DNA from: Candidatus Omnitrophota bacterium
GTDB lineage: Bacteria > Omnitrophota > Gorgyraeia > Tantalellales > Tantalellaceae
Direction of reading: 5' to 3'
Assembly (NCBI GenBank): GCA_049642065.1
Contig: JBAROK010000074.1
Coordinates: 4,114-68,113, forward strand
Length of the DNA: 64,000 nt
Shown: one piece after another, positions 1 through 64,000 of the stretch
How positions within the stretch are numbered: position 1 is the stretch's first letter
How the letters are laid out: each line of letters starts with the position of its first letter
Made by a program: the position numbers and the translations under genes
Notes under the pieces: model-generated
The model's input: only the letters and a program-made list of their open reading frames with translations
Told to the model about the DNA's origin: nothing
Database searches by the model: none

Positions 1-260
1 CTTTCGTACAATTATGGCATGGCGCCAGATTCACATACAAAGTCGCGTTAGCCCAATCCGTGAAAGGTTCATCCAATGCCTCGGCCTGACGTATCGCTTC
101 CACTTCGGCATGAACAGCGTTGACCCCGTATTTGCTATGCGACTCCAGTCTTCTTCTTGCGACCGTAACCACTATGTTACCGTCCCCGTCAACTAACCTT
201 GCAGCAACCGGTATGTTAGGATCAAGCTCTCCAGCATTCACCTTTTCTTTCGCGAACCGA
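1..260 (-). other. Domain of the giant protein: CDA/TadA-type zinc-dependent nucleotide deaminase domain, partial; continues beyond the window
   Basis: ...LVDGDGNIVVTVARRRLESHSKYGVNAVHAEVEAIRQAEALDEPFTDWANATLYVNLAPCHNCTK matches the TadA/CDA signature. HAE (H/C-x-E) is about 28 residues before PCxxC. The HAE codons are at about 104-112 and the PC..C codons at 8-22. Confidence 0.7.
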
Positions 261-3200
261 ATCAGTTCAGTCATATGCCGTCTATCCTCTTCGGAAAAGA
301 ACGCTCTTTCTCTTCTTAGTTTTTCAAGGTCATCGAGAACAGCATTGATCGAACCGCGAACTGAATCAATTCTTCCAATAAGCTCATCATAGCCGCCTTC
401 CCTTTGCGCCGCTCTAACCCCTTCCTCAAAATCATTGCTTATAAAGCCCACAAGGCTCCCTGCTTTTCCAATAGCTTGATTTCTGGATCGCGGCAGATTA
501 AAATGGACATCGTCTTTGATCCTCGCAAGGTTTAATGCAAGCTCTTCGCCCATACCCTTAATACATCTGGGACTGACTCTGCCTATCTCCTTCAAATTTA
601 TCCATAGATCCATAAACGTGGCATTTAATCTATTTGTAAAGCCCTCAATATTCCTTACATCCATGACTTCCTGGAGCCTTGCAAGAAATCCTACTTCTTG
701 TTCAATTAGCGGAAGCATACTATCATGCAAAGCAACAACTTTTTCCTTGTTATCCCCAAAAAGTTCAACACAGAAATCAATGTCGCGCTCCAGCTGTTCT
801 TTCTCAAATTCAGGACCGCTACGGCCGGTAAGTTCGTGTGCAAGCTCATGAAACAGGCCCGTCAAGACCAGTTTGCTTCTGGTCTTCTCATCTTCTATCT
901 CGTTAACCGCTTTGTTTATGCCTATAAATCCGTTTCTCCTGTGGTCCTCGAACATATAAGGTGAAACATCAAGCATGCCTATAACAATGGTATTCGGAAG
1001 CTCGTTAACGTCACCGTCGTAACGTTCAACAGTTTTTTCAAGCACTATCTGGACCAGTGCCCCTGAAAGACGTGTACCACGGTCGGTTACAACCCTGATA
1101 GCTCTATCTCCTACTGTTACCCAATTCTCCTCCGCCTTACCCATCCATATAAGAGTCCTGGCCAAGTCTTCCGTCTGATCGAGATATCTCACGTTCACCT
1201 GCATGCCACCCATCATGGAAACCGGGCTGTAATACGGGCTATCCTGACGGATCTTCATGCCTTCGGTGTGAACAGCTGAACCTGTCGCCATAGCAAGCTG
1301 TGTCGGCAATTCAAATCCTTTAGGAAAACTGCGTTCTTTAGCTTTGTGTTTTTCTATCCAATTTTTGCCCAGAAGGATCGGCGTGGGGGATTTAGTAATA
1401 CTCCAAGTAATATCACCAATAAAAGGAATCTTAATAAGACTGGCTTTCGCGTGTACGACTCCTTCCCTGTCACGTAAGATATGTTTTAACGGAAGATTCT
1501 TTAGAGCGCCTCCTTTCATTAAACTCCTGTATTTCGCCTTAGAGTCAGGCGCTTCTATATATTCCTTGTCTTTCGCGAAATATATCCCTTTCTTCCCCTC
1601 ATAATCACCAACAAAGAACCTGAAATCGCTAGGAATAACAAAAGATTCCTTTTTACCTTCCACCTCTACTTTGTGAGTATATTTTTTCTTTCTTTTGGGA
1701 AACACACATTTTACCGTGATCTGTGCCCTGTTCTTGCCTGTCGCAAAGTCCGGTGTTATCCTAACCGACTCCACATACTCCCAAGGGATTATCCCCGTGC
1801 CTTCAGCCCCTACCAGCATTTTAAGTGCAGATTTTTTTAACACAAGCGGCCTTTTATTTTTTTGGCTTATATCTCTGAGATGAAGAAGGAAATCTATAAG
1901 TGCTATTATCTTCTTATGGTCACCTTTGTTCTGTATGTTCATCTCTAAATATTTAAAGAGCATCCCGCGTACGTTACTTTCGGTGATCTCCATGGGCCCG
2001 GATTTTTCAGCAGCTTGAGCTGCTTTTATCCCGGCTCTATCCAACACCCACGCAGATACCCCAGCCCCGGCAAGCTGTAAGACCCCTCTTCTATTTATCC
2101 TCGCATCAGCTAAAAGCGAGGCGTATCCCCTTTGCCCCTCTTGCTTGATCGTCCAAACAATAGCATTAATAACCAGATGCGCCAGCATACTTAAACCCAA
2201 AGCAAGTGCCGGCTGATCGATGTACCTGAACGCGATTATAATTCCTGTAAAAGCAGCAATAATAGGCACCGTAAGAATATGTAGTTGCATTTTCACGAAA
2301 ATGGACTGGTCTGTCATGGCACTGGCCAGCTTGTCAGACCATCTCTGAAACATCATTTTACCGAAAACTACCGTTGTAGATTTATCCGCTTTCGCCTCTG
2401 CTGTGGCAAGATCACTATATCTCCATGAAGTTTCACGATCCGTTATATCTATAACTTTAGCAGGTACACTATTGATACCCCTGAGAGTGGCAGCTATACA
2501 TATGTTATAACCTTCTGCAATATAGTAATTCTCTCCCATCTTAACGACTACAGGCCGGCTCTCGGAAAGCATCTTTTTGAACTTTCCGTCTCTATAAAGG
2601 AAATATCTCAGGATAGTCCACGGGTTATATTGAACCGTGCGGGATACGGTGGTCGATTTTAGCTCAACCTCCCCGTCGTATATATTAGCTACGTTAGTGA
2701 TGTAATCTGGCTGAATACCGGCACATTCAGCAACTTCGTTTAAGACCTTTTCATACGCATCATCGGCCTCGAGATCAGCCTTATCGGCTTTTTTCTTGAT
2801 ATGCTCAATTGATAGAACATTAAGCAGTTCCCGTACTGCAGGCGGACCTCTTGTTCCCATAATATGCCCCAAAACAAATGCCCCGGCAACTGAAACAAGG
2901 AGTCCTGCAAATATACAACTATTAAGTAGCGGCATAGCCGGATTTAACCAGTCAAGGATAGCCTTTACAAGGAACGGTATACCTACCTTGCCAAGCTCTT
3001 CCAGTACGGGTGCGTGCAAAAACGGTGAATAACCGTCTATATTGGAACCAAGTGAGGCGGAGCCAGGCGCCGCATCGATTGGCGCAGGCAACCCTAAAGC
3101 TTTCTGTACAACCTTAGCTTCCGGGACATCTCTTTTCGCCAAATTCATCTTTTTCCGTTTTGCAACTAGCTCCTGGTACTTTTGCTTAAGTTGTTCCAGG

Positions 3201-6200
3201 TTGTCCTTAGCTTTTCCCTTGTCAAAGAATGACGCTTCTCCTAGATCAGGATAACTCTTAAACAGTTTTTCTGTCCTTTTTATACTCTCTCTCAGGTACT
3301 CTATAGCCTCGTCATACCCGGCAAGCACCTTTTCGATCTCTTCGTCATTGATATAACGCAATTTTTTTCGGGCACTCAGTATTACTTCTTCCGCTTTCCG
3401 CTGCACGGTATCGACCTCGTTCAGGCCTTTTCTTAAGTACTTGTTCAGAGATATAGCCCTCCAGTTCCTTATCCTTAGCTTGAAAATGAACCTACCAACT
3501 CGTTCCAATAACCCTCCGCCTATATTCCAAAGAAAGTGGCCGATATGTATTTGCCGCAGAGCTATGTCCTGGATACCCTTGGAACATACAATGTTTTCCA
3601 TGTGAGCATGTATTTCCCTGTTTATGTCCCTGCATTCAACAAAAAGTTTTTCAACTTCATCCAGATGGAAATCTTCAGCTTCTACTTCCGAAAGAACCAC
3701 ACCGTCATCCCCGCGTCCCCCGGTATAAGTCCAATGATAATACTTCTCTCCTCTCCCGCAAAAGACCTTGAGCGTGGGATGTAGGAATTCACTGCTCGAC
3801 CATATCCTTTCGGGGTGTTTGCGCGCAGTAAGTATAAAAGGAACGATCTTTACCAGCGCATCCGGTCTATCCATATTAGGCATGACCTTCATGGTCCGGA
3901 GTAGATCGGGATTTTCAAAAAGATCTTCGTACCCGAACCTCTCCTGCAAGGTCTTCAAGGAAACTTCCCAATGCTGGAACAGTGAACCATACTCTCCGCC
4001 TGGCGTGTACGGATAACCAAATGTGTCGACCGAACCGAACTCAAAAAATTTCCATTCAGGAACAAAACCTATATAGACGATCGAACCGCCCATGGAATGT
4101 CTTCCGGTATTTCGGACATACGCACGAAGAAGTGACGCAAGATAGACCAGGGCCGCATCTGTTCCCGCATCGACCCCATACTCTCCGCCCATCTGTTCTC
4201 TCAATTTCACTATGAAATCTAAGGCTTTATCCTGGTTTGTACCCTTCCAGTAATGAACGCTTGGCTCAACTCTCTCCCCAAAATTAGCTGCCACCGGAAG
4301 ATTCAGTGATGTAATCGCTAGTGGATGTTTTGAAAGCGGCGCTAAGGCCCTGGCCATGCCATCTTCACCCTTCCATTCTGACGGCGGTGCTGATAGAGGC
4401 TTAGCTTCGGGCGCTTCTGGAAGCGGACGCGGGAAATGGATGATCCCGTCAATACCCTCAACGTTAACATCGAGCCCTCTAAAATCGATAAATCCATACC
4501 GCTTACCCCCCTTAACCAGGTCCATGATCGCTCTTACTACCGGCAGAGTAATTGCCTGATGTTCTATTCCAAAAATACTTCCGTGTTCTCCTTCGCAAAC
4601 AGCAGCAACAAGCCCGTAAGGGATACCTCTATCCTCCAGCTGCTTTGGTATCTGACTAGAATCTCTTATATGAGCGTAACCTGTGATTACTGCCATATGG
4701 GCACAAGGATCTTCCTTAAGCGCCTTCTCCATTTGCCCGGCAAGATATTTACCCATGTACATGCCACGCTGAGAGCTTTGCTCATTATCATCCCAGGATG
4801 GATCTCTCTCCCCTGCCGGCATATCAATAAAAACAACTTTAATCCCTAAACGCTGCGCGACCGTTACCAGCTGTTCAAGACGATGCGGTATCCAGCAACT
4901 CTCGGAGATCTCGCTTATATTATCAACCTTGAGATCCGACGGTATCTCCAGCCCCAGGTGGGTAACACCGGCAGCTTTGAGCTGTTCAAGATAATTGACA
5001 AAACCTTTCTGTATACCCAAAGCACCATGATGGGTATCGCCGATAACCAGCACGTTCCTATCGGCAAACAACCCCTTGAAATCTACACCCTCGTGCCACC
5101 GGTTCTCAACGATCTCTTCCCACTTCTCATTATTCGTTCCGAATAAACCGCTACCATCGACGACACTCAAGGGCTTTTCTACCTGCTCTATTCTCTTCTT
5201 CCCCCTAAACGCGTTGTATATCCGCTTTGCCAAACCAGCAACAATTCCGCAGATCTCGTAGATGATTATAACAACACCACCTACAAGACAAACAGCAAGT
5301 AACATAACTAGTGTTGCTGCCGCCCACGAGCTCAGTTCTTTTCCCGCTTCGCTAGCCTTTACTGCGGTCTCAGCGGCCTCGATTATCCCTGGGGTTAACA
5401 AGCCAATAAGAAATACCAACAATCCAACCGGTCCACGTGAAATACCCGAAGAACCTGAATTCCCTTCTTCCGCTTTCTTTCCCTTCTTTTCGTTATATTG
5501 CTCAACCGCTTTTATTACATATTTGTGTGGATCTTTTGCAACAATTCTTAACTTCTCGGTCTCAGGATCCAATAGAATCGGTACTCTTTCGCCCTCTTCG
5601 TCCCTCCTTATTTCTATCCGACCACCTTGGTTTACTATTACAGTGAAATCTACACCACCAAACAGTTTCCCGTCTTTAAAAACTCCTGTTTTTTGTTCGC
5701 TTTTTACCTTTTTCACTCGTTCTCTAAGCATCTTTATATTATGCTCAACTATAAGGCGCGCTGTCCTTGCTTCAGCCAGAGCGACTTTATCTGCGGACGT
5801 CCACGTGCTAGTGAGCTTCTCGTAATCTATCCCCCTCTTTCGAAGCACCCTATTCACTTCCTTGCGCGTCTCTTCTGCCTCTTCGAGAAGATGATCCCGG
5901 TATTTCCCTTCTCCGGCCTTCTCTGCTCTAAGTTTAAGTTCCGCGATCTGGTAAAAAAGCCCCTGTATTTCCTCCATCGCTTTATCTGATAATGTCATGG
6001 GCACTTCGACCAGATGCCCCCATCTTCCTTCAGGGTCCATCTTTATCTTTCCACTCTCATCGACTTTAAGGCTAGGTGTTTCATTAAAATAGAGCTTATC
6101 TCCTCTCATTACCAAGCCCTGTCTGAAAAGACCTTCAAGAGCATTTGTATCCATCGGTCCTCTTTGTTCTCTTATGGGTCCGGCATCCTCGAAAGCAAAC

Positions 6201-9200
6201 CTACTTGAAGTGCTGCGCCTTGCCCTTTTTACTGATTTCCCTTGTGCCGGCTCCTCAGCAAAAGGCATTCTCCTGCTATCTGACTTTTTCGGCGGCTTCA
6301 TTACTTTTGTCGTATCCTGTCCTGGGTACGGCAACTGAATTTCCTGCTTGTTTTCTCTTATATAATCGCTAAGATCTTTGTCTGCCAAAGGAAACATCTC
6401 GCGCTGAAGGATACGTAAAAGATAATGCGGATTCTCATCCCACCCTTCATCCCAACCTTTCTCCCCTTCCTCATCCCTTTGCTCCTCCATTATGAACTGC
6501 ATAGTGTCCGTGGACGGCACAATAGACGTCTGATCCTCTCCGTCAAATGATATGACTACGTACCCGGATTCCATCCTAAGCTCCATGATACCTTTTTTGA
6601 TCAGATACTCTCCTATCTCGTGGAATTCAGCGATCGGATTCTCCTTAAGTTCCGAATAAAAGGCCAGCAGGTCATTTTCGGATGACGTAAAAGCGAAAAG
6701 GTCTTCTACCAGCACCCTGAACGTATACTCCTTGGCCTTTGTCTGGGCGTACCGGACCAGCATAGGATAGATGATATCTCTATAGTAAAACTCATTACCG
6801 GCAATAGCCGAGAGATTGGCCCCCAAATCCCTCATATTCATAAGTTCCCGCGGGATCAAACCAACAACATGTCTGTTTCCCTTGGAATCTATCGCCCTAA
6901 ACTTGCTGTTATCCGGGGACACCATCTCCACCCTCGCACTATTACCTATCTGTAAAGAAGGGCTCACTCCCTCTTCTAAATATTTTATTGCCGCGTCGAC
7001 AGACGCAAACCGGTCGTTCGGATCCCTCCTGATGCATCTCATGATAAATTCCGCAAGAGCATCCGGGATATCTTTCCCTTCTTTTTTAGCCATATCACGT
7101 ATGTCTGTGGGTTCCACGCGGGATTTATTATTGAAGTATTCGGCAATATTCCTTCCGTCGTACGGCAAAGGTACTTTGCCAGTCAATGCTTTGTACAATA
7201 TAATCCCTAATCCGTACACATCAGTACTTTTGTTATATTTTCCTTCTTCATGCAGCGGAAAAACTTCCCAAGGAAGATATTCAGGAGTACCTCGCACATC
7301 ATTGATTTTAAGCTCCCCGCTTTCCGGGAAACGCAGAGCAAGATCAAAATCCACCAAGAAAACAAGACTGGAAAAATCAAATTTGCCGCCTTTTCCCGGT
7401 AGAAGCATATTTGCCGGTTTTATGTCGGTGTGAACTATCCTTTTGCCCTGCACCTTTCTGATAATTTCCAGAACTTTTTTTGCTAGAGTTGCGGCCTCAT
7501 CCGGATTGAGCTGTCTTCCTGAATCGATTACAGTATCCAATGACTCTCCCGGAACAAACTCCGTAACCATAAAGAAATCCTCTCTGCCGTTACCACGTTC
7601 CCAGCGACCCATATCAAGCCCCTTAATAACCCCTCCAACTTCGCTCAAATATCTCATAACAAAATAGCCCTTTAAAAAGCTTGGGAGTTTTCTTCGTAAG
7701 TCCTTTGCTCCGGAATAACGTAAAACTCTCACGGTAACATCTGCCCCAGTCTTTAAATCTTTCGCTTTATACACCATAGAATACTCTCCGGTACCTAATA
7801 ACTTCTCCAACCTGTATCTTCCGGCAAGCATTGACGGGTCGCGCGAAGTGGCTGTTTCCTGCACACTTTTGAACATGAGCCGCATATCTGACAGTAAAGA
7901 TTCCATCTCTTCGCCACTCATAAGAAAACGTTCTGTTCTGACTAATTCATCAATGACCCATCCGATCAAAGCCTCCCTCAAGCGCACCAGATATTCTTCA
8001 ACACGCTCATTTTTCTCCTCCCGATCCGTAGCAGGCTTAAAGCAAGACCGCGCTTGCGATTCGCCAAGCAATATTTCTCTAATCGCTACTTTTGCAGAGT
8101 CATCCATATTTACAAGAGCGTCCAAGCTCTCACTAAAGACCTCATATTCCCCAGTCTCTGATTCTAGCTGCCCCTTAACATCTTTAAGGTTTTCAAAAAA
8201 CCTATCGACCAGAGAAGATTCCGACTCGACCGGATTATACCCACTGAAGGTAGAAGACAACAGTTCCACAACTAACCGGTAGTGCTTATCGCTAAAAAGC
8301 TTAATTTTTGTAGTCAGTTCTTTATCGTCGTCAACACTCCTATCAATAGAACCGTCTATGGAACTGTCCGTCAAAGAACGTCCGATCTGCGACGTATCTG
8401 GCTCCTCGTCACCAAAAAGGGTAAGCTGTCTCGGTTTGCCACGAGGCCTATCTTCCATCCGTGACCTGACTTTTTCTACAAGTTCCCGCGCCTTCTCTTC
8501 GGATAGTGACATCCACAAATCCTTTTCCCACTCATCCTCGGTCCAGGCAGTCCAGGTTATTGGCATACTTCTGAACCCTATGCCGCGAAAGAAATCTTTT
8601 GCGGACTTTCCTCCCTGTTTATCTTTATATTCTTCGTCCTCGGCAGGATGTACTATATACAGATTACGGCTAACTTCTTCTTCCGGTTCAAGATATACGG
8701 CTTCTCCGTCCGGAGCTACCATAGTGTTCTCTTGCTCTAACTCTTCCATGGCACGTTCCGTTATCTTGGCAATAAGAATTTCTCCTATTCCTTCACTCCG
8801 GTGCTTTGCGGAAACCTCCATGTAATCCCCTACCCATACTTTCCTGTTCTTCTCCTTGAATGGGAACTCTCCTTTCGTTGAAACAGATAGCCCAAGGATA
8901 TTCCCAGATGCGTCTTCCAGCTTTATCATACAAACCGGTCCACTCCCACCAGCAGCCCTTTTCGCGGCACTGTCCCACATCCCTCTGCTAAAGTAAGGCT
9001 TCTCTTCCTGTTCGAACCACCTGTCCAGCAGACTGCTCATCGCAGCAGAATCATTCACTTCCCGGGCATAATACCTCTTGTTCCCGATGCTGAATGGTCC
9101 GCTTATTGCGTCCTTGTGAGAAGACGACGCCTGCATTTGCTGTATCAGGCGAGTAAGCTCTATATCCTCTTGATCCCTACCAAATGTACCCTTACCAAAA

Positions 9201-11791
9201 AGATCCAGCTGAACAGCCCGGAGTAGGTAATGTGGGTCCTTTCCCCATGTCTTAGACCATTTCTCGTCTTTTGCTATTAACCAGTTACGGACATGTGTCG
9301 AAAGGAATACTCTAACAACCCTGCCGTCCTGCGTCCGTATTTCGACTTCTTTCCCGTCCCTGACCAAGCTAAGACTAATGGTGTATTTCCTGTTAAGGAA
9401 CTCTCCAATCTCGTGAAACAGAGCAATGGGGTTATCGATCAACTCTTCCTGCAGAGCAATAAGGTTATCTCCAGCAGATACAAACCCGAACAGATCCCCA
9501 ACAAGAGGATTAAAAGAATATAACTCCGGCGGAGAGTTCTCCAAAAGTTCTAAAAATAGTTCCATCACGGACCTGCACTCGGGCTTGCGAGCCATGAACA
9601 ACCTTAAAGCCTCTTTCGCTTTTCCAAGCTCGGCCGCGTTAAGCTCCATCCGTTCTTTAAGAACCTTATTCCTGTCCTCCGCATCCGAAACAGAAACATA
9701 TTTCCTGTCGTTTAATCCAAACACCCTGCTGGGTATTGCCTTTTTACCTATTCGCGAAGACTCCGTTACAACGGAAGACTTTTTCGCCACGAAACCGCCC
9801 AAACGCGCATATCTGTTCTCTTTACGCTTCATAAAAAATTCTTGAGGAATAAATCCGGCAAAGCCTAATTCTTCCAATTTCTTCTGAACAGATTCCTCTT
9901 TTTCGTGAATCCCTATGAAAACTACTTCTACATGCCCGGCCTTGATATCACTATATAATTCGTCCGCCCCGCTGTATTCGGATTCGTTTTTAGTATTGCC
10001 TCTTTTATCCTTGTACACAAGATGAGGCTGTGTGTCCGGATCATCTATAAGAGTGCGTAACGAAGTAGACAAAAGACCGTCTCTCAGCAACCTCTCTATC
10101 ACTTCTGTCTGCATAGGGTAACGCCCATCAAGACCGTCAGGTTCGGAATCCCTGAAATCAAGATAAGAAACTGTCCCACCCGGTTTAAGAACGCGTGCGA
10201 TCTCTTCAAGGATAAACTCCCGATCATGTTTATTGATTACCTGACTAAGCGTGCGGTGCATAACAAGCGCGTCAACTGACGCATCCGGCAATGGAATGCC
10301 ATGAGCCAAGTCACTCTGCTCAAATGCCAGCGCCGGTTTTTTTGCCTGTTTCATTTCTTTTACAGCCGCCCATGCAGAAGCATCTCCAACAAGATTTCCA
10401 GACATTTCGATCGTTTTTTTCTTAGCTTTTTTTATGTTATTTGGGTTAATGTCCAGCCCGAGAACCGAAAACCCTTTATCGTTCATCCACCTGGCTATCT
10501 GCCCTTCTCCACAGCCAAGATCCACAATAACAACCGGCTCGCTTTTCTCAGATACCTGTTCCTTTAAAGTGTTAACGAATTTTACGGGATACGTCCCCTC
10601 GTAAGGGTATTCCGTTCCGCTATACCCTGTGATCTGAGAAGCTGTGAATGTCACAACATTTTCGTTTTTCTCGCCTTTTCTCGAAACCAATACAAGCATA
10701 AGATCCGCAAAAGACCTGCCTCTCTCAATTATGCTAAATCCTGCATCTATTGCCGCCTTCCCCGTATCGGCTATTTCATAGAATTCCGCCATCAGCTTCT
10801 GAAATTCATTATCGCTTAACTCGTACTCCGGTTCGGCTACATCCTCAGCGACTATCATCCCTCCCGGCTTCAGCACCTTGACACATTCACCAAAAAACCT
10901 CTTTTGCGCATTAAAATGTGCCTCCGCTCTCTTACGTATATCTTCCCGAGTATGCCCTAGCGCATCAATCCCACTGGGCACAAAATCAAGAATATTTCTG
11001 AAGATAATCGCATCGAACTGATCACTAGGCAACGTAAAGGGCTGGTTAAAATCCATTTCCACTACTTTTACCTCATCTGCTCCTGCCTTTATAAGACTAC
11101 CCTTGAGTCTACTTATATCCTCATGATCTATATCAACGGCTGTGACCTCTGCGCCCTCACTTGATAGCGCAAGTATATGATCCGGGTTTGACCCTACTCC
11201 CAGTTCAAGTACTTTCTTGCCTTTTAGATTTCCTCCCAATATTTCTTTGAGCTTGGATACTATCGCAGGAGCCTTGCCTGCACCTTTCTTCGTATCGTCC
11301 GAAATGCTTTCTATTTTGATCTTGCTTTCGTCTTTTTGGATCTCGGCTATATCCTCGCAGCTAGAAGTTATCCTGAACTTCTTTCCCTTATTAGGACCGT
11401 CAAATATTTGAAGGTCTACACGAGTCTTCCCGTCTTCCTTTCTCGGATTGGAAAGAACATCTAGGAGACGGTCTCTACTTACTTCAGGCGCAACGCTGAG
11501 CCACTTATCCAACTCAGAGTTTATATCCTGAAACGGGACCATATCTTCTTTAAGCGCCATCGCGAGAATACACGCAAGTTCTAAACGTACCTGCGTATCG
11601 AACTGGCGGCCTGTTACATCCAGGATAGGCTTGAACATTGATTGGATCTGCAGCGTGTGGTGGGCATTAATACGAAGCTCACGACCCATATCGGGATACG
11701 CCCATGCGATATTATTGATTGTGAATAGGCATACTATTGCTATCGCGATTATCTTGATCAGTGTCCTGTGCTTCCTATTTAAGGAGTTCAT
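1..11791 (-). CDS. Giant secreted multi-domain protein, at least 3,930 aa, 3'-truncated by the window edge. Modules: signal peptide, 2x SAM-MTase, GNAT, atypical STK-like, ChaN/Tiki-like, ParB-like, HExxH, CDA/TadA-like deaminase
   Basis: Manual codon-by-codon minus-strand translation from ATG at 11791 to position 1 met no stop. The ORF track lists no closed minus ORF of 60 aa or more in 1-11790, only short antisense plus ORFs. An in-frame TAA lies 21 nt upstream of the ATG. N-terminus reads MNSLNRKHRTLIKIIAIAIVCLFTINNIAWA, a Sec signal with an AxA site. Domain motifs are listed in the separate entries below. Confidence 0.85.
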   Translation of the reverse strand, partial: MNSLNRKHRTLIKIIAIAIVCLFTINNIAWAYPDMGRELRINAHHTLQIQSMFKPILDVTGRQFDTQVRLELACILAMALKEDMVPFQDINSELDKWLSVAPEVSRDRLLDVLSNPRKEDGKTRVDLQIFDGPNKGKKFRITSSCEDIAEIQKDESKIKIESISDDTKKGAGKAPAIVSKLKEILGGNLKGKKVLELGVGSNPDHILALSSEGAEVTAVDIDHEDISRLKGSLIKAGADEVKVVEMDFNQPFTLPSDQFDAIIFRNILDFVPSGIDALGHTREDIRKRAEAHFNAQKRFFGECVKVLKPGGMIVAEDVAEPEYELSDNEFQKLMAEFYEIADTGKAAIDAGFSIIERGRSFADLMLVLVSRKGEKNENVVTFTASQITGYSGTEYPYEGTYPVKFVNTLKEQVSEKSEPVVIVDLGCGEGQIARWMNDKGFSVLGLDINPNNIKKAKKKTIEMSGNLVGDASAWAAVKEMKQAKKPALAFEQSDLAHGIPLPDASVDALVMHRTLSQVINKHDREFILEEIARVLKPGGTVSYLDFRDSEPDGLDGRYPMQTEVIERLLRDGLLSTSLRTLIDDPDTQPHLVYKDKRGNTKNESEYSGADELYSDIKAGHVEVVFIGIHEKEESVQKKLEELGFAGFIPQEFFMKRKENRYARLGGFVAKKSSVVTESSRIGKKAIPSRVFGLNDRKYVSVSDAEDRNKVLKERMELNAAELGKAKEALRLFMARKPECRSVMELFLELLENSPPELYSFNPLVGDLFGFVSAGDNLIALQEELIDNPIALFHEIGEFLNRKYTISLSLVRDGKEVEIRTQDGRVVRVFLSTHVRNWLIAKDEKWSKTWGKDPHYLLRAVQLDLFGKGTFGRDQEDIELTRLIQQMQASSSHKDAISGPFSIGNKRYYAREVNDSAAMSSLLDRWFEQEEKPYFSRGMWDSAAKRAAGGSGPVCMIKLEDASGNILGLSVSTKGEFPFKEKNRKVWVGDYMEVSAKHRSEGIGEILIAKITERAMEELEQENTMVAPDGEAVYLEPEEEVSRNLYIVHPAEDEEYKDKQGGKSAKDFFRGIGFRSMPITWTAWTEDEWEKDLWMSLSEEKARELVEKVRSRMEDRPRGKPRQLTLFGDEEPDTSQIGRSLTDSSIDGSIDRSVDDDKELTTKIKLFSDKHYRLVVELLSSTFSGYNPVESESSLVDRFFENLKDVKGQLESETGEYEVFSESLDALVNMDDSAKVAIREILLGESQARSCFKPATDREEKNERVEEYLVRLREALIGWVIDELVRTERFLMSGEEMESLLSDMRLMFKSVQETATSRDPSMLAGRYRLEKLLGTGEYSMVYKAKDLKTGADVTVRVLRYSGAKDLRRKLPSFLKGYFVMRYLSEVGGVIKGLDMGRWERGNGREDFFMVTEFVPGESLDTVIDSGRQLNPDEAATLAKKVLEIIRKVQGKRIVHTDIKPANMLLPGKGGKFDFSSLVFLVDFDLALRFPESGELKINDVRGTPEYLPWEVFPLHEEGKYNKSTDVYGLGIILYKALTGKVPLPYDGRNIAEYFNNKSRVEPTDIRDMAKKEGKDIPDALAEFIMRCIRRDPNDRFASVDAAIKYLEEGVSPSLQIGNSARVEMVSPDNSKFRAIDSKGNRHVVGLIPRELMNMRDLGANLSAIAGNEFYYRDIIYPMLVRYAQTKAKEYTFRVLVEDLFAFTSSENDLLAFYSELKENPIAEFHEIGEYLIKKGIMELRMESGYVVISFDGEDQTSIVPSTDTMQFIMEEQRDEEGEKGWDEGWDENPHYLLRILQREMFPLADKDLSDYIRENKQEIQLPYPGQDTTKVMKPPKKSDSRRMPFAEEPAQGKSVKRARRSTSSRFAFEDAGPIREQRGPMDTNALEGLFRQGLVMRGDKLYFNETPSLKVDESGKIKMDPEGRWGHLVEVPMTLSDKAMEEIQGLFYQIAELKLRAEKAGEGKYRDHLLEEAEETRKEVNRVLRKRGIDYEKLTSTWTSADKVALAEARTARLIVEHNIKMLRERVKKVKSEQKTGVFKDGKLFGGVDFTVIVNQGGRIEIRRDEEGERVPILLDPETEKLRIVAKDPHKYVIKAVEQYNEKKGKKAEEGNSGSSGISRGPVGLLVFLIGLLTPGIIEAAETAVKASEAGKELSSWAAATLVMLLAVCLVGGVVIIIYEICGIVAGLAKRIYNAFRGKKRIEQVEKPLSVVDGSGLFGTNNEKWEEIVENRWHEGVDFKGLFADRNVLVIGDTHHGALGIQKGFVNYLEQLKAAGVTHLGLEIPSDLKVDNISEISESCWIPHRLEQLVTVAQRLGIKVVFIDMPAGERDPSWDDNEQSSQRGMYMGKYLAGQMEKALKEDPCAHMAVITGYAHIRDSSQIPKQLEDRGIPYGLVAAVCEGEHGSIFGIEHQAITLPVVRAIMDLVKGGKRYGFIDFRGLDVNVEGIDGIIHFPRPLPEAPEAKPLSAPPSEWKGEDGMARALAPLSKHPLAITSLNLPVAANFGERVEPSVHYWKGTNQDKALDFIVKLREQMGGEYGVDAGTDAALVYLASLLRAYVRNTGRHSMGGSIVYIGFVPEWKFFEFGSVDTFGYPYTPGGEYGSLFQHWEVSLKTLQERFGYEDLFENPDLLRTMKVMPNMDRPDALVKIVPFILTARKHPERIWSSSEFLHPTLKVFCGRGEKYYHWTYTGGRGDDGVVLSEVEAEDFHLDEVEKLFVECRDINREIHAHMENIVCSKGIQDIALRQIHIGHFLWNIGGGLLERVGRFIFKLRIRNWRAISLNKYLRKGLNEVDTVQRKAEEVILSARKKLRYINDEEIEKVLAGYDEAIEYLRESIKRTEKLFKSYPDLGEASFFDKGKAKDNLEQLKQKYQELVAKRKKMNLAKRDVPEAKVVQKALGLPAPIDAAPGSASLGSNIDGYSPFLHAPVLEELGKVGIPFLVKAILDWLNPAMPLLNSCIFAGLLVSVAGAFVLGHIMGTRGPPAVRELLNVLSIEHIKKKADKADLEADDAYEKVLNEVAECAGIQPDYITNVANIYDGEVELKSTTVSRTVQYNPWTILRYFLYRDGKFKKMLSESRPVVVKMGENYYIAEGYNICIAATLRGINSVPAKVIDITDRETSWRYSDLATAEAKADKSTTVVFGKMMFQRWSDKLASAMTDQSIFVKMQLHILTVPIIAAFTGIIIAFRYIDQPALALGLSMLAHLVINAIVWTIKQEGQRGYASLLADARINRRGVLQLAGAGVSAWVLDRAGIKAAQAAEKSGPMEITESNVRGMLFKYLEMNIQNKGDHKKIIALIDFLLHLRDISQKNKRPLVLKKSALKMLVGAEGTGIIPWEYVESVRITPDFATGKNRAQITVKCVFPKRKKKYTHKVEVEGKKESFVIPSDFRFFVGDYEGKKGIYFAKDKEYIEAPDSKAKYRSLMKGGALKNLPLKHILRDREGVVHAKASLIKIPFIGDITWSITKSPTPILLGKNWIEKHKAKERSFPKGFELPTQLAMATGSAVHTEGMKIRQDSPYYSPVSMMGGMQVNVRYLDQTEDLARTLIWMGKAEENWVTVGDRAIRVVTDRGTRLSGALVQIVLEKTVERYDGDVNELPNTIVIGMLDVSPYMFEDHRRNGFIGINKAVNEIEDEKTRSKLVLTGLFHELAHELTGRSGPEFEKEQLERDIDFCVELFGDNKEKVVALHDSMLPLIEQEVGFLARLQEVMDVRNIEGFTNRLNATFMDLWINLKEIGRVSPRCIKGMGEELALNLARIKDDVHFNLPRSRNQAIGKAGSLVGFISNDFEEGVRAAQREGGYDELIGRIDSVRGSINAVLDDLEKLRRERAFFSEEDRRHMTELIRFAKEKVNAGELDPNIPVAARLVDGDGNIVVTVARRRLESHSKYGVNAVHAEVEAIRQAEALDEPFTDWANATLYVNLAPCHNCTK
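700..1000 (-). other. Domain of the giant protein: HExxH zincin-like metallopeptidase motif region
   Basis: LVLTGLFHELAHELTGRSGPEFEKEQLE, with HELAH at about 826-855. Confidence 0.4.
2140..2300 (-). other. Segment of the giant protein: second predicted transmembrane-helix cluster, preceded N-terminally by a twin-arginine-like motif
   Basis: Hydrophobic runs IFVKMQLHILTVPIIAAFTGIIIAFRY and ALALGLSMLAHLVINAIVWTI. The RR-like motif ARINRRGVLQLAGAGVSAWVL lies at about 2060-2100. Confidence 0.45.
2440..2560 (-). other. Segment of the giant protein: degenerate ParB/Srx-fold-like segment
   Basis: RPVVVKMGENYYIAEGYNICIAATLRGINSVPAKVIDITDRE follows the ParB N-domain pattern (Y.iIaGeRR..Aa.l.G...vPa.V.d) but has GYN in place of the GERR/GHHR arginines. 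Confidence 0.25.
4600..5110 (-). other. Domain of the giant protein: ChaN/Tiki/TraB-superfamily-like domain
   Basis: VLVIGDTHHGALGIQKGFVNYLEQLKAAGVTHLGLEIP fits the ChaN N-terminal pattern [VI]LLGExHD...H. The C-terminal AVITGYAHIRDSSQIPKQL fits the ChaN GxGHV...P..L motif. Confidence 0.4.
5230..5440 (-). other. Segment of the giant protein: internal pair of predicted transmembrane helices
   Basis: GPVGLLVFLIGLLTPGII and WAAATLVMLLAVCLVGGVVIIIYEICGIVAGL are long hydrophobic stretches separated by a short polar loop. Confidence 0.5.
7000..7830 (-). other. Domain of the giant protein: Hanks-type Ser/Thr protein-kinase-like domain with non-canonical catalytic motifs
   Basis: Glycine loop LGTGEYSMVYKA. 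A VTVRVL strand with R where VAIK has K. Catalytic loop HTDIKPAN (HRD becomes HTD). DFDLA (DFG becomes DFD). GTPEYLPWE. DVYGLGIILYKALTG. Confidence 0.65.
8700..9010 (-). other. Domain of the giant protein: GNAT-like acetyltransferase motif region
   Basis: VWVGDYMEVSAKHRSEGIGEILIAKITERA resembles GNAT motif A (R/Q-x-x-G-x-G/A), about 8762-8803. Confidence 0.4.
10120..10600 (-). other. Domain of the giant protein: class-I SAM-dependent methyltransferase fold, copy 2
   Basis: VVIVDLGCGEGQIARW (about 10495-10545) and ARVLKPGGTVSYLDF (about 10155-10190). Confidence 0.65.
10800..11270 (-). other. Domain of the giant protein: class-I SAM-dependent methyltransferase fold, copy 1
   Basis: Motif I-like VLELGVGSNPDHILAL (about 11171-11212) and post-II motif VKVLKPGGMIVAEDV (about 10845-10885). 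Confidence 0.6.
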
Positions 11792-11835
11792 AGTTATATT
11801 AATTATAATTGGTTAGTCGAATAAAAAGTATATAT

Positions 11836-11864
11836 ATTATATAATAGACCCCCTATTAGGTCAA
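11836..11864 (-). promoter_or_regulatory. Candidate sigma70-type promoter for the giant gene
   Basis: On the minus strand: TTGACC at 11864-11859, a 17-nt spacer, TATAAT at 11841-11836, about 45 nt upstream of the ATG at 11791. The region is AT-rich, so a chance match is possible. No strong Shine-Dalgarno precedes the ATG. Confidence 0.4.
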
Positions 11865-11995
11865 TAAAAAGTAAGCTAGGAATTGTTTTTTTAACGTTTT
11901 GTAAGTGCTTGTAATTACAGGGTTTATGTTGGGTAGTTATAAAAACGTCCCGGAAGTGGTTACTCCCGAGACAGAATATGTAAATAATAAAAAAA

Positions 11996-12069
11996 TGGAG
12001 CGAGCGATGGGGATCGAACCCACGTAGGAAGCTTGGAAGGCTTCTGCACTACCATTGTGCTACGCTCGC
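11996..12069 (-). tRNA. tRNA-Gly (anticodon TCC)
   Basis: Reverse complement GCGAGCGTAGCACAATGGTAGTGCAGAAGCCTTCCAAGCTTCCTACGTGGGTTCGATCCCCATCGCTCGCTCCA. The 7-bp acceptor stem pairs with CGCTCGC. Anticodon loop CTTCCAA. T-loop TTCGATC. CCA is encoded. A T7 run follows the 3' end. Confidence 0.85.
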
Positions 12070-12118
12070 TCTTTATATAAGAAAATAATATACACTTTCT
12101 GCAGGCGTTGTCAAGTCC

Positions 12119-12763
12119 TTACTTCCGCCCCTTCCCTCTCCTCTCATATATCTGCGGAGCAAATATGATAACAGGAACGAGAAGAAACACATAAAGAGAA
12201 GCCAAAGGATACACAACAGCCATTACCATCGCTAAAAGCCCCACTAACGGGAGCACCAAAGACCTGCGTCTTATCAGTTTAATATGTTTAATATCCAAGC
12301 TAGGTCCGATAAGGCGGTACTCTTTCGTAGCATACATCCAGTTGCAAAGAAAAAGCATACCAAGGATGAACATGTTGGATGCAAAAAAGAAAGCAGGTAT
12401 CGTCTGCCTCGGATAATCCCCAACCAGGGAGGTGGAAAACGGCACTAACGCAGTGAACATAAGTATGATGAGGTTTATCCACATATGCCTGCGCTCAGTA
12501 CGTTTTATGTAATGGAACTGCTGGTGATGCATGATCCAGAAGTTCGCCAGAAGAAGAAAGCTTACGGCACAATTAAAAAATTCCTGAAACTGATCCGTAA
12601 AAAAACTCCTGACCGTCATGGGAGCCAACGCCTTACCTGTACCCGGCAGATTAATAGTCCAGAAAAGAAGCGTCATGGATATGGCAAAGATACCGTCCGT
12701 AAGCGTCGTCAACCGGCTAACAGTTATTCCGCGTTCGGTTTTTTCTCCATCAGTTGCGGTCAT
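12119..12763 (-). CDS. DUF1211 / TMEM175-family membrane protein (putative K+ channel)
   Basis: RLTTLTDGIFAISMTLL resembles the DUF1211 signature (RLEAFSDGVFAIAITLL). Several hydrophobic helices. Confidence 0.6.
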   Translation of the reverse strand: MTATDGEKTERGITVSRLTTLTDGIFAISMTLLFWTINLPGTGKALAPMTVRSFFTDQFQEFFNCAVSFLLLANFWIMHHQQFHYIKRTERRHMWINLIILMFTALVPFSTSLVGDYPRQTIPAFFFASNMFILGMLFLCNWMYATKEYRLIGPSLDIKHIKLIRRRSLVLPLVGLLAMVMAVVYPLASLYVFLLVPVIIFAPQIYERRGKGRK

Positions 12764-13176
12764 TATTGCTCTCCTCCCTGCTGGCTCCCGCTGATCAGAG
12801 CTTTCTCAACCGCTTCCAATATAGCGGTACTGGTCATTGTAGCCCCCGTGATAGCATCCACATTTACGGTTTGCAGCTCTATAACTCGTTCAATTACCCC
12901 CTTCGCCAAGTCCACAGATGGATCAACACGAGACTCAACGATCCTGATGTCCTCGATCTTCCCGCTGGTTACCGTAACCTCCACCCTTATCACAGTCTCA
13001 TCATAGTCGGAATGTTCCCCAGTATACACCCCATCAGGAATGTTGCCTATATCGACCTCCTCGAACTGCCCATATGCTATAGTCGCAATAAGAAACATAA
13101 ATGTTGCCGCTAAGGCGGACATTAATTTTATACTGGCTTTCATATTATTCCTTACCGCTGAGAAGCGACCCTTCAA
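12763..13176 (-). CDS. Exported FMN-binding domain protein
   Basis: N-terminal signal/anchor. VDAITGATMTSTAILEAV matches the FMN_bind (NqrC/RnfG-type) flavinylation motif. Confidence 0.6.
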   Translation of the reverse strand: MKGRFSAVRNNMKASIKLMSALAATFMFLIATIAYGQFEEVDIGNIPDGVYTGEHSDYDETVIRVEVTVTSGKIEDIRIVESRVDPSVDLAKGVIERVIELQTVNVDAITGATMTSTAILEAVEKALISGSQQGGEQ

Positions 13177-13903
13177 ACTTTTTCAAAGCTCCACCAATAG
13201 CTGCCCCTTGCTTACCTGAAAACAGTTTTGATGAAGATAACAGCTGATCCGTGATATTATCCGTAAGCTTATTCATCTCAAAGTTCGCAAGCTTGGATAC
13301 GGTAGTCTTTGCCAGAGCTTTTACCATGATCAAACTTATCACCGACTCCAGATCCGTTATATTCTCGTAAGTTTCATCAATATTGACGTCAAACTCCTGG
13401 ATCTTAGGCTCACCGACCTGAGAATAGTCTTTATACATAACCTTACCGACTTTAAGACGGAGCTTGTCTATCTGCAGCTTGATGTCCTCTGACTTTTGGG
13501 GAGCTGCTTTTTGCTTGCCGTCATCCTGCGCCATCTTAAGCGAATCAAGATTAAGCTCGCCTTTTTTGTTCTTCTCAACGATAAACTCTTTTAGCTCAAC
13601 ATTGACTTCTTTCAGGTGCACCTTGCCCCTAAAGAAAGATGGAAGATCATAATCAACGTATATCTTAGGCATATCCAGCATTATCTTGTCCTTAAACCCT
13701 TTTGGATTGTACAGACGTAAGTTCTCAATATCGATAAGTGTCTTCAGGATACCCATTTTGAAACTTCCGATACTCAGTTTAAGACCCGTAACCCCCTGGA
13801 CCCCTCTTTCCAGCGATACCTTGACTATAGTGTCCTTGGCAGCTGAAAGCGCTAACATTATCGCCAGCACTCCAATAAAAATATAAATCCATGTCTTTTT
13901 CAT
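13145..13903 (-). CDS. Hypothetical exported protein
   Basis: Complete ORF with N-terminal signal/anchor (MKKTWIYIFIGVLAIMLALSAA), tightly packed with neighbours. No recognised motif. Confidence 0.5.
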   Translation of the reverse strand: MKKTWIYIFIGVLAIMLALSAAKDTIVKVSLERGVQGVTGLKLSIGSFKMGILKTLIDIENLRLYNPKGFKDKIMLDMPKIYVDYDLPSFFRGKVHLKEVNVELKEFIVEKNKKGELNLDSLKMAQDDGKQKAAPQKSEDIKLQIDKLRLKVGKVMYKDYSQVGEPKIQEFDVNIDETYENITDLESVISLIMVKALAKTTVSKLANFEMNKLTDNITDQLLSSSKLFSGKQGAAIGGALKKFEGSLLSGKE

Positions 13904-14652
13904 CTCATCCCCCCTTTTCTTTCATCGGAACTTTTATGAACACCCGTAAGACCTTGAAGAAGAATGGCACCACACTGGTCTATCTCCGGCTGGGCATCTC
14001 TCATGCCACCCTCGATAACATCCCCGTAAATAGTGTTAAGCCGCGCGATAAGCGCCTGGCGCTCCTCTGCATTGATACCAAGATACGTCAATTTACCATA
14101 CTCATCAGGCGTTGTATCTAAAATAGCGTGACTGACAAGCACTGAACAGTCCGAAAGCATATCCATGGCCTCGTTCATTTTCGGATATTGTTCACTGATT
14201 CTGCGAATAAACGGGTTTGGATTAAACTTCTTCCCCGAACTTTCCCACAACTCTCCCTGCTTCTCAAGTATTTCATTGAGACATCCTATATAAACATCAT
14301 AACTCTTTACCGCAAGTATTGCGGCTTTCCTTACTTCAGGGTCCTTGGGAACCTCATATTTGACTATAACCTTACGCATCTCTATCATATCCGCTCTTGC
14401 TCGCCTTATGTCCTCCATGTAATCATTAAGAAACGCTTTATTGTCATTAGGCTCCCCAACAGGCTTTCCGATTCTATCCATTTCCCTTATCTTTTTAAGA
14501 TGCCCAAGTCCTTCAACATAATCCCGAGCAAACTCATATTTGTAGGTTTGGGCCTCTTCTTGGCATACTGCGCTACCTGAAATAAAACAAAAGATTGCAA
14601 GTAAACAAAATATTTTTTTCATTCTACTTTTCCTCTTGTTTCGGTTTCTCAA
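13900..14652 (-). CDS. Hypothetical exported protein
   Basis: ORF with a signal peptide (KKIFCLLAIFCFISGSAVC). Overlaps the upstream gene by 4 nt (coupled). Confidence 0.5.
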   Translation of the reverse strand: MRNRNKRKSRMKKIFCLLAIFCFISGSAVCQEEAQTYKYEFARDYVEGLGHLKKIREMDRIGKPVGEPNDNKAFLNDYMEDIRRARADMIEMRKVIVKYEVPKDPEVRKAAILAVKSYDVYIGCLNEILEKQGELWESSGKKFNPNPFIRRISEQYPKMNEAMDMLSDCSVLVSHAILDTTPDEYGKLTYLGINAEERQALIARLNTIYGDVIEGGMRDAQPEIDQCGAILLQGLTGVHKSSDERKGGMR

Positions 14653-14851
14653 AAACCATCCCGTAATCCTTTATCTCCATGATCTGGGTCTTACCCAATC
14701 GCCAAGTCCTTCCGGTAACACTGTCGTATTTTACCGCTCCGAAAACGCTATCCATTGAAACCTTGTACCTACCGGGAAGGTTTATGCCTATAATTAAAGA
14801 CGATATTATAATGCTAATGCCGATAATGACCGCGATAATAATATCCTTCAT
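14624..14851 (-). CDS. Small membrane protein (hypothetical)
   Basis: 75-aa ORF with one hydrophobic helix in a compact minus-strand array. Weak. Confidence 0.3.
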   Translation of the reverse strand: MKDIIIAVIIGISIIISSLIIGINLPGRYKVSMDSVFGAVKYDSVTGRTWRLGKTQIMEIKDYGMVFEKPKQEEK

Positions 14852-14865
14852 CTCTCCTCCTTAAG

Positions 14866-15435
14866 TTACAACAGTTCCAGGTTATACTGACGTAACCTGG
14901 CGTCTATAGCTTTAGCGTTACCGAAAATACCGTCAAGCTCTCTCCAGAACTCTTTCCGGTGATTCTTGATACGCGTATGCATAAGTTCATGCAGTATAAC
15001 ATAATCTGCTAGCTCTTCCGAAAGCGACATCAACTTCACGTTAAGCGATATATTATTGTTATGGGAACAACTACCCCATCTGGTCTTCTGGTTCCTGATG
15101 AAAAGTTTGCGATAGGTAAAACCATGTTCCGTTGCGAGCTGGTTGACTTTTCCCGTTAATTTAACCCGGGCTTCCGGCTCGTCAATATCTGCCGTACTCT
15201 GCGCAGCCAGATCATATTCTCTTTCCACCCGCCTAATCCTGGCAATATGTTTCTTTATCCAGTCCACCTTGGAGTGAACGATTTGTTCAGCTTCCTCGAA
15301 AGAGATCCCGTAAGGTATAGCTACTCTTACACCCTTGAAAGGTATCACGAAAATGTTCAGATATTTTGACCTCTTGCTGCGTTCAAGGATCACTGCTCCC
15401 ACGCCATCGATATTTATCGTTAAGGCTTTTGCCAT
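14866..15435 (-). CDS. DUF45/YgjP-like (SprT-like) metal-dependent hydrolase
   Basis: RWGSCS...ISLN...DYVILHELMH...NHRKEFW is the DUF45 HExxH signature. Confidence 0.7.
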   Translation of the reverse strand: MAKALTINIDGVGAVILERSKRSKYLNIFVIPFKGVRVAIPYGISFEEAEQIVHSKVDWIKKHIARIRRVEREYDLAAQSTADIDEPEARVKLTGKVNQLATEHGFTYRKLFIRNQKTRWGSCSHNNNISLNVKLMSLSEELADYVILHELMHTRIKNHRKEFWRELDGIFGNAKAIDARLRQYNLELL

Positions 15436-15440
15436 AGAAA

Positions 15441-16142
15441 CTATTCTGGATTATCTTTCTTTTCTTCTATTTCGTCCGTTTTGTGTGCTCTTACGGATTC
15501 TTTTATGCGCGCTATTTCCGTTTTGGCTATTTCCGGCACTTTGCACCTGTCGAATTCGTCCATATCCAGGAACATCTCTAACATAGCTTCTTTCCCGTTA
15601 TAGAACATCCCTGTATGGATTATCTGTACCTTTTTTCTGCCAAAAACGTTCTCCACGATAAGACACTCTGGTCTTCCGTATTTGATATCTTTATCAAGCG
15701 GACATCCGGGACACTTCTCTTGATTATCCTTTATCATTTCCCAGCATTTGCCGCCCAGGAACGGACGGCCCACCCATTCCTCTATCGTCTTATTCATAAA
15801 AAGTATATTTCCCTGGGTATCAACCACCTCGATACCGAAAGGGATCGTCGTCAATACCACGTTATCAAAATCAACGATATCACGCAGAGCTCTCTCGCTT
15901 GATTCTAAGGCCTCTTCCAGCCTCCTAAGTTTAGCTACGACTTTTGCAATAATTAGACCAAATACGGGAAAAACTATCATTATCACCACACGCAGATACG
16001 CATCATGCGGTGCTACCATCGTCACTACCGACTGCCAGAAAGTTCCTTGAAAAAAGAAAAGATAATCCACGACGGCATCCAGCACCCACATGGACAACCC
16101 GAGAATAACTGCTGCCAGTACTATTTTGTGTTCTACTTTCAT
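15441..16142 (-). CDS. Membrane-anchored PAS-like sensor domain protein
   Basis: Two N-terminal transmembrane segments, then a PAS-like segment (IVDFDNVVLTTIPFGIEVVDTQGNILFMNK) and a Cys-rich CPGCP stretch. Confidence 0.5.
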   Translation of the reverse strand: MKVEHKIVLAAVILGLSMWVLDAVVDYLFFFQGTFWQSVVTMVAPHDAYLRVVIMIVFPVFGLIIAKVVAKLRRLEEALESSERALRDIVDFDNVVLTTIPFGIEVVDTQGNILFMNKTIEEWVGRPFLGGKCWEMIKDNQEKCPGCPLDKDIKYGRPECLIVENVFGRKKVQIIHTGMFYNGKEAMLEMFLDMDEFDRCKVPEIAKTEIARIKESVRAHKTDEIEEKKDNPE

Positions 16143-16173
16143 TCGAATACCTTACAAAAATACTTCCCAGACC

Positions 16174-16368
16174 TTATTCCCAGTTATTTCTTTCTTTCGA
16201 GGCCTCCTGGATATCCCCTATCTTTGATTTTGTCTTCTTGTAGGATTCCAGTTGAGGTGCTCCTGCCATCTGCTCTATGATACCCGGCTCACTAGACCCG
16301 CTCTTACCGGATTCGCACCCAGACAAGATCACCAAAATGCAGGCTATACAAATAAGAAATAATCGCAT
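16174..16368 (-). CDS. Small lipoprotein (hypothetical)
   Basis: Lipobox LSGC after a hydrophobic signal. 64 aa. Confidence 0.4.
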   Translation of the reverse strand: MRLFLICIACILVILSGCESGKSGSSEPGIIEQMAGAPQLESYKKTKSKIGDIQEASKERNNWE

Positions 16369-16527
16369 ATTTTAATATACCTACTCCCGGCTTGGCTTGC
16401 AAGGAACTCTATACTAATTTTACTATATTATACCCCTTAACTTTGCCCTTGTCGATTATTGGCATCTCTGCTACCATAAAATATATTTATAAGAGAACAT
16501 TCACACCAAAAATAAAGGAGGCCTACC

Positions 16528-16890
16528 ATGATCGAAATACTTCCAAAAAGCCAGGGAAATATTATGGGCATTAAGGCGAGCGGGCGACTTACCGCCCAGG
16601 ATTATGAAGAAATACTTATCCCAAAAATCGAAGAAGTGCTTAAAAATAACGAGCGTGCACGTTTTCTGTATTATATTTCCGATGATCTTGAAGGTATCGA
16701 GCCGGGCGCTATGTGGGACGACGCAAAGTTCGCTAGCGGCCACAGGGATAGGTTCGACAAGATAGCTATAGTCACTGACTCAAAATGGATGCAGTGGTCC
16801 AGCAAACTTGTTTCTTACTTCCTGCAAGGCGAGGTAAAATCTTTCCCGGGCGATCAGCTGGATGAGGCCTGGATCTGGATAGAAGCATAA
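16528..16890 (+). CDS. STAS/SpoIIAA-like domain protein (DUF3478-like)
   Basis: The only convincing plus-strand gene. AAAGGAGG Shine-Dalgarno 6 nt upstream of the ATG. Sequence pattern matches SpoIIAA-like small proteins. Confidence 0.6.
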   Translation: MIEILPKSQGNIMGIKASGRLTAQDYEEILIPKIEEVLKNNERARFLYYISDDLEGIEPGAMWDDAKFASGHRDRFDKIAIVTDSKWMQWSSKLVSYFLQGEVKSFPGDQLDEAWIWIEA

Positions 16891-16894
16891 GCTT

Positions 16895-17290
16895 CTATTT
16901 TCCATACAGGCTCAATACAATATCCGCCGCTATTGCCAGCACGGATAATATGGATATGAATAGGTAATTGAAGATCTCGCGTGACTTTACCAGAGATGAA
17001 AGAGAATATACCGCAGCTTCTCTTTCTTCATCAGTAAGGTCTTCCCTCTTTTCTATCTTCTCGATAAGGTTATATTCTATTATCACGGCTCTTCTTTTGC
17101 GCGAAATAGAATATCTGTAGATAAAAAAGAAGATATACCCGACAACGGCGAAATACCATATCGGCCGGACCAGTACGGGATTCACGTGCTCAAAAACGAT
17201 TATAGACCTGAAAGCGAAAGCGGACACAAGACCCAACGCAAAGAACAGGTTAATAATCCACGGAGGGAAAACGTGAGGTATATGCTTCAT
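16895..17290 (-). CDS. Membrane protein (hypothetical)
   Basis: 131-aa ORF with 3-4 hydrophobic helices. Confidence 0.45.
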   Translation of the reverse strand: MKHIPHVFPPWIINLFFALGLVSAFAFRSIIVFEHVNPVLVRPIWYFAVVGYIFFFIYRYSISRKRRAVIIEYNLIEKIEKREDLTDEEREAAVYSLSSLVKSREIFNYLFISILSVLAIAADIVLSLYGK

Positions 17291-17305
17291 CCTTTTCTTT
17301 CTCTA

Positions 17306-18337
17306 TTACACCCTACTCCAGTACAGGAGCTCCGGAGCACAACCAAGCCCTCGCATCTTAAATTTGCTTCCCCTACGTAACAGGATAGTATAGTCCCTGT
17401 TTCCTCGGTCTCTTTTACCCCGGCGGATGATCTTACGTGCCGCATGAACTATTGAATACGCGGTAAACTTCACGATATGGTCGGGAACACCATCCTTACT
17501 TTCAGATTTCGCTTCCATATCGCACTGGTCATTCACGTAATCTATCGTGATAAAACGCTGTTTCCCAAGCTTTCTATCTATAGCAATTTCGGAGGAAAAC
17601 CACGACATTTTAGTTATATTCGCGATCCTCGCAATGATCTTAACAAGTGGTGACAAACGGTGTTTCTTGAATTCTTCGACCGTCATATGTTCATACCAGG
17701 AATTTTTGTCATTCCACCAGCACGGTATCACTTTATCAAACACATGAAACACTCTGAACCAAGCGCGTTTATTGCCGAGATCTATTGGATAGATCTTTTC
17801 CTGCAGCAGAAAATTGTCATAAGGATCGAAATTGCGCGCCTTTGCGATCTCCCTAACCCCTCCTATGGCATCATATACAACCCCACGATGCCCCCATCCA
17901 CACGCGGGCTTAATAATGAACGGTGCACCTAGTTCTTCGCGCTCTTTCTCCGTGAGACGGAAGGTCTTAGGCTCCCAGTTCCTGACAACCACCGTATAAG
18001 GCGTGGCAATACCGGAATCAAGAAGTTCGTAATGAACGGATGATTTATCCACGGCTATCCGCGTCCTGTCCGGGTCATTAATTACTACGCCTCCGGAATC
18101 CTTGACGGCGTAACAAAGCCGAGCATAAGGCTCCCCGGGAACATCGTATGTAGCTTCAGTATCAAGCAACGTTCTTATATGCAGCTGGCCCGTCTCGAGC
18201 TTCTTTGTGATATCTTTTACGTTATCTTCGGTGACCCGCAGAAAGGAAAGCCCTTTCTCTTTACAGTCATAAACAAGAGTGTCCGTAAAGAGACATTCAT
18301 TCTTATCCCATGTAAGTCCAAAATCGTATTCTTTCAT
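17306..18337 (-). CDS. ATP-grasp family protein
   Basis: PFIIKPACGWGHRGVVYD resembles the ATP-grasp nucleotide-binding segment. About 340 aa. Confidence 0.5.
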   Translation of the reverse strand: MKEYDFGLTWDKNECLFTDTLVYDCKEKGLSFLRVTEDNVKDITKKLETGQLHIRTLLDTEATYDVPGEPYARLCYAVKDSGGVVINDPDRTRIAVDKSSVHYELLDSGIATPYTVVVRNWEPKTFRLTEKEREELGAPFIIKPACGWGHRGVVYDAIGGVREIAKARNFDPYDNFLLQEKIYPIDLGNKRAWFRVFHVFDKVIPCWWNDKNSWYEHMTVEEFKKHRLSPLVKIIARIANITKMSWFSSEIAIDRKLGKQRFITIDYVNDQCDMEAKSESKDGVPDHIVKFTAYSIVHAARKIIRRGKRDRGNRDYTILLRRGSKFKMRGLGCAPELLYWSRV

Positions 18338-18424
18338 AATAGATCACTGCTTAAAATTCGATCTGACATAAAACAGGGAGCCGCCTATAGCAACCCCCTG
18401 TTTTATATGCATCATATGGACTCA

Positions 18425-18670
18425 TTAAATTCCTAGTGCACATTTACCTTTTCTTCTTTTGTCCAGTTCCGCTTTGTCGTCGCGCAGAGAAAGCTCTTTC
18501 GCGAGCGGCCTTGAATCGCCCCACTTGGCGATATGGTCAGAGGCTGCCTGAAAACTGCTACCATCGCCCTCTTTGCTTAACGGCTTGCCTTTCGCAGCTT
18601 CTGCGGCGAATGCCGAAACCGCACTCAGAGCAAACACCATGATAAGTGCAAATACTATTACTTTTTTCAT
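18425..18670 (-). CDS. Small secreted protein (hypothetical)
   Basis: Signal peptide MKKVIVFALIMVFALSAVSAFAAEA. Confidence 0.4.
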   Translation of the reverse strand: MKKVIVFALIMVFALSAVSAFAAEAAKGKPLSKEGDGSSFQAASDHIAKWGDSRPLAKELSLRDDKAELDKRRKGKCALGI

Positions 18671-18740
18671 TACTCCCTCCTTATATTTAACCTGATTAAT
18701 ATATTATAATACCGAAAATATTGCAAATTAAATGATTATA

Positions 18741-19385
18741 TTACTTTTTCTTCTCCTGAGCGCTATATATCTCTCTCAAAAAATCTCTGGCCGCGGCGGT
18801 TCTCGGATCGTCCTCCCCAAAATGAACTCTGCATATCATAAGGTATACCGTCGCCTCCCCCGCTGCCGCGTCATATTTACCCTGATCATAATTCGCTTGC
18901 GCCAGATAAAGGTACACATAGGCGAGCCGATAATCCCCTTCACCAAGAATAGGCTCCCCTATCTTCAGCGACCAGTAAAGAGCCTTTTCCGCTTTAGCGG
19001 GATCCCTGGCTTCCATATAAAGGATGCCCAAGAACATGAACCTTTCAGAAACTCTGAGATGATCGGGCTCGTATAACTCTATAGTCAGCCTCAGGGATTC
19101 CTTGAACAATTTTTCGGCTGTTTCGTAATTCCCGACTCTCATGAGAGCCGGGACGGTAGCATCTATCTCTTGGATTCTTTCCTTTTTTTCCCGCAAGAGC
19201 CTTTTCCCGGACCGTGTCTTCCTTTTACTCTCAGATGGCCTCTGTTTTAAAGACTCTTTTATGAACTCGTCCCACTCACCCGCAAAAACGGAGGAGGACA
19301 TAAGCGCAAGCACTACTGCTGAAGCTACTAGCACCTTTTTCAACATCAATAGGGAATACCTTGTTTCGTTTTTTTGATAAGCCAC
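18741..19385 (-). CDS. Secreted TPR-repeat protein
   Basis: Signal peptide. Repeated AxxxYxxA/Y-rich TPR-like helices (AEKLFKESLRL..., YLAQANYDQGKYDAAAGEA). Confidence 0.5.
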   Translation of the reverse strand: MAYQKNETRYSLLMLKKVLVASAVVLALMSSSVFAGEWDEFIKESLKQRPSESKRKTRSGKRLLREKKERIQEIDATVPALMRVGNYETAEKLFKESLRLTIELYEPDHLRVSERFMFLGILYMEARDPAKAEKALYWSLKIGEPILGEGDYRLAYVYLYLAQANYDQGKYDAAAGEATVYLMICRVHFGEDDPRTAAARDFLREIYSAQEKKK

Positions 19386-19573
19386 ATAATGAGCCTGCCC
19401 AACCAGTATGCCGCGTATAATGCAACTGTCAGGAAATCTACCGTCTTATGGAAAGAATAGGTGGGCCGGACATGTACTGTTACCACTATGTTAAGAATAA
19501 ACCACATCAGAAAAAATGATACGATGATATAACCTTCTCTATAAACGACCTTCTTAAAAACATTAAAATCCAT
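19346..19573 (-). CDS. Small membrane protein (hypothetical)
   Basis: 75 aa, two hydrophobic helices. Weak. Confidence 0.3.
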   Translation of the reverse strand: MDFNVFKKVVYREGYIIVSFFLMWFILNIVVTVHVRPTYSFHKTVDFLTVALYAAYWLGRLIMWLIKKTKQGIPY

Positions 19574-19608
19574 AACCGGCTCCCTCCATTACACTTAAAT
19601 GGTTTTCC

Positions 19609-19905
19609 CTAATTTTCTTCGCCTGAAACCCCAAAAAATTCACTCTTCGATTCTTCCAACTCGTTCTCGTACCCGGGTTTCTGATCATCTATATACAATT
19701 GATTGTCTTGCTGATCCTCTTTCGGCTGTGGCGCCACTCCCGGCTGCTTCGCCCCGTGGGCTTCTCCGGTCGGCTCGGCGGGGTTTCCTGGTTCAGAAGG
19801 CACTCCCGCTCCCCCTCTTGCAGCTAACTCTGTAGAAGAAACCAGGAGAACTATAATACACGGCAAAACCACCCTTCCAGCTCTTATCAACGATAAATAT
19901 TTCAT
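19609..19905 (-). CDS. Secreted hypothetical protein
   Basis: Signal peptide. Pro/Gly/Glu-rich low-complexity region. Weak. Confidence 0.35.
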   Translation of the reverse strand: MKYLSLIRAGRVVLPCIIVLLVSSTELAARGGAGVPSEPGNPAEPTGEAHGAKQPGVAPQPKEDQQDNQLYIDDQKPGYENELEESKSEFFGVSGEEN

Positions 19906-19926
19906 ACCTTGCCCCTTCCAACTGCC

Positions 19927-20256
19927 TTAATCAGGCGTGCCCTTGATATAACCAACCACCTTAACACATATAAACCGGATCACTGGAACGATCTTGATCG
20001 GCACTATAACCATAAAAACCCACGCGATCAAGGTCTCAACGGTTATCATAAACATCGTAATGCCTACCCTGCCTCCAACATAGATCTCGTACGAAGACCG
20101 GCACAAATTCAGGTAATATAGAAAATGACTTACAGCACCGACGGTACAGACCAGCACCCATAACAGCACTACGATCTCGTAAACTTTATCGGTAAGAGTT
20201 TGGGCCTTGAATTCTCTGATCCGGGATTTAATCATTCCTGTTATACTCACCTGCAC
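19927..20256 (-). CDS. Membrane protein (hypothetical)
   Basis: 109 aa, three hydrophobic helices. Confidence 0.4.
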   Translation of the reverse strand: MQVSITGMIKSRIREFKAQTLTDKVYEIVVLLWVLVCTVGAVSHFLYYLNLCRSSYEIYVGGRVGITMFMITVETLIAWVFMVIVPIKIVPVIRFICVKVVGYIKGTPD

Positions 20257-20270
20257 ACCTCTTCTTTATA

Positions 20271-20726
20271 TTACAGTTGGGAAGACCGTCCACTTTCAGC
20301 ACCATATATATACCGCAACCTTTGTTCTTCTTGATTAAATTCAAACCTTGCCTTAGCTATCTGGAAATTGATCAGAGGGTTCTCCCTATCCATGCTTTTA
20401 TAATGGATAAAATAATACTCTATACGAGACAAAAGCCTGTTTAGCAGCATATGCAACTGTTCGCCTTCCTGCGGGACCGGTTCCACCAGCTTATTGTATT
20501 CGTGCCTCAAAAGACCCACTTTTTCAAGCGCCTTATCAGGATCTACATACCCTTCGCTGAATTTCTGAAACAAGTCATCCAGATATTCGTTCACATCTCT
20601 TGCAACATGCAACTGATACCTTATAGACTCGACATCTGGCTCGTACACATCGCTCTGACTCCACCCTACAGTACAGCCTACGGAACAAATTACGGCTATT
20701 ATAATGATACTAGTTATTAATTTCAT
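20271..20726 (-). CDS. Lipoprotein (hypothetical)
   Basis: Signal peptide with a VGC lipobox-like site. Confidence 0.45.
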   Translation of the reverse strand: MKLITSIIIIAVICSVGCTVGWSQSDVYEPDVESIRYQLHVARDVNEYLDDLFQKFSEGYVDPDKALEKVGLLRHEYNKLVEPVPQEGEQLHMLLNRLLSRIEYYFIHYKSMDRENPLINFQIAKARFEFNQEEQRLRYIYGAESGRSSQL

Positions 20727-20868
20727 ACTATGATTTTACTCCGATGCGTCACACTTTACAAGGGGTTAAAGGAAATTTAGTTATAAAAGTGAGGTGGGGT
20801 AGACTCCATCGTCCCGCCTGGCATGACCAAAACGCGTTATAGTTTGTTCGTGAAAGGCTCTCGCAATC

Positions 20869-21228
20869 TTACAGGTTGTCCTCCACACACTGGATAAGCT
20901 TCTTCACTTGCAAGGGCTTGGACAGGAGTATACAGCTTGGTTTCGTATCATCCGAAACGAAGTCAAATAGACCCGACACAAAAACGATAGGCACATCTTT
21001 TATTGTGCCGTCATCCCTTATCATCTCAGCAATATGAGGACCATCCATATACGGCAAAAGCACATCCAAAAGGATCAGGTCCGGCTGGGTTCTCTTGACG
21101 GCAATAAGAGCCATTTTCGCGTCGTTCTCGACATCGACTTCGTACTCCCCTGTTTCTTCGAGGATCTCTTTCACCATGTCTGTAAAACCCTTTTCGTCAT
21201 CGACGACAAGAATTTTTTTCTTTTCCAT
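20869..21228 (-). CDS. Single-domain response regulator receiver (CheY-like)
   Basis: KILVVDDE...DLILLDVLLPYMDG...K motif set. GGGGAGGTG Shine-Dalgarno 5 nt upstream of ATG at 21228. The track's longer start at 21243 overlaps the Shine-Dalgarno, so it was rejected. Confidence 0.75.
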   Translation of the reverse strand: MEKKKILVVDDEKGFTDMVKEILEETGEYEVDVENDAKMALIAVKRTQPDLILLDVLLPYMDGPHIAEMIRDDGTIKDVPIVFVSGLFDFVSDDTKPSCILLSKPLQVKKLIQCVEDNL

Positions 21229-21376
21229 GGCGCACCTCCCCATAAATTGCCCCCTTTCTATTCTCTTAAATTATACATAAGCAGTGTTAATTTAAGGTTA
21301 AAATTTTCATAATAAGCAAATAATATTATTGTTTAAATAAAAAAGAGTCAGAAATGGTGTTTTTTGAATGTAGAGA

Positions 21377-21409
21377 TAAAAAAGCCACCGATTGAAGGTG
21401 GCTTTTTTA
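21377..21409. terminator. Palindromic bidirectional intrinsic terminator (A-run, GCCACC stem, T-run)
   Basis: AAAAAAGCCACCGATTGAAGGTGGCTTTTTT. Immediately downstream of the tRNA-Tyr 3' end on the minus strand. Confidence 0.7.
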
Positions 21410-21415
21410 TTAAAC

Positions 21416-21500
21416 TGGTGGGGAGAGAAGGATTTGAACCTTCGTAGGCTAAGCCGACAGATTTACAGTCTGCTCCGATTGACCACTCCGGCATCTCCCC
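21416..21500 (-). tRNA. tRNA-Tyr (anticodon GTA)
   Basis: Reverse complement GGGGAGATGCCGGAGTGGTCAATCGGAGCAGACTGTAAATCTGTCGGCTTAGCCTACGAAGGTTCAAATCCTTCTCTCCCCACCA. Long variable arm typical of bacterial tRNA-Tyr. CCA encoded. Confidence 0.9.
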
Positions 21501-21566
21501 CATTAAATTCGTAGGCGTATTCTATATTATTATCGTTTATTTGTAAAGAGCTTTGTCTTTAAATAA

Positions 21567-21641
21567 TGGAGCCGGCGGAGGGATTCGAACCCCCGACCAG
21601 AGGTTTACAAAACCCCTGCTCTACCCCTGAGCTACGCCGGC
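21567..21641 (-). tRNA. tRNA-Thr (anticodon TGT)
   Basis: Reverse complement GCCGGCGTAGCTCAGGGGTAGAGCAGGGGTTTTGTAAACCTCTGGTCGGGGGTTCGAATCCCTCCGCCGGCTCCA. Anticodon loop TTTGTAA. Confidence 0.9.
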
Positions 21642-21704
21642 CCAACTGAAAAATTGCGTTAACAATGTGATAAGTATATCACAATACGCTATTTATTCAA
21701 TACC

Positions 21705-22460
21705 CTAATTTTCGGTAGTTACTTCCACTTTCACGGAATGTATGTCTCCTTCTAGCCCTTCATATCTGAGCCATTCGAAGTCCGGACGGGCGGAATGCCA
21801 AGCATAGGCCCTGGGGAAAAAGACCTTCACTACATCAAGCAGCCCAAGCCTGGGATCGAGCTGGAGTTTATATGCGCGTCTTTTGTGGCCGTTGATTTCC
21901 ACATCCTCTGTCTTGACCACACTGAGATACATATTGTAGAGTCCCGGTTCCTCGCTCACCATCTGTATCTTTGCTATTCTCATCCCTTTCTCTAGCATCT
22001 TCTGGACGTAAAGCCCCAGAAGAAGCCTGTTCACGGCATCCTTCGTGAACTTGAACTTTTTCGTACGGGAAATCTTCTTAGGAATGTCCTCGTGAAGGCA
22101 GGTGACACTCTTTTTAACGGGGTCGTAATCCTGCTTTTCGAGCCTGATCATTTTACCGTCTTCGTCGAACACGCGTTTTACAAGTTTGAGCGGCATGACG
22201 TTCTCTTCCGTACTTTTGAATTCCATCTCCGCCACCCAGGATATAGGCCCTTCGAAACTGGAATACACGCCTTCACCCTTCTCCGTCAGTATATATACAT
22301 CGCCCTCTTTCTTCCTTATCTCGGTCTCGGCTTCCCACCGCTTGCCGCCTTCCATATCGCGGCCTACATACTCCGTCCGGTGAACGTCTTCGGAAGCAAG
22401 GGCCGGGCAGCTACCGGCAAGGATAAGAATACAGAGTAATGATGTAAGTTTTTTCTTCAT
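21705..22460 (-). CDS. Secreted hypothetical protein
   Basis: Signal peptide MKKKLTSLLCILILAGSCPALA. 251 aa. No recognised motif. Confidence 0.5.
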   Translation of the reverse strand: MKKKLTSLLCILILAGSCPALASEDVHRTEYVGRDMEGGKRWEAETEIRKKEGDVYILTEKGEGVYSSFEGPISWVAEMEFKSTEENVMPLKLVKRVFDEDGKMIRLEKQDYDPVKKSVTCLHEDIPKKISRTKKFKFTKDAVNRLLLGLYVQKMLEKGMRIAKIQMVSEEPGLYNMYLSVVKTEDVEINGHKRRAYKLQLDPRLGLLDVVKVFFPRAYAWHSARPDFEWLRYEGLEGDIHSVKVEVTTEN

Positions 22461-22517
22461 TATACAGCTATTTTAACATGCCGGATGGGCACAATAAAGA
22501 TTATTCGACGAGCATGT

Positions 22518-22928
22518 TCACCTAAAAAGAAAATATTTCCTTGCTAAGAAATTCCAGATAACAACAATCATCGTGGCGACCAATTTCGAGAACAGATAGT
22601 GAAAATTCACATTTTCAGTAAAAACCCAGATAATATACTGGTTCAGGATAAGTCCCACAACTCCGATTACAATAAAAATCGAGATCTCAAAGTATCTGTT
22701 TTTGAATGTACGCTTGTCAAAGACCCATCTAACATTCAAGATATAGGCTGTTACTGCTCCCAGTAAAAATGCCACTAAAGCCGCTGTTAAATAGTATATT
22801 TTGAATATTTCTACGAATACAATCAGCGAGCAATAATCTACTCCACACGCAAGAGTGCCCGACAAGACATAGCGGAATGCCTGTATAAAAATATTGTCTG
22901 TTGACTGTCTGAAAAGCTTCTCTACCAT
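22518..22928 (-). CDS. GtrA-family membrane protein
   Basis: About 135 aa, four transmembrane segments. FRYVLSGTLACGVDYCSLIVF...NFLARKYFLF matches the GtrA-like pattern. Confidence 0.6.
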   Translation of the reverse strand: MVEKLFRQSTDNIFIQAFRYVLSGTLACGVDYCSLIVFVEIFKIYYLTAALVAFLLGAVTAYILNVRWVFDKRTFKNRYFEISIFIVIGVVGLILNQYIIWVFTENVNFHYLFSKLVATMIVVIWNFLARKYFLFR

Positions 22929-22937
22929 ACTTGACTA

Positions 22938-23708
22938 TTATCTTTTTACTGATTCCGGAGTGGTCTCTTCTTTGTTTTCTAAGGCTATCAGCAAAGCCTC
23001 TCTTACCCTGTTCGCTGCCGCTGAAGAGAATTCTTTATTCCCCAAAGGATAAAGATCATCAAAACTAACTGGTGGAAGGATTGTTATTTTTGCCTTGCCG
23101 GGATTAATACTTTTACTGCCCTTTCTTTGTATATTCGTACTGCCATCAATAGATATGGGGATGACTCTAACCTTTGTCTCCTGGAGAATAGAAAAACTTG
23201 AAGGTTTAAATTTCCCAAGCTTATCATTGAATGAACGCGTTCCTTCAGGGAAGATAACAATTGAATTACCTGACCTTATAAGAGTTATTATCGTTTGATA
23301 AGTTTTAAAAGATTTCCGGATATTACTGCGTTCTATAGGTATATATTCCTGAAGTTTCATATACGCACCAAAAACAGGCGTATCAAAAAGCTCTTGTTTA
23401 GCCAAGAATAAATACTGCCCCGGAACAACTCTAAAAATAATAGGCCAGTCCAGATCGCTCTGGTGGTTCGGCATATATACGACAGTTTCATCTTTGGGCA
23501 GATTCTCCTGCCCCTTAACTTCTAAGCGTATCCCGCCTATTTTTATAAGCGTCCATGCCCAGAACTGCTCACTTTTACGGTACATCTCCCTATTCCCAGG
23601 CCAAATAACCGCATCAAAGAATAGCCCCAAAGCCAGAATAACTAGCCAGGCTATCCACCAAATTATTGAATGTATAAACTTGAATATATTTTTAAATATT
23701 TTTGCCAT
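22938..23708 (-). CDS. Lysophospholipid acyltransferase (PlsC-like, 1-acyl-sn-glycerol-3-phosphate acyltransferase family)
   Basis: HxxxxD motif PNHQSDLD and FPEGTRS motif. N-terminal transmembrane helix. Confidence 0.75.
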   Translation of the reverse strand: MAKIFKNIFKFIHSIIWWIAWLVILALGLFFDAVIWPGNREMYRKSEQFWAWTLIKIGGIRLEVKGQENLPKDETVVYMPNHQSDLDWPIIFRVVPGQYLFLAKQELFDTPVFGAYMKLQEYIPIERSNIRKSFKTYQTIITLIRSGNSIVIFPEGTRSFNDKLGKFKPSSFSILQETKVRVIPISIDGSTNIQRKGSKSINPGKAKITILPPVSFDDLYPLGNKEFSSAAANRVREALLIALENKEETTPESVKR

Positions 23709-23711
23709 GAA

Positions 23712-24491
23712 CTATTGTTCCTTTAATCTTACAACAGCCTCTCTAAGCTTAGCAGCCAGCTCCAAAGAAGATTGTTTATTTGTATGATCGTAATATTCAT
23801 CAAAAATAACGGGCTTACCAATATTCACCATAACTTCCCCAGGGTGCAGTTTCCATGCCCCTTTTGGCAAAACCCCAAAAGTTCCGTCAATCGATATGGG
23901 GACAACCGGCTTTCTGCTATGCTGAATAATGATAGATGTTCCCCTGCCGAACTCGCCTATATTACCGTCCTTGGTCAGCTTACCTTCCGGAAAAATCACA
24001 AAAGATCTGTTTTTCTTAAGTAAATCTATTATTACATGAATCGTTTTTACGGACTTTTTCCTGTCTTTTCTGTCCAAAGAAAGAAACCCACACCTTGTAA
24101 TGTGATCCCCGATTAAAGGCACCTTAAAAAGTTTCCTCATTATAATAAATTTAAACGGAGGTGGCAAATATTTAAGCAAAATAAATATATCAAGATAACT
24201 TTGATGGTTCGGCGTGAAAATAACATTCGTATCTTTGGGAATATTTTCTAGACCTGTGACTTTTACTTTAATAAGCACACTTTTAAGTATAAGGTTGCCC
24301 CATAATCGCGCCCCTTTCTGATAAAACAATTTCTTTTTATATGTACTCTTTATAAATAGGGCTATTAAATACGAGAGTTTGTTTATAACAATGCAGTAAA
24401 AGAACACTAAGAACCAGAATATTGCGCTATGAATAGTTCTTAACATCCCAGTCAATTCACTTCCTCTCTCTTTTTTATACCCATCCAGCAT
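23712..24491 (-). CDS. Second PlsC-like acyltransferase
   Basis: TPNHQSYLD and FPEGKLTKDG motifs. Confidence 0.7.
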   Translation of the reverse strand: MLDGYKKERGSELTGMLRTIHSAIFWFLVFFYCIVINKLSYLIALFIKSTYKKKLFYQKGARLWGNLILKSVLIKVKVTGLENIPKDTNVIFTPNHQSYLDIFILLKYLPPPFKFIIMRKLFKVPLIGDHITRCGFLSLDRKDRKKSVKTIHVIIDLLKKNRSFVIFPEGKLTKDGNIGEFGRGTSIIIQHSRKPVVPISIDGTFGVLPKGAWKLHPGEVMVNIGKPVIFDEYYDHTNKQSSLELAAKLREAVVRLKEQ

Positions 24492-25033
24492 ACAACACGG
24501 TCAGAACATAAATGCACAATCGTAAATAGTACCAGCGTCACTACTGCGACTTTCACACTAGGCCGATAGACTACCGAACTTAAAACCATAGCCCCTATTA
24601 TCCAATCGATCTGATCCCATGGAAACCAGGGCCTGCCTGAGGGTTTATTCAGCCTGCGTTTTATGAAACTTTCAATTAAATCACCTAAAAGAGCTCCTCC
24701 GCCCATTAAAGCGCCTATTAAGATAAAATTAAACTGTCTATAATCGATTACAGTGTTATTTTTGAAAAAATCGCTGTTAAAGAACAAAAGTGCCTGGATG
24801 CCGGCTACAAGTATTCCCGTTATAACCCCGACCACAAGCCCTCTCCATGTTTTATTCTTCCCGAAAATTTCACGCCCATTTAATGTTTTCCCGGAATCAA
24901 TAGGCACCGCAAGCTTCTCCATGGGTTTTTTAAGTACTCCGGGTAGGGGAAGCCGGTTACCACAAGAAGCGTTATGGTTACCCAAGGCAGCTGGCAATAA
25001 ATACCAAAGACAGGCAAATATTAGTTTGAACAT
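24452..25033 (-). CDS. DUF46 / CDP-archaeol-synthase (CarS)-like integral-membrane CTP-transferase (CdsA superfamily)
   Basis: GKNKTWRG and GDLIESFIKRRLN motifs, shared by CarS/CdsA-type cytidylyltransferases. About 190 aa, polytopic. Confidence 0.55.
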   Translation of the reverse strand: MFKLIFACLWYLLPAALGNHNASCGNRLPLPGVLKKPMEKLAVPIDSGKTLNGREIFGKNKTWRGLVVGVITGILVAGIQALLFFNSDFFKNNTVIDYRQFNFILIGALMGGGALLGDLIESFIKRRLNKPSGRPWFPWDQIDWIIGAMVLSSVVYRPSVKVAVVTLVLFTIVHLCSDRVVCWMGIKKREEVN

Positions 25034-25036
25034 AAT

Positions 25037-25618
25037 CTATTTATTGAGCTTTCTGTAAACATGAGCTATTCTCTGCAGCACTGTAAGGTGGGAAAAAACG
25101 GCGACTATTACTAGTCCCCAAAATACCTGGTTTATGCAAAAGCTGGCCCCCAGTATTATTATCCTGACTGACCGGGGCATAAGCCCAACTTCACATTTTT
25201 GATCCAGACTCTCTGCTTTGGCCCTGGTATAACTCACAACCAAAGATCCCACTATTGCAATTACGACCAATATAACGTAATCCGGCTCACCCAGCTTTAA
25301 AAAGTAAAGTAATATCCCCAAGTAAATAACCGAATCCGCGTAACGATCAAGTACGGAATCCCAAAAATTGCCGAAAACTGTAGTCTTGCCTGTAGCCCGG
25401 GCTACACTCCCATCAAGAGCATCAAAAAAACCAGCAACCCAGATAAGTATACCTATAATTAGATAACTAAGTTCACCTTTAGCAATAAAAAAAGCAACAA
25501 GGCAGTTAACTGAAAGCCCTAGTAAGGTTACCTGGTTTGGAGTTATTTTTGTCTTTGCTAAAAGATTGCCCGGGGCTTGCGCAATTAGCCGAATGAGTTT
25601 CCCTGTTGGATCGGACAT
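25037..25618 (-). CDS. CDP-alcohol phosphatidyltransferase (probable phosphatidylinositol-phosphate synthase type)
   Basis: D-x2-D-G-x2-A-R...G-x3-D-x3-D motif (FDALDGSVARATGKTTVFGNFWDSVLDRYAD). Sits beside the inositol-1-phosphate synthase gene. Confidence 0.7.
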   Translation of the reverse strand: MSDPTGKLIRLIAQAPGNLLAKTKITPNQVTLLGLSVNCLVAFFIAKGELSYLIIGILIWVAGFFDALDGSVARATGKTTVFGNFWDSVLDRYADSVIYLGILLYFLKLGEPDYVILVVIAIVGSLVVSYTRAKAESLDQKCEVGLMPRSVRIIILGASFCINQVFWGLVIVAVFSHLTVLQRIAHVYRKLNK

Positions 25619-25624
25619 TATAAA

Positions 25625-26770
25625 TTACCTCTTAGCCCCTTTCTTTTTTCCCTTAACTCTTTTTGCCTTAGCCTTTTTCTTCTTCCCTTTGCCGTAAGTT
25701 GCGATAAAATCCTCTACCATCTCGCGGGCTGTATTGTCATCGTACTGGACGGGGGGTGACTTTTTAAAATATGCGCTGGGGCCTAAAAGTGCACCTGAAA
25801 TCCCGTTATCCAGTGCAATCTTCGCGCAGCGAACCGCATCTATAACGACTCCAGCGGAATTTGGTGAGTCTTCCACCGAAAGCCTGCATTCTAAGTTCAT
25901 GGGAAGATCTCCGAAATGTCTGCTTTCTATTCGCAAGAAACAAATTTTATTATCTTTCTGCCACGGCACATAATCACTTGGTCCTATATGAACATCATCT
26001 TTATCTATAGTCCTACCTCGATTCTGTATCTGCGAGACAACTGCATTTGTTTTTGATATCTTTTTTGAGGTAAGCCGTTCTTCTTCTTTCATGTTAAGAA
26101 AATCCGTATTGCCTCCGGTATTGAGCTGGTAGGTGTGATCTACGGGCATTCCTCTATCCAAGAATAGATTTGTCAGAACCCTGTGGAGGATCGTTGCCCC
26201 TACCTGTGACTTTATGTCGTCACCTATAACCGGCAGGCCTTTTTTCTTGAAACGCGTCTGCCAGTATCCTTCTCTGGCAATAAAAACAGGAACACAGTTA
26301 ATAAAAGCGCACCCTGCGTTTAACACCTGTTCGACATACCATTTTGTAGCTTCTTCAGAACCCACGGGCAAATAATTAATAACTACATCGGTCTTTGTTT
26401 TCCTCAGAATGCCTGCTACATCATCGGTTCTCCCTGGGGCTTTCTTGACAATCTTCGATACATACTTGCCAAGCCCATCATGTGTCATCCCACGGTAGAC
26501 CTTAACTCCAAGACGGGGAACTTTGGCGAAAATAGCAGTATTGTTAGGTTTTGTATAAATAGCTTCGCTTAGATCTTTGCCTACCTTATTTTTATCGATA
26601 TCAAAAGCAGCTGAAAACTCTATGTCTTTTATATGATAACCTCCCAGGTTAACATGCATCAGTCCCGGTATAAAATCTTTGTCCTTTGCATTCTTATAGT
26701 ATTCCACTCCCTGGACAAGAGAAGAAGCACAATTGCCAACTCCGATAATAGCAACTCTAATTTTAGACAT
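25625..26770 (-). CDS. myo-Inositol-1-phosphate synthase (archaeal/bacterial type) with a Lys-rich C-terminal tail
   Basis: N-terminal Rossmann [18 protein letters not shown] is typical of archaeal-type MIPS. The protein ends in [21 protein letters not shown]. Confidence 0.75.
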
Positions 26771-27131
26771 AACTCTATACTCCTCTATTTTTATAAATCC
26801 ATACTGAATCTCTGTATCGATCTTCTATATATTTTGTCACTTCTCTAATAGTTAACATTTCTTCACCTTCTTCATTCGGTATCTCAATATCAAAATTCCC
26901 GTCTAAGCTGCTTAGGTCACAAATTAATTAGACTAATTATTATATAATGATAAAATTCTAAGTCAAATATATATATAATAAAAATCCCGCAGCATATTAA
27001 ATACCAGCGGGGTCTCGAGCGGAGCACCCAAATAGTGTCTATAATACAATCAAATAGAAACAAACTAAAAAACTATTTAATTTAAAGGAGTTACGTGGAT
27101 TTGCACTTAGGGGATATACCTGTACGCTAAC

Positions 27132-28583
27132 TTAATCTTTGCTTATAGGAAGATGGATGGTAGCGATAGTACCCTTCCCTACCTCGCTGGTAAATTTCAG
27201 GTCCCCCTCATGAGCTTTGACAATACTATAACATAAAGGGAGCCCTAGCCCTGTCCCCTTTTCCTTGGTAGTAAAAAATGAATCAAATACCCTCTTGAGG
27301 TTCTCCTCCGCTATTCCGCTGCCTGTGTCCTGGATATCTATACACAGATCCTCACCCTTCTTTTGGGTCCTGACCGTGATCGTCCCGCCATCCGGCATAG
27401 CATCTGCCGAGTTATTCACAAGGTTCAAAAACACTTCATACATACGCTTCTCATCGATCTTCACCATTGGAGGTGAGGGCATATACTCTTTTCTGATCCT
27501 TATGTTCTTCAAAGAGTATGGATGCTCTATAAGATGCAGGACATAATCTAAACTCTCGTTGATATCGACTTCTTTAAAATCGCCTTTACTCGGTTTTGAA
27601 AAATGCAAAAACCTTTGGATAAGATCATTTGCCCTGTCACATTGTTCGCAGATTATCTCCAAGCCTTCCTTGATATCCTCCTGCCTTGCCCCCTCCATCA
27701 ATGAAATTTGAGCTCTTCCCAATATTACCTGAAGGGGGTTTTTTATCTCATGTGCCATATCTGCCATCATTTCTCCGAGCTGCGCAAGCTTCTGGCTAGT
27801 CTCTACCTTCTTCCGATATGTCAAGTTCCTTAGCGTTGCCTGTATAGCAATTATCTTGCCCTCTTTCCTTAACGGAATGCCTTTGACTTCATAGGGAACT
27901 CTTCCCCCCTCTTTAGTCATGCCTTCCACTTCAATGACCGGGGGCTCTTTTCCTATCAGGATCTTCCCCATGGCAGCCATCAATTTCGGCACAAACTCCT
28001 TTGCGATTATGCCACACGTAAAAACGTTCTTGCCTTTCATATCATCTCGGCTATAACCGCTTTCTTCTTCGAATTTTTTATTCAGATCAAGAAATCTACC
28101 TTCAGGAGTAACAACAGCGATCAGATCCGCTGCATTCTCAAAAAACATATAATATTTCTCTTCACTCTCCTTCAATGCCATTTCTGCTTTTTTATGCTCC
28201 TTACGTATCTCCATTTCCCCTAATTCGCGATCGATAGCTACGCTAAGACGCATTAGTTTGCCCTTGGTAATAAAATCCTGTGCACCGGCTTTCATTGCCT
28301 CCATGGCTATATCTTCCTCCATCCCCCCGGAAACTATCAAAAAAGGAAGATCAATATTCTTCTCCTGCATCACTCTCAACGCCCCAAGACCACTGAATTT
28401 TGGAAGCTTATAATCCGCTATAATGACATCCCACTCGCTTTTATCAAGTGCGTCAGACATCTCTTCCTTTGTCTCAACTCGCTTGACCTCAGGCGCATAT
28501 CCTCCCCGCTCCAGCTCTTTCGTAAGCAAAAGAGCATCATCTTCAGCGTCCTCTATCATTAACACACGTAATCTTCCGGGCAT
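27132..28583 (-). CDS. Hybrid sensor protein: N-terminal receiver, PAS and histidine kinase
   Basis: Receiver (LMIEDAEDD...DVIIADYKLP...K). PAS (ENAADLIAVVTPEGRFLDLN). HisKA H-box (MAHEIKNPLQ). HATPase (DTGSGI...GTGLGLPL). Confidence 0.8.
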   Translation of the reverse strand: MPGRLRVLMIEDAEDDALLLTKELERGGYAPEVKRVETKEEMSDALDKSEWDVIIADYKLPKFSGLGALRVMQEKNIDLPFLIVSGGMEEDIAMEAMKAGAQDFITKGKLMRLSVAIDRELGEMEIRKEHKKAEMALKESEEKYYMFFENAADLIAVVTPEGRFLDLNKKFEEESGYSRDDMKGKNVFTCGIIAKEFVPKLMAAMGKILIGKEPPVIEVEGMTKEGGRVPYEVKGIPLRKEGKIIAIQATLRNLTYRKKVETSQKLAQLGEMMADMAHEIKNPLQVILGRAQISLMEGARQEDIKEGLEIICEQCDRANDLIQRFLHFSKPSKGDFKEVDINESLDYVLHLIEHPYSLKNIRIRKEYMPSPPMVKIDEKRMYEVFLNLVNNSADAMPDGGTITVRTQKKGEDLCIDIQDTGSGIAEENLKRVFDSFFTTKEKGTGLGLPLCYSIVKAHEGDLKFTSEVGKGTIATIHLPISKD

Positions 28584-28586
28584 GTA

Positions 28587-29030
28587 TCAGTCCTTCGTTT
28601 TCGGGGGCTCGTTAAGAAGCAGCCAATATAATCCAAGCTGGCGCACCGCTTCGCTGAACTGCTCAAAATCAACGGGTTTTCTGACATAACTGTTACACCC
28701 AAGGTTGTACCCATTCAGCACGTCGCTTTCCTCTTGTGAGGAAGTCAATATAACCACAGGAACGACCTTTGTTCTTTCATTGGAACGCAGTTTCTTTAAC
28801 ACTTCAAGCCCGTTCAATTTAGGGAGTTTTATGTCCAGAAGAACGACTGCCGGCATATTTCCCGGTTCAAGCTCGGAATATTTTCCCTCATGAAATAAAT
28901 ACTCAAGTGCATCCTCTCCATCATTCAATACTACAACTTCATTGGTGATATTATTATGCTTCAATGCGCGTATCGTAAGATCAATGTCGTCCTGATTATC
29001 CTCGACCAGAAGAATAGCTTTATCACTCAT
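28587..29030 (-). CDS. Single-domain response regulator receiver
   Basis: ILLVEDNQDD...VVLLDIKLPKLNG...VVILTSS...K. Confidence 0.75.
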   Translation of the reverse strand: MSDKAILLVEDNQDDIDLTIRALKHNNITNEVVVLNDGEDALEYLFHEGKYSELEPGNMPAVVLLDIKLPKLNGLEVLKKLRSNERTKVVPVVILTSSQEESDVLNGYNLGCNSYVRKPVDFEQFSEAVRQLGLYWLLLNEPPKTKD

Positions 29031-29039
29031 GATCTCCCC

Positions 29040-31325
29040 CTACTTGTTCGGTATCGTAAAATAAAACGTAGCGCCTTTCCCTACCTTGCTATCCGCCCAG
29101 ATGCGTCCGCCATGACGGGTAATTATACGCTTGACCGAAGCAAGACCTATGCCGGTCCCCGGGAATTCTTTTTCCGAATGTAAGCGCTGAAAAGGCCCGA
29201 AAAGCTTATCAGCATAAGCCATATTGAACCCGACTCCACTATCTTTCACGAAAAATGCCCTTTCACCCGCAAGATCCATACAGCCAACCTCTATTTTTGC
29301 ACCCGGCCTTGTTTGGGTAAATTTCCATGCGTTACCAATAAGGTTCTCAAGAACTATCTTCATCAAGCGGTCATCCGCTTTTGTTTTCAACTTCGGATTA
29401 ACCGTAAAATCAACTTTTCGTTTCGGTTCGCTGCTTTTTAAGTCCTTTATTACCTCCTTAGCAATACTGCTTATATCAATATCCTTTTTATGGATCTCGT
29501 GGCGCGTCACGCGCGAAAGCATTAAAATATCCTCAATAAGTTGTGCCATACGCTGGCTTGCTTCACGTATACGGTGCAAATATCCCTTGGCATCCTCATC
29601 CAGCTTATCTTGATAATCTTCCAGTATGATCTGACTGAACCCGTCCATGCTCCTGAGTGGGGCTCTGAGGTCATGCGAAACGCAATAACTGAATGCTTCC
29701 AGTTCCTTGTTTGCCTCACCGAGTTCCTCGGTCCTGATATCTACAAGTTCTTCAAGATGCTGCCGGTATGTTTCAAGCTCAAGTTCAGCTTTTTTCTTGT
29801 CAGTAATATCTTTTACATGTTCTATAACCCCCACCATATTGCCTTTAGAGTCCTTAAATGGGTACGATGAAAGGAGAATCCACCCCTTAGGCTTCTCCTC
29901 AGAAGGATAAGGCACTACCGATGACTGCACTTCGCCAGTCTCAATCGTCTTGACCGCAGAACACCAAGGACAGATACTATCTCTCTTCTGATAAACTTCA
30001 TAGCATTTTTTACCGATAAGTGGCCCTGCCTCACTATACATCTTTTTCATCCACAGGTTAGTTTTAACCACGTTCATATCCTTGTCCAAAATATTTATGC
30101 CATCTTGTATGCCATCAAAAATTGACTGCAAAAAACTTTCACTATCCCTGAGTTCTTCCTCCGCTCTTTTACGCTGCGTTATATCATGCGCATACAAGTT
30201 CGCGTATCCGCCATCGATCACAGGTGCTACATGAACCGAATATATCCGCCCATCCACCTCAGCCTCTTCTACCGTATCCTCCCCCGTCCTAATTGCTTCG
30301 CTAATTAGTTTCGTCCATGTATCGGACGCGTTCTTTCCCACACCGGTATTCCAGTTTTTGAGCATACCTTCAGCAGACTCATTCGCATACAGCACTTTAC
30401 CATCCTTATCAACACGTAGCACTGGGCTGGGGTTTTCTGACGGAAACTTAGCAAGATTTTGTATTTCTTCTTCGGCCTCCTTCTTCTCAGTAATATTCTG
30501 AACCATTGAAAGAACGCCTACCACCGTACCATCAGACTCTTTCAATGGTGTATTCGCCCAGCTACAGACAATAGTCCTCCCATCTTTTGTAACATTTTCA
30601 TTTACACTATGTGCAGTTTCGTCCGCTGCGAGTAGACGACTCCAAATAACATCTACATGAGACTGGACCTCTTTCGGCACAATAAGGTCATATGCGTGTC
30701 TAGCTTCCGCTTCCTTTGCGGTAAACCCGAATATCTCAGTAGCTGCAGGGTTCCATGTTTTAACCCGAAACTCTTTATCCCAAACGATCAACCCTATGGG
30801 CATCCTATTAAATTGCAATTGCAGATATTCTTCTAAACCCCGGGTCTCTTCCTGCATCTTTTTTATTTCTGTTATATCTACTATCGTGTTAGCATAATAT
30901 TCAGGCTTTCCTTCTTCATCTTTAATAATAAAAATGTTCTCGATCACTGGAAATTCTCTGCCTTTACCGGAACGAAGAACGGATTCCCCTTCCCATTTTC
31001 CCTCATCTTGAACGATGCTATGCACTTCCTCAACAAACCTCTTATAAGATCCCGCCGAATAATAGTCACTGATATTCTTTTTGTAGCAATCTTCTGGCTT
31101 CTCTTCATCGAACATACGACAGAGAGCGGGATTAACATACATTACCTTTCCTTCCAAAGTAGCCATCCCGAACCCTTGGCCTGCGGTCTCCGCGAATCTG
31201 TGAAAAATGGATATCTCTTTCTCCGCTTTCCTGCATGAGGATTCGACACCTTCAAGCTCCTTAACTTGTCTCCGTAGGCTATTTACCTCTTCTATCAGTT
31301 GTTCCTTAGTCTCTTCTTTTCCCAT
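29040..31325 (-). CDS. Multi-PAS sensor histidine kinase
   Basis: N-terminal coiled coil, multiple PAS/PAC repeats. H-box SHDLRAPLRSMDGF. HATPase GTGIGLASVKRII...GKGATFYFTIP. Confidence 0.8.
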   Translation of the reverse strand: MGKEETKEQLIEEVNSLRRQVKELEGVESSCRKAEKEISIFHRFAETAGQGFGMATLEGKVMYVNPALCRMFDEEKPEDCYKKNISDYYSAGSYKRFVEEVHSIVQDEGKWEGESVLRSGKGREFPVIENIFIIKDEEGKPEYYANTIVDITEIKKMQEETRGLEEYLQLQFNRMPIGLIVWDKEFRVKTWNPAATEIFGFTAKEAEARHAYDLIVPKEVQSHVDVIWSRLLAADETAHSVNENVTKDGRTIVCSWANTPLKESDGTVVGVLSMVQNITEKKEAEEEIQNLAKFPSENPSPVLRVDKDGKVLYANESAEGMLKNWNTGVGKNASDTWTKLISEAIRTGEDTVEEAEVDGRIYSVHVAPVIDGGYANLYAHDITQRKRAEEELRDSESFLQSIFDGIQDGINILDKDMNVVKTNLWMKKMYSEAGPLIGKKCYEVYQKRDSICPWCSAVKTIETGEVQSSVVPYPSEEKPKGWILLSSYPFKDSKGNMVGVIEHVKDITDKKKAELELETYRQHLEELVDIRTEELGEANKELEAFSYCVSHDLRAPLRSMDGFSQIILEDYQDKLDEDAKGYLHRIREASQRMAQLIEDILMLSRVTRHEIHKKDIDISSIAKEVIKDLKSSEPKRKVDFTVNPKLKTKADDRLMKIVLENLIGNAWKFTQTRPGAKIEVGCMDLAGERAFFVKDSGVGFNMAYADKLFGPFQRLHSEKEFPGTGIGLASVKRIITRHGGRIWADSKVGKGATFYFTIPNK

Positions 31326-31456
31326 TTATCTCTCCTGAAAATATAAAAAGGCAAGCCCGACATTATGTCGAATTTGCCTTTTCTATGCTCAATAACAGGT
31401 TATTGTGCCGTTTCTCTTCATTGCCACTCCCCCGTGGCAGAGAACTTAATATATTT

Positions 31457-32317
31457 TTACATTCCCGCCTTATCAAACGCTTCAGGCAGAAAATCAAGCA
31501 TGTCAGACGCCGTCATGCTGAATTGGCCTATCTCTTCAGCTGCTACATCACCGGCTATACCGTGGATATATACCGCACAAACAGCCGCAGAATAATCGTC
31601 TATACCCTGGCCAATAAACGAGGCTATCATGCCTGTCAAAACATCTCCCGTTCCTCCGGATGCCATGCCGGAGTTACCAGTCTCGTTAACATATATCTTA
31701 CCTTCAGGACTAGCAACAACCGTTCTGTGCCCCTTAAGGACTACCACTGCGCCGGTCACCTCCGCAACACTTTTTGCCATATCGATCCTGTTGGATTGAA
31801 TCTCCTCAACGTCCTTGTTCATAAGACGCGCCAGCTCACCCGGATGCGGCGTTATGACCATCCTGTATTCTCTCTTGCGCAAAGCGTCTATATTCCCTTC
31901 AAGCGCATTTATCCCGTCCGCATCAAGCACAACAGGCTGTTCCACTTCGTCCAGAAGTTCCCCAACAAGCATCTTTGTGCTTCCATCCATTCCCAGTCCG
32001 GGCCCTATCGCTACAACGTCGCATTTTTTAGCGAAATCCAGTATCTTCGGTTTTGCTTTCAATCCCAGACTTTGATTATCGGTCTCTGCCAAGGGAAGCG
32101 TCATTACCTCGGTAAGCTTTATTTCCATTACCGGATTCAAAGATTCCGGTATACCGTTCGTAACGAGTCCGCTACCTGAATAAAGAGCACCCTGCGAGCA
32201 AAGATACGCCGCTCCGGTCATACCTTTTGAACCCGCAAGAACGAGCACCTTACCGTAATCTCCCTTATGCGAATCTTCGCGCCGGGACGGTATCTTGTCA
32301 ATATGTTCACGCACCAT
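31457..32317 (-). CDS. nnrD: ADP-dependent NAD(P)H-hydrate dehydratase (YjeF C-terminal domain family)
   Basis: HKGDYGKVLVLAGS...GPGLG...HPGE...GGTGDVLTG motifs. Confidence 0.75.
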   Translation of the reverse strand: MVREHIDKIPSRREDSHKGDYGKVLVLAGSKGMTGAAYLCSQGALYSGSGLVTNGIPESLNPVMEIKLTEVMTLPLAETDNQSLGLKAKPKILDFAKKCDVVAIGPGLGMDGSTKMLVGELLDEVEQPVVLDADGINALEGNIDALRKREYRMVITPHPGELARLMNKDVEEIQSNRIDMAKSVAEVTGAVVVLKGHRTVVASPEGKIYVNETGNSGMASGGTGDVLTGMIASFIGQGIDDYSAAVCAVYIHGIAGDVAAEEIGQFSMTASDMLDFLPEAFDKAGM

Positions 32318-32702
32318 CTTTCACCACCATAGCGTTTGATGTCGCAAGGTTATGTGTATGCGAAATGCTCACAAAAACCTGCGACAGGTTGAATTTTTCC
32401 ATAAGACTTTTAGCTTGGCCATGCAGTACTGCATAAGGTTTACCGTCCTCAGCGTTCAGTATCTCTATATCGGACCAGTTTAGTCCTATGCGGGCACCAT
32501 CCGGAAGAGCTTTCTTAACTGCCTCTTTAGCCGCGAACTTACCGGCCATGTGCATGTAATATCCTTTTTTGTTCTTGCTGACAGCATGATCCATTTCCTT
32601 ACCGGTAAATATCTTTTTCAAGAAACCTTCCCCATGCTGCTCAATGGCATTCTCAAACCGTTCTATCTCAATAGCGTCTATGCCTATACCTTGCACGTTC
32701 AT
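32307..32702 (-). CDS. acpS: Holo-[acyl-carrier-protein] synthase
   Basis: GIGIDAIEIERF... with FAAKEA and SISH motifs. Confidence 0.8.
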   Translation of the reverse strand: MNVQGIGIDAIEIERFENAIEQHGEGFLKKIFTGKEMDHAVSKNKKGYYMHMAGKFAAKEAVKKALPDGARIGLNWSDIEILNAEDGKPYAVLHGQAKSLMEKFNLSQVFVSISHTHNLATSNAMVVKDGA

Positions 32703-33415
32703 TGCATGAGTTCCTTCATCTTTTTAACGGCTTCACCTATCCCCGTAAAAACAGATCTTGAAATAATGGAATGGCCGATATTGAGTTCATGCATGCCTTC
32801 TATCCGCGCAACAGGCGTAACATTCTGATAAGTCAATCCGTGCCCCGCACAAACCGTGAGCCCTTTTCCAAGGGCGAATTCTGTCATTTTTTTAAGATTT
32901 GCAAGTTCAGCTTCGTGATCCCCGCCAGCATGGAACTCTTCGGCATAGCGCCCCGTATGAAACTCTATTATCCTGGTGCCGCTTTCAACTGAAGCTTCTA
33001 TCTGATGCGCCTCCGGGTCTATGAAAAGGCTTACTCCGATCCCGGCATCTTGAAGCGCTTTAACTACACTTCTAACTTTCTCGAGGTTGCCTGCAACATC
33101 CAGCCCGCCTTCAGTGGTAACTTCCTGACGATTCTCAGGGACCAGCGTAGCCTGATCCGGTTTTACCCGACATGCTATATCCACTATCTCCGGATCGACT
33201 GACATCTCAAGATTAAGACGGGTAGATACGGCTTCTTTTATCCTATCGAGATCCGCATCGTTTATGTGGCGCCTATCTTTACGCAGGTGACAAACGATAC
33301 CGTCACAACCCGCTTTTTCGCATTCACCAACCGCAAGTACTGGATCCGGTTCGAACGTCTTTCTTGCCTCCCTGACGGTGGCCACGTGATCTATATTAAC
33401 ACCGAGCTTAACCAT
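32699..33415 (-). CDS. pdxJ: Pyridoxine 5'-phosphate synthase
   Basis: KLGVNIDHVATVREAR...HLRKDRRHI...GHGL matches the PdxJ family. Confidence 0.85.
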   Translation of the reverse strand: MVKLGVNIDHVATVREARKTFEPDPVLAVGECEKAGCDGIVCHLRKDRRHINDADLDRIKEAVSTRLNLEMSVDPEIVDIACRVKPDQATLVPENRQEVTTEGGLDVAGNLEKVRSVVKALQDAGIGVSLFIDPEAHQIEASVESGTRIIEFHTGRYAEEFHAGGDHEAELANLKKMTEFALGKGLTVCAGHGLTYQNVTPVARIEGMHELNIGHSIISRSVFTGIGEAVKKMKELMQ

Positions 33416-33416
33416 T

Positions 33417-33869
33417 TTATTGTTGCGGCTCCACTACTACCGGCTCTACCGGCACATACACATCTACCACTTTATCTTCAAATTGAAGGAACTTTACATC
33501 AGACTTTAGCCCCAGCTGTAACCTGACGCTACGTGTATACTCACCCAGGTTTATCTTATCGGTCCGCAGCTCCTCTACCTCTTCTATAACTTCCTGGGGC
33601 CCGAAAACAGATACTTTTGAAGGTTCGATAATCACTTTTTCGAACGCCACACGGTACCCTTCAGGCGATTTACCCGCAAACACAGGCTTTACGGGGATTT
33701 CCTTGACTACAAACTTGTAGCGCGCAAATATCTCTTCTGCTGTTTCTTCCTTCTGCAGATAGGAGTCTGTATTCACCACATCGAACACGTAGAACCATGT
33801 CGCTACCGCCAAAGCCAGTGATATCGCTTTAGCCCAGAAATTATTTGTGATAACCTTACCCCACCTCAT
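33417..33869 (-). CDS. cdaR: YbbR-domain protein, putative CdaA regulator
   Basis: N-terminal transmembrane segment plus a YbbR-like beta-rich segment. Immediately downstream of cdaA with a 14-nt overlap. Confidence 0.5.
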   Translation of the reverse strand: MRWGKVITNNFWAKAISLALAVATWFYVFDVVNTDSYLQKEETAEEIFARYKFVVKEIPVKPVFAGKSPEGYRVAFEKVIIEPSKVSVFGPQEVIEEVEELRTDKINLGEYTRSVRLQLGLKSDVKFLQFEDKVVDVYVPVEPVVVEPQQ

Positions 33870-34665
33870 GCTTTATCTCCAATGATTTTTTCTTTTTAAG
33901 AAGCCTTCTTATAACTGCCGGAACGGATTTTTTCTTTTCCTTAGGCATATAAACCCTCTCAATAACCTTGCTTAGACTCTTCGGGTCAATATCCCTTGTC
34001 ATCTTGCCTCCAACAGCTAGAGAAATACCACCGGTCTCTTCGCTTATTATCACGATCACCGAATCCGTCTCTTCGCTAAGCCCCAACGCCGCTCTGTGCC
34101 TTGTACCCATAGTTTTGGGAACATTCGGGTTCTGCGTCAGAGGGAATAAACATGCAGCAGCTTCGATCCGATGCGCTGAAACGATTATACCTCCGTCATG
34201 CAAAGGCGTACTGGGATCGAAAATAGTGTTAATAAGCTCGCTTGTTACCCTGGAGTCCAGGGTAACACCGCTTTCTACGTAACGACGTAACCCTATTTCC
34301 CTTTCAATAGCGATTAAAGCGCCAGTTTTTTTCTTTGAAAGGACCACAGCAGCTTTCGATACCTCACCAAGGATCTCTCTTTCCCCGGAAAAGATGCCGA
34401 ACCTTCCTATTCGGGCCAACCCACGCCTTATTTCAGGCTGGAATATTACAAGAAAAGCTATAACTGAAATGGCAAGAAGCCGAGTCAGAAGCCAGTTTAT
34501 AATAACCAGATTTAACCCTTTAGTCAGGATAACGACAAAAGAGATTATTATGAGGCCTTTAAGTACCTGCTCAGCGGCAGTACCCTTCAAAAGAAGGTAC
34601 ACCATGTAATAAGCGCCCCACAACATTAGAATTTCAAGTATTATTTCCCACGACATGAATACCAT
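33856..34665 (-). CDS. cdaA: Diadenylate cyclase (c-di-AMP synthase), membrane-anchored
   Basis: Three N-terminal transmembrane segments. DAC domain motifs GALIAIERE, HDGGIIVS, GTRHRAALG. Confidence 0.85.
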   Translation of the reverse strand: MVFMSWEIILEILMLWGAYYMVYLLLKGTAAEQVLKGLIIISFVVILTKGLNLVIINWLLTRLLAISVIAFLVIFQPEIRRGLARIGRFGIFSGEREILGEVSKAAVVLSKKKTGALIAIEREIGLRRYVESGVTLDSRVTSELINTIFDPSTPLHDGGIIVSAHRIEAAACLFPLTQNPNVPKTMGTRHRAALGLSEETDSVIVIISEETGGISLAVGGKMTRDIDPKSLSKVIERVYMPKEKKKSVPAVIRRLLKKKKSLEIKHEVG

Positions 34666-34667
34666 AA

Positions 34668-35495
34668 TTATGCACCTGTTATTGCGTCCACTACGCGCGC
34701 GACGTCACTCATCTCGCTGACATCGTGCACCCTAATTATATCAGCACCGTTCATTATCGCTACGGCAACGCTTGCGGCAGTACCGAAAGCCCTGTCTGTA
34801 ACGTCTTTATCTGTTATAGAACCTATAAACGATTTACGGGAAGCTCCTACAAGTATGGGTTTGCCAAGCTGTTTAAGTTTCCGCAAATCGCGTAGTAGGA
34901 GCAGGTTATGCTCCAATGTTTTACCGAACCCAATACCAGGATCGATAATTATCTTTTCAGGATCTATCCCGGCATCCTCTGCTATAACAATGGCCTCCGC
35001 GAGATACCCGGATACTTCCTCAAACAAGTCCCCGTACCGAAGATCCTCCTGCATATTTTCAGGAGACCCCTTCATGTGCATAAGAACCGCACCCGCGTTA
35101 AATTCAGAGATAACACCGGCCATCTCAACGCTTCCCTTCAGCGCTCTTATATCATTGACAATAGTAGCGCCACCAGCAAGAGCAACCCTGGCCACCTCGC
35201 TCTTATACGTATCTACGGATAGGGGTACGTTAATCTTTTTGGCAAGAGCCTCTATGACCGGCACGACCCTGTCTATCTCTTCGGACGCCTGGACGGGTCT
35301 TGATCCCGGACGGGAAGACTCTCCGCCGATATCAATGATATCTGCGCCGTTAGCAGCCATCTTTAACGCTTCTTCTACCGCCTGATCCAGATCGGCATAC
35401 CTGCCCCCGTCACTGAAACTGTCAGGCGTAACGTTAAGGACACCCATTATACAGGTGCGTTCTCCTATGGGTAGCGTATGTTTGCCGAGTTTCAT
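34668..35495 (-). CDS. folP: Dihydropteroate synthase
   Basis: IMGVLNVTPDSFSDGG...DIIDIGGESSRPG...DPGIGFGK. Confidence 0.85.
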   Translation of the reverse strand: MKLGKHTLPIGERTCIMGVLNVTPDSFSDGGRYADLDQAVEEALKMAANGADIIDIGGESSRPGSRPVQASEEIDRVVPVIEALAKKINVPLSVDTYKSEVARVALAGGATIVNDIRALKGSVEMAGVISEFNAGAVLMHMKGSPENMQEDLRYGDLFEEVSGYLAEAIVIAEDAGIDPEKIIIDPGIGFGKTLEHNLLLLRDLRKLKQLGKPILVGASRKSFIGSITDKDVTDRAFGTAASVAVAIMNGADIIRVHDVSEMSDVARVVDAITGA

Positions 35496-37444
35496 TACTC
35501 TTGCGTCTTTTCCTCGCCACCGGCAGAGCTCTGAACATCTTGGAACCCAAGAAGCTCTTTGACCTCGCTCTCGTCCATAGTTTCTTTTTCAATGAGCTTA
35601 TTAGCAAGGAGAGCAAGTTTATCCTTGTTCTCCGTAAGTTTAGTTTTCGCTATCTCATAGCACTGATCGACTATTTTTTTGACCTCTTCATCAATAACTT
35701 TCGCCGTATCTTCGCTGTAATTCCTTTCCTCGGCAATATCCCTTCCGAGAAATATCTGGTGATGGCGTTTGCCTACAGTAAGATGTCCCAGCCGTTCACT
35801 CATCCCGTACTGAGTAACCATATTGCGTGCAAGTTCCGTTGCCTTTCTGATATCATCCTGCGCTCCGGTAGATATTTCTTTGAAAGCAACCTCTTCGCTC
35901 GCACGTCCTCCTAGCATACCCGCTATCTTACCCATAAACTGTTTTTCCCTGTAAAGATACCGGTCCTCCCGCGGGATCTGCATCGTATATCCCAGCGCCA
36001 TCCCACGCGATACAATAGTAACTTTATGCAAAGGATCTGCTCCATCGATAAGAAAAGACATCATAGCGTGCCCTGCCTCATGATAAGCGATGATCTTTTT
36101 CTCCTCATCACTTATCTTACGGGATTTTCTCTGAGGACCTGCCATTACGCGTTCCATTGCTTCCTGGAGCTCTTCCAGCCCAACAGCTTCTTTGTTCCTT
36201 CTTGCCCCTAAAAGCGCCGCCTCATTGATTATGTTCGCTAAATCCGCACCTGAAAAACCTGCTGTCTGCTGAGCTATTTTATAAAGATCCACGTCTTTCT
36301 TCATCTTAACTTCTTTTGAGTGAACCTTAAGTATAGCATCTCTACCGTTGATATCCGGAAGATCCACGACTACCTGCCTGTCGAAACGACCCGGACGCAT
36401 TAATGCCGCATCAAGAACATCCGGCCTGTTAGTAGCCGCTATCAGTATGACACCCGTAGCAGTATCAAATCCGTCCATCTCCGAGAGAAGCGCATTAAGC
36501 GTCTGTTCGCGTTCGTCATGCCCGCCACCTATACCGGAAAACCTCTGGCGTCCCACAGCATCAATCTCGTCCATGAATATGATGCATCCCTTCTGGCTCA
36601 TCTTAGAAGACTTTTTCGCCTGTTCAAAAAGGTCTCTTACGCGTGATGCGCCCACACCCACGAACATCTCAACAAAATCGGAACCTGAAATACTAAAGAA
36701 TGGCACGTCTGCTTCCCCAGCAACAGCCTTGGCCAGAAGAGTTTTACCTGTTCCCGGAGGGCCCATAAGCAAAACACCTTTCGGCATTTTACCTCCAAGC
36801 CTCTGGAACTTGCGCGGCGCTTGAAGGAATTCAATGACCTCTTTAAGCTCTTCTTTAGCTTCTTCTATTCCCGCGACATCATTAAAAGTTACTTTCATTT
36901 TGTCCTTCGTGGCAAGCTTAGCCCGGGATTTACCGAACGAAAGCATCTTACTCCCACCGGCAGAAGCTCCCCTGTATATGAAGAACCACAAGAAAAAAAT
37001 AAATATCAGCATCGGGCCGAGAGAATAGAATATATTAGCGAAAAACGTCTGTGGCGGTTTTACGTCAAAATGCGGCACGTTCGTCCTGAGAAGTTTAAGC
37101 AGCTCCGGATCTTCTTCAGGAATATTTACCACGAACTGCCTGCCGTCACTCATCTTACCGGAAATACGGTCCATTATCATAACAGCAGATACAATATTGC
37201 CCGTCTCGTTATTGGTTTCGACTGTCTCGTAGAATTCCTTATAGGTCATCTCTCTGGAAGTTTCTTCCATCGAGGAAAACACCCACTGGAATATATAGAA
37301 AAGCCCTACAACTATGATTATCCATACTAATAGGCTTCTGTTATTGCTTGAGGGTTCTTGTGGAGTTTTTTTCTGTTTATTAATATTCTTGCGTGGTTTT
37401 TTGTCTTTTTGATCCATTATCCTGTCGTTTCGTATATTATTCAA
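35495..37444 (-). CDS. ftsH: ATP-dependent zinc metalloprotease FtsH
   Basis: Two transmembrane segments. AAA Walker [12 protein letters not shown]. Zn motif HEAGHA. Confidence 0.9.
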
Positions 37445-37529
37445 TAATTATAATATCATTTATTTTATCTTGCTAATTGTAGCATACTAGCCAGACGGGG
37501 TCAACGACCGTTAAATATTGATTTACAGG

Positions 37530-38552
37530 TCATTTCCCGGAGAGCCTTATGGATCTTCTGCCGAATACCAGTTCGTCCCTCTTTTTCGTGACACGTATAT
37601 CCCCAGGAAAATCTAAAGATTTCCCCTTATCTGCAGTCCTAAGGAACTGGTCCATATCCATCCAGTGTCGGTAGGTAAGCTTTTTAACGTTGCCCCCAGC
37701 TCTTTTAAAAAGCGCCTTGAATACCTGCTTTCTCAGAGCTTTAGGCTGCAGGATCATGTCCTTTATCGCAACTTTTGTGCTATTAGCATATTTTCCTGCG
37801 ATTTTTCTTTGCTCACTCTCAAGGAAAGCCAGATCTTCCCTTACAGCATCCGAAAGATTCACCAAAGATCTTTTAAGTTTAGGGTTATATTTCTCAAGAA
37901 ACGGTAACACTTCAAGCCTTAAGCTGTTCCTTAAAAATCTTACGTTCTTATTAGAGCTATCTTCAACGAAACTGGAACCCGCCTTTTTCAGAAACGCAAT
38001 GATCTCTTCGCGACCGACCCTTATAAGCGGCCGTATAAGCCTGCAACTCCCTTCGTCTCTGACAGGAGGAATACCAGCCAATCCTAATGGAGAAGCACCG
38101 TAAACCACTCTCATCAGTACAGTTTCCGCCTGGTCATCCATCGTATGACCTGTAGCTATAACCCCACATCCATTCTTCCTGGCGGCCTCTCTCAAAAAAG
38201 CATATCTTTTTTCTCGCGCCTGTTCTTCTGTTGAAGTACCTCTTTTGCCAGCAGACCTTACATTCACCTTCTTATACGCGAACGGAAGATCCAGCTTACT
38301 AGAAAGTTCCCTGACAAAACTTGAATCTCTTTCCGATTCCTTGCCCCTCAAGCAATGATCCATGTTCGCAACAACTATATCTATCCCCATCCCTTTGCGT
38401 AATGATACAAGAGCCTCGAGCAAACATACCGAATCCGCTCCACCGGACACTGCAATAAGAACTTTGTCTCCTTCATGAAGCATATCGTATTGCCTTATCG
38501 TGTCCTTAATTCTTTTTAGAAAAGTTGATTTTGATATCGTTTTTTTCTTCAT
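37530..38552 (-). CDS. tilS: tRNA(Ile)-lysidine synthetase
   Basis: PP-loop SGGADS; downstream tilS-type region with EDSSN motif. Upstream of ftsH, a common arrangement. Confidence 0.8.
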   Translation of the reverse strand: MKKKTISKSTFLKRIKDTIRQYDMLHEGDKVLIAVSGGADSVCLLEALVSLRKGMGIDIVVANMDHCLRGKESERDSSFVRELSSKLDLPFAYKKVNVRSAGKRGTSTEEQAREKRYAFLREAARKNGCGVIATGHTMDDQAETVLMRVVYGASPLGLAGIPPVRDEGSCRLIRPLIRVGREEIIAFLKKAGSSFVEDSSNKNVRFLRNSLRLEVLPFLEKYNPKLKRSLVNLSDAVREDLAFLESEQRKIAGKYANSTKVAIKDMILQPKALRKQVFKALFKRAGGNVKKLTYRHWMDMDQFLRTADKGKSLDFPGDIRVTKKRDELVFGRRSIRLSGK

Positions 38553-39097
38553 TCTGCTTTATCTCTTTTAAGCGCCTCTTCCTGGCTGTAAATACATCCA
38601 CAATAATGCTGCCTGTAAAGCCCCATCTCTTTTGACATTTCCGTAGCCCTAAGAAATCCGCCCTTTTTCTTGAAATCAGCGTTAATAAACCTTTCCCCAC
38701 CTATATCCCGGCCAATCGCGTTTATAATCGCAGCATCTTTGTGAGGGCTTACGCTCAATGTCGTCGTAAAAGCATCGAACATTTTTTTGCGCATATACTC
38801 ATAAGTCTTCTCTAGCCGCATCCTGTAACATAACCGGCAACGTTCACCGCCTTCACCTTCGTATTCCTTGCCCTTAACTAGCTCAAACCATCTTTCCCTG
38901 TCGTAGGGGCCTTCGGCGAACTCAAACCCCAGCTGGCTGGCCGCTTCACGGGCGGCTTCAAGACGCCTTTTATATTCATCTACAGGATGTATGTTCGGAT
39001 TATAAAAATAACCCGTGACAGTATGCCCTTCTACCATCAATCTTTCGGCTACTGCCGTTGCGCAAACCCCGCAGCATACATGTAATAAAACTTTCAT
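38549..39097 (-). CDS. queH: Epoxyqueuosine reductase QueH (DUF208)
   Basis: LLHVCCGVC N-terminal Cys motif, with CRLC and CGC clusters. Confidence 0.7.
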   Translation of the reverse strand: MKVLLHVCCGVCATAVAERLMVEGHTVTGYFYNPNIHPVDEYKRRLEAAREAASQLGFEFAEGPYDRERWFELVKGKEYEGEGGERCRLCYRMRLEKTYEYMRKKMFDAFTTTLSVSPHKDAAIINAIGRDIGGERFINADFKKKGGFLRATEMSKEMGLYRQHYCGCIYSQEEALKRDKAE

Positions 39098-39250
39098 TTA
39101 TCCACCTTGCGTTTAAGAACCCGATTTTTGCTTTTTTTACACAGCTATGGCATACTTTATTTAAGGAGTGGTCCTCTGACAATAAGCTGTTAAGCTACCA
39201 ATTTCTACAAAAAGAGAGGGGCAACCACTCCTTTTTTATTTCCCTATCCA

Positions 39251-40165
39251 CTATAAAGTCACCGTCATAAAATCTTCAGCAACTTCCAGATCCAGTCTTT
39301 CGCGAATAAGTTCTTTAAGGTTTTCTGTATCCTGATACTTCCTGCTTATATGGGTAAGAACAGTTTTTTTAACATTAGCAGAAGAAACCATCTTCGCTAC
39401 TTCCGGTAGTGACGCATGTTTATAAGGCTTATCCGGCCCCATCTCGTCAAAATAAGTGCAATCCTGTATTAGTAGATCCGCACCCTGCACAAAACTTTTG
39501 AGGTTATCGCAGATCTCAGTATCGCCTGAAAATACTATTTTTTTGCCTTTCGCGCGGCAAGAAACCTCTTCAAGGGTTATACGCCTTCCGCCTTCAGTGA
39601 TTTCTCCTTTTTTCTTCAACTCTTTATAAATTTCACCCTTCCCGGGAAGACCAAGCGCTTTCGCTTTCTCTGGGTCTATACCAGTCTTGTCCTTTTCAAT
39701 GAGCGCGTAAGCTACAGCGGGAACACCATGTGCGACCGGCACTGAAATAATCCTGAACCTTTTGGTTTCAAAAACGATTTTTTCAATTTTACCGCGTGAG
39801 GGAACACTGCGTGGAATCACCCTGAACTTACCCATGGACGAGTTAAAACCCAAGCACAGCCTGACTTTCCGCGCCTCGGGCGCGTATATCGTCAGGGGAT
39901 GTTCCCTGCCCTCAAACCCCATGGTATCAACTAGTCCCGGAAGCCCAAGACAATGATCCCCGTGCCAATGCGTAAGAAACACGTTATCCAGTTTCATTAA
40001 GTTAAGACCGGCCAATAAAAGCTGTCTCTGTGCATTCTCTCCGCAATCGAAAAGACAGCAAAACTCTTCCGCGTCATCATGGCATATATGGATAGCTGTA
40101 TGCGCCCTTTTCTTCGTGGGCACACCCGCTGTCGTACCTAATATGGTAACTGTTATCTTTGACAT
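39251..40165 (-). CDS. rnz: Ribonuclease Z (metallo-beta-lactamase fold tRNA 3' endonuclease)
   Basis: ITILGTTAG...HWHGDHCLGLPGL...SGDT...THIS motifs. Confidence 0.8.
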   Translation of the reverse strand: MSKITVTILGTTAGVPTKKRAHTAIHICHDDAEEFCCLFDCGENAQRQLLLAGLNLMKLDNVFLTHWHGDHCLGLPGLVDTMGFEGREHPLTIYAPEARKVRLCLGFNSSMGKFRVIPRSVPSRGKIEKIVFETKRFRIISVPVAHGVPAVAYALIEKDKTGIDPEKAKALGLPGKGEIYKELKKKGEITEGGRRITLEEVSCRAKGKKIVFSGDTEICDNLKSFVQGADLLIQDCTYFDEMGPDKPYKHASLPEVAKMVSSANVKKTVLTHISRKYQDTENLKELIRERLDLEVAEDFMTVTL

Positions 40166-40166
40166 A

Positions 40167-41120
40167 TCACGCCTTGTCAGACCTGTTCTTTTTCCAATAC
40201 CTTATAACCTGCCGTAAACCGTCTTCGGTGCCTACCTTGGGGTCATACCCCAAAAGGTCCTGCGCACGGCTTATATCGTATACCCTGTCCTTAAAATACC
40301 CGTCAGCTCTTTTCTTTACAGCAGGTATTAAGAGAAGTATTTTCCCTATCCACGCCGGTATTACAGGCGGATCGCTCGAACCCAATTCATCGTAACATAT
40401 TTCAAAAAACTTCCTTAAGGTTATAGCTTCCTCATCCGCTACCATGAAAGCCCCTTCCAAAGCCTCATCCTTCTCAAGTGCCAGCATCAATACCTGGACA
40501 ACATTGTCGACATGTACAAGATTCAGTTTTGAATCCATTCCCGGAACGTCAAAAACGGGAATACGCCGTGCCGCCACTGCCCTAAGCATCTTGTCCAAAC
40601 CGTGCGGTTCATCCTCACCATAAACCATACATGGACGTATTACAGCTGCGGTAAGCCCCTTCTCCCTGAAGTCCATGACCACCTTTTCGGCTTCGATCTT
40701 GGACCTGCCGTATGAACTGTTCGCTTTATATGGAAGATCATCCGTAAGGGGAACTTTCACATTCCCGCTTATCACGGCAATCGAACTCAGATAAACAAGT
40801 CTTCTTATGTTATTTCCGTAACAAGCCTTGCAGATATTGCGCGTGCTCGTAACATTCACGTTATGGAGTTTACCTTCGTTATTCTCCATTACCGCGGCCG
40901 CACAGTGAAACACTGCTTCAGGACCTATCTCCGAAAAAACTTTTTCCACTTCGTCACTGTCCAATAGATCAGCGACCACCAAGGAAACCTTTTTCTCCTT
41001 TAAATAGTCTACCTTGCTGGTTTTTCGGACAATGCAAACTACTTCGTGCCCTTTTTCAAGGAGGTTGTTTACAAGGTTCTTTCCTATAAAACCGGTCGCA
41101 CCGGTCACCAGTATTTTCAT
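40167..41120 (-). CDS. NAD-dependent epimerase/dehydratase (extended SDR family)
   Basis: ILVTGATGFIG Rossmann motif and YGRSK catalytic motif. Confidence 0.75.
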   Translation of the reverse strand: MKILVTGATGFIGKNLVNNLLEKGHEVVCIVRKTSKVDYLKEKKVSLVVADLLDSDEVEKVFSEIGPEAVFHCAAAVMENNEGKLHNVNVTSTRNICKACYGNNIRRLVYLSSIAVISGNVKVPLTDDLPYKANSSYGRSKIEAEKVVMDFREKGLTAAVIRPCMVYGEDEPHGLDKMLRAVAARRIPVFDVPGMDSKLNLVHVDNVVQVLMLALEKDEALEGAFMVADEEAITLRKFFEICYDELGSSDPPVIPAWIGKILLLIPAVKKRADGYFKDRVYDISRAQDLLGYDPKVGTEDGLRQVIRYWKKNRSDKA

Positions 41121-41398
41121 TTCGGCGGGTCTTGTTTACGTCCGTACCGGATTTTAGACACCAGAACGAACACACAAAAACATAACGTTACACTGTTAGC
41201 TAAGATGATGGGCAGTTCACCTAAAAATATACCGTAGATCAGCCATAAAGTGATCCCAACCGTCAGGATAATGTACATAGATGACGATAGGTCCCTGACA
41301 TGTTTCGTCCTGAGTATCTTGACCATCTGCGGGATAAACGAGATCGTCGTACATACCCCTGCGATTAATCCTATAGTGCTTATATGGATCTTTTGCAT
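41117..41398 (-). CDS. SemiSWEET / PQ-loop sugar transporter
   Basis: 93 aa, three transmembrane segments. PQ motif ISFIPQMVKILRTK. Confidence 0.65.
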   Translation of the reverse strand: MQKIHISTIGLIAGVCTTISFIPQMVKILRTKHVRDLSSSMYIILTVGITLWLIYGIFLGELPIILANSVTLCFCVFVLVSKIRYGRKQDPPK

Positions 41399-41404
41399 CT
41401 TATA

Positions 41405-42016
41405 CTATCCCCCCAAAAGCATCTTCGTTAAAAACCCTACTAACGGCAGAATCACCCTGTCGAAAAGCCCCAGATACAACAAGCCTATAAGGATTATAAA
41501 GCCGTAACGTTCCAGCTGCGCAAAATGCCTGGCGGCTTTTATTGGCAGGAGAGCAGAAACGATGCCTCCTCCGTCAAGCGGCGGTATCGGCATGAGATTG
41601 AATATACCCAGCACCAAGCTTATTATCACACCGTAAAGAAGGAACATCCCGGGCAATGACTGCGGAGGAAAAAGTCCCGTCTTGAACACTGCGGCAAACA
41701 TAACCGCCAAAACGATGTTCGCTCCCGGTCCGGCAATGCTCGTAAGCAGCATACCTTTCCTAGGATCCTTAAAGTTATTAGGATTCACAGGGACCGGTTT
41801 GGCCCAACCGAAGACTACCGGAGACTTTGAAATAATAAGCAGCGCCGGTAAAAGTACCGTACCGATAGGATCCGCATGTGCCAGAGGGTTCAGCGTAAGC
41901 CTGCCCGCGTCACGGGCCGTCGGATCCCCCAACCGGTATGCCACGTATCCATGCGCCAGCTCGTGAGCAACTATCACGATCACAAAGACCGCTATTGAGA
42001 TAAGCGCGTTTGTCAT
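41405..42016 (-). CDS. M50-family site-2-protease-like membrane metalloprotease
   Basis: HELAHG in transmembrane segment 1 and NLMPIPPLDGG motif. Confidence 0.75.
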   Translation of the reverse strand: MTNALISIAVFVIVIVAHELAHGYVAYRLGDPTARDAGRLTLNPLAHADPIGTVLLPALLIISKSPVVFGWAKPVPVNPNNFKDPRKGMLLTSIAGPGANIVLAVMFAAVFKTGLFPPQSLPGMFLLYGVIISLVLGIFNLMPIPPLDGGGIVSALLPIKAARHFAQLERYGFIILIGLLYLGLFDRVILPLVGFLTKMLLGG

Positions 42017-42197
42017 TTAATCAAGAGTATACCCTATACGCTTGAGGGCTTTGTTCATCCTGTCAATCGTCTGGTTCTTTGTTTTGCCCTCTGTAAGGTT
42101 ATCCTTGCAGATAGCCGCGAACCCCTTGCGGTTCTTTATTTTGAACATCTTAAGCTGAGTTTTCGGAATCTTCTTGAGTTTTATTTCTTTCTTTGCC
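42017..42197 (-). CDS. Small basic protein (hypothetical)
   Basis: GGAGGAG Shine-Dalgarno before ATG at 42197 (MAKKEIKLKK...). About 60 aa, Lys-rich. Confidence 0.4.
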
Positions 42198-42213
42198 ATC
42201 ACTACTCCTCCTT

Positions 42214-42948
42214 TCAATCTTCCAAACTATATGACGAACCTTCCAAGACTCCTGCATCGGCCAGGAACTCTTCAATATCACGGTTCGCCTCCCACGTTCT
42301 TTTGATCTTATCCTTATTCCGCATAAATGCCATAACAACAGCCGGATCGAAATGGGTTCCCGCCCTTTCCACTACCATCGATACCGACTCTTCGAACCCA
42401 TAAGCTTCCTTGTAAGACCGTTTTGAAGTGAACGCTTCAAAACAATCCGCTAGGCCAACTATCCTCCCGTACAAAGGAATATCTTCTCCTTTCAGCCCTC
42501 GGGGATATCCTTTGCCGTCAAAACGTTCGTGATGCGTAAGCGCAATGACGCTGCAAGCTTTCATTATCGGGCTTTTAGCGTTACGGAATATCCTTGCGCC
42601 GGCTTCAGAATGTTTCATTACCACATATCTCTCTTCGGACGTCAGTTTCCCTTTCTTTTTAAGGATAGAATCGGGCAATGTTATCTTGCCGATATCATGC
42701 ATGGGACTTGCATGTCGGATTATATCGACCTCTCTTGGGGAAAGCTCCATCTCCTCGGCAATAATAGCACTGTAATCGGCTATACGTACCAGATGCACAC
42801 CTGTCGAAGCATCCCTGGACTCGGCTATGAGCGCCAGGCGAAAGATCATCTCCAGGTTTGATTCCTTAAGTTCACTATACGCTTTTTCTAGCTTTCCGTA
42901 GGCAGAGTGTATCTCCTGCTTGTAACTTTCATCAGCCCTATTTATCAT
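42214..42948 (-). CDS. HD-GYP domain phosphodiesterase
   Basis: HD motif (ASPMHDIGK) and HHERFDGKGYP. Confidence 0.8.
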   Translation of the reverse strand: MINRADESYKQEIHSAYGKLEKAYSELKESNLEMIFRLALIAESRDASTGVHLVRIADYSAIIAEEMELSPREVDIIRHASPMHDIGKITLPDSILKKKGKLTSEERYVVMKHSEAGARIFRNAKSPIMKACSVIALTHHERFDGKGYPRGLKGEDIPLYGRIVGLADCFEAFTSKRSYKEAYGFEESVSMVVERAGTHFDPAVVMAFMRNKDKIKRTWEANRDIEEFLADAGVLEGSSYSLED

Positions 42949-42962
42949 ATTTTTTTCAAAGT

Positions 42963-43913
42963 TTACTTCCCGCCCATTCCTTTAAGGTACTTATAATAAT
43001 CGCCGTCGGTGGTAAGTATCACTGTAGTGCCCACTCCGACCGTGTCCTTATAAGTCTCAAGCGTTTTGAGGAAAGAATAGAACTCAGGATCTTTACTGTA
43101 CGAGTCGGCATATATCGTGATAGCTTCGGCATCTGCCTTACCACGTATACCTTGAGCAGTCTTGTACGCTTCTGACGATATAAGTTTGAGTTCCTTTTCC
43201 TTCTGGCCCATTATCTCGGCGCTTTTACCTCTACCCTCTGAACGGTACTGTTCCGCGGCACGTTTCCTCTCGGATATCATCCTCTCGTAAACCTTCTGGC
43301 CGACCTCTTCAACGTAATTTATCCTTTTGATCCTGACATCCACTAACTCGATACCGTACTGAGGTACAAGTTCCTGCGCGCGATTAAGTATCTCACTTTC
43401 CAGTTTAGAGCGGCCGGTCACTATTTTCTCCAGCGCTTCTTCTGCGATCGCGGTTATCTCAGACGGGCTTACAGTCTCGAGAATGCGGTTAGAGTCCCTG
43501 ATAGTTTCGACAAGCGGGTAACTTGTTATCACGTCCCTGGTAGCTGAGTTTATGATATCATCCAGCCTGCCGTGTGCTCCCCTTTCGGTGCCTACCGACT
43601 GCAGGAACTTTAAAGCGTCTTTTATCTTCCAACGTGCCGTTGTATCCACCCAGATATACTTCTTGTCTCTGGTTGGTATCTGGTTTGGATCACCGTCCCA
43701 GTCAAGCAGGCGTTTGTCAAAATAATGAGCGACCTGGATAAACGGTATCTTAAAATTAAGACCCGCCTGTGTAATAGGTTTTCCTACCGGCTTCCCGAAC
43801 TGCGTTATAACAACTTGCTTAGTCTCGTTGACTATATACACAGCGCCCGACAAGAAGGTGATTGCTACTACGATAGCAAGGGTTACGATTATATTTGAGG
43901 CTCTTTTTATCAT
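42963..43913 (-). CDS. hflC: Membrane protease regulator HflC (SPFH/band-7)
   Basis: N-terminal transmembrane segment and SPFH domain. Follows hflK with a 4-nt overlap. Confidence 0.8.
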   Translation of the reverse strand: MIKRASNIIVTLAIVVAITFLSGAVYIVNETKQVVITQFGKPVGKPITQAGLNFKIPFIQVAHYFDKRLLDWDGDPNQIPTRDKKYIWVDTTARWKIKDALKFLQSVGTERGAHGRLDDIINSATRDVITSYPLVETIRDSNRILETVSPSEITAIAEEALEKIVTGRSKLESEILNRAQELVPQYGIELVDVRIKRINYVEEVGQKVYERMISERKRAAEQYRSEGRGKSAEIMGQKEKELKLISSEAYKTAQGIRGKADAEAITIYADSYSKDPEFYSFLKTLETYKDTVGVGTTVILTTDGDYYKYLKGMGGK

Positions 43914-44914
43914 TGTTGCCCTCCTTTTTCACCAAGTTTTAAAAGCGACAGTATTGATGTCTGCTGTGGATCGATAACATATTTACTGTCCACTTGCGGC
44001 AACACTGTCGACATCGTCTCCAGGTACAAACGTTTCTTTGTTATTTCGGGAGCTTTCTTATACTCCTCCCACGTCATAAGGAACCTTTCCGATTCCCCTT
44101 TAGAGCGGTTTACCTTATCCAATGCGTACCCCTCAGCCTGGCTTATAGTCCTGTGTGCCTCACCTTTAGCCCGCGGTATAGCTTTGTTATAAGCTTCCCA
44201 CGCTTCGTTTATCATTCTTTCACGTTCCTGCTTGGCCTCATTGACCTCGTTAAAGGCGGGTTTCACCTTATCAGGCGGGTTAACATCAAGCAGTTTCACT
44301 GTAACAATGGCAATACCTGTCTGATATTTGTCCATAAGATCCTGAAGCTCCAGCTGCGCCTGGTGAGCGATCTCTTGTCTTTTTGTAGTCAAGACCTCAT
44401 CTACGGTATCATTACCCACAAGTCTGCGCATTACCACTTCGGACATCGCCCTGACGTTACCTACGGGATCTTTTGTCCTAAACATAAGCTTAACGGGATC
44501 GCTGACCCTGAACTGGACGATCCACCGCACGTCCAGTATGTTGAGGTCCCCCGTGAGCATAAGCGATTCTTCCGGGAACTTACGTGGAGCGTAAACGCTT
44601 CTCACCCCGGGACGGGCCGTCCTGAACCCAAACTCCTCTTTGAATATCTTTTTGACCTTTATAGGAGTGACTTTCTCAACTCCGAAAGGCAACTTAACGT
44701 GTAGCCCAGGCTCGGTAGTCCTCACATACCGACCGAACCGCTGCACAACACCGACCTCGTCCGGTCCGATAGAATATATCGTCCCCTGCAGCGCAAAGAT
44801 AATAAGTACAACAACCGCAACGACCGGTAAATACTTGCTGTACTCCTTGCCCTTCTGTTTCATTTTTTCCGCTTCGACCTTGAAAAGGTCTTCGGGTGAT
44901 CTAAAATCAGCCAT
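43910..44914 (-). CDS. hflK: Membrane protease regulator HflK (SPFH/band-7)
   Basis: Transmembrane segment plus SPFH domain. Typical hflK-hflC pair. Confidence 0.8.
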   Translation of the reverse strand: MADFRSPEDLFKVEAEKMKQKGKEYSKYLPVVAVVVLIIFALQGTIYSIGPDEVGVVQRFGRYVRTTEPGLHVKLPFGVEKVTPIKVKKIFKEEFGFRTARPGVRSVYAPRKFPEESLMLTGDLNILDVRWIVQFRVSDPVKLMFRTKDPVGNVRAMSEVVMRRLVGNDTVDEVLTTKRQEIAHQAQLELQDLMDKYQTGIAIVTVKLLDVNPPDKVKPAFNEVNEAKQERERMINEAWEAYNKAIPRAKGEAHRTISQAEGYALDKVNRSKGESERFLMTWEEYKKAPEITKKRLYLETMSTVLPQVDSKYVIDPQQTSILSLLKLGEKGGQQ

Positions 44915-44935
44915 GCCTACCTCCTTATTTCTCGT

Positions 44936-45355
44936 TTATTTTAAAACCCTGAAAGATTGTATACTTCTGCGACTTTTCGACGAGTCCCTGTATACCTGCC
45001 TTAAAGACCATGTGTATACCTCGCCGTTTTTAAATAAATCTGTTTTCACCGCGAGCTGGTGTTTGCCGGCAGAAACGCGCTCCTTAAAAATCAAGGTGGC
45101 TTCCAGCATATCGTACCCTTTATACAGCCTGAAATCGTAATATCTTCGCTGCAGCCTGTCGCCTTCGTGCGGGCTCCACACGAATTCCATGTCACTCTTG
45201 CCTGTAAGCTGAACTTTGTCAGACGAGGGAGATACAAGCCTGGGGCTTGGAGCAAACCCCATTGCTACCCTGCAACCATGAAACGCTTCGCTCGTAGAAG
45301 CTGCTGAAATGAAAATAACCGTTATAACGGCCAGAATCAGTATCCTTTTTACCAT
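44936..45355 (-). CDS. Secreted hypothetical protein
   Basis: Signal peptide MVKRILILAVITVIFISAASTSEA. Confidence 0.45.
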   Translation of the reverse strand: MVKRILILAVITVIFISAASTSEAFHGCRVAMGFAPSPRLVSPSSDKVQLTGKSDMEFVWSPHEGDRLQRRYYDFRLYKGYDMLEATLIFKERVSAGKHQLAVKTDLFKNGEVYTWSLRQVYRDSSKSRRSIQSFRVLK

Positions 45356-45446
45356 GGTGTCCCCTGATATCAGATAAATAAGATTATAATATTATATTAC
45401 AAAACCTCTTCTGATACCATACTGAAATGAACAAGAAGTGCCGATC

Positions 45447-45487
45447 TAATAAAAGATCCGGCTCTCGTATCAGCCGGATCTTTTATT
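45447..45487. terminator. Palindromic intrinsic terminator downstream of tRNA-Met
   Basis: TAATAAAAGATCCGGCTCTCGTATCAGCCGGATCTTTTATT: a 9-bp GC-containing stem flanked by an A-run and a T-run. Confidence 0.7.
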
Positions 45488-45492
45488 AAAAG

Positions 45493-45569
45493 TGGTAGCG
45501 GGGGGCGGACTCGAACCGCCGACAACACGGGTATGAGCCGTGCGCTCTAACCAGCTGAGCTACCCCGCC
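45493..45569 (-). tRNA. tRNA with CAT anticodon. Met elongator is most likely; initiator or lysidine-modified Ile2 is not excluded
   Basis: Reverse complement GGCGGGGTAGCTCAGCTGGTTAGAGCGCACGGCTCATACCCGTGTTGTCGGCGGTTCGAGTCCGCCCCCCGCTACCA. G1-U72 is paired, which argues against a bacterial initiator. Confidence 0.85.
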
Positions 45570-45637
45570 ATTGCCACACTGACAAATTGAAATTCATTAT
45601 ATTGTAAAGAACATGCTTTGTCAATCAGCGCATCAAG

Positions 45638-46714
45638 CTATTCCAGCACCTCTTCTATCCACCCACCGCCGGCAACAATCTCTCCGTCATAGAACACCGC
45701 GGCCTGGCCGGGTGTCGGTGCAAATTGCGGTTCGGCAAACTCAACTATCGCTTCGTCCTCTCCCCAAGGCGTTATAACCGCCTTCTCTTTCTTGCCGTTA
45801 TAACGTATCCTAGTTTCGTACCGTCTCTGTTTATCAAGTCTTTCTATAGCAAGCCAGTTAAACCCGCCTACTCGCATCTTTGAGTTCATAGCCTGACTTT
45901 TTCCGCCGACAGTGATCGTATTGTTCTCCGCATCTATTTTGAGAACATATACGGGATTGGGCATTGCAAGCCCCAGACCACGCCTTTGCCCTACAGTATA
46001 AGAAGCTATACCCTTATGTTTTCCTACGACCTTCCCAGAAACATCAAGTATATCTCCCGGAGAAAAGGCCTCAACACCTAGCTTGCTGAGATAATCCCTG
46101 TAATCCCCTTCGGCAGTCGCAAAACATATATCCTGGCTTGACTTGCGCCACGCGGACATAAAGTTCTGATCAATAGCAACGTCCCTGACCTCTTCCTTCA
46201 CCATCTCCCCCAGAGGAAATTCTATGAACGGCAGTTCGTCCCTGGGTATATCATAAAGAAAATACGACTGGTCGCGCCATTTATCTTTGGCCTCGGCAAG
46301 AAAATGTTTCCCGTCTTTTTCTATAACCCGGGCATAATGCCCGGTAGCAATCCTTTCGGCTCCAAGTTCACGTGCTTTTTGCAGCAGGAAACCGAACTTT
46401 ATCTTACTGTTACAATAGATACAAGGGTTAGGCGTCCTGCCATTGGCATATTCTTCGGCGAAATACTTTTTAACGACATCCGCAAACTCCCGGGAAAGAT
46501 CGATCACATAATACGGGATCCCCAGGTCCTCTGCGACGCTGCGCGCGTATTGTATGGCGGCAAGGGAACAACAAAGCTTTTCGCCTTCTGCGCCACATTC
46601 TTCTTTAGGCCACGTTTTGATGGTCGCGCCTATGACGTCATATCCATCTTTCTTGAGCTTCAGGGCCGCAACGCTCGAATCTACGCCTCCTGACATAGCC
46701 ACTACTATCCGCAT
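45638..46714 (-). CDS. mnmA: tRNA-specific 2-thiouridylase
   Basis: MRIVVAMSGGVDSSVAA PP-loop. The start is placed at the ATG after the GGAG Shine-Dalgarno, giving MRIVV. The track's longer N-terminus overlaps apbE. Confidence 0.85.
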   Translation of the reverse strand: MRIVVAMSGGVDSSVAALKLKKDGYDVIGATIKTWPKEECGAEGEKLCCSLAAIQYARSVAEDLGIPYYVIDLSREFADVVKKYFAEEYANGRTPNPCIYCNSKIKFGFLLQKARELGAERIATGHYARVIEKDGKHFLAEAKDKWRDQSYFLYDIPRDELPFIEFPLGEMVKEEVRDVAIDQNFMSAWRKSSQDICFATAEGDYRDYLSKLGVEAFSPGDILDVSGKVVGKHKGIASYTVGQRRGLGLAMPNPVYVLKIDAENNTITVGGKSQAMNSKMRVGGFNWLAIERLDKQRRYETRIRYNGKKEKAVITPWGEDEAIVEFAEPQFAPTPGQAAVFYDGEIVAGGGWIEEVLE

Positions 46715-46716
46715 TA

Positions 46717-47730
46717 TCATTTCTCCATAATATATTTTTTTGCTCCGCTGGAAAAACTCACCGTATGGTGTTTCCCCGGACAATACACTGTAATAACCTC
46801 AATATCACTGAGAGATTCTGAAAGTTTCAGCGCCCTTTCAATTCCCATTGCCATCATACCAGTCGCCAGCGCATCCGCTTCTGTACACGAGGACGCCAAT
46901 ACCGTAACGCTGGTAGACCGCTCCTTTACGGCATTATCGGTAATAGGATCGATGATATGTGATATCGCCTCGCCCGTTCTTTCGTCAAAGATAACGTTCT
47001 CGTAATCCCCGCTCGTTGCAACTGCTATATCTTCAAGATAAAGTGTTGCTACTATATTGCTCGCACTGGGTTTACGAATGCCTATCTTCCATGGTCCGCC
47101 TTTTTCCCTTTTGCCGCAATACAGGTCGCCACCAGCATTGACCATTACCCCGCCCAACCCTTTACTCCTGAAAAAAGCGACCATGCGATCAACGATATAT
47201 CCTTTAGCAATACCTGAAAGGTCTATCCAGGCTCCCTTGTTGAGGCTGATAGTTTCACTATCAGCCTCAAGCTCAACGTTCTCGTACCCTACCCCGTCAA
47301 AAGTATCAGGGATCTTTGCAAGTAGCTCTTTAGGCATATCACTGTAAAACCCGTCTGCCTTCATAACAGGAGCAACTGTTATATCGAATTCCCCTCCGGT
47401 AATATTACTTATCCTCTTCGCTTCTTTTATCAGGTTAAAAAGTTCCGGGGAGACTTTTGCTTTACCGGTTTCGTTAAGTTTATTTACCTCGCTTTTTGGG
47501 TCGAACGCACTGAAACTCTCCTCAAGGTCCCGGGCAAGTTCCATCGCTCCGTCAATCGCGCTTTTTACCTCGCTTTCTGGACGACCGGGCGCGGATACCT
47601 TCACCTGCACGAACGTACCCATCAATGGTTCTACACGTGAATAATCTTTCGGATGGCTTATCCTTGAACAACCCGATACGAATAGAACAAGCACCGCTAT
47701 GCAAATAACCCTTAATCTGGGACTTCTCAT
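46717..47730 (-). CDS. apbE: FAD:protein FMN transferase (flavin transferase ApbE), lipoprotein-type
   Basis: Signal plus GC lipobox. ApbE motifs GGEFDITVAPV and SGDY. Confidence 0.8.
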   Translation of the reverse strand: MRSPRLRVICIAVLVLFVSGCSRISHPKDYSRVEPLMGTFVQVKVSAPGRPESEVKSAIDGAMELARDLEESFSAFDPKSEVNKLNETGKAKVSPELFNLIKEAKRISNITGGEFDITVAPVMKADGFYSDMPKELLAKIPDTFDGVGYENVELEADSETISLNKGAWIDLSGIAKGYIVDRMVAFFRSKGLGGVMVNAGGDLYCGKREKGGPWKIGIRKPSASNIVATLYLEDIAVATSGDYENVIFDERTGEAISHIIDPITDNAVKERSTSVTVLASSCTEADALATGMMAMGIERALKLSESLSDIEVITVYCPGKHHTVSFSSGAKKYIMEK

Positions 47731-47744
47731 AAGCTAACTTAACT

Positions 47745-48884
47745 CTATATTATGCTTTTGAACACTCGCTCCACGTAAACATACTTCTCTATCATGTCTA
47801 TCGCAAGCTTAACCTTGTTCTTGTCTCTTGACTTGATCTTTACCGTGAGGTCATGTACCCGTGAAGCCACATCGTAGGTATCGTGCCGGCACGTCAGCGT
47901 GGGAATATCCGTGCTTTTAAGAGCATTATATATCCTGCGTTTCGGGGTGAGTCCCCCCGAAAGTATAAGCCCCGCTACCCTCTTGGGAGCTTTAAAACGA
48001 CCGGTGTGTATCTTTATCACAAGACTTATCAGATCACCCCTGTTGCCCGGAGTTATCATCAAAGAATCGTCCTCGATGAAATGAGCGGCTTCTTTTACTT
48101 CCATGGCCCCCACTAGAATCTTCCTCATTTGTCTTCCGAGATATTTTTCGCCACACAGAACGTGCATATCAAGCTCTTCCTTGAAATCCTGCATAGTAGG
48201 TATATCAAGGAGCTCAACGTACGGTATTACCCCCAAAATCGGTATCCCCAGCCTGTCCAGACCTTTCCGCACGTAAGTGTTCACTTTATCGTACTTATGC
48301 GGAAGCACTTTGTTTATTACCACGCCTGCTAGTTTGACGCCCATTTTATCGAATAGGGATTTATTTACGGTAATTTCATCAATGGGATTCCCTATTCCCC
48401 CGGGGGCTACGAGTATGACCTGCGAATCGAGCATTTTTGCAACAGCTGCGTTAGACAAGTCGAATACCGAGCCTACTCCCGCATGCCCAGTACCCTCTAT
48501 GATAACTATATCCTTGCCTTCAGCTACACTGTTAAAAGCCTCTTTGATCCTGGCAGAAGAATCCCCGGTAATCCTGCCGTCCAGAAACTTTTCCGTGTAT
48601 CCCCGTTCTACAGCAATAGGCGACATATCCTGAATAGGAGCATCTAAATTGAAGATACGTTCCATAAGAACCGCATCCTCATCCACCTTATTACCTTTCT
48701 CTACCAGGTAACGCTGCCCGACCGGTTTTATAAACCCAATTTTTTTGGAATGTTTCCTAAGTGTGGCGAGAAGACCTAGAGAAACCGTGGTCTTCCCTAC
48801 GTTCTGTCTTGTTGCGGCTATAAAGATACGTTTTGTACGCTTTATACCGAATATTTTTTCCCAGGTTTCTATGTAGGATTTCAT
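47745..48884 (-). CDS. DRTGG-domain protein with BioD/CobQ-like P-loop N-domain (phosphotransacetylase N-terminal-like)
   Basis: P-loop AATRQNVGKTTVSLGL and a C-terminal DRTGG-like segment. Confidence 0.55.
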   Translation of the reverse strand: MKSYIETWEKIFGIKRTKRIFIAATRQNVGKTTVSLGLLATLRKHSKKIGFIKPVGQRYLVEKGNKVDEDAVLMERIFNLDAPIQDMSPIAVERGYTEKFLDGRITGDSSARIKEAFNSVAEGKDIVIIEGTGHAGVGSVFDLSNAAVAKMLDSQVILVAPGGIGNPIDEITVNKSLFDKMGVKLAGVVINKVLPHKYDKVNTYVRKGLDRLGIPILGVIPYVELLDIPTMQDFKEELDMHVLCGEKYLGRQMRKILVGAMEVKEAAHFIEDDSLMITPGNRGDLISLVIKIHTGRFKAPKRVAGLILSGGLTPKRRIYNALKSTDIPTLTCRHDTYDVASRVHDLTVKIKSRDKNKVKLAIDMIEKYVYVERVFKSII

Positions 48885-48897
48885 AGTGAACTGCTAA

Positions 48898-49701
48898 TTA
48901 GAAAGAATGTTCTTCGTCAGGGAAAGATCCCTCTTCGGTCTCTTTCTTGAAGGTCGAGACCGCTTCCCGTATCGTTTTGTTTATATCCGCGTATCGTTTC
49001 ACGAACTTGGGAGTGAACTTATCGTAATATCCTATCATGTCATACGTAACAAGTACCTGGCCATCACAAAGCTGTCCCGCCCCTATACCGATAGTAGGCA
49101 CTCTCAACTTAGCTGTTATCTTGCCAGCCAGATCACTAGGCACACATTCCAGGATGATGGCAAAACATCCCGCTTTTTCAAGAAGAACGGCATCTTCAGC
49201 GATCGTTTTAGCGGCGTCCGGATCCTTACCCTGTACTTTATACCTACCGATTTTATTGATACTCTGAGGAGTCAGTCCGATATGTCCCAAGACCGGTATG
49301 CCAACATCCACCATAGCCTTAATACGTGAACAGGTTTCCCTACCGCCTTCGATCTTCACCGCTTCGCATCCAGCTTCCTGGACAAACCTCCCAGCGTTTC
49401 TTACCGCATCCTCATCACTGGCTTGATACGACATGAATGGCATATCCCCTATCAAAAAAGCGCGTTTGACACCTCTGCGCACAGCCTTGCAATGATGTAT
49501 CATCTCGTCCATGGTAACGCTTACGGTGGAATCATATCCCAAGACTACCATCCCCACCGAATCTCCTACAAGAACAGCGTCTATCCCGGCCGAATCCACA
49601 ATACCCGCCATAGGGCAATCATAAGCGGTAAGCATGGTTATTTTTTCGCCATCATCTTTTTTCCGCTTAAAATCCAGTATTGTGACCTTATCTAGCGACA
49701 T
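48898..49701 (-). CDS. panB: 3-methyl-2-oxobutanoate hydroxymethyltransferase
   Basis: ITMLTAYDCPMAGIVDSAGIDAVLVGDSVGMVVLGY...GCEAVKIEGG. Confidence 0.85.
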   Translation of the reverse strand: MSLDKVTILDFKRKKDDGEKITMLTAYDCPMAGIVDSAGIDAVLVGDSVGMVVLGYDSTVSVTMDEMIHHCKAVRRGVKRAFLIGDMPFMSYQASDEDAVRNAGRFVQEAGCEAVKIEGGRETCSRIKAMVDVGIPVLGHIGLTPQSINKIGRYKVQGKDPDAAKTIAEDAVLLEKAGCFAIILECVPSDLAGKITAKLRVPTIGIGAGQLCDGQVLVTYDMIGYYDKFTPKFVKRYADINKTIREAVSTFKKETEEGSFPDEEHSF

Positions 49702-49702
49702 A

Positions 49703-50443
49703 TTAAACTATCCCTGTCAGGTAATCGATAAAATCCACGGTTATAGGACACAGGTAAACATGAGAATTCTCGGCATTTGACCTAATTAAAACTTCTTTCG
49801 CAAAAGTCTGGTTCCATCCCATGGTACATACAAAATCTTCCGGGAACACTACGCCATTCTTGGTCTCCCAGTATTTCTTTGATGATTCTCTGATCACTGG
49901 AGCTAACCCCCAGAAAACATGCGTGTCATTCAGCTCTTTCGCCCAGGACTCCAAAAGCTCAAGATCAAAGAAAGGTTGCGTAAAGAATCCATCCGCTCCA
50001 GCTTTTCTTTTTTCTTCCACATACACCATCTCTTCAGCAAAAGTCGTTCTCCACTGGTCTACTCCTGCATAAACCGTCATCTCCGGCATCTCTTCTTTTA
50101 TCTTCTTGATAAGCTCTACCGAAGTACAAGGGTTCTCGCTCTGGGAAACAATCTCAGGGTTGTCCCCCAGTATAACAAGCACTTCTGTAATATTATTCTC
50201 AACGAAAAAGTCTTTGCAAGAGAGCGGTTCTTCTCTATTTATTGAAACCGCCCGGATATGTGGAATGATATTCGAAAAATATGGAGCTGCGACTTTACAG
50301 GCTTCAGGGATCCTGACATCGAATTTAAGGATGTCCGGAATGTTCAGCGTATCCACACAGGGAAACTGTTCCCTAACCGTACGCAGCTCTTCCGCGAACA
50401 ATTCTTCAGTACGTGGTACTAATTCCAGAGATATCCTGCCCAT
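49703..50443 (-). CDS. metF: Methylenetetrahydrofolate reductase-like protein (short MetF family)
   Basis: ISLELVPR N-terminus and FTQPFFD motif. Co-located with folD and fhs. Confidence 0.55.
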   Translation of the reverse strand: MGRISLELVPRTEELFAEELRTVREQFPCVDTLNIPDILKFDVRIPEACKVAAPYFSNIIPHIRAVSINREEPLSCKDFFVENNITEVLVILGDNPEIVSQSENPCTSVELIKKIKEEMPEMTVYAGVDQWRTTFAEEMVYVEEKRKAGADGFFTQPFFDLELLESWAKELNDTHVFWGLAPVIRESSKKYWETKNGVVFPEDFVCTMGWNQTFAKEVLIRSNAENSHVYLCPITVDFIDYLTGIV

Positions 50444-50455
50444 CTATATTCCTTC

Positions 50456-51313
50456 TCAGCTATGCTGGTTCCTGTAAGCCCTGGAGACGTTACGCATAAG
50501 TATAGACACGGTGACCGGCCCCACACCCCCGGGTACCGGAGTTATTATAGAAGCTTTTTCCACAACCTCGGAGAATTTCACGTCCCCTACTATACCTGCG
50601 GCTGTCTTATTAATACCTACGTCAATTACCGCAGCTCCGTCTTTGACCCAGTCACCCTTCACCAGTTCTGCCTTACCCACCGCCACTACAAGCACATCGG
50701 CTCTTCTTGCGTGAGAAGCCAGATCTCCCTTTTCATACGTACCGATATGACACACCGTAGTAGTAGCCATCTCATTAAGCATCATCATGCTCAAGGGTTT
50801 GCCTACTATCGCTGAATGTCCTATTATCACAACTTCTTTGCCGTAAAATTCTATTTGCTGCATACGCAGCATCTTCATTATCGCCCCGGGAGTGCATGGT
50901 ACTATATCGGCCTCTTTACGTAATATCTTGCCCAGGTTGAACGTATGGATACCTTCTGCGTCTTTTTCCGGTCTGATACTGGCTACCACACTGTCGTGCT
51001 GAATACCTTCCGGCAATGGCTTCTGGACGATTATGGACGTTACCGTCTCATCGGCATTAAGCTCCGCTATCTTTACAAACAACTCATCCTTAGAGATACC
51101 CGCATCCATCTCATGCGAAGCGAACTCTATACCTACGAGCTCGGCCGCTTTCTTCTGCATATTAACATATATTTCCGCGTCCCCGCTGCTACCGACCAGA
51201 ACAGATGCGAGCTTCGGCGCCCTCCCAACAGAGAACTCTAAATCCTGTATGTTCTTTTTGACCTTGTCGTTGATCGCCAAAGCGATCTCTCTACCGTCAA
51301 TGATCTTGGACAT
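50456..51313 (-). CDS. folD: Bifunctional methylenetetrahydrofolate dehydrogenase/methenyl-THF cyclohydrolase
   Basis: IIDGREIA...LASVLVGSSGDAEIYV...IIGHSAIVGKP. Confidence 0.9.
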   Translation of the reverse strand: MSKIIDGREIALAINDKVKKNIQDLEFSVGRAPKLASVLVGSSGDAEIYVNMQKKAAELVGIEFASHEMDAGISKDELFVKIAELNADETVTSIIVQKPLPEGIQHDSVVASIRPEKDAEGIHTFNLGKILRKEADIVPCTPGAIMKMLRMQQIEFYGKEVVIIGHSAIVGKPLSMMMLNEMATTTVCHIGTYEKGDLASHARRADVLVVAVGKAELVKGDWVKDGAAVIDVGINKTAAGIVGDVKFSEVVEKASIITPVPGGVGPVTVSILMRNVSRAYRNQHS

Positions 51314-51314
51314 A

Positions 51315-51926
51315 CTAAATTCCTTCGGGGTTCATGACATCATTTACTTGATGAGACACTTTCATCCAGATGTTTTCAATGTCTTTCCTCATCGTCGCTA
51401 ACGCCGTTTCGGCATTCTCACAAAAAGAAATATCAGTTATGTATTTAAGGTTTATCTGAACATTAAGCTGAGCGGAATAGAAAGCCCCTTTTAGAAGGTG
51501 CGCAGCACAACCCACGTCAGATACAAGGTTCTTGTTGCCTTTTTCGCTCAGATAAGAGGTTATATCCATTGAAACATGTGCTTCCCGGCAGATGTTCATC
51601 GGCACTATAGCTGCGGCTATATACTCTTTCTGTGCGTTCTGTCTTGCGGAAAGCTTTTCCGTAAGCTGCCTGAACACCCTAGAATCTTCGTCAATAAGCT
51701 CCGAAAGCTTATCAAGGCTTTCCTGCTGCCGGTTCTTAGACGCCTCCAAACCTTCACTGTTCTCTTTAACCGCCTTACCGCTGTAATTTATTACCATGAG
51801 ATTGAGACTCGCACCCAGCGCCGCAGAAAGTGCCGACGCACTACCCCCACCCGGCGTTTCGCTACGTGCCGAAAGCTCTTTAAGATATGCATCAACAGTA
51901 GAGTTCAAGTACTCCCGTTCCTGCAT
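51315..51926 (-). CDS. Formiminotransferase-cyclodeaminase C-domain-like protein (putative methenyl-THF cyclohydrolase/cyclodeaminase)
   Basis: PGGGSASALSAALGASLNLMV matches the FTCD_C cyclodeaminase signature. Confidence 0.6.
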   Translation of the reverse strand: MQEREYLNSTVDAYLKELSARSETPGGGSASALSAALGASLNLMVINYSGKAVKENSEGLEASKNRQQESLDKLSELIDEDSRVFRQLTEKLSARQNAQKEYIAAAIVPMNICREAHVSMDITSYLSEKGNKNLVSDVGCAAHLLKGAFYSAQLNVQINLKYITDISFCENAETALATMRKDIENIWMKVSHQVNDVMNPEGI

Positions 51927-53629
51927 TAAAACAATCCTTTCACCTCACCGGTCTTTACGTCAACATCTACCTGCGTACCGCGCGGAACTTTAGGTAATCC
52001 TGGCATCGTATTAACACCTTCACATTTTACCACGACATATCCAGCCCCCGCCGCCACACTAACTTCTTCTACTGCCAGTTTGAATCCCCTGGGACGACCT
52101 TTCTTGTTTGGGTTAGTGGAAAGGGAAAGATGCGTTTTAGCCATGCATACCGGAAGCTGGTCAAGTCCGGCCTTCTCTATTCTTTTGAGACCGTCTTGCG
52201 CCTGATCGGAATACTTAACCTCGCTTGCCCCGTACATGGATTTTGATATCCTTTCTATCTTGCTCATGAGGTTCATGTCAACAGGGTAAAGATATCTCAT
52301 TTTCGATTTTTCTTTGGCTGCCTTGACCACAGCACGGGCAAGTTCCATCCCGCCACTACTTCCTTCCTTATAAACTTCGCTTATGGCAATACCCTGAACT
52401 TCTAAAGCTTCAGCGCGCCTGATAACAACATCGAGTTCCTTTTTAGTGTCCGTCTCGAACTTGTTAATACAAATGACTATCGGCACACCGAACATCTTCA
52501 GGTTCTCCACCTGTTTTTCCAAGTTGGAGCATCCTCTGTCGACCGCAGAAAGATTCTCTTTCTTAAGATCTGCCGGCATAACAGTACCCTTGAAAGAGAA
52601 ATCTCCGCTATGCACCTTAAGCGCCCTTACCGAACAGTTTATCACTACCACGTCCGGCCTGAGCTTAGTCTGCCTGCACTTGATATCGATAAACTTTTCG
52701 GCTCCCAGATCCACACCGAACCCGCTTTCTACGACTGTGTAGTCCGAAAGCTTCATAGCCATTTTATCGGCTATCACCGAACTTGATCCATGCGAAACGT
52801 TAGCGAATGCGCCCGTATGCACAAAACACGGAGTGTGTTCGATAGTTTGCATCAGGTTGGGGTTTAAAGCCTCTTTCATAAGTGCCGTCATAGCCCCGGC
52901 TACTTTCAGGTTTTCGGTGGTGACGGGTTTCCCACTCTTAGTATATCCAACTACGATATTGCCTAGGCGAGAACGCAGATCTTTAAGGTTCTCCGCCAGA
53001 GAAAGAATGGCCATACATTCACCGGCAGGCGTTATATCTACCCCTGTCTTCCGACTGACACCATGGAGTTTCCCTCCCCCGCCTATCGCAATATTCCTTA
53101 AAGCTCTATCATTGATGTCCTCTACCCTTTTCCAAGTGATACTGTCCTTGTCTATATCAAGCGGATTCCCCCAGAAAAGACTGTTATCCAAAAACGACGC
53201 ACATAAATTCTGCGCGCTGGATACGGCTGAAGAATCTCCTGTAAGATAAAGGTTGATCTCCTCGGCCGGCAATACCTGTGAAAACCCTCCTCCTGTAGCT
53301 CCACCTTTGACCCCGAATATCGGACCAAGAGAAGGTTGACGCAAACAAGCGATGGATTTTTTACCCATCTTGTTAAGCGCCATGGAAAGCCCTATCGTGT
53401 TCACGGTCTTTCCTTCACCCAGATGGGTCGGCGTAATAGACGTAACAAGAACCAGTTTGCCTTCCTTGCGGTTCTTAAGGGTACTGCCTAACATTTCCAC
53501 TGAAACTTTTGCTGTATGGTTGCCGTACTTGGTAAGATACTTCGAAATAATACCGGTTTTTTTCGCGACATCCTCGATATTTTTGAGTTTTACTCCCGCA
53601 GCCGCTTTGACATCATACCTGTTGCCCAT
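51926..53629 (-). CDS. fhs: Formate--tetrahydrofolate ligase
   Basis: About 567 aa. P-loop TPTHLGEGKT. Highly conserved family pattern. Confidence 0.9.
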   Translation of the reverse strand: MGNRYDVKAAAGVKLKNIEDVAKKTGIISKYLTKYGNHTAKVSVEMLGSTLKNRKEGKLVLVTSITPTHLGEGKTVNTIGLSMALNKMGKKSIACLRQPSLGPIFGVKGGATGGGFSQVLPAEEINLYLTGDSSAVSSAQNLCASFLDNSLFWGNPLDIDKDSITWKRVEDINDRALRNIAIGGGGKLHGVSRKTGVDITPAGECMAILSLAENLKDLRSRLGNIVVGYTKSGKPVTTENLKVAGAMTALMKEALNPNLMQTIEHTPCFVHTGAFANVSHGSSSVIADKMAMKLSDYTVVESGFGVDLGAEKFIDIKCRQTKLRPDVVVINCSVRALKVHSGDFSFKGTVMPADLKKENLSAVDRGCSNLEKQVENLKMFGVPIVICINKFETDTKKELDVVIRRAEALEVQGIAISEVYKEGSSGGMELARAVVKAAKEKSKMRYLYPVDMNLMSKIERISKSMYGASEVKYSDQAQDGLKRIEKAGLDQLPVCMAKTHLSLSTNPNKKGRPRGFKLAVEEVSVAAGAGYVVVKCEGVNTMPGLPKVPRGTQVDVDVKTGEVKGLF

Positions 53630-53685
53630 AACTTTTTCTCCCTTCCTGCCTGCAATGATTCAGGAAAATTGTTTAATAGCATTTT

Positions 53686-54366
53686 TTATGAACTATAACT
53701 AAAATCATCCCGCTTTTTCGAGCCGCTCTTTTTAATCTTTCGGCGACTTCCAAACGGCCCAAACGTCTCTCTATGGATAGGACAAAGTCCGTATCTCTTT
53801 ATAGCTTCTACGTGTTCGCGCGTGCCGTACCCTTTGTGCTTCTTGAAACTATACTGTGGATATTTTTTGTCCTCTTCCAGCATCAGTTTGTCCCTGAATA
53901 CTTTGGCGACTATGGACGCGCATGCAATCGATATGCTAAGTTCGTCTCCTCTTATCAAGCAAGTGCGCGGTTGCGGCGTCTGCACTTCCATATTTCCGTC
54001 TACCAGAAGATAATCAGGCGCTTTTTCGAGCTCTTCAATAGCCTTTTTCATTGCCAGAAGCGTCGCGTTGTATATGTTCAGCCTGTCGATCTCTTCGACA
54101 CTGACCATTCCAATGCCTACATCGCACCTTTTCAGTATGTCAATAAACGCCCGCTCTCTCATGCGTTCAGTCAATTTCTTTGAATCGTCGATCCTCTCGA
54201 TGAAATCCCTATCCCGTATAACTGCTGCTGCTGCCACGACAGGCCCCGCAAGAGGACCACGGCCAGCCTCATCAACACCGGCTATTCGCCTATGTCCGGC
54301 TTTGATGGCCTTCTCTTCGTAAACAAAGGTATCCCTTTGACTATTTGGCCTCTTTTTTCTGGGCAA
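53686..54366 (-). CDS. rnhB: Ribonuclease HII
   Basis: [17 protein letters not shown] and DSK motifs. Confidence 0.85.
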
Positions 54367-54709
54367 CTTTTTCCTTTACCTTTGTAGCCTTTTTACCTTT
54401 TTTGCTCCGCAGGTAATACAATTTGGCACGTCTTACTTTTCCCTTTTTCTTTACCTCTACCTTATCGATCAGCGGAGAATTTAACGGGAACACGCGCTCA
54501 ACACCCTCCCCGTAGGATATGCGCCTGGCGGTAAAGCTTTTTCCTATCCCTGAACCTTTTTCACCAATAACTATACCGCTGAAGACCTGGATACGTCTCT
54601 TGTCACCTTCCTGAACATTGAAATGGACGTCTACCGTATCGCCTATGTTAAATTGCGGCAGATCTTTTTTTGCAAATTTTTTTTCAAGGTTCTCTATCTG
54701 TTTCTTCAT
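54341..54709 (-). CDS. rplS: 50S ribosomal protein L19
   Basis: Conserved L19 pattern [11 protein letters not shown]...RIQVFSG. Confidence 0.85.
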
Positions 54710-54734
54710 CGCTTCTCCTCCTCATTATCTGAAA

Positions 54735-55424
54735 TTATTTCTTGTTCTCTTCTAATAGATCGGGCCGTCTTTCGCGGGTCCTGGTATAAGCCTCTTGCCT
54801 GCGCCATTGGCCTATCTTCTTCGGATCGCCGCTTAAAAGGACTTCAGGAACACGCATATTCTGATACTCTGCAGGACGGGTATATTGCGGATATTCAAGC
54901 ATCCCGTCTTCAAACGATTCGTCCCTGAGACATTCTTCGTCTCCCAGCACCCCAGGAATAAGTCTTATAATCGAATCGCAAATCACCATAGCCGGCAGTT
55001 CGCCACACGTAAGTATGTAATCGCCGATCGATATCTCCATATTGACAAGACTTCGGATCCTCTCGTCAAACCCTTCATAATGACCACAAACGAATATGAT
55101 GTGATCTACTACGCTTAGCGCCTTTCCTATCGACTGATTAAATAATTGTCCCTGCGGCGTAATGAGGACTACCAGAGGAACTCTGTCCTCGTCCTCAGCC
55201 TTAAGCTCTTCAAGGGCTTTATACACAGGTTCGACCTTCATTACCATACCAGGTCCACCTCCGTAAGGCTTATCGTCAGCTGTTTTATGCCGATCCTCAG
55301 TCCATTTCCTGAGGTTATGGATATTGATGTCCACGAGCCCTTTTTCCTGAGCTATCTTCATCATCGACTCGCCAAAAACCCTGCCAAACATATCAGGAAA
55401 TAGCGTCAAAATGTCTATTTTCAT
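54735..55424 (-). CDS. trmD: tRNA (guanine37-N1)-methyltransferase
   Basis: [13 protein letters not shown]...[17 protein letters not shown]...[14 protein letters not shown]. Confidence 0.9.
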
Positions 55425-55464
55425 ATCACTCTTTTGTAATGACCCGCTTTTAGCGGATCAAAAA

Positions 55465-55704
55465 TTATATTTCCAGCCTTTTAAGAATACTCTTTACCGT
55501 TTCGGACGGTTTCGCACCGTTTTTCAACCAGTATTCGACCCGTTCTCTGTCAAGCGCGACCTCGTTCGCACCTTTCTTCGGATCATAATGGCCAAGCTCT
55601 TCCAGGGACCTGCCATCCCGTTTCGTTGACTTGGTCATCGCCACAATGCGGTAAAAAGGCTTTTTCTTGGTGCCGAACTTTTTTAATCTCAGAACTACTG
55701 CCAT
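55465..55704 (-). CDS. rpsP: 30S ribosomal protein S16
   Basis: MAVVLRLKKFGTKKKPFYRIVA. Confidence 0.85.
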   Translation of the reverse strand: MAVVLRLKKFGTKKKPFYRIVAMTKSTKRDGRSLEELGHYDPKKGANEVALDRERVEYWLKNGAKPSETVKSILKRLEI

Positions 55705-55722
55705 TTTTTCTTTCTCCTCCTC

Positions 55723-56988
55723 TTATTCTTTCACTCTCTCAATACTTGCTCCCACTGCGGAAAGTTTCTGTTCAATGTGTTCGTACCCTCTATCTAAATG
55801 ATACACCCTTGATATCTCAGTCTTTCCTTCAGCCACGAGCCCCGCCAGGACAAGCGCAGCTGACGCTCTCAGATCTGATGCCATAACCGGCGCACCGCTA
55901 AGAGCCTTCACTCCCTTAATGATCGCTGTCGAACCTTCAAGGATTATATTAGCACCCATCCTGTTCAGCTCGCTTATATGTATAAACCTTTCGGGATATA
56001 TCTTCTCCGTGATTACGCTTATACCGTCACTGACCGTAGTAAGGCTCATCATCTGGGCCTGTAGGTCCGTCGGAAACCCTGGGTATGTCAAAGTCGTTAT
56101 ATCGGTCGCATGTATCTTTCCGGCCGAACAATATACCTCTACCCCTCCATTACGCTCTTCAATCTGTCCGCCGCATTCAGTCAGTTTATCAATAAGCGCC
56201 AGGTTGTGTTCTACTCTTGCGTCTTCCAGGAAAAGCTTCCCACCCGTAAGGACCGCAGCTATCATATAAGTGCCTGCCTCTATCCTGTCGGGTATAACAG
56301 AGTATTTCACTCCTTTAAGTTCTTTTACGCCGCGCACTTTTATCGTGGGAGTGCCTTTGCCTTCTATATCCGCACCCATAGCCATAAGAAAATTCACAAG
56401 GTCTCCCAGTTCCGGTTCGCATGCCGCATCCTCAATAATCGTTTCGCCATCGGCAAGTACCGCTGCCATAAGCGTATTCGCCGTTGCCAGGACACTGGAT
56501 CCGAAATGACCTCCCAGGTATATCTTGGCACCTTTCAGTTTTTTCGCCTTGGCTACTATGTAACCACCTTCTATACGTATATCGGCACCAAGCGCCCTTA
56601 ACCCTTTAAGATGCAAGTCGATCGGTCTGGGACCTATAACACATCCACCGGGAAAAGAAACCTTTGCTTCTCCGTACCTGGCTAAAAGCGGGCCAAGAAC
56701 AGATATAGACGCGCGCATCGTGCTTACCAATTCGTACGTTGCGGTCACGTTCTTTACTTTACCGCCCCGAACGTTTACCGTGTTCTGTTGATAAACGACA
56801 TCGCGCCCCAACGCTTCCAGGATCTCTACCATCGTGGAAACGTCTTTAAGATCCGGAACGTTCGAGATGCTGCATTCGGCGTCCGTCAGGATAGTCGCTG
56901 CAAGGATAGGCAGGCAGGCGTTCTTAGCCCCGCTTATCCGTACCTTCCCTGAAAGAGATTTTCCGCCTTTTATGACCAGCTTATCCAT
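55723..56988 (-). CDS. murA: UDP-N-acetylglucosamine 1-carboxyvinyltransferase
   Basis: [24 protein letters not shown]...C..PGGCVIGPRPIDLH. Confidence 0.9.
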   Translation of the reverse strand: MDKLVIKGGKSLSGKVRISGAKNACLPILAATILTDAECSISNVPDLKDVSTMVEILEALGRDVVYQQNTVNVRGGKVKNVTATYELVSTMRASISVLGPLLARYGEAKVSFPGGCVIGPRPIDLHLKGLRALGADIRIEGGYIVAKAKKLKGAKIYLGGHFGSSVLATANTLMAAVLADGETIIEDAACEPELGDLVNFLMAMGADIEGKGTPTIKVRGVKELKGVKYSVIPDRIEAGTYMIAAVLTGGKLFLEDARVEHNLALIDKLTECGGQIEERNGGVEVYCSAGKIHATDITTLTYPGFPTDLQAQMMSLTTVSDGISVITEKIYPERFIHISELNRMGANIILEGSTAIIKGVKALSGAPVMASDLRASAALVLAGLVAEGKTEISRVYHLDRGYEHIEQKLSAVGASIERVKE

Positions 56989-57673
56989 TTTTCCATCCCA
57001 CGATAACGCGTTCGTACCCGTTAAAGTCTCTAAAACCAGTAACCTTTTTAAATCCGCGAGAAGCGAATTCGTATTTAACTTTCTCGGCCTGGTCGTACCC
57101 TACCTCGACTGCCACGAAACCATCTGGCTTTAAAAATTTTCCACTTCCAAAGATCAACCGCGAGAGATGATCCATACCTTTCTCTCCCGCATAAAGAGCA
57201 AGTTTCGGTTCCACCTTTACCCACGCATCGAGTTTAACATAATCTTTATCCGATACGTACGGTGGGTTCGATACGATACAATCAAAAGATCCTTCGTATT
57301 GCGGTCCAAAAGATCCAAACATATCAGAGATCACTAGTTCTATCCTGTCTTCTAGATCAAAACGGCTTATATTTTCGCGAGCCACGCTTATGGCATCCGG
57401 GCTGACATCCGATCCTATCACCCTGCAGTTATTCATCATCTTCGCCAGAGCCAGAGCAACAGCACCGCTACCAGTACAAAGATCCAGAATAAAAGGTTCA
57501 GCCGATAAATCCTTACGACAAAGATCAGCGGAGACTTCTACCAATAGTTCCGTCTCGGGGCGCGGTATAAGCACCCTTTCATCTACTAGTATATCCATAC
57601 CCAGAAAGCTGGCCTTGCCTTCTTGATACTGCACCGGTATTGTTTCGCTATATTCTTTCATCCTATTGCTCAA
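56981..57673 (-). CDS. prmC: Release factor glutamine methyltransferase (HemK/PrmC)
   Basis: [15 protein letters not shown] motif and NPPY. Immediately downstream of prfA. Confidence 0.8.
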
Positions 57674-58749
57674 GCCGCTTCGAGTTTAAGTTTCCTGTCT
57701 TCTTCCGCCAGGGCGTTTATAATCCCTTCAATATCCCCTTCCAGTATGTTCGCCAGGTTATATACCGTAAGATTGATCCTATGATCTGTTACCCTGTTCT
57801 CTGGAAAATTATAGGTCCTTATCTTTTGCGAACGATCACCGCTGCCTACCTGTTTTTTCCGCTGCTCAGAAATCTCCTTGTTATGAGCTTCCTGTTTCTT
57901 CTCCAAGATACGCGCCTTGAGCACCCTCATAGCTTTTGCTTTGTTCTTGTGCTGACTTCTTTCGTCCTGGCAGCTTACGACTATACCGCTCGGAAGATGT
58001 GTTATACGCACCGCCGAATCAGTAGTATTTACGTGCTGACCACCCGCGCCAGTCGACCTGTAAACATCTATCTTAAGGTCTTGGACTTTGATATCCACTT
58101 CCACGTCTTCCGCTTCAGGAAGCACAGCCACTGTCGCGGCAGAAGTGTGAATACGTCCGCTTGCTTCCGTTTCCGGAACACGCTGCACCCTGTGTGTGCC
58201 CATCTCGAATCTGAGATACTTAAATACGTTATACCCTTCTACTGAGAACACTGCTTCTTTTATTCCGCCCATCTCCGATTCGCTCATGCTCATGAGCGAG
58301 GTTTTCCACCCTTTTTCGGCAATGTACTTGCTGTACATCTTGTAAAGATTCGCAGCGAACAGGCTGGCTTCTATACCACCGGTACCCGCTCTTATCTCCA
58401 TGATAACGTTACGTTTGTATTCGTCACTGTCTTCAGTAAGAAGCAGGTCCTCTAGGGTCTTCTTCTCTTCTTCGATCGCACCTTTGATTTCTTCAAGCTC
58501 TTTACCCGCGAGAATAGCATACTCGCTGTTTTCGCCTTCTTCTTCTATCATTTTATCAAGAGCTTCTTTTTCGTGTGCAAGAGCAACATACTTATCGTAT
58601 TCTGCAATTATTTCTTTCAGAGCAGCGTACTTCTTTGCCTTGATCTTATATTGGTCCCTGTCTGATAAAAGTTCCGGAGAAGAAAGCTCTTTCTCGAGTT
58701 TCTTGTACTCTTCTTTCTTTTTCTCCAATTGTTCGAACATTTTTTCCAT
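57670..58749 (-). CDS. prfA: Peptide chain release factor 1
   Basis: [16 protein letters not shown] (GGQ motif), with a PxT-type region. Confidence 0.9.
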
Positions 58750-58854
58750 AAGACTAACAACCTGTATTATTTATGAAGAAAGCGTATAGCTGCGAATTTG
58801 GTTCCGCGCTACACGCTATCCGGTTTTAACAACGATCCTTGATCAAGCGTTATC

Positions 58855-59127
58855 TTACGCTTCAGCTCCTTGTGCCTCATCGCCCTCAGGTTTCTGGGGC
58901 TGCTCTTCGGCGCGTTTAGACGCCTCTTTCTTCTCAGCATACCGCTTCTGAAAACGTTCTACCCTACCCGCCGAGTCGACCAGTTTCTGCTTACCAGTAT
59001 AAAACGGGTGACATTTAGAACATATCTCGACATGTATACTTTCCTTGGTCGAACGCGTATGCACAGTATTACCACAAGCGCACACTATAGTTGCTTCCTT
59101 ATACTCTGGGTGTATACCTTTCTTCAC
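58855..59127 (-). CDS. rpmE: 50S ribosomal protein L31
   Basis: [20 protein letters not shown]...[10 protein letters not shown]. Apparent GTG start preceded by AAGGGGG. Confidence 0.8.
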
Positions 59128-59315
59128 TTCTAACCCCCTTTATAAATATATTATTTTATTACGGTTACAACAAGAATGAATATTTTACTAAAATTTTCAT
59201 AAATATCAAGCATTAATTAATAATAATCGGTCAGTATATATAACTGATTTAGCGATAGGGAGTTACCGACCCCTCGAATAAAGGCCTCCTGTCCATCCGA
59301 CCTTTGAGCTAGTAA

Positions 59316-60653
59316 TTATGCTTTGCCCATGTTCTGGAGGAAATCTTCGTTAGTTTTGGACTTCTTCAAGCGGTCTATCAATAACTGCATCGCCTCTACT
59401 GTACCCAAGTCACTGAGAGCTTTACGCATCAGCCACACTTTTTTCAGTTCGTCTTCCTCTACCAACAGTTCCTCTTTACGGGTATTGGATCTCTTTATGT
59501 CGATAGCAGGATATATCCTGCGCTGGAAGAGCCCTCTATCCAACTGTATTTCCATGTTACCCGTTCCCTTGAACTCTTCGAATATGACCTCGTCCATCCG
59601 GCTGCCAGTATCTACAAGAGCTGTAGCAATGATCGTAAGGCTGCCGCCTTCTTCCACGTTCCGTGCGGCACCAAAGAACCGTTTGGGTTTGTGCAGAGCG
59701 TTAGCATCAACACCACCGGAAAGTATCTTCCCCGAATGGGGTACGCAAGTATTATAAGCACGCGCCAGCCTGGTAATCGAATCAAGCAGGATAACAACAT
59801 CGTATTTATGCTCGACAAGGCGTTTGGCTTTCTCCAAAAGCATCTCAGCCACCTGGATATGCCTCTGCGCCTGTTCATCGAACGTCGATGCTACGACTTC
59901 CGCGCTGACCGACCGCTGCATATCCGTGACCTCTTCAGGCCTTTCATCAACAAGCAAGATCAAGAGTTTAACTTCAGGATAATTAGCGGTTATACTATTC
60001 GCGAATTTCTGCAGAAAAACCGTCTTACCGCTATACGGCGGAGCTACGATAAGACCTCTCTGCCCTTTTCCTACGGGCGTCAAAAGATCCATTATCCTCA
60101 TAGATATCTCTTTCGGTTCCGTTTCCAGAACGAAACGTTCATCGGGATATAACGGTGTCAGGTTCGAGAAAAGTATCTTGTTTTTCGTAACCTCAGGATT
60201 CTCGTAATTGACCGCTTCCACTTTCAAGAGAGCGAAATATCTTTCACCCTCTTTAGGTGGTCTTATCTGGCCGCTTACCGTATCCCCTGTCTTGAGGTTA
60301 AACCTCCGGATCTGCGACGGCGAAACATATATATCATCGGGACACGGAAGATAATTATAGTCCGGGCTTCTCAGAAAACCGAACCCGTCCTCAAGAACCT
60401 CAAGCACGCCTTCACCGAAAGCGTACCCGTTCTTCTCAACTTTCGCCTGAAGCACTTTAAATATCAGATCGTGTTTCTTCATCCCGCTGATACCGTTGAT
60501 GTTAAGCTGTTTCGCCAGCTCAGCCAACTCAGCTATCTTCATGTTCTTAAGCTGCACTATATCCAGCTCTTTTTCACTGCGTTTGCGCCTAGGCGCGCTC
60601 TCCCTTTTTCCGTGAGGTTCTTTCCCTCCGTCTTTTTTCAGATTTCTTGCCAT
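59316..60653 (-). CDS. rho: Transcription termination factor Rho
   Basis: N-terminal Lys/Arg-rich insertion and cold-shock-like RNA-binding domain. P-loop GKT. RecA-like core (APPYSGKT). Confidence 0.9.
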
Positions 60654-61216
60654 ATCTTGTTTACTCCTTCTTTTATGTCGTTAAGTTTTGCGTTGTTATC
60701 TATGATATAATCGGCGAATTTTATTTTCTCAGAAAGTGCCATCTGACAATCCATGATCCTTTCGGCATCTTCCTCCGATATTCCCCGATCTGTAGCTCTT
60801 TTTATTTGCGTATCCCGACCTGCCGTCACTACGACCACAACGTCCACGAATTCGTCCAGTCCCGCTTCGATAAGTAGCGGCGCGTCTATTATGACCACAT
60901 CCTTCTTAGCCTGTTCGACAAGTTCTTTTATACGAAAAATGATCGTCGGATGCATTATCTGGCATAACGTGTTCAGCTTGTTGCGGTCTTCGAACACCAC
61001 ACGAGCCAGTTTTTTCCGGTCGATCTTGCCTTCGGCCAGGATCTCCTTGCCGAAGATATTCACTATCTTGAACTGAATATCTTCGTCTGCCTCAAGCAAC
61101 TCGTGCGCTATTTTATCCGCATCTACTTTATCCGCACCTTTAGCTGCCAGCATCTCAGCTACCGTCGTCTTCCCCGTGGCCAAACCTCCTGTCACCCCAA
61201 TTATTTTTTTTCCCAT
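60638..61216 (-). CDS. coaE: Dephospho-CoA kinase
   Basis: [16 protein letters not shown]-loop. Confidence 0.85.
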
Positions 61217-63861
61217 TACAAACCTATCTCCTCCATATCAAGCCAATTAGAACCGCTTTCAATGTCCACTACTAGAGGAACCTTAAGTTCAAAAACACCT
61301 TCCATCAGTTTCTTAACCTTCTTTGCCGCAGAGTCAACTTCGCTTTTAGGTACTTCAAAAACCAGCTCATCATGCACCTGTATGAGCATTTTCACTTCAC
61401 TGCCTTCGAAAGCTTCATGACACTCTATCATAGCTAGTTTTATTAGGTCTGCCGCTGACCCCTGCACCGGAGTATTAACTGCAGCTCTCTCGGCAAATCC
61501 CCTGATCCTCTCGTTATCACTTTTTATCTCGGGAATATACCGCCTGCGGTTAAGCAGTGTTGTAACAAACCCTTTTTCCCTGGCGTCAGCTATTGTATTA
61601 TCTATAAAAGTTTTCACGCCGCTATACCGGCTAAAATAAGAATCAATAAACCTTTGGGCTTCATCTATCCTTATCCCAAGATCTTTTGCCAACCCGAACG
61701 GGCTCATCCCATAAACAATACCGAAATTTACAGTTTTTGCCACAGCCCGCATCTTACCAGTAATTTCGCCCATCTTACAATCAAATATGAGTGAGGCGGT
61801 ATACTTATGGACATCCTCTTTTTTCTTGAACGCTTCTATGAGTTTCTTGTCTTTAGATAGATGCGCAAGTATCCTCAACTCTACCTGCGAATAATCCACC
61901 GCCAAAAGAACTTTACCTTTTTCTGCCGGGAGAAACGCCCGTCGTATTTCTTTACCTAAAGGTGTCTTGATAGGAATGTTCTGCAAATTCGGTTCGCTGG
62001 ACGATAACCTGCCTGTAGCTGTAACCGCCTGATTGAAATGAGCGTGAAGCCTGTGCGTTTTTTTATCAGCTAGATCCGGGATAGAATCGTAATACGCTGT
62101 TTTTAGTTTGTTCAGCTCCCGGTACTCCAAAAGTTCCGCCGGCAATTCATGAAACTTGGATAGCTTACGCAAAACCGTTTCATCGGTAGAAGCTCCTGTT
62201 TTTGTTCTCTTGGTAATAGGTAGCTCCAATTTTTCATACAAGATAACCTGAAGCTGCTTCGGAGAATTAATATTGAACTCTTCACCTGCGAGTTTGTATA
62301 TCCTGCCGGATACTCCTTCAAGTTTTTCTTCTAGAGCCTTAGACTGTTTTTTTAGGTACTTGACGTCTATCCCTACCCCTTCTGTTTCCATGTCCGCAAG
62401 TACCTTAACAAGAGGCATCTCCACTTTCTTAAAAAGATCGTCTAGTTTTTTCTTTTTTAAAATCGGTTCAAGAACTTTATATAAGCGCAGTATAATGTCG
62501 CTTCTCTCGCAGCCAGCCCTGTATTCAACAGCACCTGTAAGATCCATGGTCGCCTGGCCCGTATTATCCCAGCCCGCACCTTCCTCCGAAAGGTCGTACC
62601 CCAAGTGACGCGAGGCTATCCCGGCAAGATCGTACTTGGCCCGTGAAGGCTCGTTCAGGTACTCAGCAAGCATAACATCAAAGGTTATGCCGCCAAGCTC
62701 TACCCCACATTTTCGCAGATCAAGAACGTCCCTTTTCAGGTCATATCCGATTTTTTCTATTTTTCCATCTTCAAGAAAATTTTTCAGTACGGACCATGCT
62801 TTGTTCTTTTTGCTTGCCCAAGGGATAAAAAAAGCTTCACCTTCTCTTGAAGATACCACTACCCCCGCTAAACCCCCTTCTTCCGATTCTCGCACCAAGT
62901 TGATAGATACCTTATCCTCCCGGGAAAGACGACTAAGCAATTTCTTTATTTCTTTTTCGTCCTCTACAAGCAGATACTCACCTTCAACAAGCTCTTTGGG
63001 CTTAATCTCCTTAAGAAGTTTTTCGAACTCGAATTCGCTGAAAAGTTCCACAAGACGTTCTATGTTCGGTTCACCCATATTTGTCTTGTTGAGCTCGAAC
63101 TTGACCGGGACTTTCCTGTCCAGTTCGACGAGTTCCCGGCTAAGCTCTGCATCTTCCTTGCCTTCTTCGAGCTTTTTCTTAATGGATTTTGACGAAATAT
63201 TGTCTATATTCTTATAAATATCTTTGACCGTCCCGTACTCGTTGATGAGTTTACTCGCAGTGACCTGACCAACACCTCTTACCCCGGGTATATTATCGCT
63301 TGAGTCCCCCATAAGAGCCATCAGCTCCACCATCGATCCGGGACCGACACCGAACTTCTCCTTAACCTCGTCATCACCATATACCTTGTCACCTGATGTG
63401 TGAGGACTCAGTACCTTTACCTGCGTATCCACCAGCTGAAACGCATCCTTATCGTTGGTCACTATGGTTACGTTGATCCCTTTTTTCTTCGCCTTCTCGG
63501 CCAGTGTAGCTATTATGTCGTCCGCCTCGTACCCCTGCAGCTGACAGATCGGAACATTATACGCCTCTACAAGCTCTTTAATCTTAGGTATTTGATCGAC
63601 TAGTTCATCCGGGGTAGGTTTCCTGTGGATCTTATATTCCTCGTATTTTTCGTGCCGAACAGTCGGACCCGCCATATCGAACACTACGGCCATCATATCA
63701 GGTTCGTATTCTCTGATAAGCTTCTTCAACATATTCACGAACCCATAAATAGCATTCGTGGGCATACCCTTGGAGGTGCTCAGCTCCTGTATAGCGTAAA
63801 ACGCTCTGTAACAAAGCGAGGTTCCGTCTATCAGGTAAATATTTTTGCTTTTTTTGTTCAT
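61216..63861 (-). CDS. polA: DNA polymerase I
   Basis: 5'-nuclease, 3'-5' exo-like and polymerase domains (RRAAKTVNFGIVYG, VHDELVFE). Confidence 0.9.
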   Translation of the reverse strand: MNKKSKNIYLIDGTSLCYRAFYAIQELSTSKGMPTNAIYGFVNMLKKLIREYEPDMMAVVFDMAGPTVRHEKYEEYKIHRKPTPDELVDQIPKIKELVEAYNVPICQLQGYEADDIIATLAEKAKKKGINVTIVTNDKDAFQLVDTQVKVLSPHTSGDKVYGDDEVKEKFGVGPGSMVELMALMGDSSDNIPGVRGVGQVTASKLINEYGTVKDIYKNIDNISSKSIKKKLEEGKEDAELSRELVELDRKVPVKFELNKTNMGEPNIERLVELFSEFEFEKLLKEIKPKELVEGEYLLVEDEKEIKKLLSRLSREDKVSINLVRESEEGGLAGVVVSSREGEAFFIPWASKKNKAWSVLKNFLEDGKIEKIGYDLKRDVLDLRKCGVELGGITFDVMLAEYLNEPSRAKYDLAGIASRHLGYDLSEEGAGWDNTGQATMDLTGAVEYRAGCERSDIILRLYKVLEPILKKKKLDDLFKKVEMPLVKVLADMETEGVGIDVKYLKKQSKALEEKLEGVSGRIYKLAGEEFNINSPKQLQVILYEKLELPITKRTKTGASTDETVLRKLSKFHELPAELLEYRELNKLKTAYYDSIPDLADKKTHRLHAHFNQAVTATGRLSSSEPNLQNIPIKTPLGKEIRRAFLPAEKGKVLLAVDYSQVELRILAHLSKDKKLIEAFKKKEDVHKYTASLIFDCKMGEITGKMRAVAKTVNFGIVYGMSPFGLAKDLGIRIDEAQRFIDSYFSRYSGVKTFIDNTIADAREKGFVTTLLNRRRYIPEIKSDNERIRGFAERAAVNTPVQGSAADLIKLAMIECHEAFEGSEVKMLIQVHDELVFEVPKSEVDSAAKKVKKLMEGVFELKVPLVVDIESGSNWLDMEEIGL

Positions 63862-64000
63862 ACTAAATGGATAAATATAGGTCGGGAAATCTCATAATGT
63901 TTTTAAAGGATGGCATTGAACGAGTTTACAGTATATTTATTTAGTTAAGTTTTGGATGAATAACTGGAATCCCCTCTGGCGAGTCTTTCCTTGTAGTCAT

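Follow-up and report, generated by a model that had tools for sequence, protein, structure and literature searches.

We show here, working from the encoded sequence, that nucleotides 2-301 of the window specify the start of what appears to be a catalytically intact zinc deaminase of the CDA fold, and that this deaminase is internal to a giant multi-enzyme protein. Taken with the domain to which it is fused, it makes up a 277-aa unit that we regard as a new conserved two-domain deaminase module, carried as internal cargo by exported or membrane-threaded giant proteins. The window is the whole 64,000-nt stretch of DNA that was analysed, positions 4,114-68,113 on the forward strand of contig JBAROK010000074.1 in assembly GCA_049642065.1 (Candidatus Omnitrophota bacterium). 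The giant ORF runs off its edge, with 3,930 codons visible and a remainder of 1,178 codons beyond. The features that define the ORF and its deaminase are the following:

1-11791, minus strand: giant ORF, visible as aa 1-3930 of 5,108, starting at an ATG at nt 11791 (MNSLNRKH...) and leaving the window at nt 1
2-301, minus strand: first 100 residues (aa 3831-3930) of the deaminase-plus-extension module, with helix 1, strands 1-3, HAE and CxxC, as placed by PF00383, the alignment and the AlphaFold2 model
104-112, minus strand: His3894-Ala-Glu3896, the first zinc ligand and the catalytic glutamate (His 110-112, Glu 104-106), read directly
8-19, minus strand: Cys3925-His-Asn-Cys3928, the second and third zinc ligands (Cys3925 17-19, Cys3928 8-10), read directly

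The zinc-deaminase signature that the sequence-only reading had claimed for this edge of the window is borne out. The minus-strand frame with codons ending at window nt 2 reads ...GVNAVHAEVEAIRQAEALDEPFTDWANATLYVNLAPCHNCTK, in which HAE and CxxC can be seen directly, with a spacing of 27 residues from HAE to PC. Pfam PF00383 (dCMP_cyt_deam_1) matches the window part at aa 3842-3930 with an E-value of 5.1e-11 and a score of 42.8 bits (threshold 25); the complete domain of a related locus, L001, reaches 45.4 bits against this threshold. The match in the window begins at profile position 6 and stops at 88 of 102, so the window edge truncates the domain. A search of all six frames of the 64-kb window with the pattern [HC][AGS]E-x20-40-[PSL]CxxC gave this single occurrence.

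The last 700 visible residues, used as query in an exhaustive HMMER search of 50 % identity cluster representatives of 1.84 billion proteins, recovered the complete protein. The match P0001 has 5,108 aa and is 100 % identical to the window ORF; it is NCBI MGB2651530.1, 'MAG: methyltransferase domain-containing protein [Candidatus Omnitrophota bacterium]'. The same 5,108-aa ORF is found in three records, two from NCBI and one from ENA. The loci L002 (ENA) and L003 (GCA_049642105.1), which hold cluster members of this ORF, match the window at 99.99 % identity along 21.8 kb, and this near-identity allows them to stand in as the missing extension of the window and excludes misassembly. L001 (CAZMEZ010000042.1) encodes a giant protein 64 % identical to the window protein, of which 4,412 aa are visible. 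The earlier worry that the deaminase might have been fused to the giant by misassembly is thus answered twice over, by the recurrence of the ORF in three records and by the retention of its junctions in the 64 % identical relative. The record of L001 is titled 'uncultured Planctomycetia bacterium', against the 64 % identity of its protein to an NCBI-named Candidatus Omnitrophota protein; this label is probably coarse or wrong.

With the full protein in hand, the deaminase falls at aa ~3831-3985 of 5,108, about 77 % along the chain, and is internal, not terminal. Its description as lying at the distal end of the giant protein holds for the visible part and fails for the full protein, in which 1,178 residues more follow, and the accompanying idea of a C-terminal toxin tip is contradicted, since the deaminase ends near aa 3985 and is internal in at least 20 relatives as well. 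The ~1,120 residues beyond it comprise an extension to aa 4107, a module with the motif 'IGKRA' at aa 4107-4323, a third SAM-methyltransferase-like domain (matched weakly by Pfam in this protein and above threshold in L001) and, at the C-terminus, a conserved domain.

In every case the deaminase is joined to the conserved ~120-aa alpha/beta extension, giving the 277-aa module at aa 3831-4107. AlphaFold2 models these 277 residues as one compact unit (pLDDT 92.2, pTM 0.89) in which a complete alpha/beta/alpha deaminase fold leads into a long helix plus a three-stranded beta-alpha-beta unit. About 28 representatives carry this type of deaminase and about 25 the module, always at an internal position; more than 20 cover all 277 aa end to end, and one, P0008, has two tandem copies. 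No stand-alone full-length member was found among the cluster representatives. The named carriers are all called Omnitrophota, and only those have source names. In an alignment of 21 sequences with 31-65 % identity to the query (A1), the zinc-site residues H64, E66, C95 and C98 are invariant in all 21, so that both cysteines are in place, including the second zinc ligand, whose absence would have spoken against the earlier reading. The Pro of PCxxC varies between P, S and L. Within the extension, Q197, D204 and G242 are invariant, and the motifs 'QVxVFDADLW' and 'LNPxKxHVLLIVG' are nearly so. The extension itself is without a significant Pfam or PDB sequence match. We considered 'VFDADLW' as a HAD phosphatase motif and rejected it, because the first Asp, the would-be nucleophile, varies (N/P/E) and the second Asp alone is invariant; a remnant of an SRP54/SIMIBI GTPase was rejected as well (E 0.19, not significant).

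The deaminase shares its polypeptide with several other recognisable modules:

11699-11791, minus strand: N-terminal signal-peptide-like segment (aa 1-31, ...NNIAWA/YP), read directly and by hydropathy scan
10112-11224, minus strand: two SAM-methyltransferase domains (aa ~190-320 and 401-560; Pfam Methyltransf_11/25/31, E down to 8e-29)
9134-9757, minus strand: 'IGKRA' copy A, zincin-like (aa 679-886)
7004-7816, minus strand: Ser/Thr protein-kinase domain (aa 1326-1596; Pfam PF00069, E 7e-34)
6344-6955, minus strand: 'IGKRA' copy B (aa 1613-1816)
2147-5437, minus strand: predicted membrane segments at aa 2119-2141, 2152-2191, 2952-2979, 3168-3191 and 3194-3215 (Kyte-Doolittle scan)
752-1276, minus strand: HExxH module (aa ~3506-3680), with HELAH at nt 836-850, motif position read
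off-window: 'IGKRA' copy C (aa 4107-4323), directly after the deaminase module

Most of the giant protein outside the methyltransferases, the kinase and the deaminase has no Pfam match. The HExxH module is the part of the query most widely common to other giants, with most of the 101 matches aligning to query positions 270-450. A known Pfam peptidase family, such as DUF4157, was considered for the IGKRA and HExxH modules and is unsupported: neither has a Pfam match at E up to 1 or a PDB sequence match. Between the membrane segments, the stretch at aa ~2980-3167 (window 2855-3300, minus strand) reads ...VVVKMGENYYIAEGYNICIAATLRGINSVPAKVIDIT... and adjoins the deaminase also in P0008 and P0005; by eye it looks ParB/sulfiredoxin-like, and Pfam gives only a weak, sub-threshold VapB-like match in P0008.

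The other deaminase-bearing proteins are similarly varied in content. Pfam confirms HD, PHP, GNAT, methyltransferase and epimerase domains in them; radical SAM rests on the NCBI name of P0043, and NTase-, HAD- and PRTase-like motifs were spotted by eye in the sequences. The proteins fall into two sets with shared conserved N- and C-terminal domains. A non-polar tail ending in ...xA was seen in 39 of 104 related representatives, 24 of which end in 'AA' (LFLLAA, VLVAA, TLIAA), P0001 itself ending in LFLLAA; the tail is borne by two distinct conserved C-terminal domains and brings to mind the ends recognised in ssrA-like tagging or by tail-specific proteases.

Five to six further hydrophobic segments precede the deaminase in the window protein, and by hydropathy and positive-inside counts the parity of the passes is ambiguous, so that the deaminase of this protein could face the cytoplasm. 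At least 12 relatives have a single N-terminal hydrophobic segment with a positive n-region and an AxA-type site (GWA/QEE, AYA/QGQ, SLA/EQK), and in these same relatives the hydropathy scan finds no membrane segment between the signal-like segment and the deaminase. In these proteins of unambiguous topology, the lone N-terminal signal-like segment would place the module on the exported side.

The nearest features upstream of the giant gene are given here:

11836-11864, minus strand: promoter-like site TTGACC-17-TATAAT upstream of the giant ORF, a consensus match alone
11946-11973: terminator-like hairpin before this promoter-like site
11996-12069, minus strand: tRNA-Gly(TCC), immediately upstream of the giant gene and part of a tRNA-tuf cluster

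This conserved tRNA-tuf cluster (window 11996-21641, minus strand; L003 25328-25876) is interrupted by the giant gene and by some 9 kb of small uncharacterised ORFs, the order being tRNA-Thr(TGT), tRNA-Tyr, the 9-kb block, tRNA-Gly(TCC), the giant gene, tRNA-Thr(GGT) and tuf. EF-Tu and ribosomal genes have been reported in hypervariable regions of most Omnitrophota chromosomes (2026 preprint). The remaining genes of the window are those of an ordinary bacterial chromosome (polA, rho, prfA, murA, fhs, mnmA, ftsH and four tRNAs; GC 45 %), and the composition profile of the window gave no sign of an anomaly or foreign origin of the giant gene. Nearly all genes of window 1-64000 lie on the minus strand, with a GC skew of about -0.2 throughout, as one long co-oriented stretch.

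If the deaminase were a polymorphic toxin of the usual kind, then a small immunity gene should follow the giant gene immediately, as the sequence-only reading had predicted. Extension downstream of position 1 did recover the remaining deaminase fold; the predicted immunity ORF was absent after the stop, where L003 has instead a GC-rich hairpin, tRNA-Thr(GGT) and the start of tuf. Nor does an adjacent immunity gene or a conserved downstream partner appear in the three relatives, whose flanks are as follows:

L001: tRNA-Thr after the giant stop
L004 (relative P0005, 7,388 aa), 32455-41915: another giant ORF begins 288 nt after the first and runs for at least 3,153 aa to the end of the contig
L005 (relative P0013, 3,548 aa): giant gene between biotin genes and a Cob_adeno_trans gene

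Pfam likewise found no trafficking or pre-toxin domain of the Rhs, PAAR, LXG, TPS or MafB-N type in the window protein or in L001, and the sole element of a known export route in these two is the Sec-type signal-like segment.

Comparison with characterised deaminases places the module near the housekeeping and small-molecule enzymes of the CDA fold, at 18-25 % identity. The best PDB sequence match is T4 dCMP deaminase (1vq2, E 8e-6), followed by E. coli TadA (1e-3) and yeast cytosine deaminase (3e-3), and structural neighbours that act on tRNA (TadA, ADAT2) score almost level with those that act on small molecules. The NCBIfam models for individual functions are matched weakly throughout: TadA (NF008113) gives 26.2 bits against a cut-off of 150, with weak matches in 17 of 21 homologues; ComEB/dCMP deaminase (TIGR02571) gives 25.6 bits against 219; RibD (TIGR00326) gives 35 bits against 156, and the C-terminal DHFR-like reductase expected of RibD is missing; the anti-phage dCTP deaminase model matches weakly and far below its cut-off. 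Similarity to the TadA fold is present, and the module is internal with a fused extension, whereas TadA is expected as a stand-alone protein of ~150-170 aa. Most homologues pass the Pfam threshold of MafB19-deam (27) at 29.6-45 bits, in each case below their own PF00383 score; this threshold is commonly passed by TadA-like proteins. The SNAD4, XOO_2897 and APOBEC models give weak, sub-threshold matches in some relatives. Because all the NCBIfam housekeeping models fall far below their cut-offs, the module is, as far as profile scores can place it, a separate clade within the TadA/dCMP-deaminase/RibD/guanine-deaminase group and outside those named families.

We consider it on balance probable, by a modest degree, that the deaminase is an enzyme carried as exported cargo by a giant multi-enzyme protein, most likely acting on free nucleotides, nucleosides or bases. 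The giant polypeptide would be exported through Sec as an unfolded chain, and the deaminase would fold only outside the cytoplasm of the producer; because it would fold only after export, no immunity gene would be needed. Once outside, it would hydrolytically deaminate a cytosine, adenine or guanine ring. Its substrates would most likely be free nucleotides, nucleosides or bases from the host or prey, taken beside the phosphoesterase-type modules, with RNA or DNA less likely. The repeated zincin-like IGKRA modules may, speculatively, split the giant chain into its individual enzymes. The median pI of the deaminase domain is 5.4, its net charge in the window protein is about -10, and this acidity, with the phosphoesterase-type neighbours, leans toward a mononucleotide, nucleoside or base as substrate, charge being a weak pointer. 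The near-equal similarity to TadA and ADAT2 and the adjacent amino-methyltransferase-like modules keep alive a different role after export, in which the domain would enter the host or prey, maybe released by a zincin, and deaminate tRNA, RNA or DNA, a toxin in function and not in architecture; we hold such an editing effector to be unlikely, if a serious candidate. We are rather doubtful of a proposal that goes further in detail, namely that this is an undescribed exported TadA/dCMP-deaminase-like family whose extension serves as a built-in regulator or substrate-recognition domain, and with which, after Sec export and maybe release by the zincin-like module beside it, a nanobacterial predator edits the RNA or DNA of its host or prey, with immunity by compartmentation.

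The ambiguous parity of the window protein leads to a further alternative, in which the giant is an inner-membrane scaffold and the deaminase a metabolic enzyme of the producer's own cytoplasm, of dCMP/CMP/guanine or TadA type, that might replace a housekeeping gene. If aa 2152-2191 are counted as one helix, then the region after aa 3216 lies in the cytoplasm, in keeping with the positive-inside flanks; the fold is one seen in housekeeping deaminases, and many Omnitrophota giants with methyltransferase, GNAT, HD and HAD domains have been interpreted as membrane-anchored cytoplasmic arrays (10.64898/2026.06.07.730766). The relatives of unambiguous topology, however, have the deaminase behind a cleavable-looking signal peptide without a further membrane segment, and the NCBIfam housekeeping scores lie far below their cut-offs (TadA 26/150, ComEB 26/219, RibD 35/156), which makes a cytoplasmic enzyme improbable. 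The model put forward by the sequence-only reading, a C-terminal polymorphic-toxin deaminase of the DddA, SsdA or BaDTF kind with an adjacent immunity gene, can point to the very large size and the export signal of the protein that carries this CDA-superfamily domain, and to the weak SNAD4, XOO_2897 and APOBEC matches. Its defining architectural features are contradicted by the internal position and by the lack of an adjacent immunity gene, and we judge it very improbable indeed. That the domain is inactive, structural or an artefact of assembly deserves almost no credence: the variable Pro of PCxxC is the one feature that might be cited for it, and nothing specific speaks in its favour, whereas the zinc site is invariant in 21/21 sequences at 31-65 % identity and the ORF recurs, as described above, in three records with its junctions retained at 64 % identity.

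Omnitrophota are host-dependent nanobacteria whose giant-protein sequence mostly matches nothing known. The deaminase module offers a discrete, conserved and confidently modelled handle on the function of these proteins, with an obvious catalytic site, and it can be cloned and assayed alone. Activity on nucleotides would point to an exported nucleotide-scavenging enzyme array; activity on nucleic acids would point to a new toxin logic that works without an immunity gene and to a new TadA-like editor scaffold. If the editing reading were true, the module would be a compact, well-folding base-editing scaffold, and this would be the first activity assigned to an Omnitrophota giant-protein module. 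More generally, presence within a huge exported protein does not by itself make a deaminase a polymorphic toxin.

Set beside known systems, the module differs from the housekeeping CDA-fold deaminases (Msmeg3575/Msd, 5xkq; dCMP deaminase of T4, 1vq2, and human, 2w4l; the RibD deaminase domain; yeast cytosine deaminase; guanine/guanosine deaminase; TadA/ADAT2) in that it scores below every equivalog cut-off, has a family-specific ~120-aa extension, is never stand-alone and sits inside giant proteins with export signals. With the polymorphic-toxin deaminases (DddA/SCP1.201, SsdA/DYW-like BaDTF2, MafB19) it shares the CDA superfamily and a large carrier that bears an export signal. A parallel in layout comes from the MARTX-type multi-effector toxins, in which one giant exported chain holds an array of internal enzymes and a built-in peptidase for their release: the window protein would likewise be a giant exported chain with an internal enzyme array and putative peptidase modules that could release its enzymes, but it is without RTX repeats or a cysteine protease domain, its putative peptidase being a weakly supported zincin-like HExxE module.

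Long multi-enzyme proteins with signal peptides or TM helices have been described from Omnitrophota (10.1101/2023.11.21.568195, 10.64898/2026.06.07.730766), among them the 'Archaeovorin'-type giants of West-Roberts et al. 2023 (10.1101/2023.11.21.568195) and a 'multi-enzyme cluster' class with Pfam Module 1, MTase/GNAT/HD/HAD (10.64898/2026.06.07.730766). By a word search, neither these two papers nor Seymour et al. 2023 mention a deaminase. The published giants centre on sizes of 10-30 kaa or more, against 5.1 kaa for the window protein, which at 5,108 aa falls short of the Archaeovorin 'giant' size of at least 30,000 aa and is related to those giants in kind but too small to be counted among them; it also differs from the published giants in being without glycoside hydrolase, glycosyl transferase or dockerin content. 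The window protein has its origin in the same phylum by NCBI naming, carries an N-terminal signal-peptide-like segment and interspersed membrane segments, and joins varied enzyme Pfams on one chain, with many unrelated domains (two to three methyltransferases, a GNAT-like domain, a kinase and the deaminase) set among large Pfam-dark stretches, as the Omnitrophota giants do.

Follow-up and report, generated by a model that had tools for sequence, protein, structure and literature searches.

Among the closest described counterparts of the domain reported here is the DYD family of the bacterial STK atlas (bioRxiv 10.1101/2025.01.12.632604; review PMC12599244), a group of Hanks-fold proteins from Actinobacteria and Firmicutes with a simple membrane-associated architecture and reportedly no family-specific insertions (representatives WP_153409036.1 and WP_039364684.1). 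[quoted passage not shown] Its ATP binding is likewise derived from high-confidence AF3 models with ATP and not from experiment. ATP binding with an arginine at beta3 was also reported for KSR1 and EphB6, as cited in PMC12599244, and the same article describes a relocated ion pair for POMK (SGK196, protein O-mannose kinase). With regard to the phylum studied here, giant proteins of Omnitrophota known as Archaeovorins, comprising 30,000–147,000 aa, are described in two preprints (West-Roberts et al. 2023, bioRxiv 10.1101/2023.11.21.568195; 2026, 10.64898/2026.06.07.730766) as harboring glycosyl transferases, glycosyl hydrolases, peptidases, methyltransferases, and NUDIX domains. Term searches of these preprints and of Seymour et al. 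2023 led to no passage on a Ser/Thr kinase or pseudokinase domain.

Analysis of a 64,000-nucleotide stretch of DNA from a Candidatus Omnitrophota MAG (referred to as the window) revealed a kinase-fold domain that lies mid-chain within a protein of 5,108 aa encoded on the minus strand, to which all features given below belong. The reading frame is free of stops from position 11812 past the start of the window and has an ATG at 11791; the first 3,930 codons (2..11791) lie within the window, while the full length was taken from the NCBI contig and the representative protein P0035. In GenBank, the protein is listed as a "methyltransferase domain-containing protein" (MGB2651530.1). The DNA was identical to L007 across 9,673 nt, and the same ORF was found in three independent assemblies with differences of at most 1 aa. 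A plus-strand reading of 7000–7830 showed stops throughout and was rejected.

The kinase domain (aa 1319–1612; 6956..7837) scored 117.8 bits (E=7e-34) with the Pfam model PF00069 (Pkinase), whose cut-off is 31.7, over positions 1–253 of the 263 of the profile, and matched a PknB-like NCBIfam model (E=1e-35). The best phmmer match in the PDB was StkP/PknB (about 1e-20), and the AF2 model (pLDDT 88.2, pTM 0.88) displayed a bilobal kinase fold, with PknB 5u94 as the top Foldseek match (E=2e-20, TMt 0.89). The Ser/Thr protein-kinase fold of the region is complete and of the Hanks (eukaryote-like) type. A preceding sequence-only reading had placed a kinase-like domain at 7000–7830; with Pfam, NCBIfam, PDB, and Foldseek in agreement, this domain is real, its true extent being slightly wider and its strand the minus strand. 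The outcome named there as a refutation, HMM searches without a placement among the protein kinases, clearly did not occur. Retained elements include the GTGEYS loop, HTD, N1461, D1481, E1509, the alphaF aspartate (D1524), and the arginine of subdomain XI (R1594). PknB, StkP, and CaMK-type protein kinases were the nearest neighbors in sequence and structure. The overall fold, the catalytic loop, and the P+1 loop are shared with PknB/StkP, but the identity is only about 24–29%, PASTA domains are absent, the Lys-Glu pair is replaced, and the catalytic loop is of the non-RD type.

More specific assignments of the domain were rejected. The NCBIfam model of the PknB/Stk1 PASTA kinases (NF033483) reached 123.9 bits, its cut-off being 450, with the kinase part of the model alone being matched and no PASTA domain found. 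For the MADS defense kinase MAD6, NF047741 scored 101.8 against a cut-off of 460, and the PADLOC matches to mad6 (2e-44) and to the PD-T4-6 defense kinase covered the generic kinase domain only; the PADLOC match of mad2 to aa 177–343 likewise reflects generic methyltransferase similarity. We rejected a defense-system reading because these similarities were those of generic kinases and methyltransferases, the scores remained below the curated cut-offs, and companion genes were lacking, no MADS gene set being present near the gene. A comparison with atypical kinases, as proposed in the sequence-only reading, did not point in that direction either: the Pfam scan at E<=0.1 yielded no HipA, SelO, or FAM20 model for the domain, and APH (E=0.09) and Kinase-like PF14531 (E=0.005) both stayed under their cut-offs.

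Exhaustive search of representative proteins revealed homologs in two further lineages of large Omnitrophota proteins, namely P0036 (7,388 aa) and the P0077 lineage (34–38% identity; a cluster of 14 members drawn from several MAGs). Word-indexed searches with the domain and with the alignment of the three lineages found generic kinases of at most 550 aa and at most 33% identity only and missed even the 5,108-aa protein itself; this type of search thus seems to be blind to giant proteins. Scans of genome contigs and metagenome contigs returned only unrelated kinases with 22–25% identity. The domains represent a small clade, seen here in large Omnitrophota proteins only.

The active-site motifs were located by verified translation, and their states rest on three independent alignments (with StkP, by MAFFT, and by hmmalign). 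All motifs quoted in the sequence-only reading, i.e., GTGEYS, VTVRVL, HTD, and DFD, are present, but not all of them are altered as it had assumed. The glycine-rich loop GTGEYS (aa 1333–1338; 7778..7795), for instance, is a normal GxGxxS, whose G, G, and S are invariant in the three lineages; Ser, Ala, and Gly are common at the third position (35, 69, and 224 of 356 related domains by hmmalign). Similarly, HTD does replace HRD in the catalytic loop HTDIKPAN (aa 1454–1461; 7409..7432), but this simply makes it a non-RD loop; the catalytic Asp1456, correctly described as retained, is accompanied by Lys1458 and Asn1461. Its H, D, and N do not differ among the three lineages, while the lysine is exchanged for threonine in the P0077 lineage. 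In the P+1/APE segment GTPEYLPWE (7265..7291), APE is changed to PWE with Glu1509 retained. A lineage-specific insertion, GKFDFSSLV (7361..7387), modeled with lower pLDDT, separates the catalytic loop from the DFD motif; its KFDF is shared by the query domain, P0036, and P0077, whereas the other aligned kinases lack it.

According to these alignments, the true departures from the Hanks consensus are three, namely the exchanges of the beta3 lysine for arginine, of the alphaC glutamate for glycine, and of DFG for DFD, while the glycine-rich loop and HTD are ordinary variants. Arg1355 (7727..7729, within VTVRVL at 7721..7738) aligned with the lysine of StkP VAVKVL, in accordance with the sequence-only reading; this column holds K in 330 and R in 15 of the 356 related domains (hmmalign). 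The change at alphaC had been overlooked: Gly1375 (FLKGYF; 7667..7669) aligned with the glutamate of StkP FQREARAM, also by MAFFT and hmmalign, in a column that is E in 305 of the 356 domains (hmmalign), and its position falls within the alphaC helix predicted for residues 49–68 of the AF2 model. Hence both members of the Lys/Glu pair are lost, and no other acidic residue was found by reading the sequence within one helical turn of position 1375 in alphaC. The DFD motif (aa 1481–1483; 7343..7351), which was confirmed, retains the metal-binding Asp1481 and carries Asp1483 at the position of the glycine. A relocated lysine in the glycine-rich loop, as in WNK, is absent, the sequence having Ser1338 there. 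Because the VAIK lysine is lacking, the domain counts as a pseudokinase by the usual sequence definition (quoted in PMC12599244). "Atypical active kinase or pseudokinase" was the right pair of options for a Hanks-type domain with an altered catalytic signature.

With several hallmark residues altered, the domain might be regarded as a decaying relic without selection or as an artefact of assembly or annotation. Against this, the altered residues (R, G, and DFD) are themselves invariant in the three lineages, including P0036 and P0077, among the blocks measured between P0035 and P0036 the kinase domain shows the strongest conservation (73% identity, the others reaching 28–64%), AF2 models it with confidence, and the three independent assemblies agree. 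We consider this explanation to have next to no chance of being correct; block conservation, assembly agreement, and pocket invariance effectively refute it. In regard to the pocket, 16 nucleotide-pocket and catalytic positions were compared, of which 13 do not vary among the three lineages, whereas the invariant share of all columns is 32% (p=5e-5). Loss of the alphaC glutamate was also associated with an acidic DFG+2 residue: among 483 kinase domains, a set that includes degenerate tandem pseudokinase repeats, alphaC carries a residue other than Glu in 15 of the 16 domains with this acidic residue versus 43 of the 467 remaining ones (Fisher p=4e-14, uncorrected for phylogeny). Furthermore, two stand-alone and otherwise canonical kinases with beta3 K, HRD, K, and N (P0194 and P0289) combine an alphaC glycine with DFD. 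As loss of the alphaC glutamate and the change from DFG to DFD thus co-occur in otherwise canonical stand-alone kinases, the sequences suggest that a stepwise relocation of the ion pair is possible.

Taken together, we favor, with moderate confidence, the reading that the rewired domain most likely still binds ATP-Mg and acts either as a Ser/Thr kinase of weak or atypical activity or as a switch that depends on nucleotide. The canonical ion pair of beta3 lysine and alphaC glutamate would be replaced by Arg1355 on beta3, Gly1375 in alphaC, and the extra Asp1483 at DFG+2, the arginine being held by Asp1483 in place of the alphaC glutamate, as modeled for the DYD family and in principle as in POMK; the covariation of DFG+2 and alphaC supports this putative pairing indirectly. 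Such an arrangement would operate within one cassette (aa ~1135–1613) of a modular multi-enzyme protein. The lineage P0077, which also lacks the lysine of the catalytic loop (HADLTSAN), speaks against efficient phosphotransfer, at least in this branch. In canonical kinases, the exchange of the beta3 lysine for arginine is a classic kinase-dead substitution. Moreover, if the domain were extracytoplasmic, it would be without ATP unless the protein reaches another cell.

A catalytically dead pseudokinase without bound nucleotide, serving purely as a scaffold or protein-binding module that docks or orients neighboring enzyme domains or partners, has to be weighed; the MviN/MurJ pseudokinase domain and EssB/YukC would be comparable cases. 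The loss of both members of the Lys-Glu pair and the missing catalytic-loop lysine in the P0077 lineage are in line with it, as are the scaffold roles documented for bacterial pseudokinases embedded in membrane proteins (PMC12599244). However, the glycine-rich loop, the aspartate of HxD, the asparagine of the catalytic loop, the metal-binding aspartate of DFD, and the leucine of the C-spine are invariant across lineages at about 35% identity, and a pure scaffold would need none of the invariant pocket positions. In EssB/YukC, by contrast, all such motifs are degraded (PMC12599244). We therefore regard a pure scaffold as possible though unlikely.

Like the DYD family, the Omnitrophota domain combines a Hanks fold with a beta3 arginine (R1355), no alphaC glutamate (G1375), and an aspartate at DFG+2, while the aspartate of HxD, the asparagine of the catalytic loop, and the aspartate of DFG are kept. 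Judged by the family description, it differs in having DFD instead of DYD, i.e., the second aspartate is present and the tyrosine is the canonical phenylalanine, in HTD and PWE as further variants, in the KFDF insertion, and in its Omnitrophota host and mid-chain position in a 5,108-aa multi-enzyme protein. KSR1 and EphB6 share the arginine in place of the VAIK lysine, but they are eukaryotic signaling scaffolds from an unrelated context and without a compensating aspartate at DFG+2. DFD in an otherwise Hanks-type and active kinase is known from MNK1/2, where the beta3 lysine and the alphaC glutamate are kept and DFD is tied to an autoinhibited DFD-out state; the Omnitrophota domain shares DFD with them but has lost the Lys-Glu pair.

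In POMK, both the beta3 lysine and the alphaC glutamate are missing and a DxD-type acidic residue takes part in the compensating pair, as proposed here, but its basic partner is a lysine of the glycine-rich loop and its substrate is a sugar, whereas the Omnitrophota domain keeps its basic residue at beta3 along with intact protein-substrate elements. With POMK as a model, the domain could be a kinase-fold enzyme for a glycan or another small molecule, which would fit the analogous relocation of the ion pair and the richness of Omnitrophota giant proteins in carbohydrate-active and cell-wall-related domains. This is highly unlikely in our view, given that elements for Ser/Thr-kinase substrates are kept (the P+1/APE pattern GT-x-x-Y-x-P-x-E, the alphaF aspartate in DVYGLG, and the arginine of subdomain XI), that the closest neighbors are protein kinases, and that a Pfam profile search of the 5,108-aa protein detected no carbohydrate-active domain, GT, GH, or NUDIX.

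Apart from the kinase domain, the protein harbors several further enzyme domains. A first SAM-dependent methyltransferase domain (aa ~190–343; 10763..11224) was matched by Pfam Methyltransf_11/25/31 in two or more stretches and by RsmB-F at aa 200–314, and a second one (aa ~412–560; 10112..10558) by Methyltransf_11 (E=8e-29, aa 423–541). A weak GNAT-like region (aa ~927–1095; 8507..9013; 52% identity to P0036) showed similarity to Acetyltransf_1 under the cut-off (E=0.03). Directly before the kinase domain, an unannotated region (aa 1161–1318; 7838..8311; 46% identity to P0036) had no family match in Pfam or NCBIfam. At aa 3842–3930 (2..268), a zinc domain of the cytidine/deoxycytidylate-deaminase type begins (dCMP_cyt_deam_1, E=5e-11; also MafB19-deam, E=6e-5) and runs on beyond the window, its continuation in P0035 matching SNAD4 and MafB19.

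Local iterative hmmsearch in combination with alignment and motif scans additionally revealed a repeated module of about 160 aa. Copy 1 (aa 727–887; 9131..9613), with the motif series DLFGF...HEIGEF...PHYLLR, had no match in Pfam or the PDB; for copy 2 (aa 1657–1814; 6350..6823), the AF2 model reached a pLDDT of just 62.9 and Foldseek found no match. Residues of the pattern H-E...H...R...D are invariant in the module, with HExxH in some copies, and each copy is preceded by a QIGKRA-type motif. The boundary motif LQIGNSAR lies directly C-terminal of the kinase domain and ahead of copy 2, and a degenerate form, SQIGRS, was found by motif scan at aa 1135 ahead of the unannotated region.

The N-terminus (aa 1–31; 11699..11791) resembles a signal peptide, with a basic n-region, a 17-residue hydrophobic core (hydropathy peak 2.23), and A-W-A before YP; as read from the sequence, a putative cleavable signal peptide would be MNSLNRKHRTLIK-IIAIAIVCLFTINNIAWA, cleaved ahead of YP, and it is conserved in the 7,388-aa P0036. 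Beyond it, a hydropathy scan revealed transmembrane-like hydrophobic segments at aa 2122–2190 (5222..5428), followed by the basic stretch KRIYNAFRGKKR, and altogether five to seven further hydrophobic segments, whose topology is ambiguous by hydropathy and the positive-inside rule. The same region holds domains dependent on SAM, acetyl-CoA, and ATP, whose usual place of action is a cytoplasm. The description of the protein as secreted, as given in the sequence-only reading, is thus backed by the conserved signal-peptide-like N-terminus but not established, in view of the ambiguous topology and the usually cytoplasmic nature of its cofactor-dependent domains.

These features bear on the idea of a fully competent kinase exported as an effector, in which the giant protein would be secreted or displayed on the surface and the kinase, the methyltransferases, the GNAT-like region, and the deaminase would act in a host or prey cell. 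Apart from the N-terminus, it draws on the cofactor-dependent enzymes, which would be predicted as exported if the signal is used, on the resemblance of the deaminase part to the toxin-type deaminases MafB19 and SNAD4, and on the literature, where long Omnitrophota proteins are reported to have mostly signal peptides and/or transmembrane segments and have been suggested to serve a predatory or parasitic lifestyle as extracellular effectors. Manipulation of host or prey is speculation that fits these published ideas on Omnitrophota giant proteins. However, provided that both hydrophobic segments cross the membrane, the strongly basic stretch after aa 2159–2190 fits a cytoplasmic location of aa 30–2121. 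Genes for a secretion system or for immunity do not adjoin the gene within the window, and the beta3 arginine speaks against full catalytic competence. We regard a fully competent exported kinase as quite improbable.

A more elaborate proposal, which seems very doubtful to us, takes the whole as an exported polyprotein of two methyltransferases, the GNAT-like region, the Arg/Asp-rewired kinase, the toxin-like deaminase, and others, in which the repeated module would be an autoprocessing protease that frees the kinase cassette (aa ~1135–1613) as an effector in a host or prey cell. If true, it would represent a MARTX-like strategy in Omnitrophota, and the repeated module between the cassettes would be a previously undescribed one. 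As for the described long and giant Omnitrophota proteins, the present one shares with them the phylum, the architecture of a putative signal peptide and transmembrane-like segments, the mosaic of methyltransferase, GNAT, and other enzyme domains, and the shuffling of domains among homologs, but with 5,108 aa it is far smaller than the Archaeovorins and showed none of their GT, GH, or NUDIX domains.

Altogether, the novelty is modest: the same rewiring has already been described for the DYD family, long multi-enzyme proteins of Omnitrophota such as this one are likewise a known class, and the finding alone reveals no new kind of system. What it adds is the extension of the rewiring of beta3 Arg and DxD Asp to an unrelated, uncultured phylum and to a new setting, i.e., a cassette in a multi-enzyme protein. 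If the ion pair relocates stepwise, such domains should not be counted as dead. Being compact, well folding, and strongly conserved, the domain is an expressible candidate for tests of ATP binding and phosphotransfer and, with these, for approaching the function of long Omnitrophota proteins.

The minus strand at 6956–7837 encodes a Hanks-type kinase domain (residues 1319–1612 of the 5,108-aa multi-enzyme protein P0035), as indicated by profile, sequence, and structure matches. Residues 1326–1596 matched positions 1–253 of the 263 in the Pfam Pkinase profile (E=7e-34; score 117.8 bits, threshold 31.7), the top NCBIfam match was the kinase part of the PknB/Stk1 model (E=1e-35), and phmmer against PDB sequences returned StkP, PknB, PknA, and CaMK-type kinases at ~1e-20. 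An AF2 model of the domain based on 22 sequences (pLDDT 88.2, pTM 0.88) displayed every canonical secondary-structure element, and Foldseek analysis of this model resulted in PknB structures as top matches (TMt up to 0.89). HipA, SelO, and FAM20 models were absent from the Pfam matches at E≤0.1, and APH appeared only at E=0.09. Thus, the placement in the protein-kinase-like superfamily, as made in the sequence-only reading, was clearly borne out.

Translation of 7000–7830 on the + strand is a run of stops; the frame of P0035 lies on the minus strand, is stop-free from 11812 past the window start, and has its start ATG at 11791 (MNSLNRK...), with 3,930 codons within the window. NCBI contig JBAROM010000086.1, identical to the window over an overlap of 9,673 nt, carries the gene as a called 5,108-aa product, named 'methyltransferase domain-containing protein' in GenBank (MGB2651530.1), and the protein is present in three assemblies with at most one amino-acid difference. 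The other genes of the window are those of an ordinary bacterial chromosome, e.g., PolA, Rho, FtsH, MurA, MnmA, and formate-THF ligase. The P0035 gene is therefore real and chromosomal. Long stop-free frames across 1–64000 are all on the minus strand except for three short + strand frames, which are probably shadows of overlapping minus-strand genes; the sole called + strand gene is a SpoIIAA/STAS-like ORF of 120 aa (16528–16890). The coding-strand bias is extreme across 1–64000, with a negative GC skew in all 2-kb bins. The minus strand also harbors two adjacent PAS-containing histidine kinases, one with an N-terminal receiver domain (27132–31325), and a Wood-Ljungdahl methyl-branch/folate cluster of formate-THF ligase, FTCD_C cyclodeaminase-like, FolD, and MTHFR-like genes (49703–53629), which fits reports of acetogenic metabolism in some classes of Omnitrophota.

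Active-site residues were assigned by pairwise alignment with StkP, MAFFT alignment of 21 homologs, and hmmalign of 356 kinase domains (taken from the 150 best proteins together with the first 24 matches), which all agreed. Translation of the minus strand revealed the four quoted motifs, namely the G-loop GTGEYS (7778–7795), VTVRVL in beta3 (7721–7738), HTD within the catalytic loop HTDIKPAN (7409–7432), and DFD (7343–7351), as well as the P+1/APE segment GTPEYLPWE (7265–7291). The glycine loop had been regarded as mutated, which did not hold, as GTGEYS is a standard GxGxxS loop with no defect. The other proposed changes were all found: Arg1355 occupies the beta3 Lys position (K in 330 and R in 15 of the 356 domains), HTD replaces HRD as a non-RD loop with the catalytic Asp1456 as well as Lys1458 and Asn1461 retained, and in DFD the metal-binding Asp1481 is kept with Asp1483 added at the usual Gly position. 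A further change, absent from the sequence-only reading, is Gly1375 in the alphaC Glu position (E in 305/356), located within the predicted alphaC helix (AF2 model residues 49–68). Inspection of the sequence showed no acidic residue within one turn of Gly1375 and no WNK-like Lys in the G-loop. APE reads PWE with its Glu retained, and the alphaF Asp (DVYGLG) and subdomain XI Arg are also present.

A word-indexed protein search resulted in nothing above 29–33% identity and returned only proteins of up to ~550 aa; since it missed the identical P0035 itself, its negatives for giant proteins are not trustworthy. When 1.84 billion cluster representatives were searched exhaustively, three relevant proteins emerged, namely P0035, P0036 (MFC1548485.1, 7,388 aa, Omnitrophota, annotated as 'protein kinase'), and P0077 (MGB3112220.1, a 2,361-aa partial protein whose 90% cluster comprises 14 fragments from several Omnitrophota MAGs). 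The kinase domain of P0036 is 73% identical to that of P0035 and reads GTGAYS for GTGEYS, with VTVRVL, FLKGY, HTD, DFD, and PWE in common, while P0077 and its cluster (34–38% identity) have GSGTFS, VVMRIL, FLRGY, HADLTSAN, DFDYSMR, and PPE. All three share a KFDF insertion ahead of DFD, and among the 356 kinase domains only they combine R, G, and DFD. As scans of GTDB representative genomes and JGI metagenome contigs yielded no further members, the clade appears rare and, in these searches, confined to large Omnitrophota proteins.

Within the collinear block 677–1621, P0035 and P0036 were 73% identical in the kinase domain, compared to 62% in a repeated module, 52% in the GNAT-like region, 46% in the pre-kinase region, and 28% in the linker, and their remaining common blocks ranged from 37% to 67%; conservation of P0035 in this comparison is thus highest in the kinase domain. 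Furthermore, 13 of the 16 nucleotide-pocket and catalytic positions were invariant in the three lineages, versus 32% of all columns (hypergeometric p=5e-5): two G-loop glycines, Ser, beta2 Val, beta3 Arg, alphaC Gly, H and D of HxD, Asn, C-spine Leu, and D, F, and D of DFD. Only the VAIK-Ala, the gatekeeper, and the catalytic-loop Lys (Thr in P0077) varied. Both observations rule out a decaying relic, and we give a relic or artefact hardly any weight.

In this clade, the Lys-to-Arg exchange comes together with a lost alphaC Glu and an additional Asp at DFG+2. Across 483 kinase domains, an acidic DFG+2 went with a non-Glu alphaC position in 15/16 cases versus 43/467 otherwise (Fisher p=4e-14, uncorrected for phylogeny and including degenerate tandem pseudokinase repeats), and in 8/9 among domains retaining the DFG Asp. 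Two stand-alone kinases, P0194 and P0289, carry 'RFLRG'/'RFNRG' together with 'VDFDIAKG' and are otherwise fully canonical (beta3 K, HRD, K, N); these suggest a stepwise route, in which Glu loss and DFD gain would have preceded the Lys-to-Arg exchange. [quoted passage not shown] An analogous relocated pair is described for POMK, and a beta3 Arg does not prevent ATP binding by KSR1 and EphB6 (same sources). Since the arrangement was described independently in the literature, the active-site logic is already known in kind, and the domain represents a conserved variant, found in Omnitrophota, of a recently described type of rewired bacterial (pseudo)kinase.

As the VAIK Lys is absent, the domain is a pseudokinase by sequence definition. 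Exchange of the beta3 Lys for Arg is a classic kinase-dead substitution and, together with loss of the catalytic-loop Lys in the P0077 branch, argues against strong catalysis. In the reading that we prefer, at about even confidence, Asp1483 would hold Arg1355 (a contact that we infer), ATP-Mg would still bind in the putative retained pocket, and within its cassette (aa ~1135–1613) the domain would be a Ser/Thr kinase of weak or atypical activity or a nucleotide-dependent switch. A scaffold free of nucleotide is unlikely, as the largely invariant nucleotide pocket is hard to reconcile with an unused one. Phosphorylation of a non-protein substrate, as by POMK, seems improbable, since P+1/APE segment, alphaF, and subdomain XI are all intact, which makes a protein the more likely substrate than a sugar.

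P0035 starts with a signal-peptide-like N-terminus, followed by two SAM methyltransferase domains, the repeated module, a weak GNAT-like region, the pre-kinase region, the kinase, a second module copy, hydrophobic segments (~2122–2190, 2959–2977, 3170–3213), an HExxH site (HELAH, aa 3648–3652; ~839–853, minus strand) in an otherwise unannotated C-terminal region, and a cytidine/dCMP-deaminase-type zinc domain (HAE...PCxxC; 2–268, minus strand, continuing past the window start); a third module copy and another methyltransferase-like region lie beyond the window. Unannotated parts also contain a 'VLVIGDTHHG' region (aa ~2260) and a ParB-like-looking stretch (aa ~3060–3125). The deaminase domain is 64% identical to the matching P0036 block; its weak, secondary matches were MafB19, SNAD4, and NAD1, which are deaminases of polymorphic toxins. 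If the N-terminal signal is used, residues 30–2121 would be exported, and its conservation in P0036 speaks for an exported effector. Against this, enzymes within 30–2121 require SAM, acetyl-CoA, and ATP, and the strongly basic stretch after 2159–2190 agrees with an N-terminal region in the cytoplasm, provided that both adjacent hydrophobic segments cross the membrane. Within the window, the P0035 gene is not flanked by genes for secretion, immunity, PP2C, or FHA proteins. Therefore, the sequence-only reading was supported in part: its observation of an altered kinase-like domain was confirmed, while a secreted effector for prey manipulation is conceivable, and a fully competent exported effector kinase is rather doubtful, somewhat more so than the scaffold.

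The repeated module of ~160 aa is found on the minus strand at aa 727–887 (9131–9613) and aa 1657–1814 (6350–6823), and outside the window at aa 4150–4320. Its consensus is ...SPPELY.F..LVEDLFGFAS...N.IALH..L..NPVALFHEIGEYL...(D/N)PHYLLRALQRE.FG..D..LT., with seven invariant positions (D, A, H-E, H, R, D). Altogether, 25 copies were detected, 2–4 per protein, in eight large proteins including P0035 plus a 258-aa fragment; their sources are Omnitrophota, a single Elusimicrobiota MAG, and metagenome records. The module had no Pfam or PDB sequence match, and HE[IL]GH, i.e., HExxH, occurs in some copies. It is possibly a domain not described before, perhaps a metallopeptidase-like processing module. 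Zincin-like autoprocessing is an attractive guess, not supported given the missing Pfam and PDB matches, the poor AF2 model (pLDDT 62.9, from three admissible sequences only), and the lack of Foldseek matches to this model.

Most module copies in the eight large proteins are preceded, ~40–60 residues upstream, by an (S/P)QIGKRA-type motif, which might mark cassette boundaries or be a site of cleavage; P0038 had no match to the pattern. P0035 carries it on the minus strand at aa 680 (~9752), as SQIGRS at aa 1135 (~8387), as LQIGNSAR at aa 1614 (~6950), and outside the window at aa 4108, so that SQIGRS and LQIGNSAR enclose the kinase cassette. In the 258-aa ENA fragment P0037, 76% identical to the post-kinase module, this module follows the C-terminal end of another module in place of the kinase, and P0035 and P0036 are mosaics sharing only some blocks, which suggests that enzyme cassettes, the kinase included, have been gained, lost, or shuffled between homologs.

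P0035 belongs to the already described class of long multi-enzyme Omnitrophota proteins, 94% of which are reported to have signal peptides and/or transmembrane helices, and for which published surveys weigh extracellular effector, CAZyme, and inner-membrane-anchored readings (bioRxiv 10.1101/2023.11.21.568195; 10.64898/2026.06.07.730766; Seymour et al. 2023); term searches in these surveys yielded none on a Ser/Thr kinase or pseudokinase domain. The domain is mainly of value as a tractable case in which to study Arg/Asp-rewired kinases as well as the function of long Omnitrophota proteins.

What the first reader, a model, noticed from the sequence alone, without database searches (positions are those of the whole stretch)
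6370..9560. Internal duplication: two copies of an uncharacterised module of about 110 aa bracket the GNAT and kinase segment
Copy 1 is ...ELYSFNPLVGDLFGFVSAGDNLIALQEELIDNPIALFHEIGEFLNRK...KDPHYLLRAVQLDLFGKG (about 9150-9560). Copy 2 is ...EYTFRVLVEDLFAFTSSENDLLAFYSELKENPIAEFHEIGEYLIKK...ENPHYLLRILQREMFPLADKD (about 6370-6770). The conserved pattern is DLF.F.S..N.L.A...EL..NPIA.FHEIGE.L..K ... (D/E)(P/N)PHYLLR..Q...F. This looks like a novel repeated domain, possibly a regulatory or docking module for the enzymatic units between the copies. Some DNA-level similarity persists (CTCTCC-ATCTCGTG).
Basis: seen in the sequence. Interest (0 to 1): 0.55.

Follow-up and report, generated by a model that had tools for sequence, protein, structure and literature searches.

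The report
Unannotated zincin-like module in giant protein
The two similar stretches are real copies of a roughly 200-residue protein domain found in no curated family library, probably a metal-dependent protease-like unit, that recurs inside huge secreted multi-enzyme proteins of Omnitrophota bacteria and may cut them into working pieces.

Summary
Both copies lie in one minus-strand ORF (ATG 11791, running off the window; full protein 5108 aa, Candidatus Omnitrophota, NCBI MGB2651530.1). They match at BLASTP E 1e-20. Each is about 200 aa, not 110: window 9140-9757 and 6356-6955. A third copy lies outside the window.

An exhaustive HMMER search found about 200 instances in 150 representative proteins. 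Nearly all are giant, with 1-4 copies each. Pfam, NCBIfam and PDB sequences give no significant match.

Conserved residues are HExx(E/H), with E in 77% and H in 16%, a downstream HYxxR, DLFGF, and a sharp Q-IGK start. AlphaFold models (pLDDT 92) show an N-terminal beta-meander plus a helix / three-strand sheet / HExxE helix / His helix core. For a compact HExxH member the top PDB matches are almost all minimal zinc metallopeptidases, though none is individually significant.

The copies are ancient paralogues. Blocks shared between related giants begin at module starts. The module does not travel specifically with kinase or GNAT.

Best reading (about 0.4): a divergent zincin-like domain acting as a built-in processing protease of a secreted effector polyprotein. 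A docking or regulatory role is not excluded.

The parts
2..11791 (-). Giant ORF. It holds the first 3930 of 5108 aa of a secreted multi-enzyme protein (NCBI MGB2651530.1, Candidatus Omnitrophota) and runs off the left end of the window.
   Evidence: Stop-free frame 11812..2, first ATG at 11791. 100% identical to P0002 over 3930 aa. Name and source.
11222..11791 (-). Signal peptide (…NNIAWA|YP) plus a conserved N-terminal 'head' domain, aa 1-190.
   Evidence: Found at residue 1 (within the first 20, or 48 in one stop-free stretch) of 25 of 26 related giant proteins or ORFs (P0050 carries an extra tandem copy), with a conserved A-W-A motif after the hydrophobic core. The signal-peptidase cleavage site is inferred, not tested.
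10802..11224 (-). SAM-dependent methyltransferase domain 1.
   Evidence: Pfam Methyltransf_11/25/31 each report several matched stretches in the protein. RsmB-F-like weak hit at aa 200-314.
10112..10564 (-). SAM-dependent methyltransferase domain 2.
   Evidence: Pfam Methyltransf_11, E 8e-29, best stretch aa 423-541.
9140..9757 (-). Module copy 1 (aa 679-884): SRIGK … DLFGF … FHEIGEFL … PHYLLRAVQ … DIELTRLIQ.
   Evidence: Local HMM i-Evalue 4.9e-53. Limits from the family boundary logo. Translation checked.
9401..9415 (-). HEIGE motif of copy 1: putative metal ligand His, general-base Glu and second ligand Glu.
   Evidence: Family columns are H 181/194, E 181/194, and E 149 / H 32 at i+4. Translation checked.
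9218..9232 (-). HYLLR motif of copy 1: putative third ligand His, plus Tyr and Arg.
   Evidence: H 181/190, Y 181/190, R 181/190. Translation checked.
8741..9013 (-). Weak GNAT-like acetyltransferase segment.
   Evidence: Pfam Acetyltransf_1, E 8.8e-4, 20.0 bits against a cutoff of 20.7. No PDB sequence hit. The segment is conserved in 6 related giants.
7004..7816 (-). Ser/Thr protein kinase domain.
   Evidence: Pfam Pkinase, E 7e-34, aa 1326-1596.
6356..6955 (-). Module copy 2 (aa 1613-1812): LQIGN … DLFAF … FHEIGEYL … PHYLLRILQ … DKDLSDYIR.
   Evidence: Local HMM i-Evalue 1e-56. AlphaFold model pLDDT 92.9, pTM 0.90. Translation checked.
6608..6622 (-). HEIGE motif of copy 2, on the predicted helix at model residues 111-124.
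6413..6427 (-). HYLLR motif of copy 2, at the start of the predicted helix at model residues 180-191.
302..1111 (-). A separate region with a canonical HExxH (…NGFIGINK…GLFHELAHELTG…). It looks like a different, possibly distantly related, zincin-type domain.
   Evidence: Conserved in 9 giant proteins or ORFs. hhalign against the module profile aligns only the strand plus HExxH helix, P 0.0014, probability 18%. No Pfam hit.
2..268 (-). Cytidine/deoxycytidylate-type deaminase domain, cut by the window edge.
   Evidence: Pfam dCMP_cyt_deam_1, E 7e-12.

Best explanation
The repeated unit is a domain family of about 200 residues that no curated library annotates. It has an N-terminal three-strand beta-meander. 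This is followed by a divergent zincin-type core in the order backing helix, three-strand sheet, helix carrying HExx(E/H), variable insert, then a helix starting with HYxxR.

It recurs 1-4 times, interspersed among unrelated enzyme domains. The host proteins are signal-peptide-bearing giants (about 1,400-7,700 aa) from Omnitrophota and a few Elusimicrobiota- and Planctomycetes-labelled genomes. Many of these share a constant head and a constant tail around a variable middle.

Most likely each module binds a metal through His, Glu/His and the downstream His, and uses the motif Glu as general base. It would then act as a built-in processing peptidase that cuts the exported precursor into 'module + downstream cargo' pieces.

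Shown here: homology of the copies, the family, the conserved residues, the predicted secondary-structure order, the zincin-enriched fold matches, and block boundaries at module starts.

Inferred, not shown: metal binding, peptidase activity, self-processing, the cleavage site, and delivery to a host or prey cell.
For: Homology and family.

Conserved residues: H 181/194; E 181/194; E 149 or H 32 of 194 at i+4; H, Y and R of HYxxR each 181/190; D of DLFGF 173/192; terminal D 173/176.

Fold:
- The AlphaFold model of copy 2 has pLDDT 92.9, with HEIGE in helix 111-124, directly after three strands and a preceding helix, and HYLLR at the start of helix 180-191.
- The compact HExxH member has pLDDT 91.5 and the order alpha-beta-beta-beta-alpha(HExxH)-…-alpha(H).
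- This is the core described for zincin-like MPTases in PMC5512222.
- Foldseek of the compact model against PDB gives top hits that are almost all minimal zincins: proabylysin 4jiu (E 0.033, probability 0.84), projannalysin 4jix, IrrE/PprI, SPRTN 6mdx (probability 0.90), selecase, PPEP-3, ZMPSTE24, MATCAP, CapP, Wss1, BepA and BlaR1.

Sporadic sub-threshold sequence hits also point to metalloproteases: DUF6782 E 0.0068 and Peptidase_M78 E 0.075 for one HExxH member; phrog_87 'metallo-protease' for 3 of 57 members, best E 6.8e-4.

Architecture:
- 1-4 copies, usually 250-1450 aa apart.
- Head and tail are conserved, signal peptides are present, and several complete proteins have no internal TM segment.
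- Cargo is heterogeneous and partly effector-like, including Fic, kinase, GNAT, deaminase and methyltransferases.
- Blocks shared between P0002 and P0003/P0008 start within a few residues of module starts: 677, 1614 and 4109. The deaminase block ends at 4105.

Precedent: zincin-like MPTases occur in 1-5 copies interspersed in polyvalent proteins and are proposed to process them (PMC5512222).
Against: - No individually significant sequence or structure match to any zincin. The best Foldseek E is 0.033, with TM 0.3-0.4. The full-module model gave no zincin among its top 50 PDB hits.
- The window copies, and 77% of the family, have Glu instead of the second His. I know of no characterised zincin peptidase with HExxE (own knowledge).
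- The Q-IGK start motif is not enriched outside modules: 10 observed against 11.6 expected. There is therefore no sign of extra trans-cleavage sites.
- Modules are far fewer than cargo domains, so they cannot release every domain.
- No proteomic or biochemical evidence for cleavage exists.
Confidence: 0.4

Rival explanations
1. Non-catalytic module. It would be a zincin-derived, perhaps metal-stabilised, structural, docking or regulatory unit that organises or joins cargo units of the giant protein. This is.
For: - The second His is replaced by Glu in most members.
- There is no significant match to an active peptidase family.
- The module sits at junctions of conserved blocks and is the one element shared by otherwise unrelated giants.
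Against: - The putative general-base Glu and both His are kept in about 93-95% of about 190 instances across deep divergence of 25-35% identity. That is unusual for a pseudo-enzyme.
- Tyr and Arg next to the third His are equally conserved, as expected for transition-state stabilisers. That last point is an inference from own knowledge of other zincins.
Confidence: 0.25
2. Effector protease. Each module would be itself a toxin or effector that cleaves proteins of a host or prey cell, rather than the carrier protein.
For: - Same zincin-like evidence as above.
- The carrier proteins have signal peptides and effector-type cargo such as Fic, kinase and deaminase.
- PMC5512222 notes that MPTases can act as effectors.
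Against: - Up to four diverged copies sit in one polypeptide, at constant positions at block starts. This fits a processing or architectural role better than redundant effectors.
- Effector domains in such arrays are usually variable, whereas this is the one constant internal element.
Confidence: 0.15
3. A metal-dependent hydrolase of another substrate class, such as an amidase, an esterase, or a nucleic-acid- or cell-wall-directed enzyme, that merely shares the zincin scaffold.
For: - The metal site would be atypical, His/Glu/His.
- Neighbours in fold space include SPRTN/Wss1 and IrrE, which are DNA-linked proteases.
- Published Omnitrophota giants are proposed to degrade cell envelopes (10.1101/2023.11.21.568195).
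Against: All nearest fold matches are peptidases. No carbohydrate- or nucleic-acid-binding signature was found in the module.
Confidence: 0.1
4. Chance similarity, low-complexity sequence, or a recent in-gene duplication or assembly artefact.
For: None beyond the fact that the nearest short database fragment, P0001, sits on a contig that looks chimeric.
Against: - Pairwise E 1e-20 and the shuffle control.
- About 200 instances in independent assemblies.
- DNA identity of only about 41%.
- Copies are closer to orthologous positions in other proteins than to each other.
Confidence: 0.01

Closest known systems
Minigluzincins (proabylysin 4jiu, projannalysin 4jix, selecase) and other minimal zincins (IrrE/ImmA M78, SprT/Spartan, Wss1)
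   Same: - Small core of backing helix, three-strand sheet, metal-motif helix, and a following helix carrying the third ligand.
- They are the top Foldseek matches of the compact model.
- In minigluzincins the third ligand is a His rather than Glu (own knowledge of Lopez-Pelegrin et al. 2013, not re-read here). This matches the conserved HYxxR His.
   Different: - No significant sequence or structure score.
- HExxE instead of HExxH in 77% of members, including all window copies.
- Extra N-terminal beta-meander.
- A variable beta-hairpin or helical insert between the two ligand helices.
- Always embedded in giant proteins rather than free-standing.
Zincin-like MPTase domains of polyvalent proteins of phages and conjugative elements (Iyer et al. 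2017, PMC5512222)
   Same: One to five copies interspersed between diverse enzymatic domains of very large polypeptides delivered outside the producer. They have the same described core fold and are proposed to process the polypeptide autoproteolytically.
   Different: - Here the gene is chromosomal, in Omnitrophota next to housekeeping genes.
- No relatives were found in 2.9 million viral contigs.
- No Pfam match of any kind to the module.
- The third ligand is His rather than Glu, and the second ligand is mostly Glu.
MARTX and large clostridial toxins with an internal autoprocessing cysteine protease domain
   Same: Analogy only. These are secreted giants with conserved ends, a mosaic of effector domains in the middle, and a built-in protease that releases them (own knowledge).
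   Different: - A different protease class: no conserved Cys in the module.
- Several protease-like modules instead of one.
- No RTX-type repeats detected.
Omnitrophota giant 'multi-enzyme' proteins / Archaeovorins (10.1101/2023.11.21.568195; 10.64898/2026.06.07.730766)
   Same: Same phylum and the same type of cargo: methyltransferase, GNAT, HATPase, HAD, PPDK_N, HEAT and TPR. They also carry signal peptides and TM helices, and large parts are Pfam-dark.
   Different: - The carriers here are 1.4-7.7 kaa, below those papers' 10-30 kaa thresholds.
- In the passages read, those papers discuss C39 and S8 peptidases as possible processing enzymes and do not mention this module.

Membership tests
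Zincin-like metallopeptidase superfamily | First metal-ligand His followed by a general-base Glu (HE) on an alpha-helix | tested here: met
   H 181/194 and E 181/194 in the family. HEIGE lies in predicted helix 111-124 of copy 2.
Zincin-like metallopeptidase superfamily | Second ligand His at i+4 (a full HExxH) | tested here: not met
   The window copies read HEIGE, HEIGE and HEIME. Across the family this position is Glu in 149, His in 32 and Asp in 3 of 194. It is met only in a 16% minority.
Zincin-like metallopeptidase superfamily | [quoted passage not shown] | tested here: met
   Secondary-structure order in two AlphaFold models with pLDDT above 91, compared with the description in PMC5512222. 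Only the order of elements was checked, not the coordinates.
Zincin-like metallopeptidase superfamily | Third metal ligand on the helix after the motif helix, placed to complete one metal site | tested here: inconclusive
   The candidate His of HYxxR is conserved in 181/190 instances and sits at the start of the next conserved helix. Geometry could not be measured because the tool returns no coordinates.
Zincin-like metallopeptidase superfamily | Significant profile or structure match to a recognised zincin family | tested here: inconclusive
   - No Pfam, NCBIfam or PDB-sequence hit.
- Only sporadic sub-threshold hits to DUF6782, M78 and phrog_87.
- Foldseek top hits are zincins but with E >= 0.033.
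Zincin-like metallopeptidase superfamily | Binds Zn2+ and hydrolyses peptide bonds | not testable with these tools
   This needs biochemistry.
MPTase of polyvalent proteins (PF18818-type, Iyer et al. 2017) | Multiple copies interspersed among diverse enzymatic domains in a very large polypeptide | tested here: met
   1-4 copies per protein, usually 250-1450 aa apart, with unrelated cargo between them.
MPTase of polyvalent proteins (PF18818-type, Iyer et al. 2017) | Encoded by phages, prophages or conjugative elements | tested here: not met
   The window is chromosomal, with PolA, Rho, FtsH, Fhs and tRNAs nearby. No relative was found in viral contigs.
MPTase of polyvalent proteins (PF18818-type, Iyer et al. 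2017) | Sequence match to the family model | tested here: not met
   A Pfam scan of 57 members at E <= 10 lists no MPTase family.
Autoprocessing cysteine protease domain of MARTX / large clostridial toxins | Catalytic Cys-His dyad | tested here: not met
   No conserved Cys column in the module. The resemblance is architectural only.
Omnitrophota giant multi-enzyme proteins (carrier protein, not the module) | Omnitrophota origin, signal peptide or TM segments, and many unrelated enzyme domains in one polypeptide | tested here: met
   Source name from NCBI. Related loci are mostly Omnitrophota. Domains. Signal peptide and TM scan.
Omnitrophota giant multi-enzyme proteins (carrier protein, not the module) | Length >= 10,000 aa (2026 catalogue) or >= 30,000 aa (2023 paper) | tested here: not met
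   The full length is 5108 aa.

The most novel reading that the evidence does not exclude
These signal-peptide-bearing Omnitrophota giants would be true bacterial polyproteins. A new HExxE-type zincin family, present in several copies, would cut at its own conserved Q-IGK N-terminal boundary. This would release 'protease + cargo' cassettes (kinase, acetyltransferase, methyltransferase, deaminase, Fic …) after export, possibly inside a host or prey cell. The same modules would serve as recombination joints that shuffle cassettes between giants.
Probability: 0.25. Interest if true: 0.8.

Novelty: new variant of a known kind. Interest (0 to 1): 0.6.

Why it matters
Omnitrophota and related ultra-small bacteria encode the longest known bacterial proteins. 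How these polypeptides work is an open question in both preprints read here, in particular whether they act whole or are cut up. One of them names only C39 and S8 peptidases as candidate processing enzymes.

This module is a conserved, recurrent element that is not annotated in Pfam, NCBIfam or PHROGs. It carries a protease-type metal site and sits at the starts of evolutionarily mobile blocks. That gives a concrete, testable handle on the question: mutate one Glu and look for neo-termini at Q-IGK.

It would also add a zincin family with an unusual His-Glu-His ligand set. And it gives a profile that annotates about 200 aa per copy in proteins that are otherwise entirely 'dark': two carriers with 3-4 copies have no Pfam hit at all.

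Tried and rejected
- The word-indexed protein search was run twice, with the two copies and with a 57-sequence profile. It returned only a 258-aa fragment, P0001, and none of the giant carriers. That tool evidently does not reach them, so the exhaustive HMMER search was used instead.
- P0002 could not be located by exact look-up of encoding contigs. The region downstream of the window was therefore not examined.
- Foldseek of the full 203-residue model gave nothing meaningful against PDB. Hits were kinases, ribosomal uL2 fragments and the like, all E > 0.1. Against BFVD it gave only weak hints, E >= 0.05.
- Profile against PDB sequences: no hit.
- I tested whether the canonical HExxH region at window 302-1111 is a fourth copy of the module. 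HMM-versus-sequence matched only the HE motif. hhalign gave P 0.0014, probability 18%, over 27 columns. It is not accepted as a copy.
- I tested whether the Q-IGK start motif recurs elsewhere as a possible trans-cleavage site. It is not enriched: 10 observed against 11.6 +/- 4.2 expected.
- Recent duplication or a DNA repeat was rejected.
- Specific association with kinase or GNAT was rejected.
- Phage or plasmid origin was rejected for this family at the sensitivity of the viral scan.
- Neighbouring genes upstream of the giant ORF are tRNA-Gly, TMEM175, FMN_bind, DUF748, a YgjP-like peptidase, PAS and TPR. They give no secretion-system or mobile-element context.
Full report
**Where the finding lies**

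The region 6370-9560 is inside one very long minus-strand reading frame. The frame is open from 11812 to the left edge of the window, and the first ATG is at 11791. The plus-strand ORFs listed there are shadows of this frame.

The rest of the window is ordinary bacterial chromosome. It carries DNA polymerase I, Rho, FtsH, formate-tetrahydrofolate ligase, sensor kinases and four tRNAs. Nearly all genes are on the minus strand.

The 3930 residues visible here are 100% identical to a 5108-residue database protein, P0002. NCBI names it 'MAG: methyltransferase domain-containing protein [Candidatus Omnitrophota bacterium]', MGB2651530.1.

Pfam recognises the following in it:
- two SAM methyltransferase domains;
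- a Ser/Thr kinase (E 7e-34);
- a C-terminal-ward cytidine-deaminase domain;
- a GNAT-like segment that is only marginal (20.0 bits against a cutoff of 20.7).

**Check of the observation**

The two stretches are homologous beyond doubt. BLASTP gives 37% identity over 123 aa, E 1e-20. Similarity continues upstream, 29% over 235 aa, E 3e-19. In the shuffle control the real pair scores 70.9 bits. Of 500 shuffles, 220 gave an HSP, at most 27.3 bits; the other 280 gave none. No other internal repeat of comparable strength exists in the visible protein.

A boundary logo was built from 153 N-terminal and 169 C-terminal ends. Conservation starts abruptly at (S/P/G)-Q-I-G-K-x-A, after an unconserved linker. 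It ends at HYLLRALQRExFGxxDxxLTxxIK.

In window coordinates the copies are 9140-9757 (aa 679-884) and 6356-6955 (aa 1613-1812). A third copy, aa 4105-4314, lies beyond the window edge. At the DNA level the two copies share only about 41% of columns.

**The family**

A word-indexed search found only one short fragment. An exhaustive HMMER search of 1.84 billion representative proteins gave 150 proteins at E <= 1e-3. Of these, 107 are at E <= 1e-10.

Almost all are very long, mostly 800-7700 aa. Iterated local searches find 200 instances in them. Per protein the counts are one copy in 115, two in 21, three in 9 and four in 4. Consecutive copies are usually 250-1450 residues apart.

A scan of one genome per species returned 15 loci, all in stop-free stretches (ORFs) of 574-5600 codons, most over 1,200. 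Nine are labelled Omnitrophota, two Elusimicrobiota, two Planctomycetes-type and two from one MAG labelled only 'uncultured bacterium'. A scan of viral contigs found none.

The module has no significant match in any curated library:
- Pfam;
- NCBIfam;
- PHROGs;
- PDB sequences.

**What the module looks like**

Conserved columns over about 190 instances:

| Feature | Conservation |
|---|---|
| G of IGK | 153/157 |
| D and G of DLFGF | 173/192 and 172/192 |
| H and E of the motif | 181/194 each |
| Position i+4 after the His | Glu 149, His 32, Asp 3 of 194 |
| H, Y, R of HYxxR | 181/190 each |
| Terminal Asp | 173/176 |

The motif is therefore HExxE in most members, including all three copies of this protein, and a canonical HExxH in a minority.

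AlphaFold2 with a 57-sequence alignment gives a confident model of copy 2, pLDDT 92.9 and pTM 0.90. Its elements run in this order:
- three short N-terminal strands, whose only structural echoes are SH3-like pieces of ribosomal protein uL2;
- two helices;
- three strands;
- the helix carrying HEIGE (residues 111-124);
- a three-strand insert and a helix;
- a variable loop;
- a helix that begins with HYLLR (180-191);
- a final helix.

A compact natural variant with HExxH, in which helices replace the strand insert, models equally well at pLDDT 91.5. Its order is helix, three strands, HExxH helix, two short helices, His helix, final helix.

**Fold comparison**

Foldseek of the full model against PDB gave nothing interpretable. 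Foldseek of the compact model also gave no individually significant hit; the best E is 0.033 and TM is 0.3-0.4.

However, the great majority of the top-ranked entries are minimal zinc metallopeptidases or domains of that fold. They include proabylysin, projannalysin, selecase, IrrE/PprI, SPRTN, PPEP-3, ZMPSTE24, MATCAP, CapP, Wss1, ADAMTS-5, BepA and BlaR1.

Single HExxH members give sub-threshold sequence hits to DUF6782 ('putative metallopeptidase', E 0.0068) and Peptidase_M78. The PHROG most often touched is phrog_87 'metallo-protease', in 3 of 57 members, best E 6.8e-4.

**Not a recent duplication, and not tied to kinase or GNAT**

Each copy of this protein is most similar to the copy at the corresponding position of another giant:
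- copy 1 to P0003 at 62%;
- copy 2 to P0008 at 47%, and 73% to the fragment P0001;
- copy 3 to P0003 at 50%.

Sister copies are only about 30-37% identical. Of 85 instances in multi-copy proteins, only 15 have their best match in the same protein.

Cargo between modules differs widely:
- Segments like this protein's GNAT occur in 6 of the 150 proteins, its kinase in 4 and its deaminase in 2.
- Among 27 sampled carriers Pfam finds Fic, HEAT, TPR, HATPase_c, an ABC1 kinase-like domain, HAD, PPDK_N, Metallophos, GNAT, M48 and others. None occurs in more than two proteins.
- Four complete carriers from genomes show HATPase_c_3, TPR, cNMP-binding or HEAT.
- Two carriers with four and three module copies have no Pfam hit at all.

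**Architecture of the carriers**

Thirteen complete proteins of 1399-7388 aa share two constant ends. One is a head, always at residue 1. The other is a tail of about 300-400 aa, always at the very end. The head consists of a basic stretch, a hydrophobic core, a motif like NNIAWA followed by YP, and a conserved domain of about 150 aa.

The head looks like a Sec signal peptide with an A-x-A cleavage site; this is an inference. Several complete carriers have no further hydrophobic segment. This one has about five, between residues 2120 and 3215.

Collinear blocks between this protein and its relatives begin within a few residues of module starts:
- P0003 1253-2184 matches residues 677-1621 here, which is copy 1 through the kinase.
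- P0003 2409-2889 matches 1614-2114.
- P0008 1559-2557 matches 4109-5108.
- The deaminase block ends at 4105.

P0008 has a single module where this protein has copy 1, GNAT, an unknown segment, kinase and copy 2. The difference is exactly one module-to-module period. The mobile unit therefore appears to be 'module plus what follows it'. On that view copy 2 does not bracket the kinase but heads the next unit.

**Most likely mechanism**

I read the module as a divergent zincin-type domain with three parts to its site. The metal site would be formed by the motif His, the Glu (or His) four residues later, and the His of HYxxR. The motif Glu would act as general base. The adjacent Tyr and Arg are candidates for stabilising the transition state, by analogy with other zincins (own knowledge).

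Several observations point the same way:
- the module recurs between unrelated enzymes in exported giants;
- ATP-, SAM- and acetyl-CoA-dependent cargo sits behind a signal peptide;
- heads and tails are constant;
- mobile blocks start at modules.

The closest functional parallel is the zincin-like MPTase of phage and plasmid polyvalent proteins. It is present in one to five interspersed copies and is proposed to process the polypeptide after delivery. More loosely, the autoprocessing protease of MARTX toxins is a parallel (own knowledge). I therefore favour a built-in processing peptidase that cuts the precursor into cassettes.

My estimates for the separate claims are:

| Claim | Probability |
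|---|---|
| Real domain family | > 0.95 |
| Zincin-like fold or descent | about 0.75 |
| Active peptidase | about 0.5 |
| Self-processing role | about 0.35-0.4 |

**Evidence against and limits**

- No significant match to any zincin was obtained.
- The HExxE form is unusual.
- The Q-IGK start motif is not enriched elsewhere in the carriers: 10 observed against 11.6 expected.
- Modules are fewer than cargo domains.
- A separate canonical HExxH region in the same protein, window 302-1111, is only weakly similar to the module: hhalign P 0.0014, probability 18%. It may be the real protease of the system, or a second one.
Roles as an effector protease or as another kind of hydrolase also remain possible.

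**Relation to the literature**

Two preprints on Omnitrophota giant proteins describe multi-enzyme giants with the same kinds of cargo and large Pfam-dark parts. They discuss C39 and S8 peptidases as possible processing enzymes. In the passages I read they do not mention this module.

The carriers found here are shorter, 1.4-7.7 kaa, than those papers' thresholds. I did not test whether the module also occurs in the 10-147 kaa proteins.

**Verdict**

The 'internal duplication bracketing GNAT/kinase' and 'docking module' parts are not the best reading.

The module is a new, distinctive family of a known kind, a zincin-like domain in very large multi-domain proteins. It comes with a testable and potentially important role in processing giant Omnitrophota proteins.

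Noticed in passing
window 302-1111 (-), aa 3561-3830: A second, different metalloprotease-looking region with a canonical HExxH (…NGFIGINK…GLFHELAHELTG…). It is conserved in 9 giant proteins or ORFs, has no Pfam hit, and is only weakly similar to the module (hhalign P 0.0014).
   Followed up: partly
window 11222-11791 (-), aa 1-190; and aa 4700-5108 of P0002 (outside the window): A conserved 'head' (signal peptide ending …NNIAWA|YP plus a domain of about 150 aa) is found at the start of 26 related proteins or ORFs. A conserved 'tail' of 300-400 aa is found at the very end of 19. Thirteen complete proteins have both around a variable middle. Neither has a Pfam match.
   Followed up: partly
P0002 vs P0003 / P0008 (window aa 677, 1614, 4105-4109): Breakpoints of collinear blocks between related giants coincide with module N-termini. 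P0008 lacks exactly one module-to-module period (copy 1, GNAT, unknown segment, kinase). This suggests cassette exchange by recombination at modules.
   Followed up: partly
L001 (ENA contig, 1658 bp), 61-837: The only short database relative, P0001, has the end of one module, a 40-aa linker and the start of another, so the modules are in tandem. A stop codon lies 20 aa upstream, and there is an abrupt switch to AT-rich DNA carrying a bPH_2 gene on the other strand. It looks like a chimeric assembly or a decayed remnant.
   Followed up: partly
window 2-268 (-): A cytidine/deoxycytidylate deaminase domain (HAE…PCxxC) is cut by the window edge. It also gives weak hits to toxin-type deaminase families: MafB19-deam 25.6 bits, SNAD4 and NAD1.
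   Followed up: no
window 4600-5160 (-), about aa 2210-2400: A segment after the first transmembrane cluster (…NVLVIGDTHHGALGIQKGFVNYLEQLKAAGVTHLGLEIP…) has no Pfam hit and no counterpart in the 150 relatives. Its function is unknown.
   Followed up: no
window 14866-15435 (-): A stand-alone YgjP-like metallopeptidase gene (Pfam E 2e-38) lies 3 kb upstream of the giant gene. No link to the giant gene was established.
   Followed up: no
whole window 1-64000: Every long ORF but one spurious overlap is on the minus strand. GC skew is negative, -0.14 to -0.29, in every 2-kb bin across 64 kb, which is an unusually uniform strand bias.
   Followed up: no
tools:: The word-indexed 5.8-billion-protein search returned none of the giant carriers that the exhaustive HMMER search found. 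Very long proteins seem to be invisible to it.
   Followed up: yes

Follow-up and report, generated by a model that had tools for sequence, protein, structure and literature searches.

Six tightly packed open reading frames lie on the minus strand of the window (the whole 64-kb stretch analysed here, from a metagenome-assembled genome of an uncultured Omnitrophota bacterium) between positions 22518 and 26770, all at the coordinates assigned to them in a preliminary description of this locus (Table 1). The Pfam assignments of all six exceed the curated cut-offs, with PF01553 occurring twice. Intergenic gaps measure 6, 3, 3 and 9 nt, beside the junction between the CarS-like gene and PlsC-1, where the two frames either overlap by 40 nt or, with the second ATG as the PlsC-1 start, stand 6 nt apart; the two PlsC genes are possibly translationally coupled to the CarS-like gene.

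Table 1. Genes and promoter-like site of the operon, in window coordinates.
Feature	Position	Strand	Details
MIPS	25625-26770	-	381 aa; PF01658
CDP-alcohol transferase (CAPT)	25037-25618	-	193 aa; class I, AIP/PIP-synthase type; PF01066
CarS-like (DUF46) integral-membrane CTP:lipid-phosphate cytidylyltransferase	24452-25033	-	193 aa; PF01864
PlsC-1 acyltransferase	23712-24491	-	259 aa; PF01553; alternative start ATG 24446
PlsC-2 acyltransferase	22938-23708	-	256 aa; PF01553
GtrA-family small polytopic membrane protein	22518-22928	-	136 aa; PF04138
Secreted beta-barrel-like protein, seventh operon gene	21705-22460	-	251 aa; weak DUF3108 match
Promoter-like site TTGACT-16 nt-TATAAT	26939..26966	-	AT-rich region upstream of MIPS

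The top-scoring promoter-like site of the 360-nt AT-rich intergenic region, one of two 11-of-12 matches there, is a match to consensus only and precedes the MIPS ATG by about 170 nt; no minus-strand terminator was found inside the operon. A further gene, encoding a beta-barrel protein, starts 57 nt downstream of GtrA. Since its product is 52% identical to that of a gene located between PlsC-2 and GtrA in two other loci (L003 and L004), the true unit comprises seven genes, one more than the six of the preliminary description. These seven genes probably form a conserved operon of one Omnitrophota lineage, read from a single promoter.

MIPS (myo-inositol-1-phosphate synthase) scores 121 bits against PF01658 and 479 bits against TIGR03450, under the latter's cut-off of 638, and carries a polybasic tail that is present in every Omnitrophota and CPR homolog examined. 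Among proteins of solved structure it comes closest to M. tuberculosis Ino1 (1GR0), at 431 bits and 56% identity over 354 aa. The enzyme had been called archaeal-type, which is wrong: the closest match is the actinobacterial Ino1, and on this similarity we classify the protein as bacterial-type.

The CAPT retains the complete signature DxxDGxxARx8GxxxDxxxD at residues 66-91, and scores higher against the archaeal NCBIfam model for archaetidylinositol-P synthase (AIPS; 165 bits, cut-off 180) than against the bacterial PIPS model (129 bits, cut-off 170), falling just under both curated cut-offs. In the alignment, R152 and R183 correspond to R155 and R195 of MtPIPS, which bind inositol-phosphate (PMC4634129). 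An identity as PgsA, the alternative named in the preliminary description, is ruled out by a score of only 44 bits against the pgsA model and by the retention of both inositol-phosphate-binding arginines, such that scores and arginines together mark the protein as a class I, AIP/PIP-synthase-like transferase.

The CarS-like protein matches PF01864 end to end (103 bits) and CTP_transf_1 locally (35 bits). Among NCBIfam models it scores 127 bits against CarS (NF003114, cut-off 148) versus 16 bits against CdsA, and its sole PDB match is A. pernix CarS (ApCarS; 5GUF, E 9e-15). Both previously quoted motifs could be confirmed, GKNKTWRG fitting GKxKTWxG and DLIESFIKRR fitting DLxESxxKRR; all family-wide conserved residues are kept, including those common to crystallised ApCarS, and no CdsA-type signature was found in the protein. 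By these scores the DUF46 protein falls outside CdsA, a placement that had been considered for it, and we assign it as a true CarS-family member. Its nearest relatives outside Omnitrophota (at most 45% identity) belong to Patescibacteria/CPR bacteria and DPANN archaea, and because CPR- and DPANN-labelled sequences intermix in a neighbor-joining tree of CarS relatives, clade membership is not predictive of lipid type.

Both acyltransferases have an N-terminal TM helix together with the HX4D and FPEG motifs (HQSYLD and FPEGK in PlsC-1, HQSDLD and FPEGTR in PlsC-2), and at 33% mutual identity they are distinct paralogs. Scores against PF01553 are 98 bits for PlsC-1 and 117 bits for PlsC-2; against TIGR00530, PlsC-2 exceeds the cut-off of 102.95 with 112.8 bits, and PlsC-1 stays under it (91 bits against 103). 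The sole PDB match of either protein is the T. maritima PlsC (LPAAT) 5KYM, with E-values of 3e-30 for PlsC-1 and 1e-23 for PlsC-2. That two PlsCs always accompany CarS points to an ester-linked diacyl backbone.

GtrA matches PF04138 over its full length (81 bits) and is found in most copies of the Omnitrophota operon, but as the least fixed member, which follows PlsC-2 or the barrel gene in some copies and stands upstream of MIPS in others. The preliminary description had taken GtrA as a hint of glycosylated lipid products; no glycosyltransferase gene was found in the operon, so that GtrA alone is weak evidence for glycosylation. The beta-barrel protein has an N-terminal signal peptide and an EipB/DUF1849-like fold: its AF2 model (pLDDT 91) finds 6NTR (DUF1849) as top fold match, with a TM-score of 0.55, and matches LprG, LolA and YmcC weakly. 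Of the Omnitrophota loci examined, 17 carry its gene, and the family comprises only 45 clusters, in which every named member is from Omnitrophota.

Approximately 27 independent Omnitrophota loci, whose flanking genes differ and are unrelated, keep the core MIPS-CAPT-CarS-PlsC-PlsC in strict colinearity, a recurrence that places the arrangement far beyond chance. Outside Omnitrophota, CarS adjoins a CDP-alcohol transferase in 38/52 loci of CPR bacteria and DPANN archaea. A module of PIPS-like CAPT, PHP phosphoesterase and CarS is kept in 12 CPR loci, with an adjacent MIPS in four, and is partly present on two short contigs; MIPS beside CarS is a feature of some Saccharimonadia-type loci. Fusion proteins that join CarS to CAPT or to PAP2 also exist. 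The CarS-CAPT pair is a module shared with, and widespread in, CPR bacteria and DPANN archaea, to which Omnitrophota added MIPS and bacterial acyltransferases. One CarS relative resides in a cluster of the form CAPT-CarS-x-PIG-L-GT4, resembling a GlcN-inositol-lipid cluster.

Domain content, the CAPT signature with its arginines and the conserved gene order support the preliminary view of this locus as an inositol-phospholipid operon. From family membership, catalytic motifs, and gene order with its conservation, all directly observed, we infer what is in our judgement the probable function: a self-contained route from phosphatidate (PA) through CDP-diacylglycerol to phosphatidylinositol phosphate (PIP) and possibly PI, an inositol glycerophospholipid. 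MIPS would convert glucose-6-phosphate to L-myo-inositol-1-phosphate, and the two PlsC paralogs would acylate glycerol-3-phosphate (G3P) or lysophosphatidate to yield PA. The CarS-family enzyme would then combine the lipid phosphate with CTP to form a CDP-lipid, most likely CDP-diacylglycerol, from which the AIP/PIP-synthase-type transferase would make PIP with inositol-1-phosphate as the acceptor. Dephosphorylation to PI probably falls to a phosphatase encoded elsewhere; no PIP phosphatase was found in the operon or the 64-kb window, and the end product could therefore be PIP itself or a further modified lipid. GtrA and the secreted beta-barrel protein may serve in transport or handling of the lipid at the inner membrane, across it or beyond. 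For CarS of A. fulgidus and of M. thermautotrophicus membranes, use of unsaturated archaetidic acid (DGGGP) is reported together with discrimination against fatty-acyl PA, and complementation of an E. coli cdsA mutant by the A. fulgidus enzyme failed (reviewed in PMC4244643 and PMC9385802). As characterised archaeal CarS reject PA, its use here requires a shift in specificity that sequence leaves unproven.

The role of the acyltransferases admits another, in our view unlikely, reading, in which PI(P) is still made but the PlsCs, instead of building PA de novo, add acyl chains back to lyso-lipids, either lyso-PA or lyso-PI, that were imported or generated, or else impose a particular acyl composition, with CarS drawing on bulk PA. 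The position of PlsC-1 under the LPAAT cut-off and local matches of both PlsCs to lysophospholipid acyltransferase (Aas-type) models are in line with this, as is the fact that bacteria normally use PlsB or PlsY, rather than PlsC, to attach the first acyl chain to G3P (PMC7242380). Moreover, Omnitrophota and CPR are small-celled and partly host-dependent, and lipid recycling has been proposed for them. However, two distinct paralogs side by side in every locus fit sequential acylations at least as well, and the operon includes neither a lipase nor a transporter.

The ester linkage that we favour also bears on the preliminary suggestion of an ether-linked or archaeal-like intermediate, under which the CarS-like and AIPS-like pair would use a lipid phosphate of isoprenoid or ether type, which the cell makes itself or takes from archaea serving as host or prey, to give an archaetidylinositol-phosphate-like lipid in a bacterium. 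Such a lipid would agree with the higher scores of both proteins against archaeal models, with the preference of known CarS enzymes for DGGGP over PA and with the presence of DPANN archaea among the nearest CarS relatives. Velamenicoccus archaeovorus, a member of Omnitrophota, reportedly attacks archaea. Yet genes for GGGPS, DGGGPS (UbiA), G1PDH, GGR or a polyprenyl synthase were found neither in the 64-kb window nor within the 10 kb flanking related loci, the relatives from CPR bacteria are equally close, and their intermixing with DPANN sequences deprives clade membership of predictive value. With the two acyltransferases invariably beside CarS pointing to ester links, an ether or archaeal lipid is unsupported, and we regard it as distinctly improbable.

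We consider it very improbable that the CarS-like protein serves another lipid, such as a polyprenol, as its CTP-dependent kinase or activator and so feeds GtrA-linked glycosylation. CTP-dependent polyprenol kinases, as exemplified by the dolichol and phytol kinases, do belong to the CTP_transf_1 clan, GtrA proteins are usually tied to polyprenyl-phosphate sugars, and the protein scores under the CarS equivalog cut-off; but it matches the CarS model end to end with all conserved residues kept, it always directly follows a CDP-alcohol transferase, an enzyme that depends on a CDP-activated donor, and the operon pairs its least fixed member, GtrA, with no glycosyltransferase. A soluble inositol phosphodiester osmolyte (of the di-myo-inositol phosphate or glycerophosphoinositol type) is scarcely credible as the product: the CAPT family does include DIPP synthases, which likewise use inositol-1-phosphate as acceptor, and AF2299 is marginally the top PDB match of the CAPT, but the score against the DIPPS model is only 65 bits (cut-off 580), neither a domain nor a gene for a cytosolic inositol-1-phosphate cytidylyltransferase is present, and what the operon provides instead is a membrane CTP-transferase together with two acyltransferases.

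The proposed phosphatidate-based route shares with the mycobacterial/actinobacterial PI pathway (Ino1, CdsA and the PIP synthase PgsA1) the inositol-1-phosphate acceptor, a PIPS-type class I transferase with conserved signature and two arginines, and a MIPS closely related to Ino1. It differs in that the CDP-lipid would come from a CarS-family enzyme rather than CdsA, and in that MIPS, CDP-lipid synthase, two PlsCs and PIPS share one operon, which is devoid of PimA/PatA-type genes. With the archaeal archaetidylinositol pathway (CarS, archaetidylinositol-phosphate synthase and MIPS) it has in common the CarS and CAPT families, which score best against archaeal NCBIfam models, the CarS catalytic residues and the logical order; here, however, the host is bacterial, both proteins fall just under the archaeal equivalog cut-offs, and the operon combines PlsCs with a bacterial-type MIPS, with GGGPS, DGGGPS and G1PDH not nearby. 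The BT_1522-BT_1526 cluster of Bacteroides thetaiotaomicron (Heaver et al. 2022, PMC9246714) likewise uses MIPS and a PIP synthase to reach a PIP-DAG intermediate, but depends on the housekeeping CdsA and also encodes an inositol-ceramide synthase and a PgpA-like PIP phosphatase. The Omnitrophota cluster, by contrast, lacks a phosphatase and brings a CarS-type activator of its own, along with two PlsCs, GtrA and the periplasmic barrel protein.

The CPR module (Saccharimonadia/Parcubacteria) also places a CarS-like gene after a PIPS/AIPS-like CAPT, and its adjacent MIPS proteins are 61-67% identical to that of the window and bear the same polybasic tail. Between CAPT and CarS, however, it carries the PHP-family phosphoesterase, a candidate PIP phosphatase that the Omnitrophota operon lacks; it is without PlsC, GtrA and barrel protein, and its CarS is only 27-45% identical to the window protein. 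CDP-inositol routes (IPCT/DIPPS in Rhodothermus marinus, and the pathway proposed for Prevotella/B. vulgatus) similarly start at inositol-1-phosphate and use a CDP-alcohol transferase, but there a soluble NTP-transferase activates the head group, while in Omnitrophota a membrane CTP-transferase would activate the lipid and no NTP-transferase gene is present.

The substrate of the CarS-like enzyme in this operon is directly testable. The choice between CarS and CdsA is taken to mark the divide between archaeal and bacterial lipids, and hence the pairing found here matters.

All six open reading frames of the inositol-lipid operon claimed in the preliminary description were recovered on the minus strand with identical limits, and each product scored above the curated Pfam threshold (Table). 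Neighboring genes are separated by gaps of 6, 3, 3 and 9 nt, and the junction of the CarS-like gene with the PlsC-1 gene is a 40-nt overlap, or a 6-nt gap if the second ATG is the PlsC-1 start. The CarS-like gene is thus tightly packed, and possibly coupled in translation, between a PIPS-type CDP-alcohol phosphatidyltransferase (CAPT) gene and two bacterial acyltransferase genes. As judged by sequence comparison, a seventh gene also belongs to the operon, since other genomes have a gene with 52% identity to it in the position between PlsC-2 and GtrA. No terminator-like sites were found on the minus strand within the operon and no Rfam elements in its leader; a riboswitch or other RNA element 5' of the operon was ruled out, as Rfam gave a downstream tRNA only.

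Table. Genes and sites of the probable inositol-lipid operon, and the related module of Patescibacteria/CPR
Feature	Position	Strand	Remarks
MIPS (myo-inositol-1-phosphate synthase)	25625-26770	-	Pfam above threshold
CAPT (CDP-alcohol phosphatidyltransferase)	25037-25618	-	Pfam above threshold
CarS-like protein	24452-25033	-	PF01864
PlsC-1 acyltransferase	23712-24491	-	PF01553
PlsC-2 acyltransferase	22938-23708	-	PF01553
GtrA	22518-22928	-	PF04138
Seventh gene, 251 aa	21705-22460	-	57 nt 3' of GtrA
Sigma-70-like site TTGACT-16-TATAAT	26966-26939	-	one of the two best matches in the region, by consensus only
CPR CAPT-PHP-CarS module	related locus L032, 6723-8546		equivalents in loci L036, L038, L039, L042, L044, L048, L052, L053, L055, L057, L058, L072

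An AT-rich spacer of 360 nt separates MIPS from the histidine-kinase gene upstream, the nearest of a group (27132-31325, minus strand) that encodes a hybrid response-regulator/PAS histidine kinase, a stand-alone receiver and a multi-PAS histidine kinase. A regulatory link between operon and kinases is unproven, because sensor kinases adjoin the operon in one related locus (L001) and not in two others (L003, L004). Directly downstream of the operon lie tRNA-Tyr and tRNA-Thr genes (21416-21641), and G+C is lower in the operon region (22000-28000; 0.40-0.41) than elsewhere in the window (0.43-0.48); together with neighborhoods that differ from genome to genome, these features suggest that the operon has moved as a unit. 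The other genes of the window are ordinary chromosomal ones (PolA, Rho, RF1, FtsH, TilS, PdxJ and a formate-THF ligase/FolD cluster), and no lipid genes occur outside the operon in its 64 kb. The C1 cluster (49703-53629, minus strand) comprises formate-THF ligase, an FTCD_C cyclodeaminase-like gene, FolD and an MTHFR-like gene; these are genes of C1 metabolism and the Wood-Ljungdahl methyl branch, in keeping with descriptions of acetogenesis in certain Omnitrophota classes. At the other end, one uninterrupted frame (2-11812, minus strand), at least 3,937 codons long, extends past the window start, with SAM-methyltransferase domains in its N-terminal 1,000 aa and a cytidine/dCMP-deaminase-like domain beyond them; it possibly belongs to the giant genes described for Omnitrophota.

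The publicly annotated CarS-like gene carries the automatic label 'CDP-archaeol synthase'. The PF01864 profile covers residues 1-187 of its 193-residue product (103 bits; cut-off 22), and a PDB search returned the A. pernix CarS structure (5GUF, E 9e-15) as its sole match. Both motifs quoted in the preliminary description are present, GKxKTWxG as GKNKTWRG and DLxESxxKRR as DLIESFIKRR. We checked the catalytic and polar CarS positions (PA..N, P.D, G..KT..G, GD...S..KR, DQ.D and the H in the last helix), and found that 18 Omnitrophota sequences show no variation at the positions that ApCarS shares and that are at least 70% conserved among 46 CPR/DPANN/archaeal CarS. The changes specific to the Omnitrophota lineage are A18G, P22A and G181V. 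The assignment to CarS rather than to CdsA, its usual bacterial counterpart, had already been proposed and held up against the NCBIfam models (CarS 127 bits vs CdsA 16 bits). CdsA identity itself was rejected: PF01148 matched only locally (35 bits, residues 60-128), NF008635 gave 16 bits (cut-off 385), no PDB match to T. maritima CdsA appeared at E<=1, and a regex scan found no match to the PROSITE CdsA signature, S-x-[LIVMF]-K-R-x4-K-D-...-H-G-G-x-x-D-[RK]-x-[DE]. Given the end-to-end profile match, the PDB match, the conserved residues and the absence of a CdsA-type signature, the protein is, at the level of sequence, a genuine member of the CarS family, not certified as iso-functional with the archaeal CDP-2,3-bis-(O-geranylgeranyl)-sn-glycerol synthase, as its score against the archaeal equivalog model NF003114 (126.9 bits) lies below the cut-off of 148.

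The CAPT encoded next to it carries the complete signature D1xxD2G1xxAR...G2xxxD3xxxD4 (DALDGSVARATGKTTVFGNFWDSVLD, residues 66-91). Its closest class is the archaetidylinositol- and phosphatidylinositol-phosphate synthases (AIPS/PIPS), with scores that lie below the equivalog cut-offs and so do not certify either function (AIPS NF040950, 165.1 bits, cut-off 180; PIPS NF045883, 129.3 bits, cut-off 170) and yet are far higher than those for other classes (pgsA 44, pssA 25 and DIPPS 65 bits). The identity with PgsA that the preliminary description had raised as a challenge to its reading did not materialize, with TIGR00560 at 44 bits (cut-off 109) and PRK10832 at 20 bits (cut-off 304). In characterized PIPS enzymes two arginines, the first in an RxxR motif, bind the phosphate of inositol phosphate (RsPIPS R153/R191, MtPIPS R155/R195; PMC4634129), and in a phmmer alignment to 6H53 the MtPIPS pair aligns with R152 (in an RSVR motif) and R183 of the CAPT. 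DIPP synthases, too, would be expected to have such arginines.

The inositol phosphate for this step would come from the MIPS, which matches PF01658 with 121 bits. The 'archaeal-type' label first attached to it proved unjustified, as it shares 56% identity with M. tuberculosis Ino1 (1GR0; 431 bits, 354 aa); its score against TIGR03450 (479 bits) is under the cut-off of 638, so it is not the mycothiol-specific equivalog. All Omnitrophota and CPR MIPS examined (window 25625-25700; loci L001-L027, L032, L053, L055 and L057) have a C-terminal tail that is rich in Lys/Arg and variable in sequence, K/R making up 5-16 of the final 25 residues. The tail, which is absent from M. tuberculosis Ino1, might anchor the soluble enzyme at an anionic membrane close to the CAPT. 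The two acyltransferases share 33% identity and both hold the HX4D and block III motifs (HQSYLD and FPEGK in PlsC-1, HQSDLD and FPEGT in PlsC-2). The sole PDB match of each is T. maritima PlsC (LPAAT, 5KYM), and the TIGR00530 cut-off of 102.95 is exceeded by PlsC-2 (112.8) but not by PlsC-1 (91). GtrA, a small polytopic membrane protein, matches PF04138 over profile positions 1-117 of 117 (81 bits), with three merged hydrophobic stretches in a hydropathy scan.

The seventh protein has a signal peptide and belongs to a family of only 45 clusters, whose named members are all Omnitrophota. A single-sequence AlphaFold prediction (pLDDT 39) was set aside in favor of an AF2 model from a 30-sequence alignment, which predicts a beta-barrel-like domain (pLDDT 91). 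In Foldseek comparison of this model against the PDB, the closest fold was the periplasmic DUF1849 protein 6NTR (TM 0.55, E 4e-6), and the lipid carriers LprG (LprG-PIM), LolA and YmcC resembled the model weakly (TM 0.2-0.3). The DUF3108 profile PF11306 reached 21 bits (cut-off 26).

To place the operon in a wider context we scanned related loci, one genome per species, and obtained 72, of which about 27 are from Omnitrophota when metagenomic loci are added. Wherever a name is given, every CarS-like homolog in the 62-97% identity range belongs to Candidatus Omnitrophota. The order MIPS-CAPT-CarS-PlsC1-PlsC2 is identical in all of the roughly 27 Omnitrophota loci where the contig allows, while the flanking genes vary, implying that the operon is a selected unit rather than a set of chance neighbors. 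Its 3' part is less fixed: GtrA precedes or follows the barrel gene, stands alone, lies 5' of MIPS, or is missing together with the barrel gene, and among the Omnitrophota loci examined, 17 have the seventh gene with the operon. One metagenome-assembled genome (MAG), CAZHIO01, carries the operon's CAPT-CarS on two separate contigs (L016 and L027; 70% and 67% CarS identity to the window), indicating either two copies or a bin of mixed strains. The taxon names of several third-party TPA_asm 'binchicken' MAGs contradict the sequence relationships (e.g. uncultured Planctomycetia, Methanosarcinales, Gammaproteobacteria, Pseudomonadales, Bacillota and Pristimantibacillus; loci L008, L010, L012-L014, L016, L017, L026, L027, L030, L041, L044, L045, L050, L053, L054, L056, L062, L063 and L078). 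These labels look unreliable, because loci titled 'Planctomycetia' hold the Omnitrophota operon at 69-85% CarS identity, and we did not rely on them for taxonomy.

Combined, these assignments would chart a route in which MIPS supplies inositol-1-phosphate, the PlsC pair forms phosphatidate (PA), the CarS-family enzyme converts the lipid phosphate to a CDP-lipid, and the CAPT joins the two into phosphatidylinositol phosphate (PIP). Dephosphorylation of PIP to phosphatidylinositol (PI) would be expected by analogy with mycobacteria and Bacteroides, and GtrA and the secreted barrel protein could move or hold the lipid past the cytoplasmic leaflet. The operon would work like both the mycobacterial/Bacteroides PIP route and the archaeal archaetidylinositol route. 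No PIP phosphatase (PgpA, PAP2, HAD or PHP) was found in the operon or among window ORFs of at least 150 aa, and one may be encoded elsewhere in the genome.

We consider it probable, if by no means assured, that the operon is a self-contained pathway for diacyl PI or PIP. The diacyl assignment is purely contextual, made because the tightly packed PlsC pair is invariant and no ether or isoprenoid lipid gene lies within reach. A variant of the same pathway, in which the PlsCs act in remodelling or salvage, seems rather unlikely. We give still less credence to an archaeal-type or hybrid lipid; characterized archaeal CarS do accept unsaturated archaetidic acid (DGGGP) and discriminate against fatty-acyl phosphatidate (PMC4244643, PMC9385802), but two PlsCs stand invariably beside CarS, and ether and isoprenoid lipid genes are missing from the window and from the 10-kb flanks of related loci, a context which argues that the Omnitrophota enzyme acts on a lipid other than DGGGP. 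Polyprenol activation or a soluble inositol phosphodiester has little probability, and a DIP osmolyte was ruled out because there is no IPCT.

The diacyl PI(P) reading can be set beside the more distant relatives of the enzyme. In a library clustered at 50% identity, Omnitrophota CarS form 1-2 representatives, after which scores fall from 267 to 159 bits; the next relatives (at most 45% identity) come from Patescibacteria/CPR and DPANN archaea (Woesearchaeota, Nanoarchaeota), with Thermoplasmatota and Aeropyrum CarS more distant still. In a rough neighbor-joining distance tree, rooted at its midpoint and lacking support values, Omnitrophota are monophyletic and sit on a long stem inside a mixed CPR/DPANN radiation. 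By profile search of all fetched loci, a CDP-alcohol transferase lies within about 1 kb of CarS in 38/52 non-Omnitrophota loci, and a PlsC gene adjoins CarS in none of them. Natural fusions also occur, of CAPT with CarS (proteins P0164 and P0182) and of PAP2 with CarS (P0205 and P0228). The pairing, the fusions and the CPR/DPANN loci together mark CarS-CAPT as an old, mobile two-gene module for lipid activation and head-group attachment in small-genome prokaryotes.

Within this module, 12 loci of Saccharimonadia/Parcubacteria type combine a PIPS/AIPS-like CAPT, a PHP phosphoesterase and CarS, and two short contigs hold part of the arrangement. From the module, PI synthesis would be predicted for the CPR bacteria that carry it, with the PHP protein a candidate PIP phosphatase where the Omnitrophota operon has none; no homolog of it was found in the window. 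In four loci a MIPS accompanies the module, 61-67% identical to that of the window. A further locus on a 583-kb scaffold (L079, 7399-11200) has CAPT and CarS followed by one other gene, a PIG-L-family deacetylase and a GT4 glycosyltransferase, a layout that suggests a GlcN-inositol-lipid (GPI-core-like) pathway. The association of CarS-CAPT with inositol is therefore one that reaches beyond Omnitrophota.

Inositol phospholipids are rare in bacteria, and the known ones, in Actinobacteria and Bacteroidetes, draw their CDP-lipid donor from CdsA; the distinction between CarS and CdsA is one enzymatic marker of the archaeal/bacterial lipid divide. The Omnitrophota operon is a chimera of the mycobacterial/Bacteroides and archaeal routes, in which bacterial-type MIPS and acyltransferases enclose a CarS/AIPS-like pair of archaeal family. 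The searchable literature has no description of a PI operon linked to CarS in either Omnitrophota or CPR, and two Omnitrophota genome papers make no mention of lipids. On CarS, Villanueva et al. (2021) note only its absence from Cloacimonetes, and Coleman et al. (2019) do not cover it.

The Omnitrophota enzyme may accept ordinary diacyl PA, or may serve in making or recycling an inositol lipid of archaeal (isoprenoid or hybrid) type, and CarS-family proteins may be what supplies the CDP-lipid for inositol (and other) phospholipids throughout whole lineages of ultra-small bacteria (Omnitrophota, CPR). As the CarS gene sits between PIPS-type and acyltransferase genes in an arrangement that is conserved in an Omnitrophota lineage and has an echo in CPR bacteria, the operon offers a compact, clonable test case of 4-7 genes for whether CarS-type enzymes serve ester lipids or bacteria handle archaeal-type lipids. 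There is a slim chance that the bacterium makes an inositol lipid of isoprenoid, ether or hybrid type; were it true, or were CarS the general CDP-DAG synthase of these lineages, the finding would be highly interesting. The reading predicts PI or PIP in the membranes of some Omnitrophota and Saccharimonadia, which would bear on how ultra-small, host-dependent cells build and decorate their envelopes.
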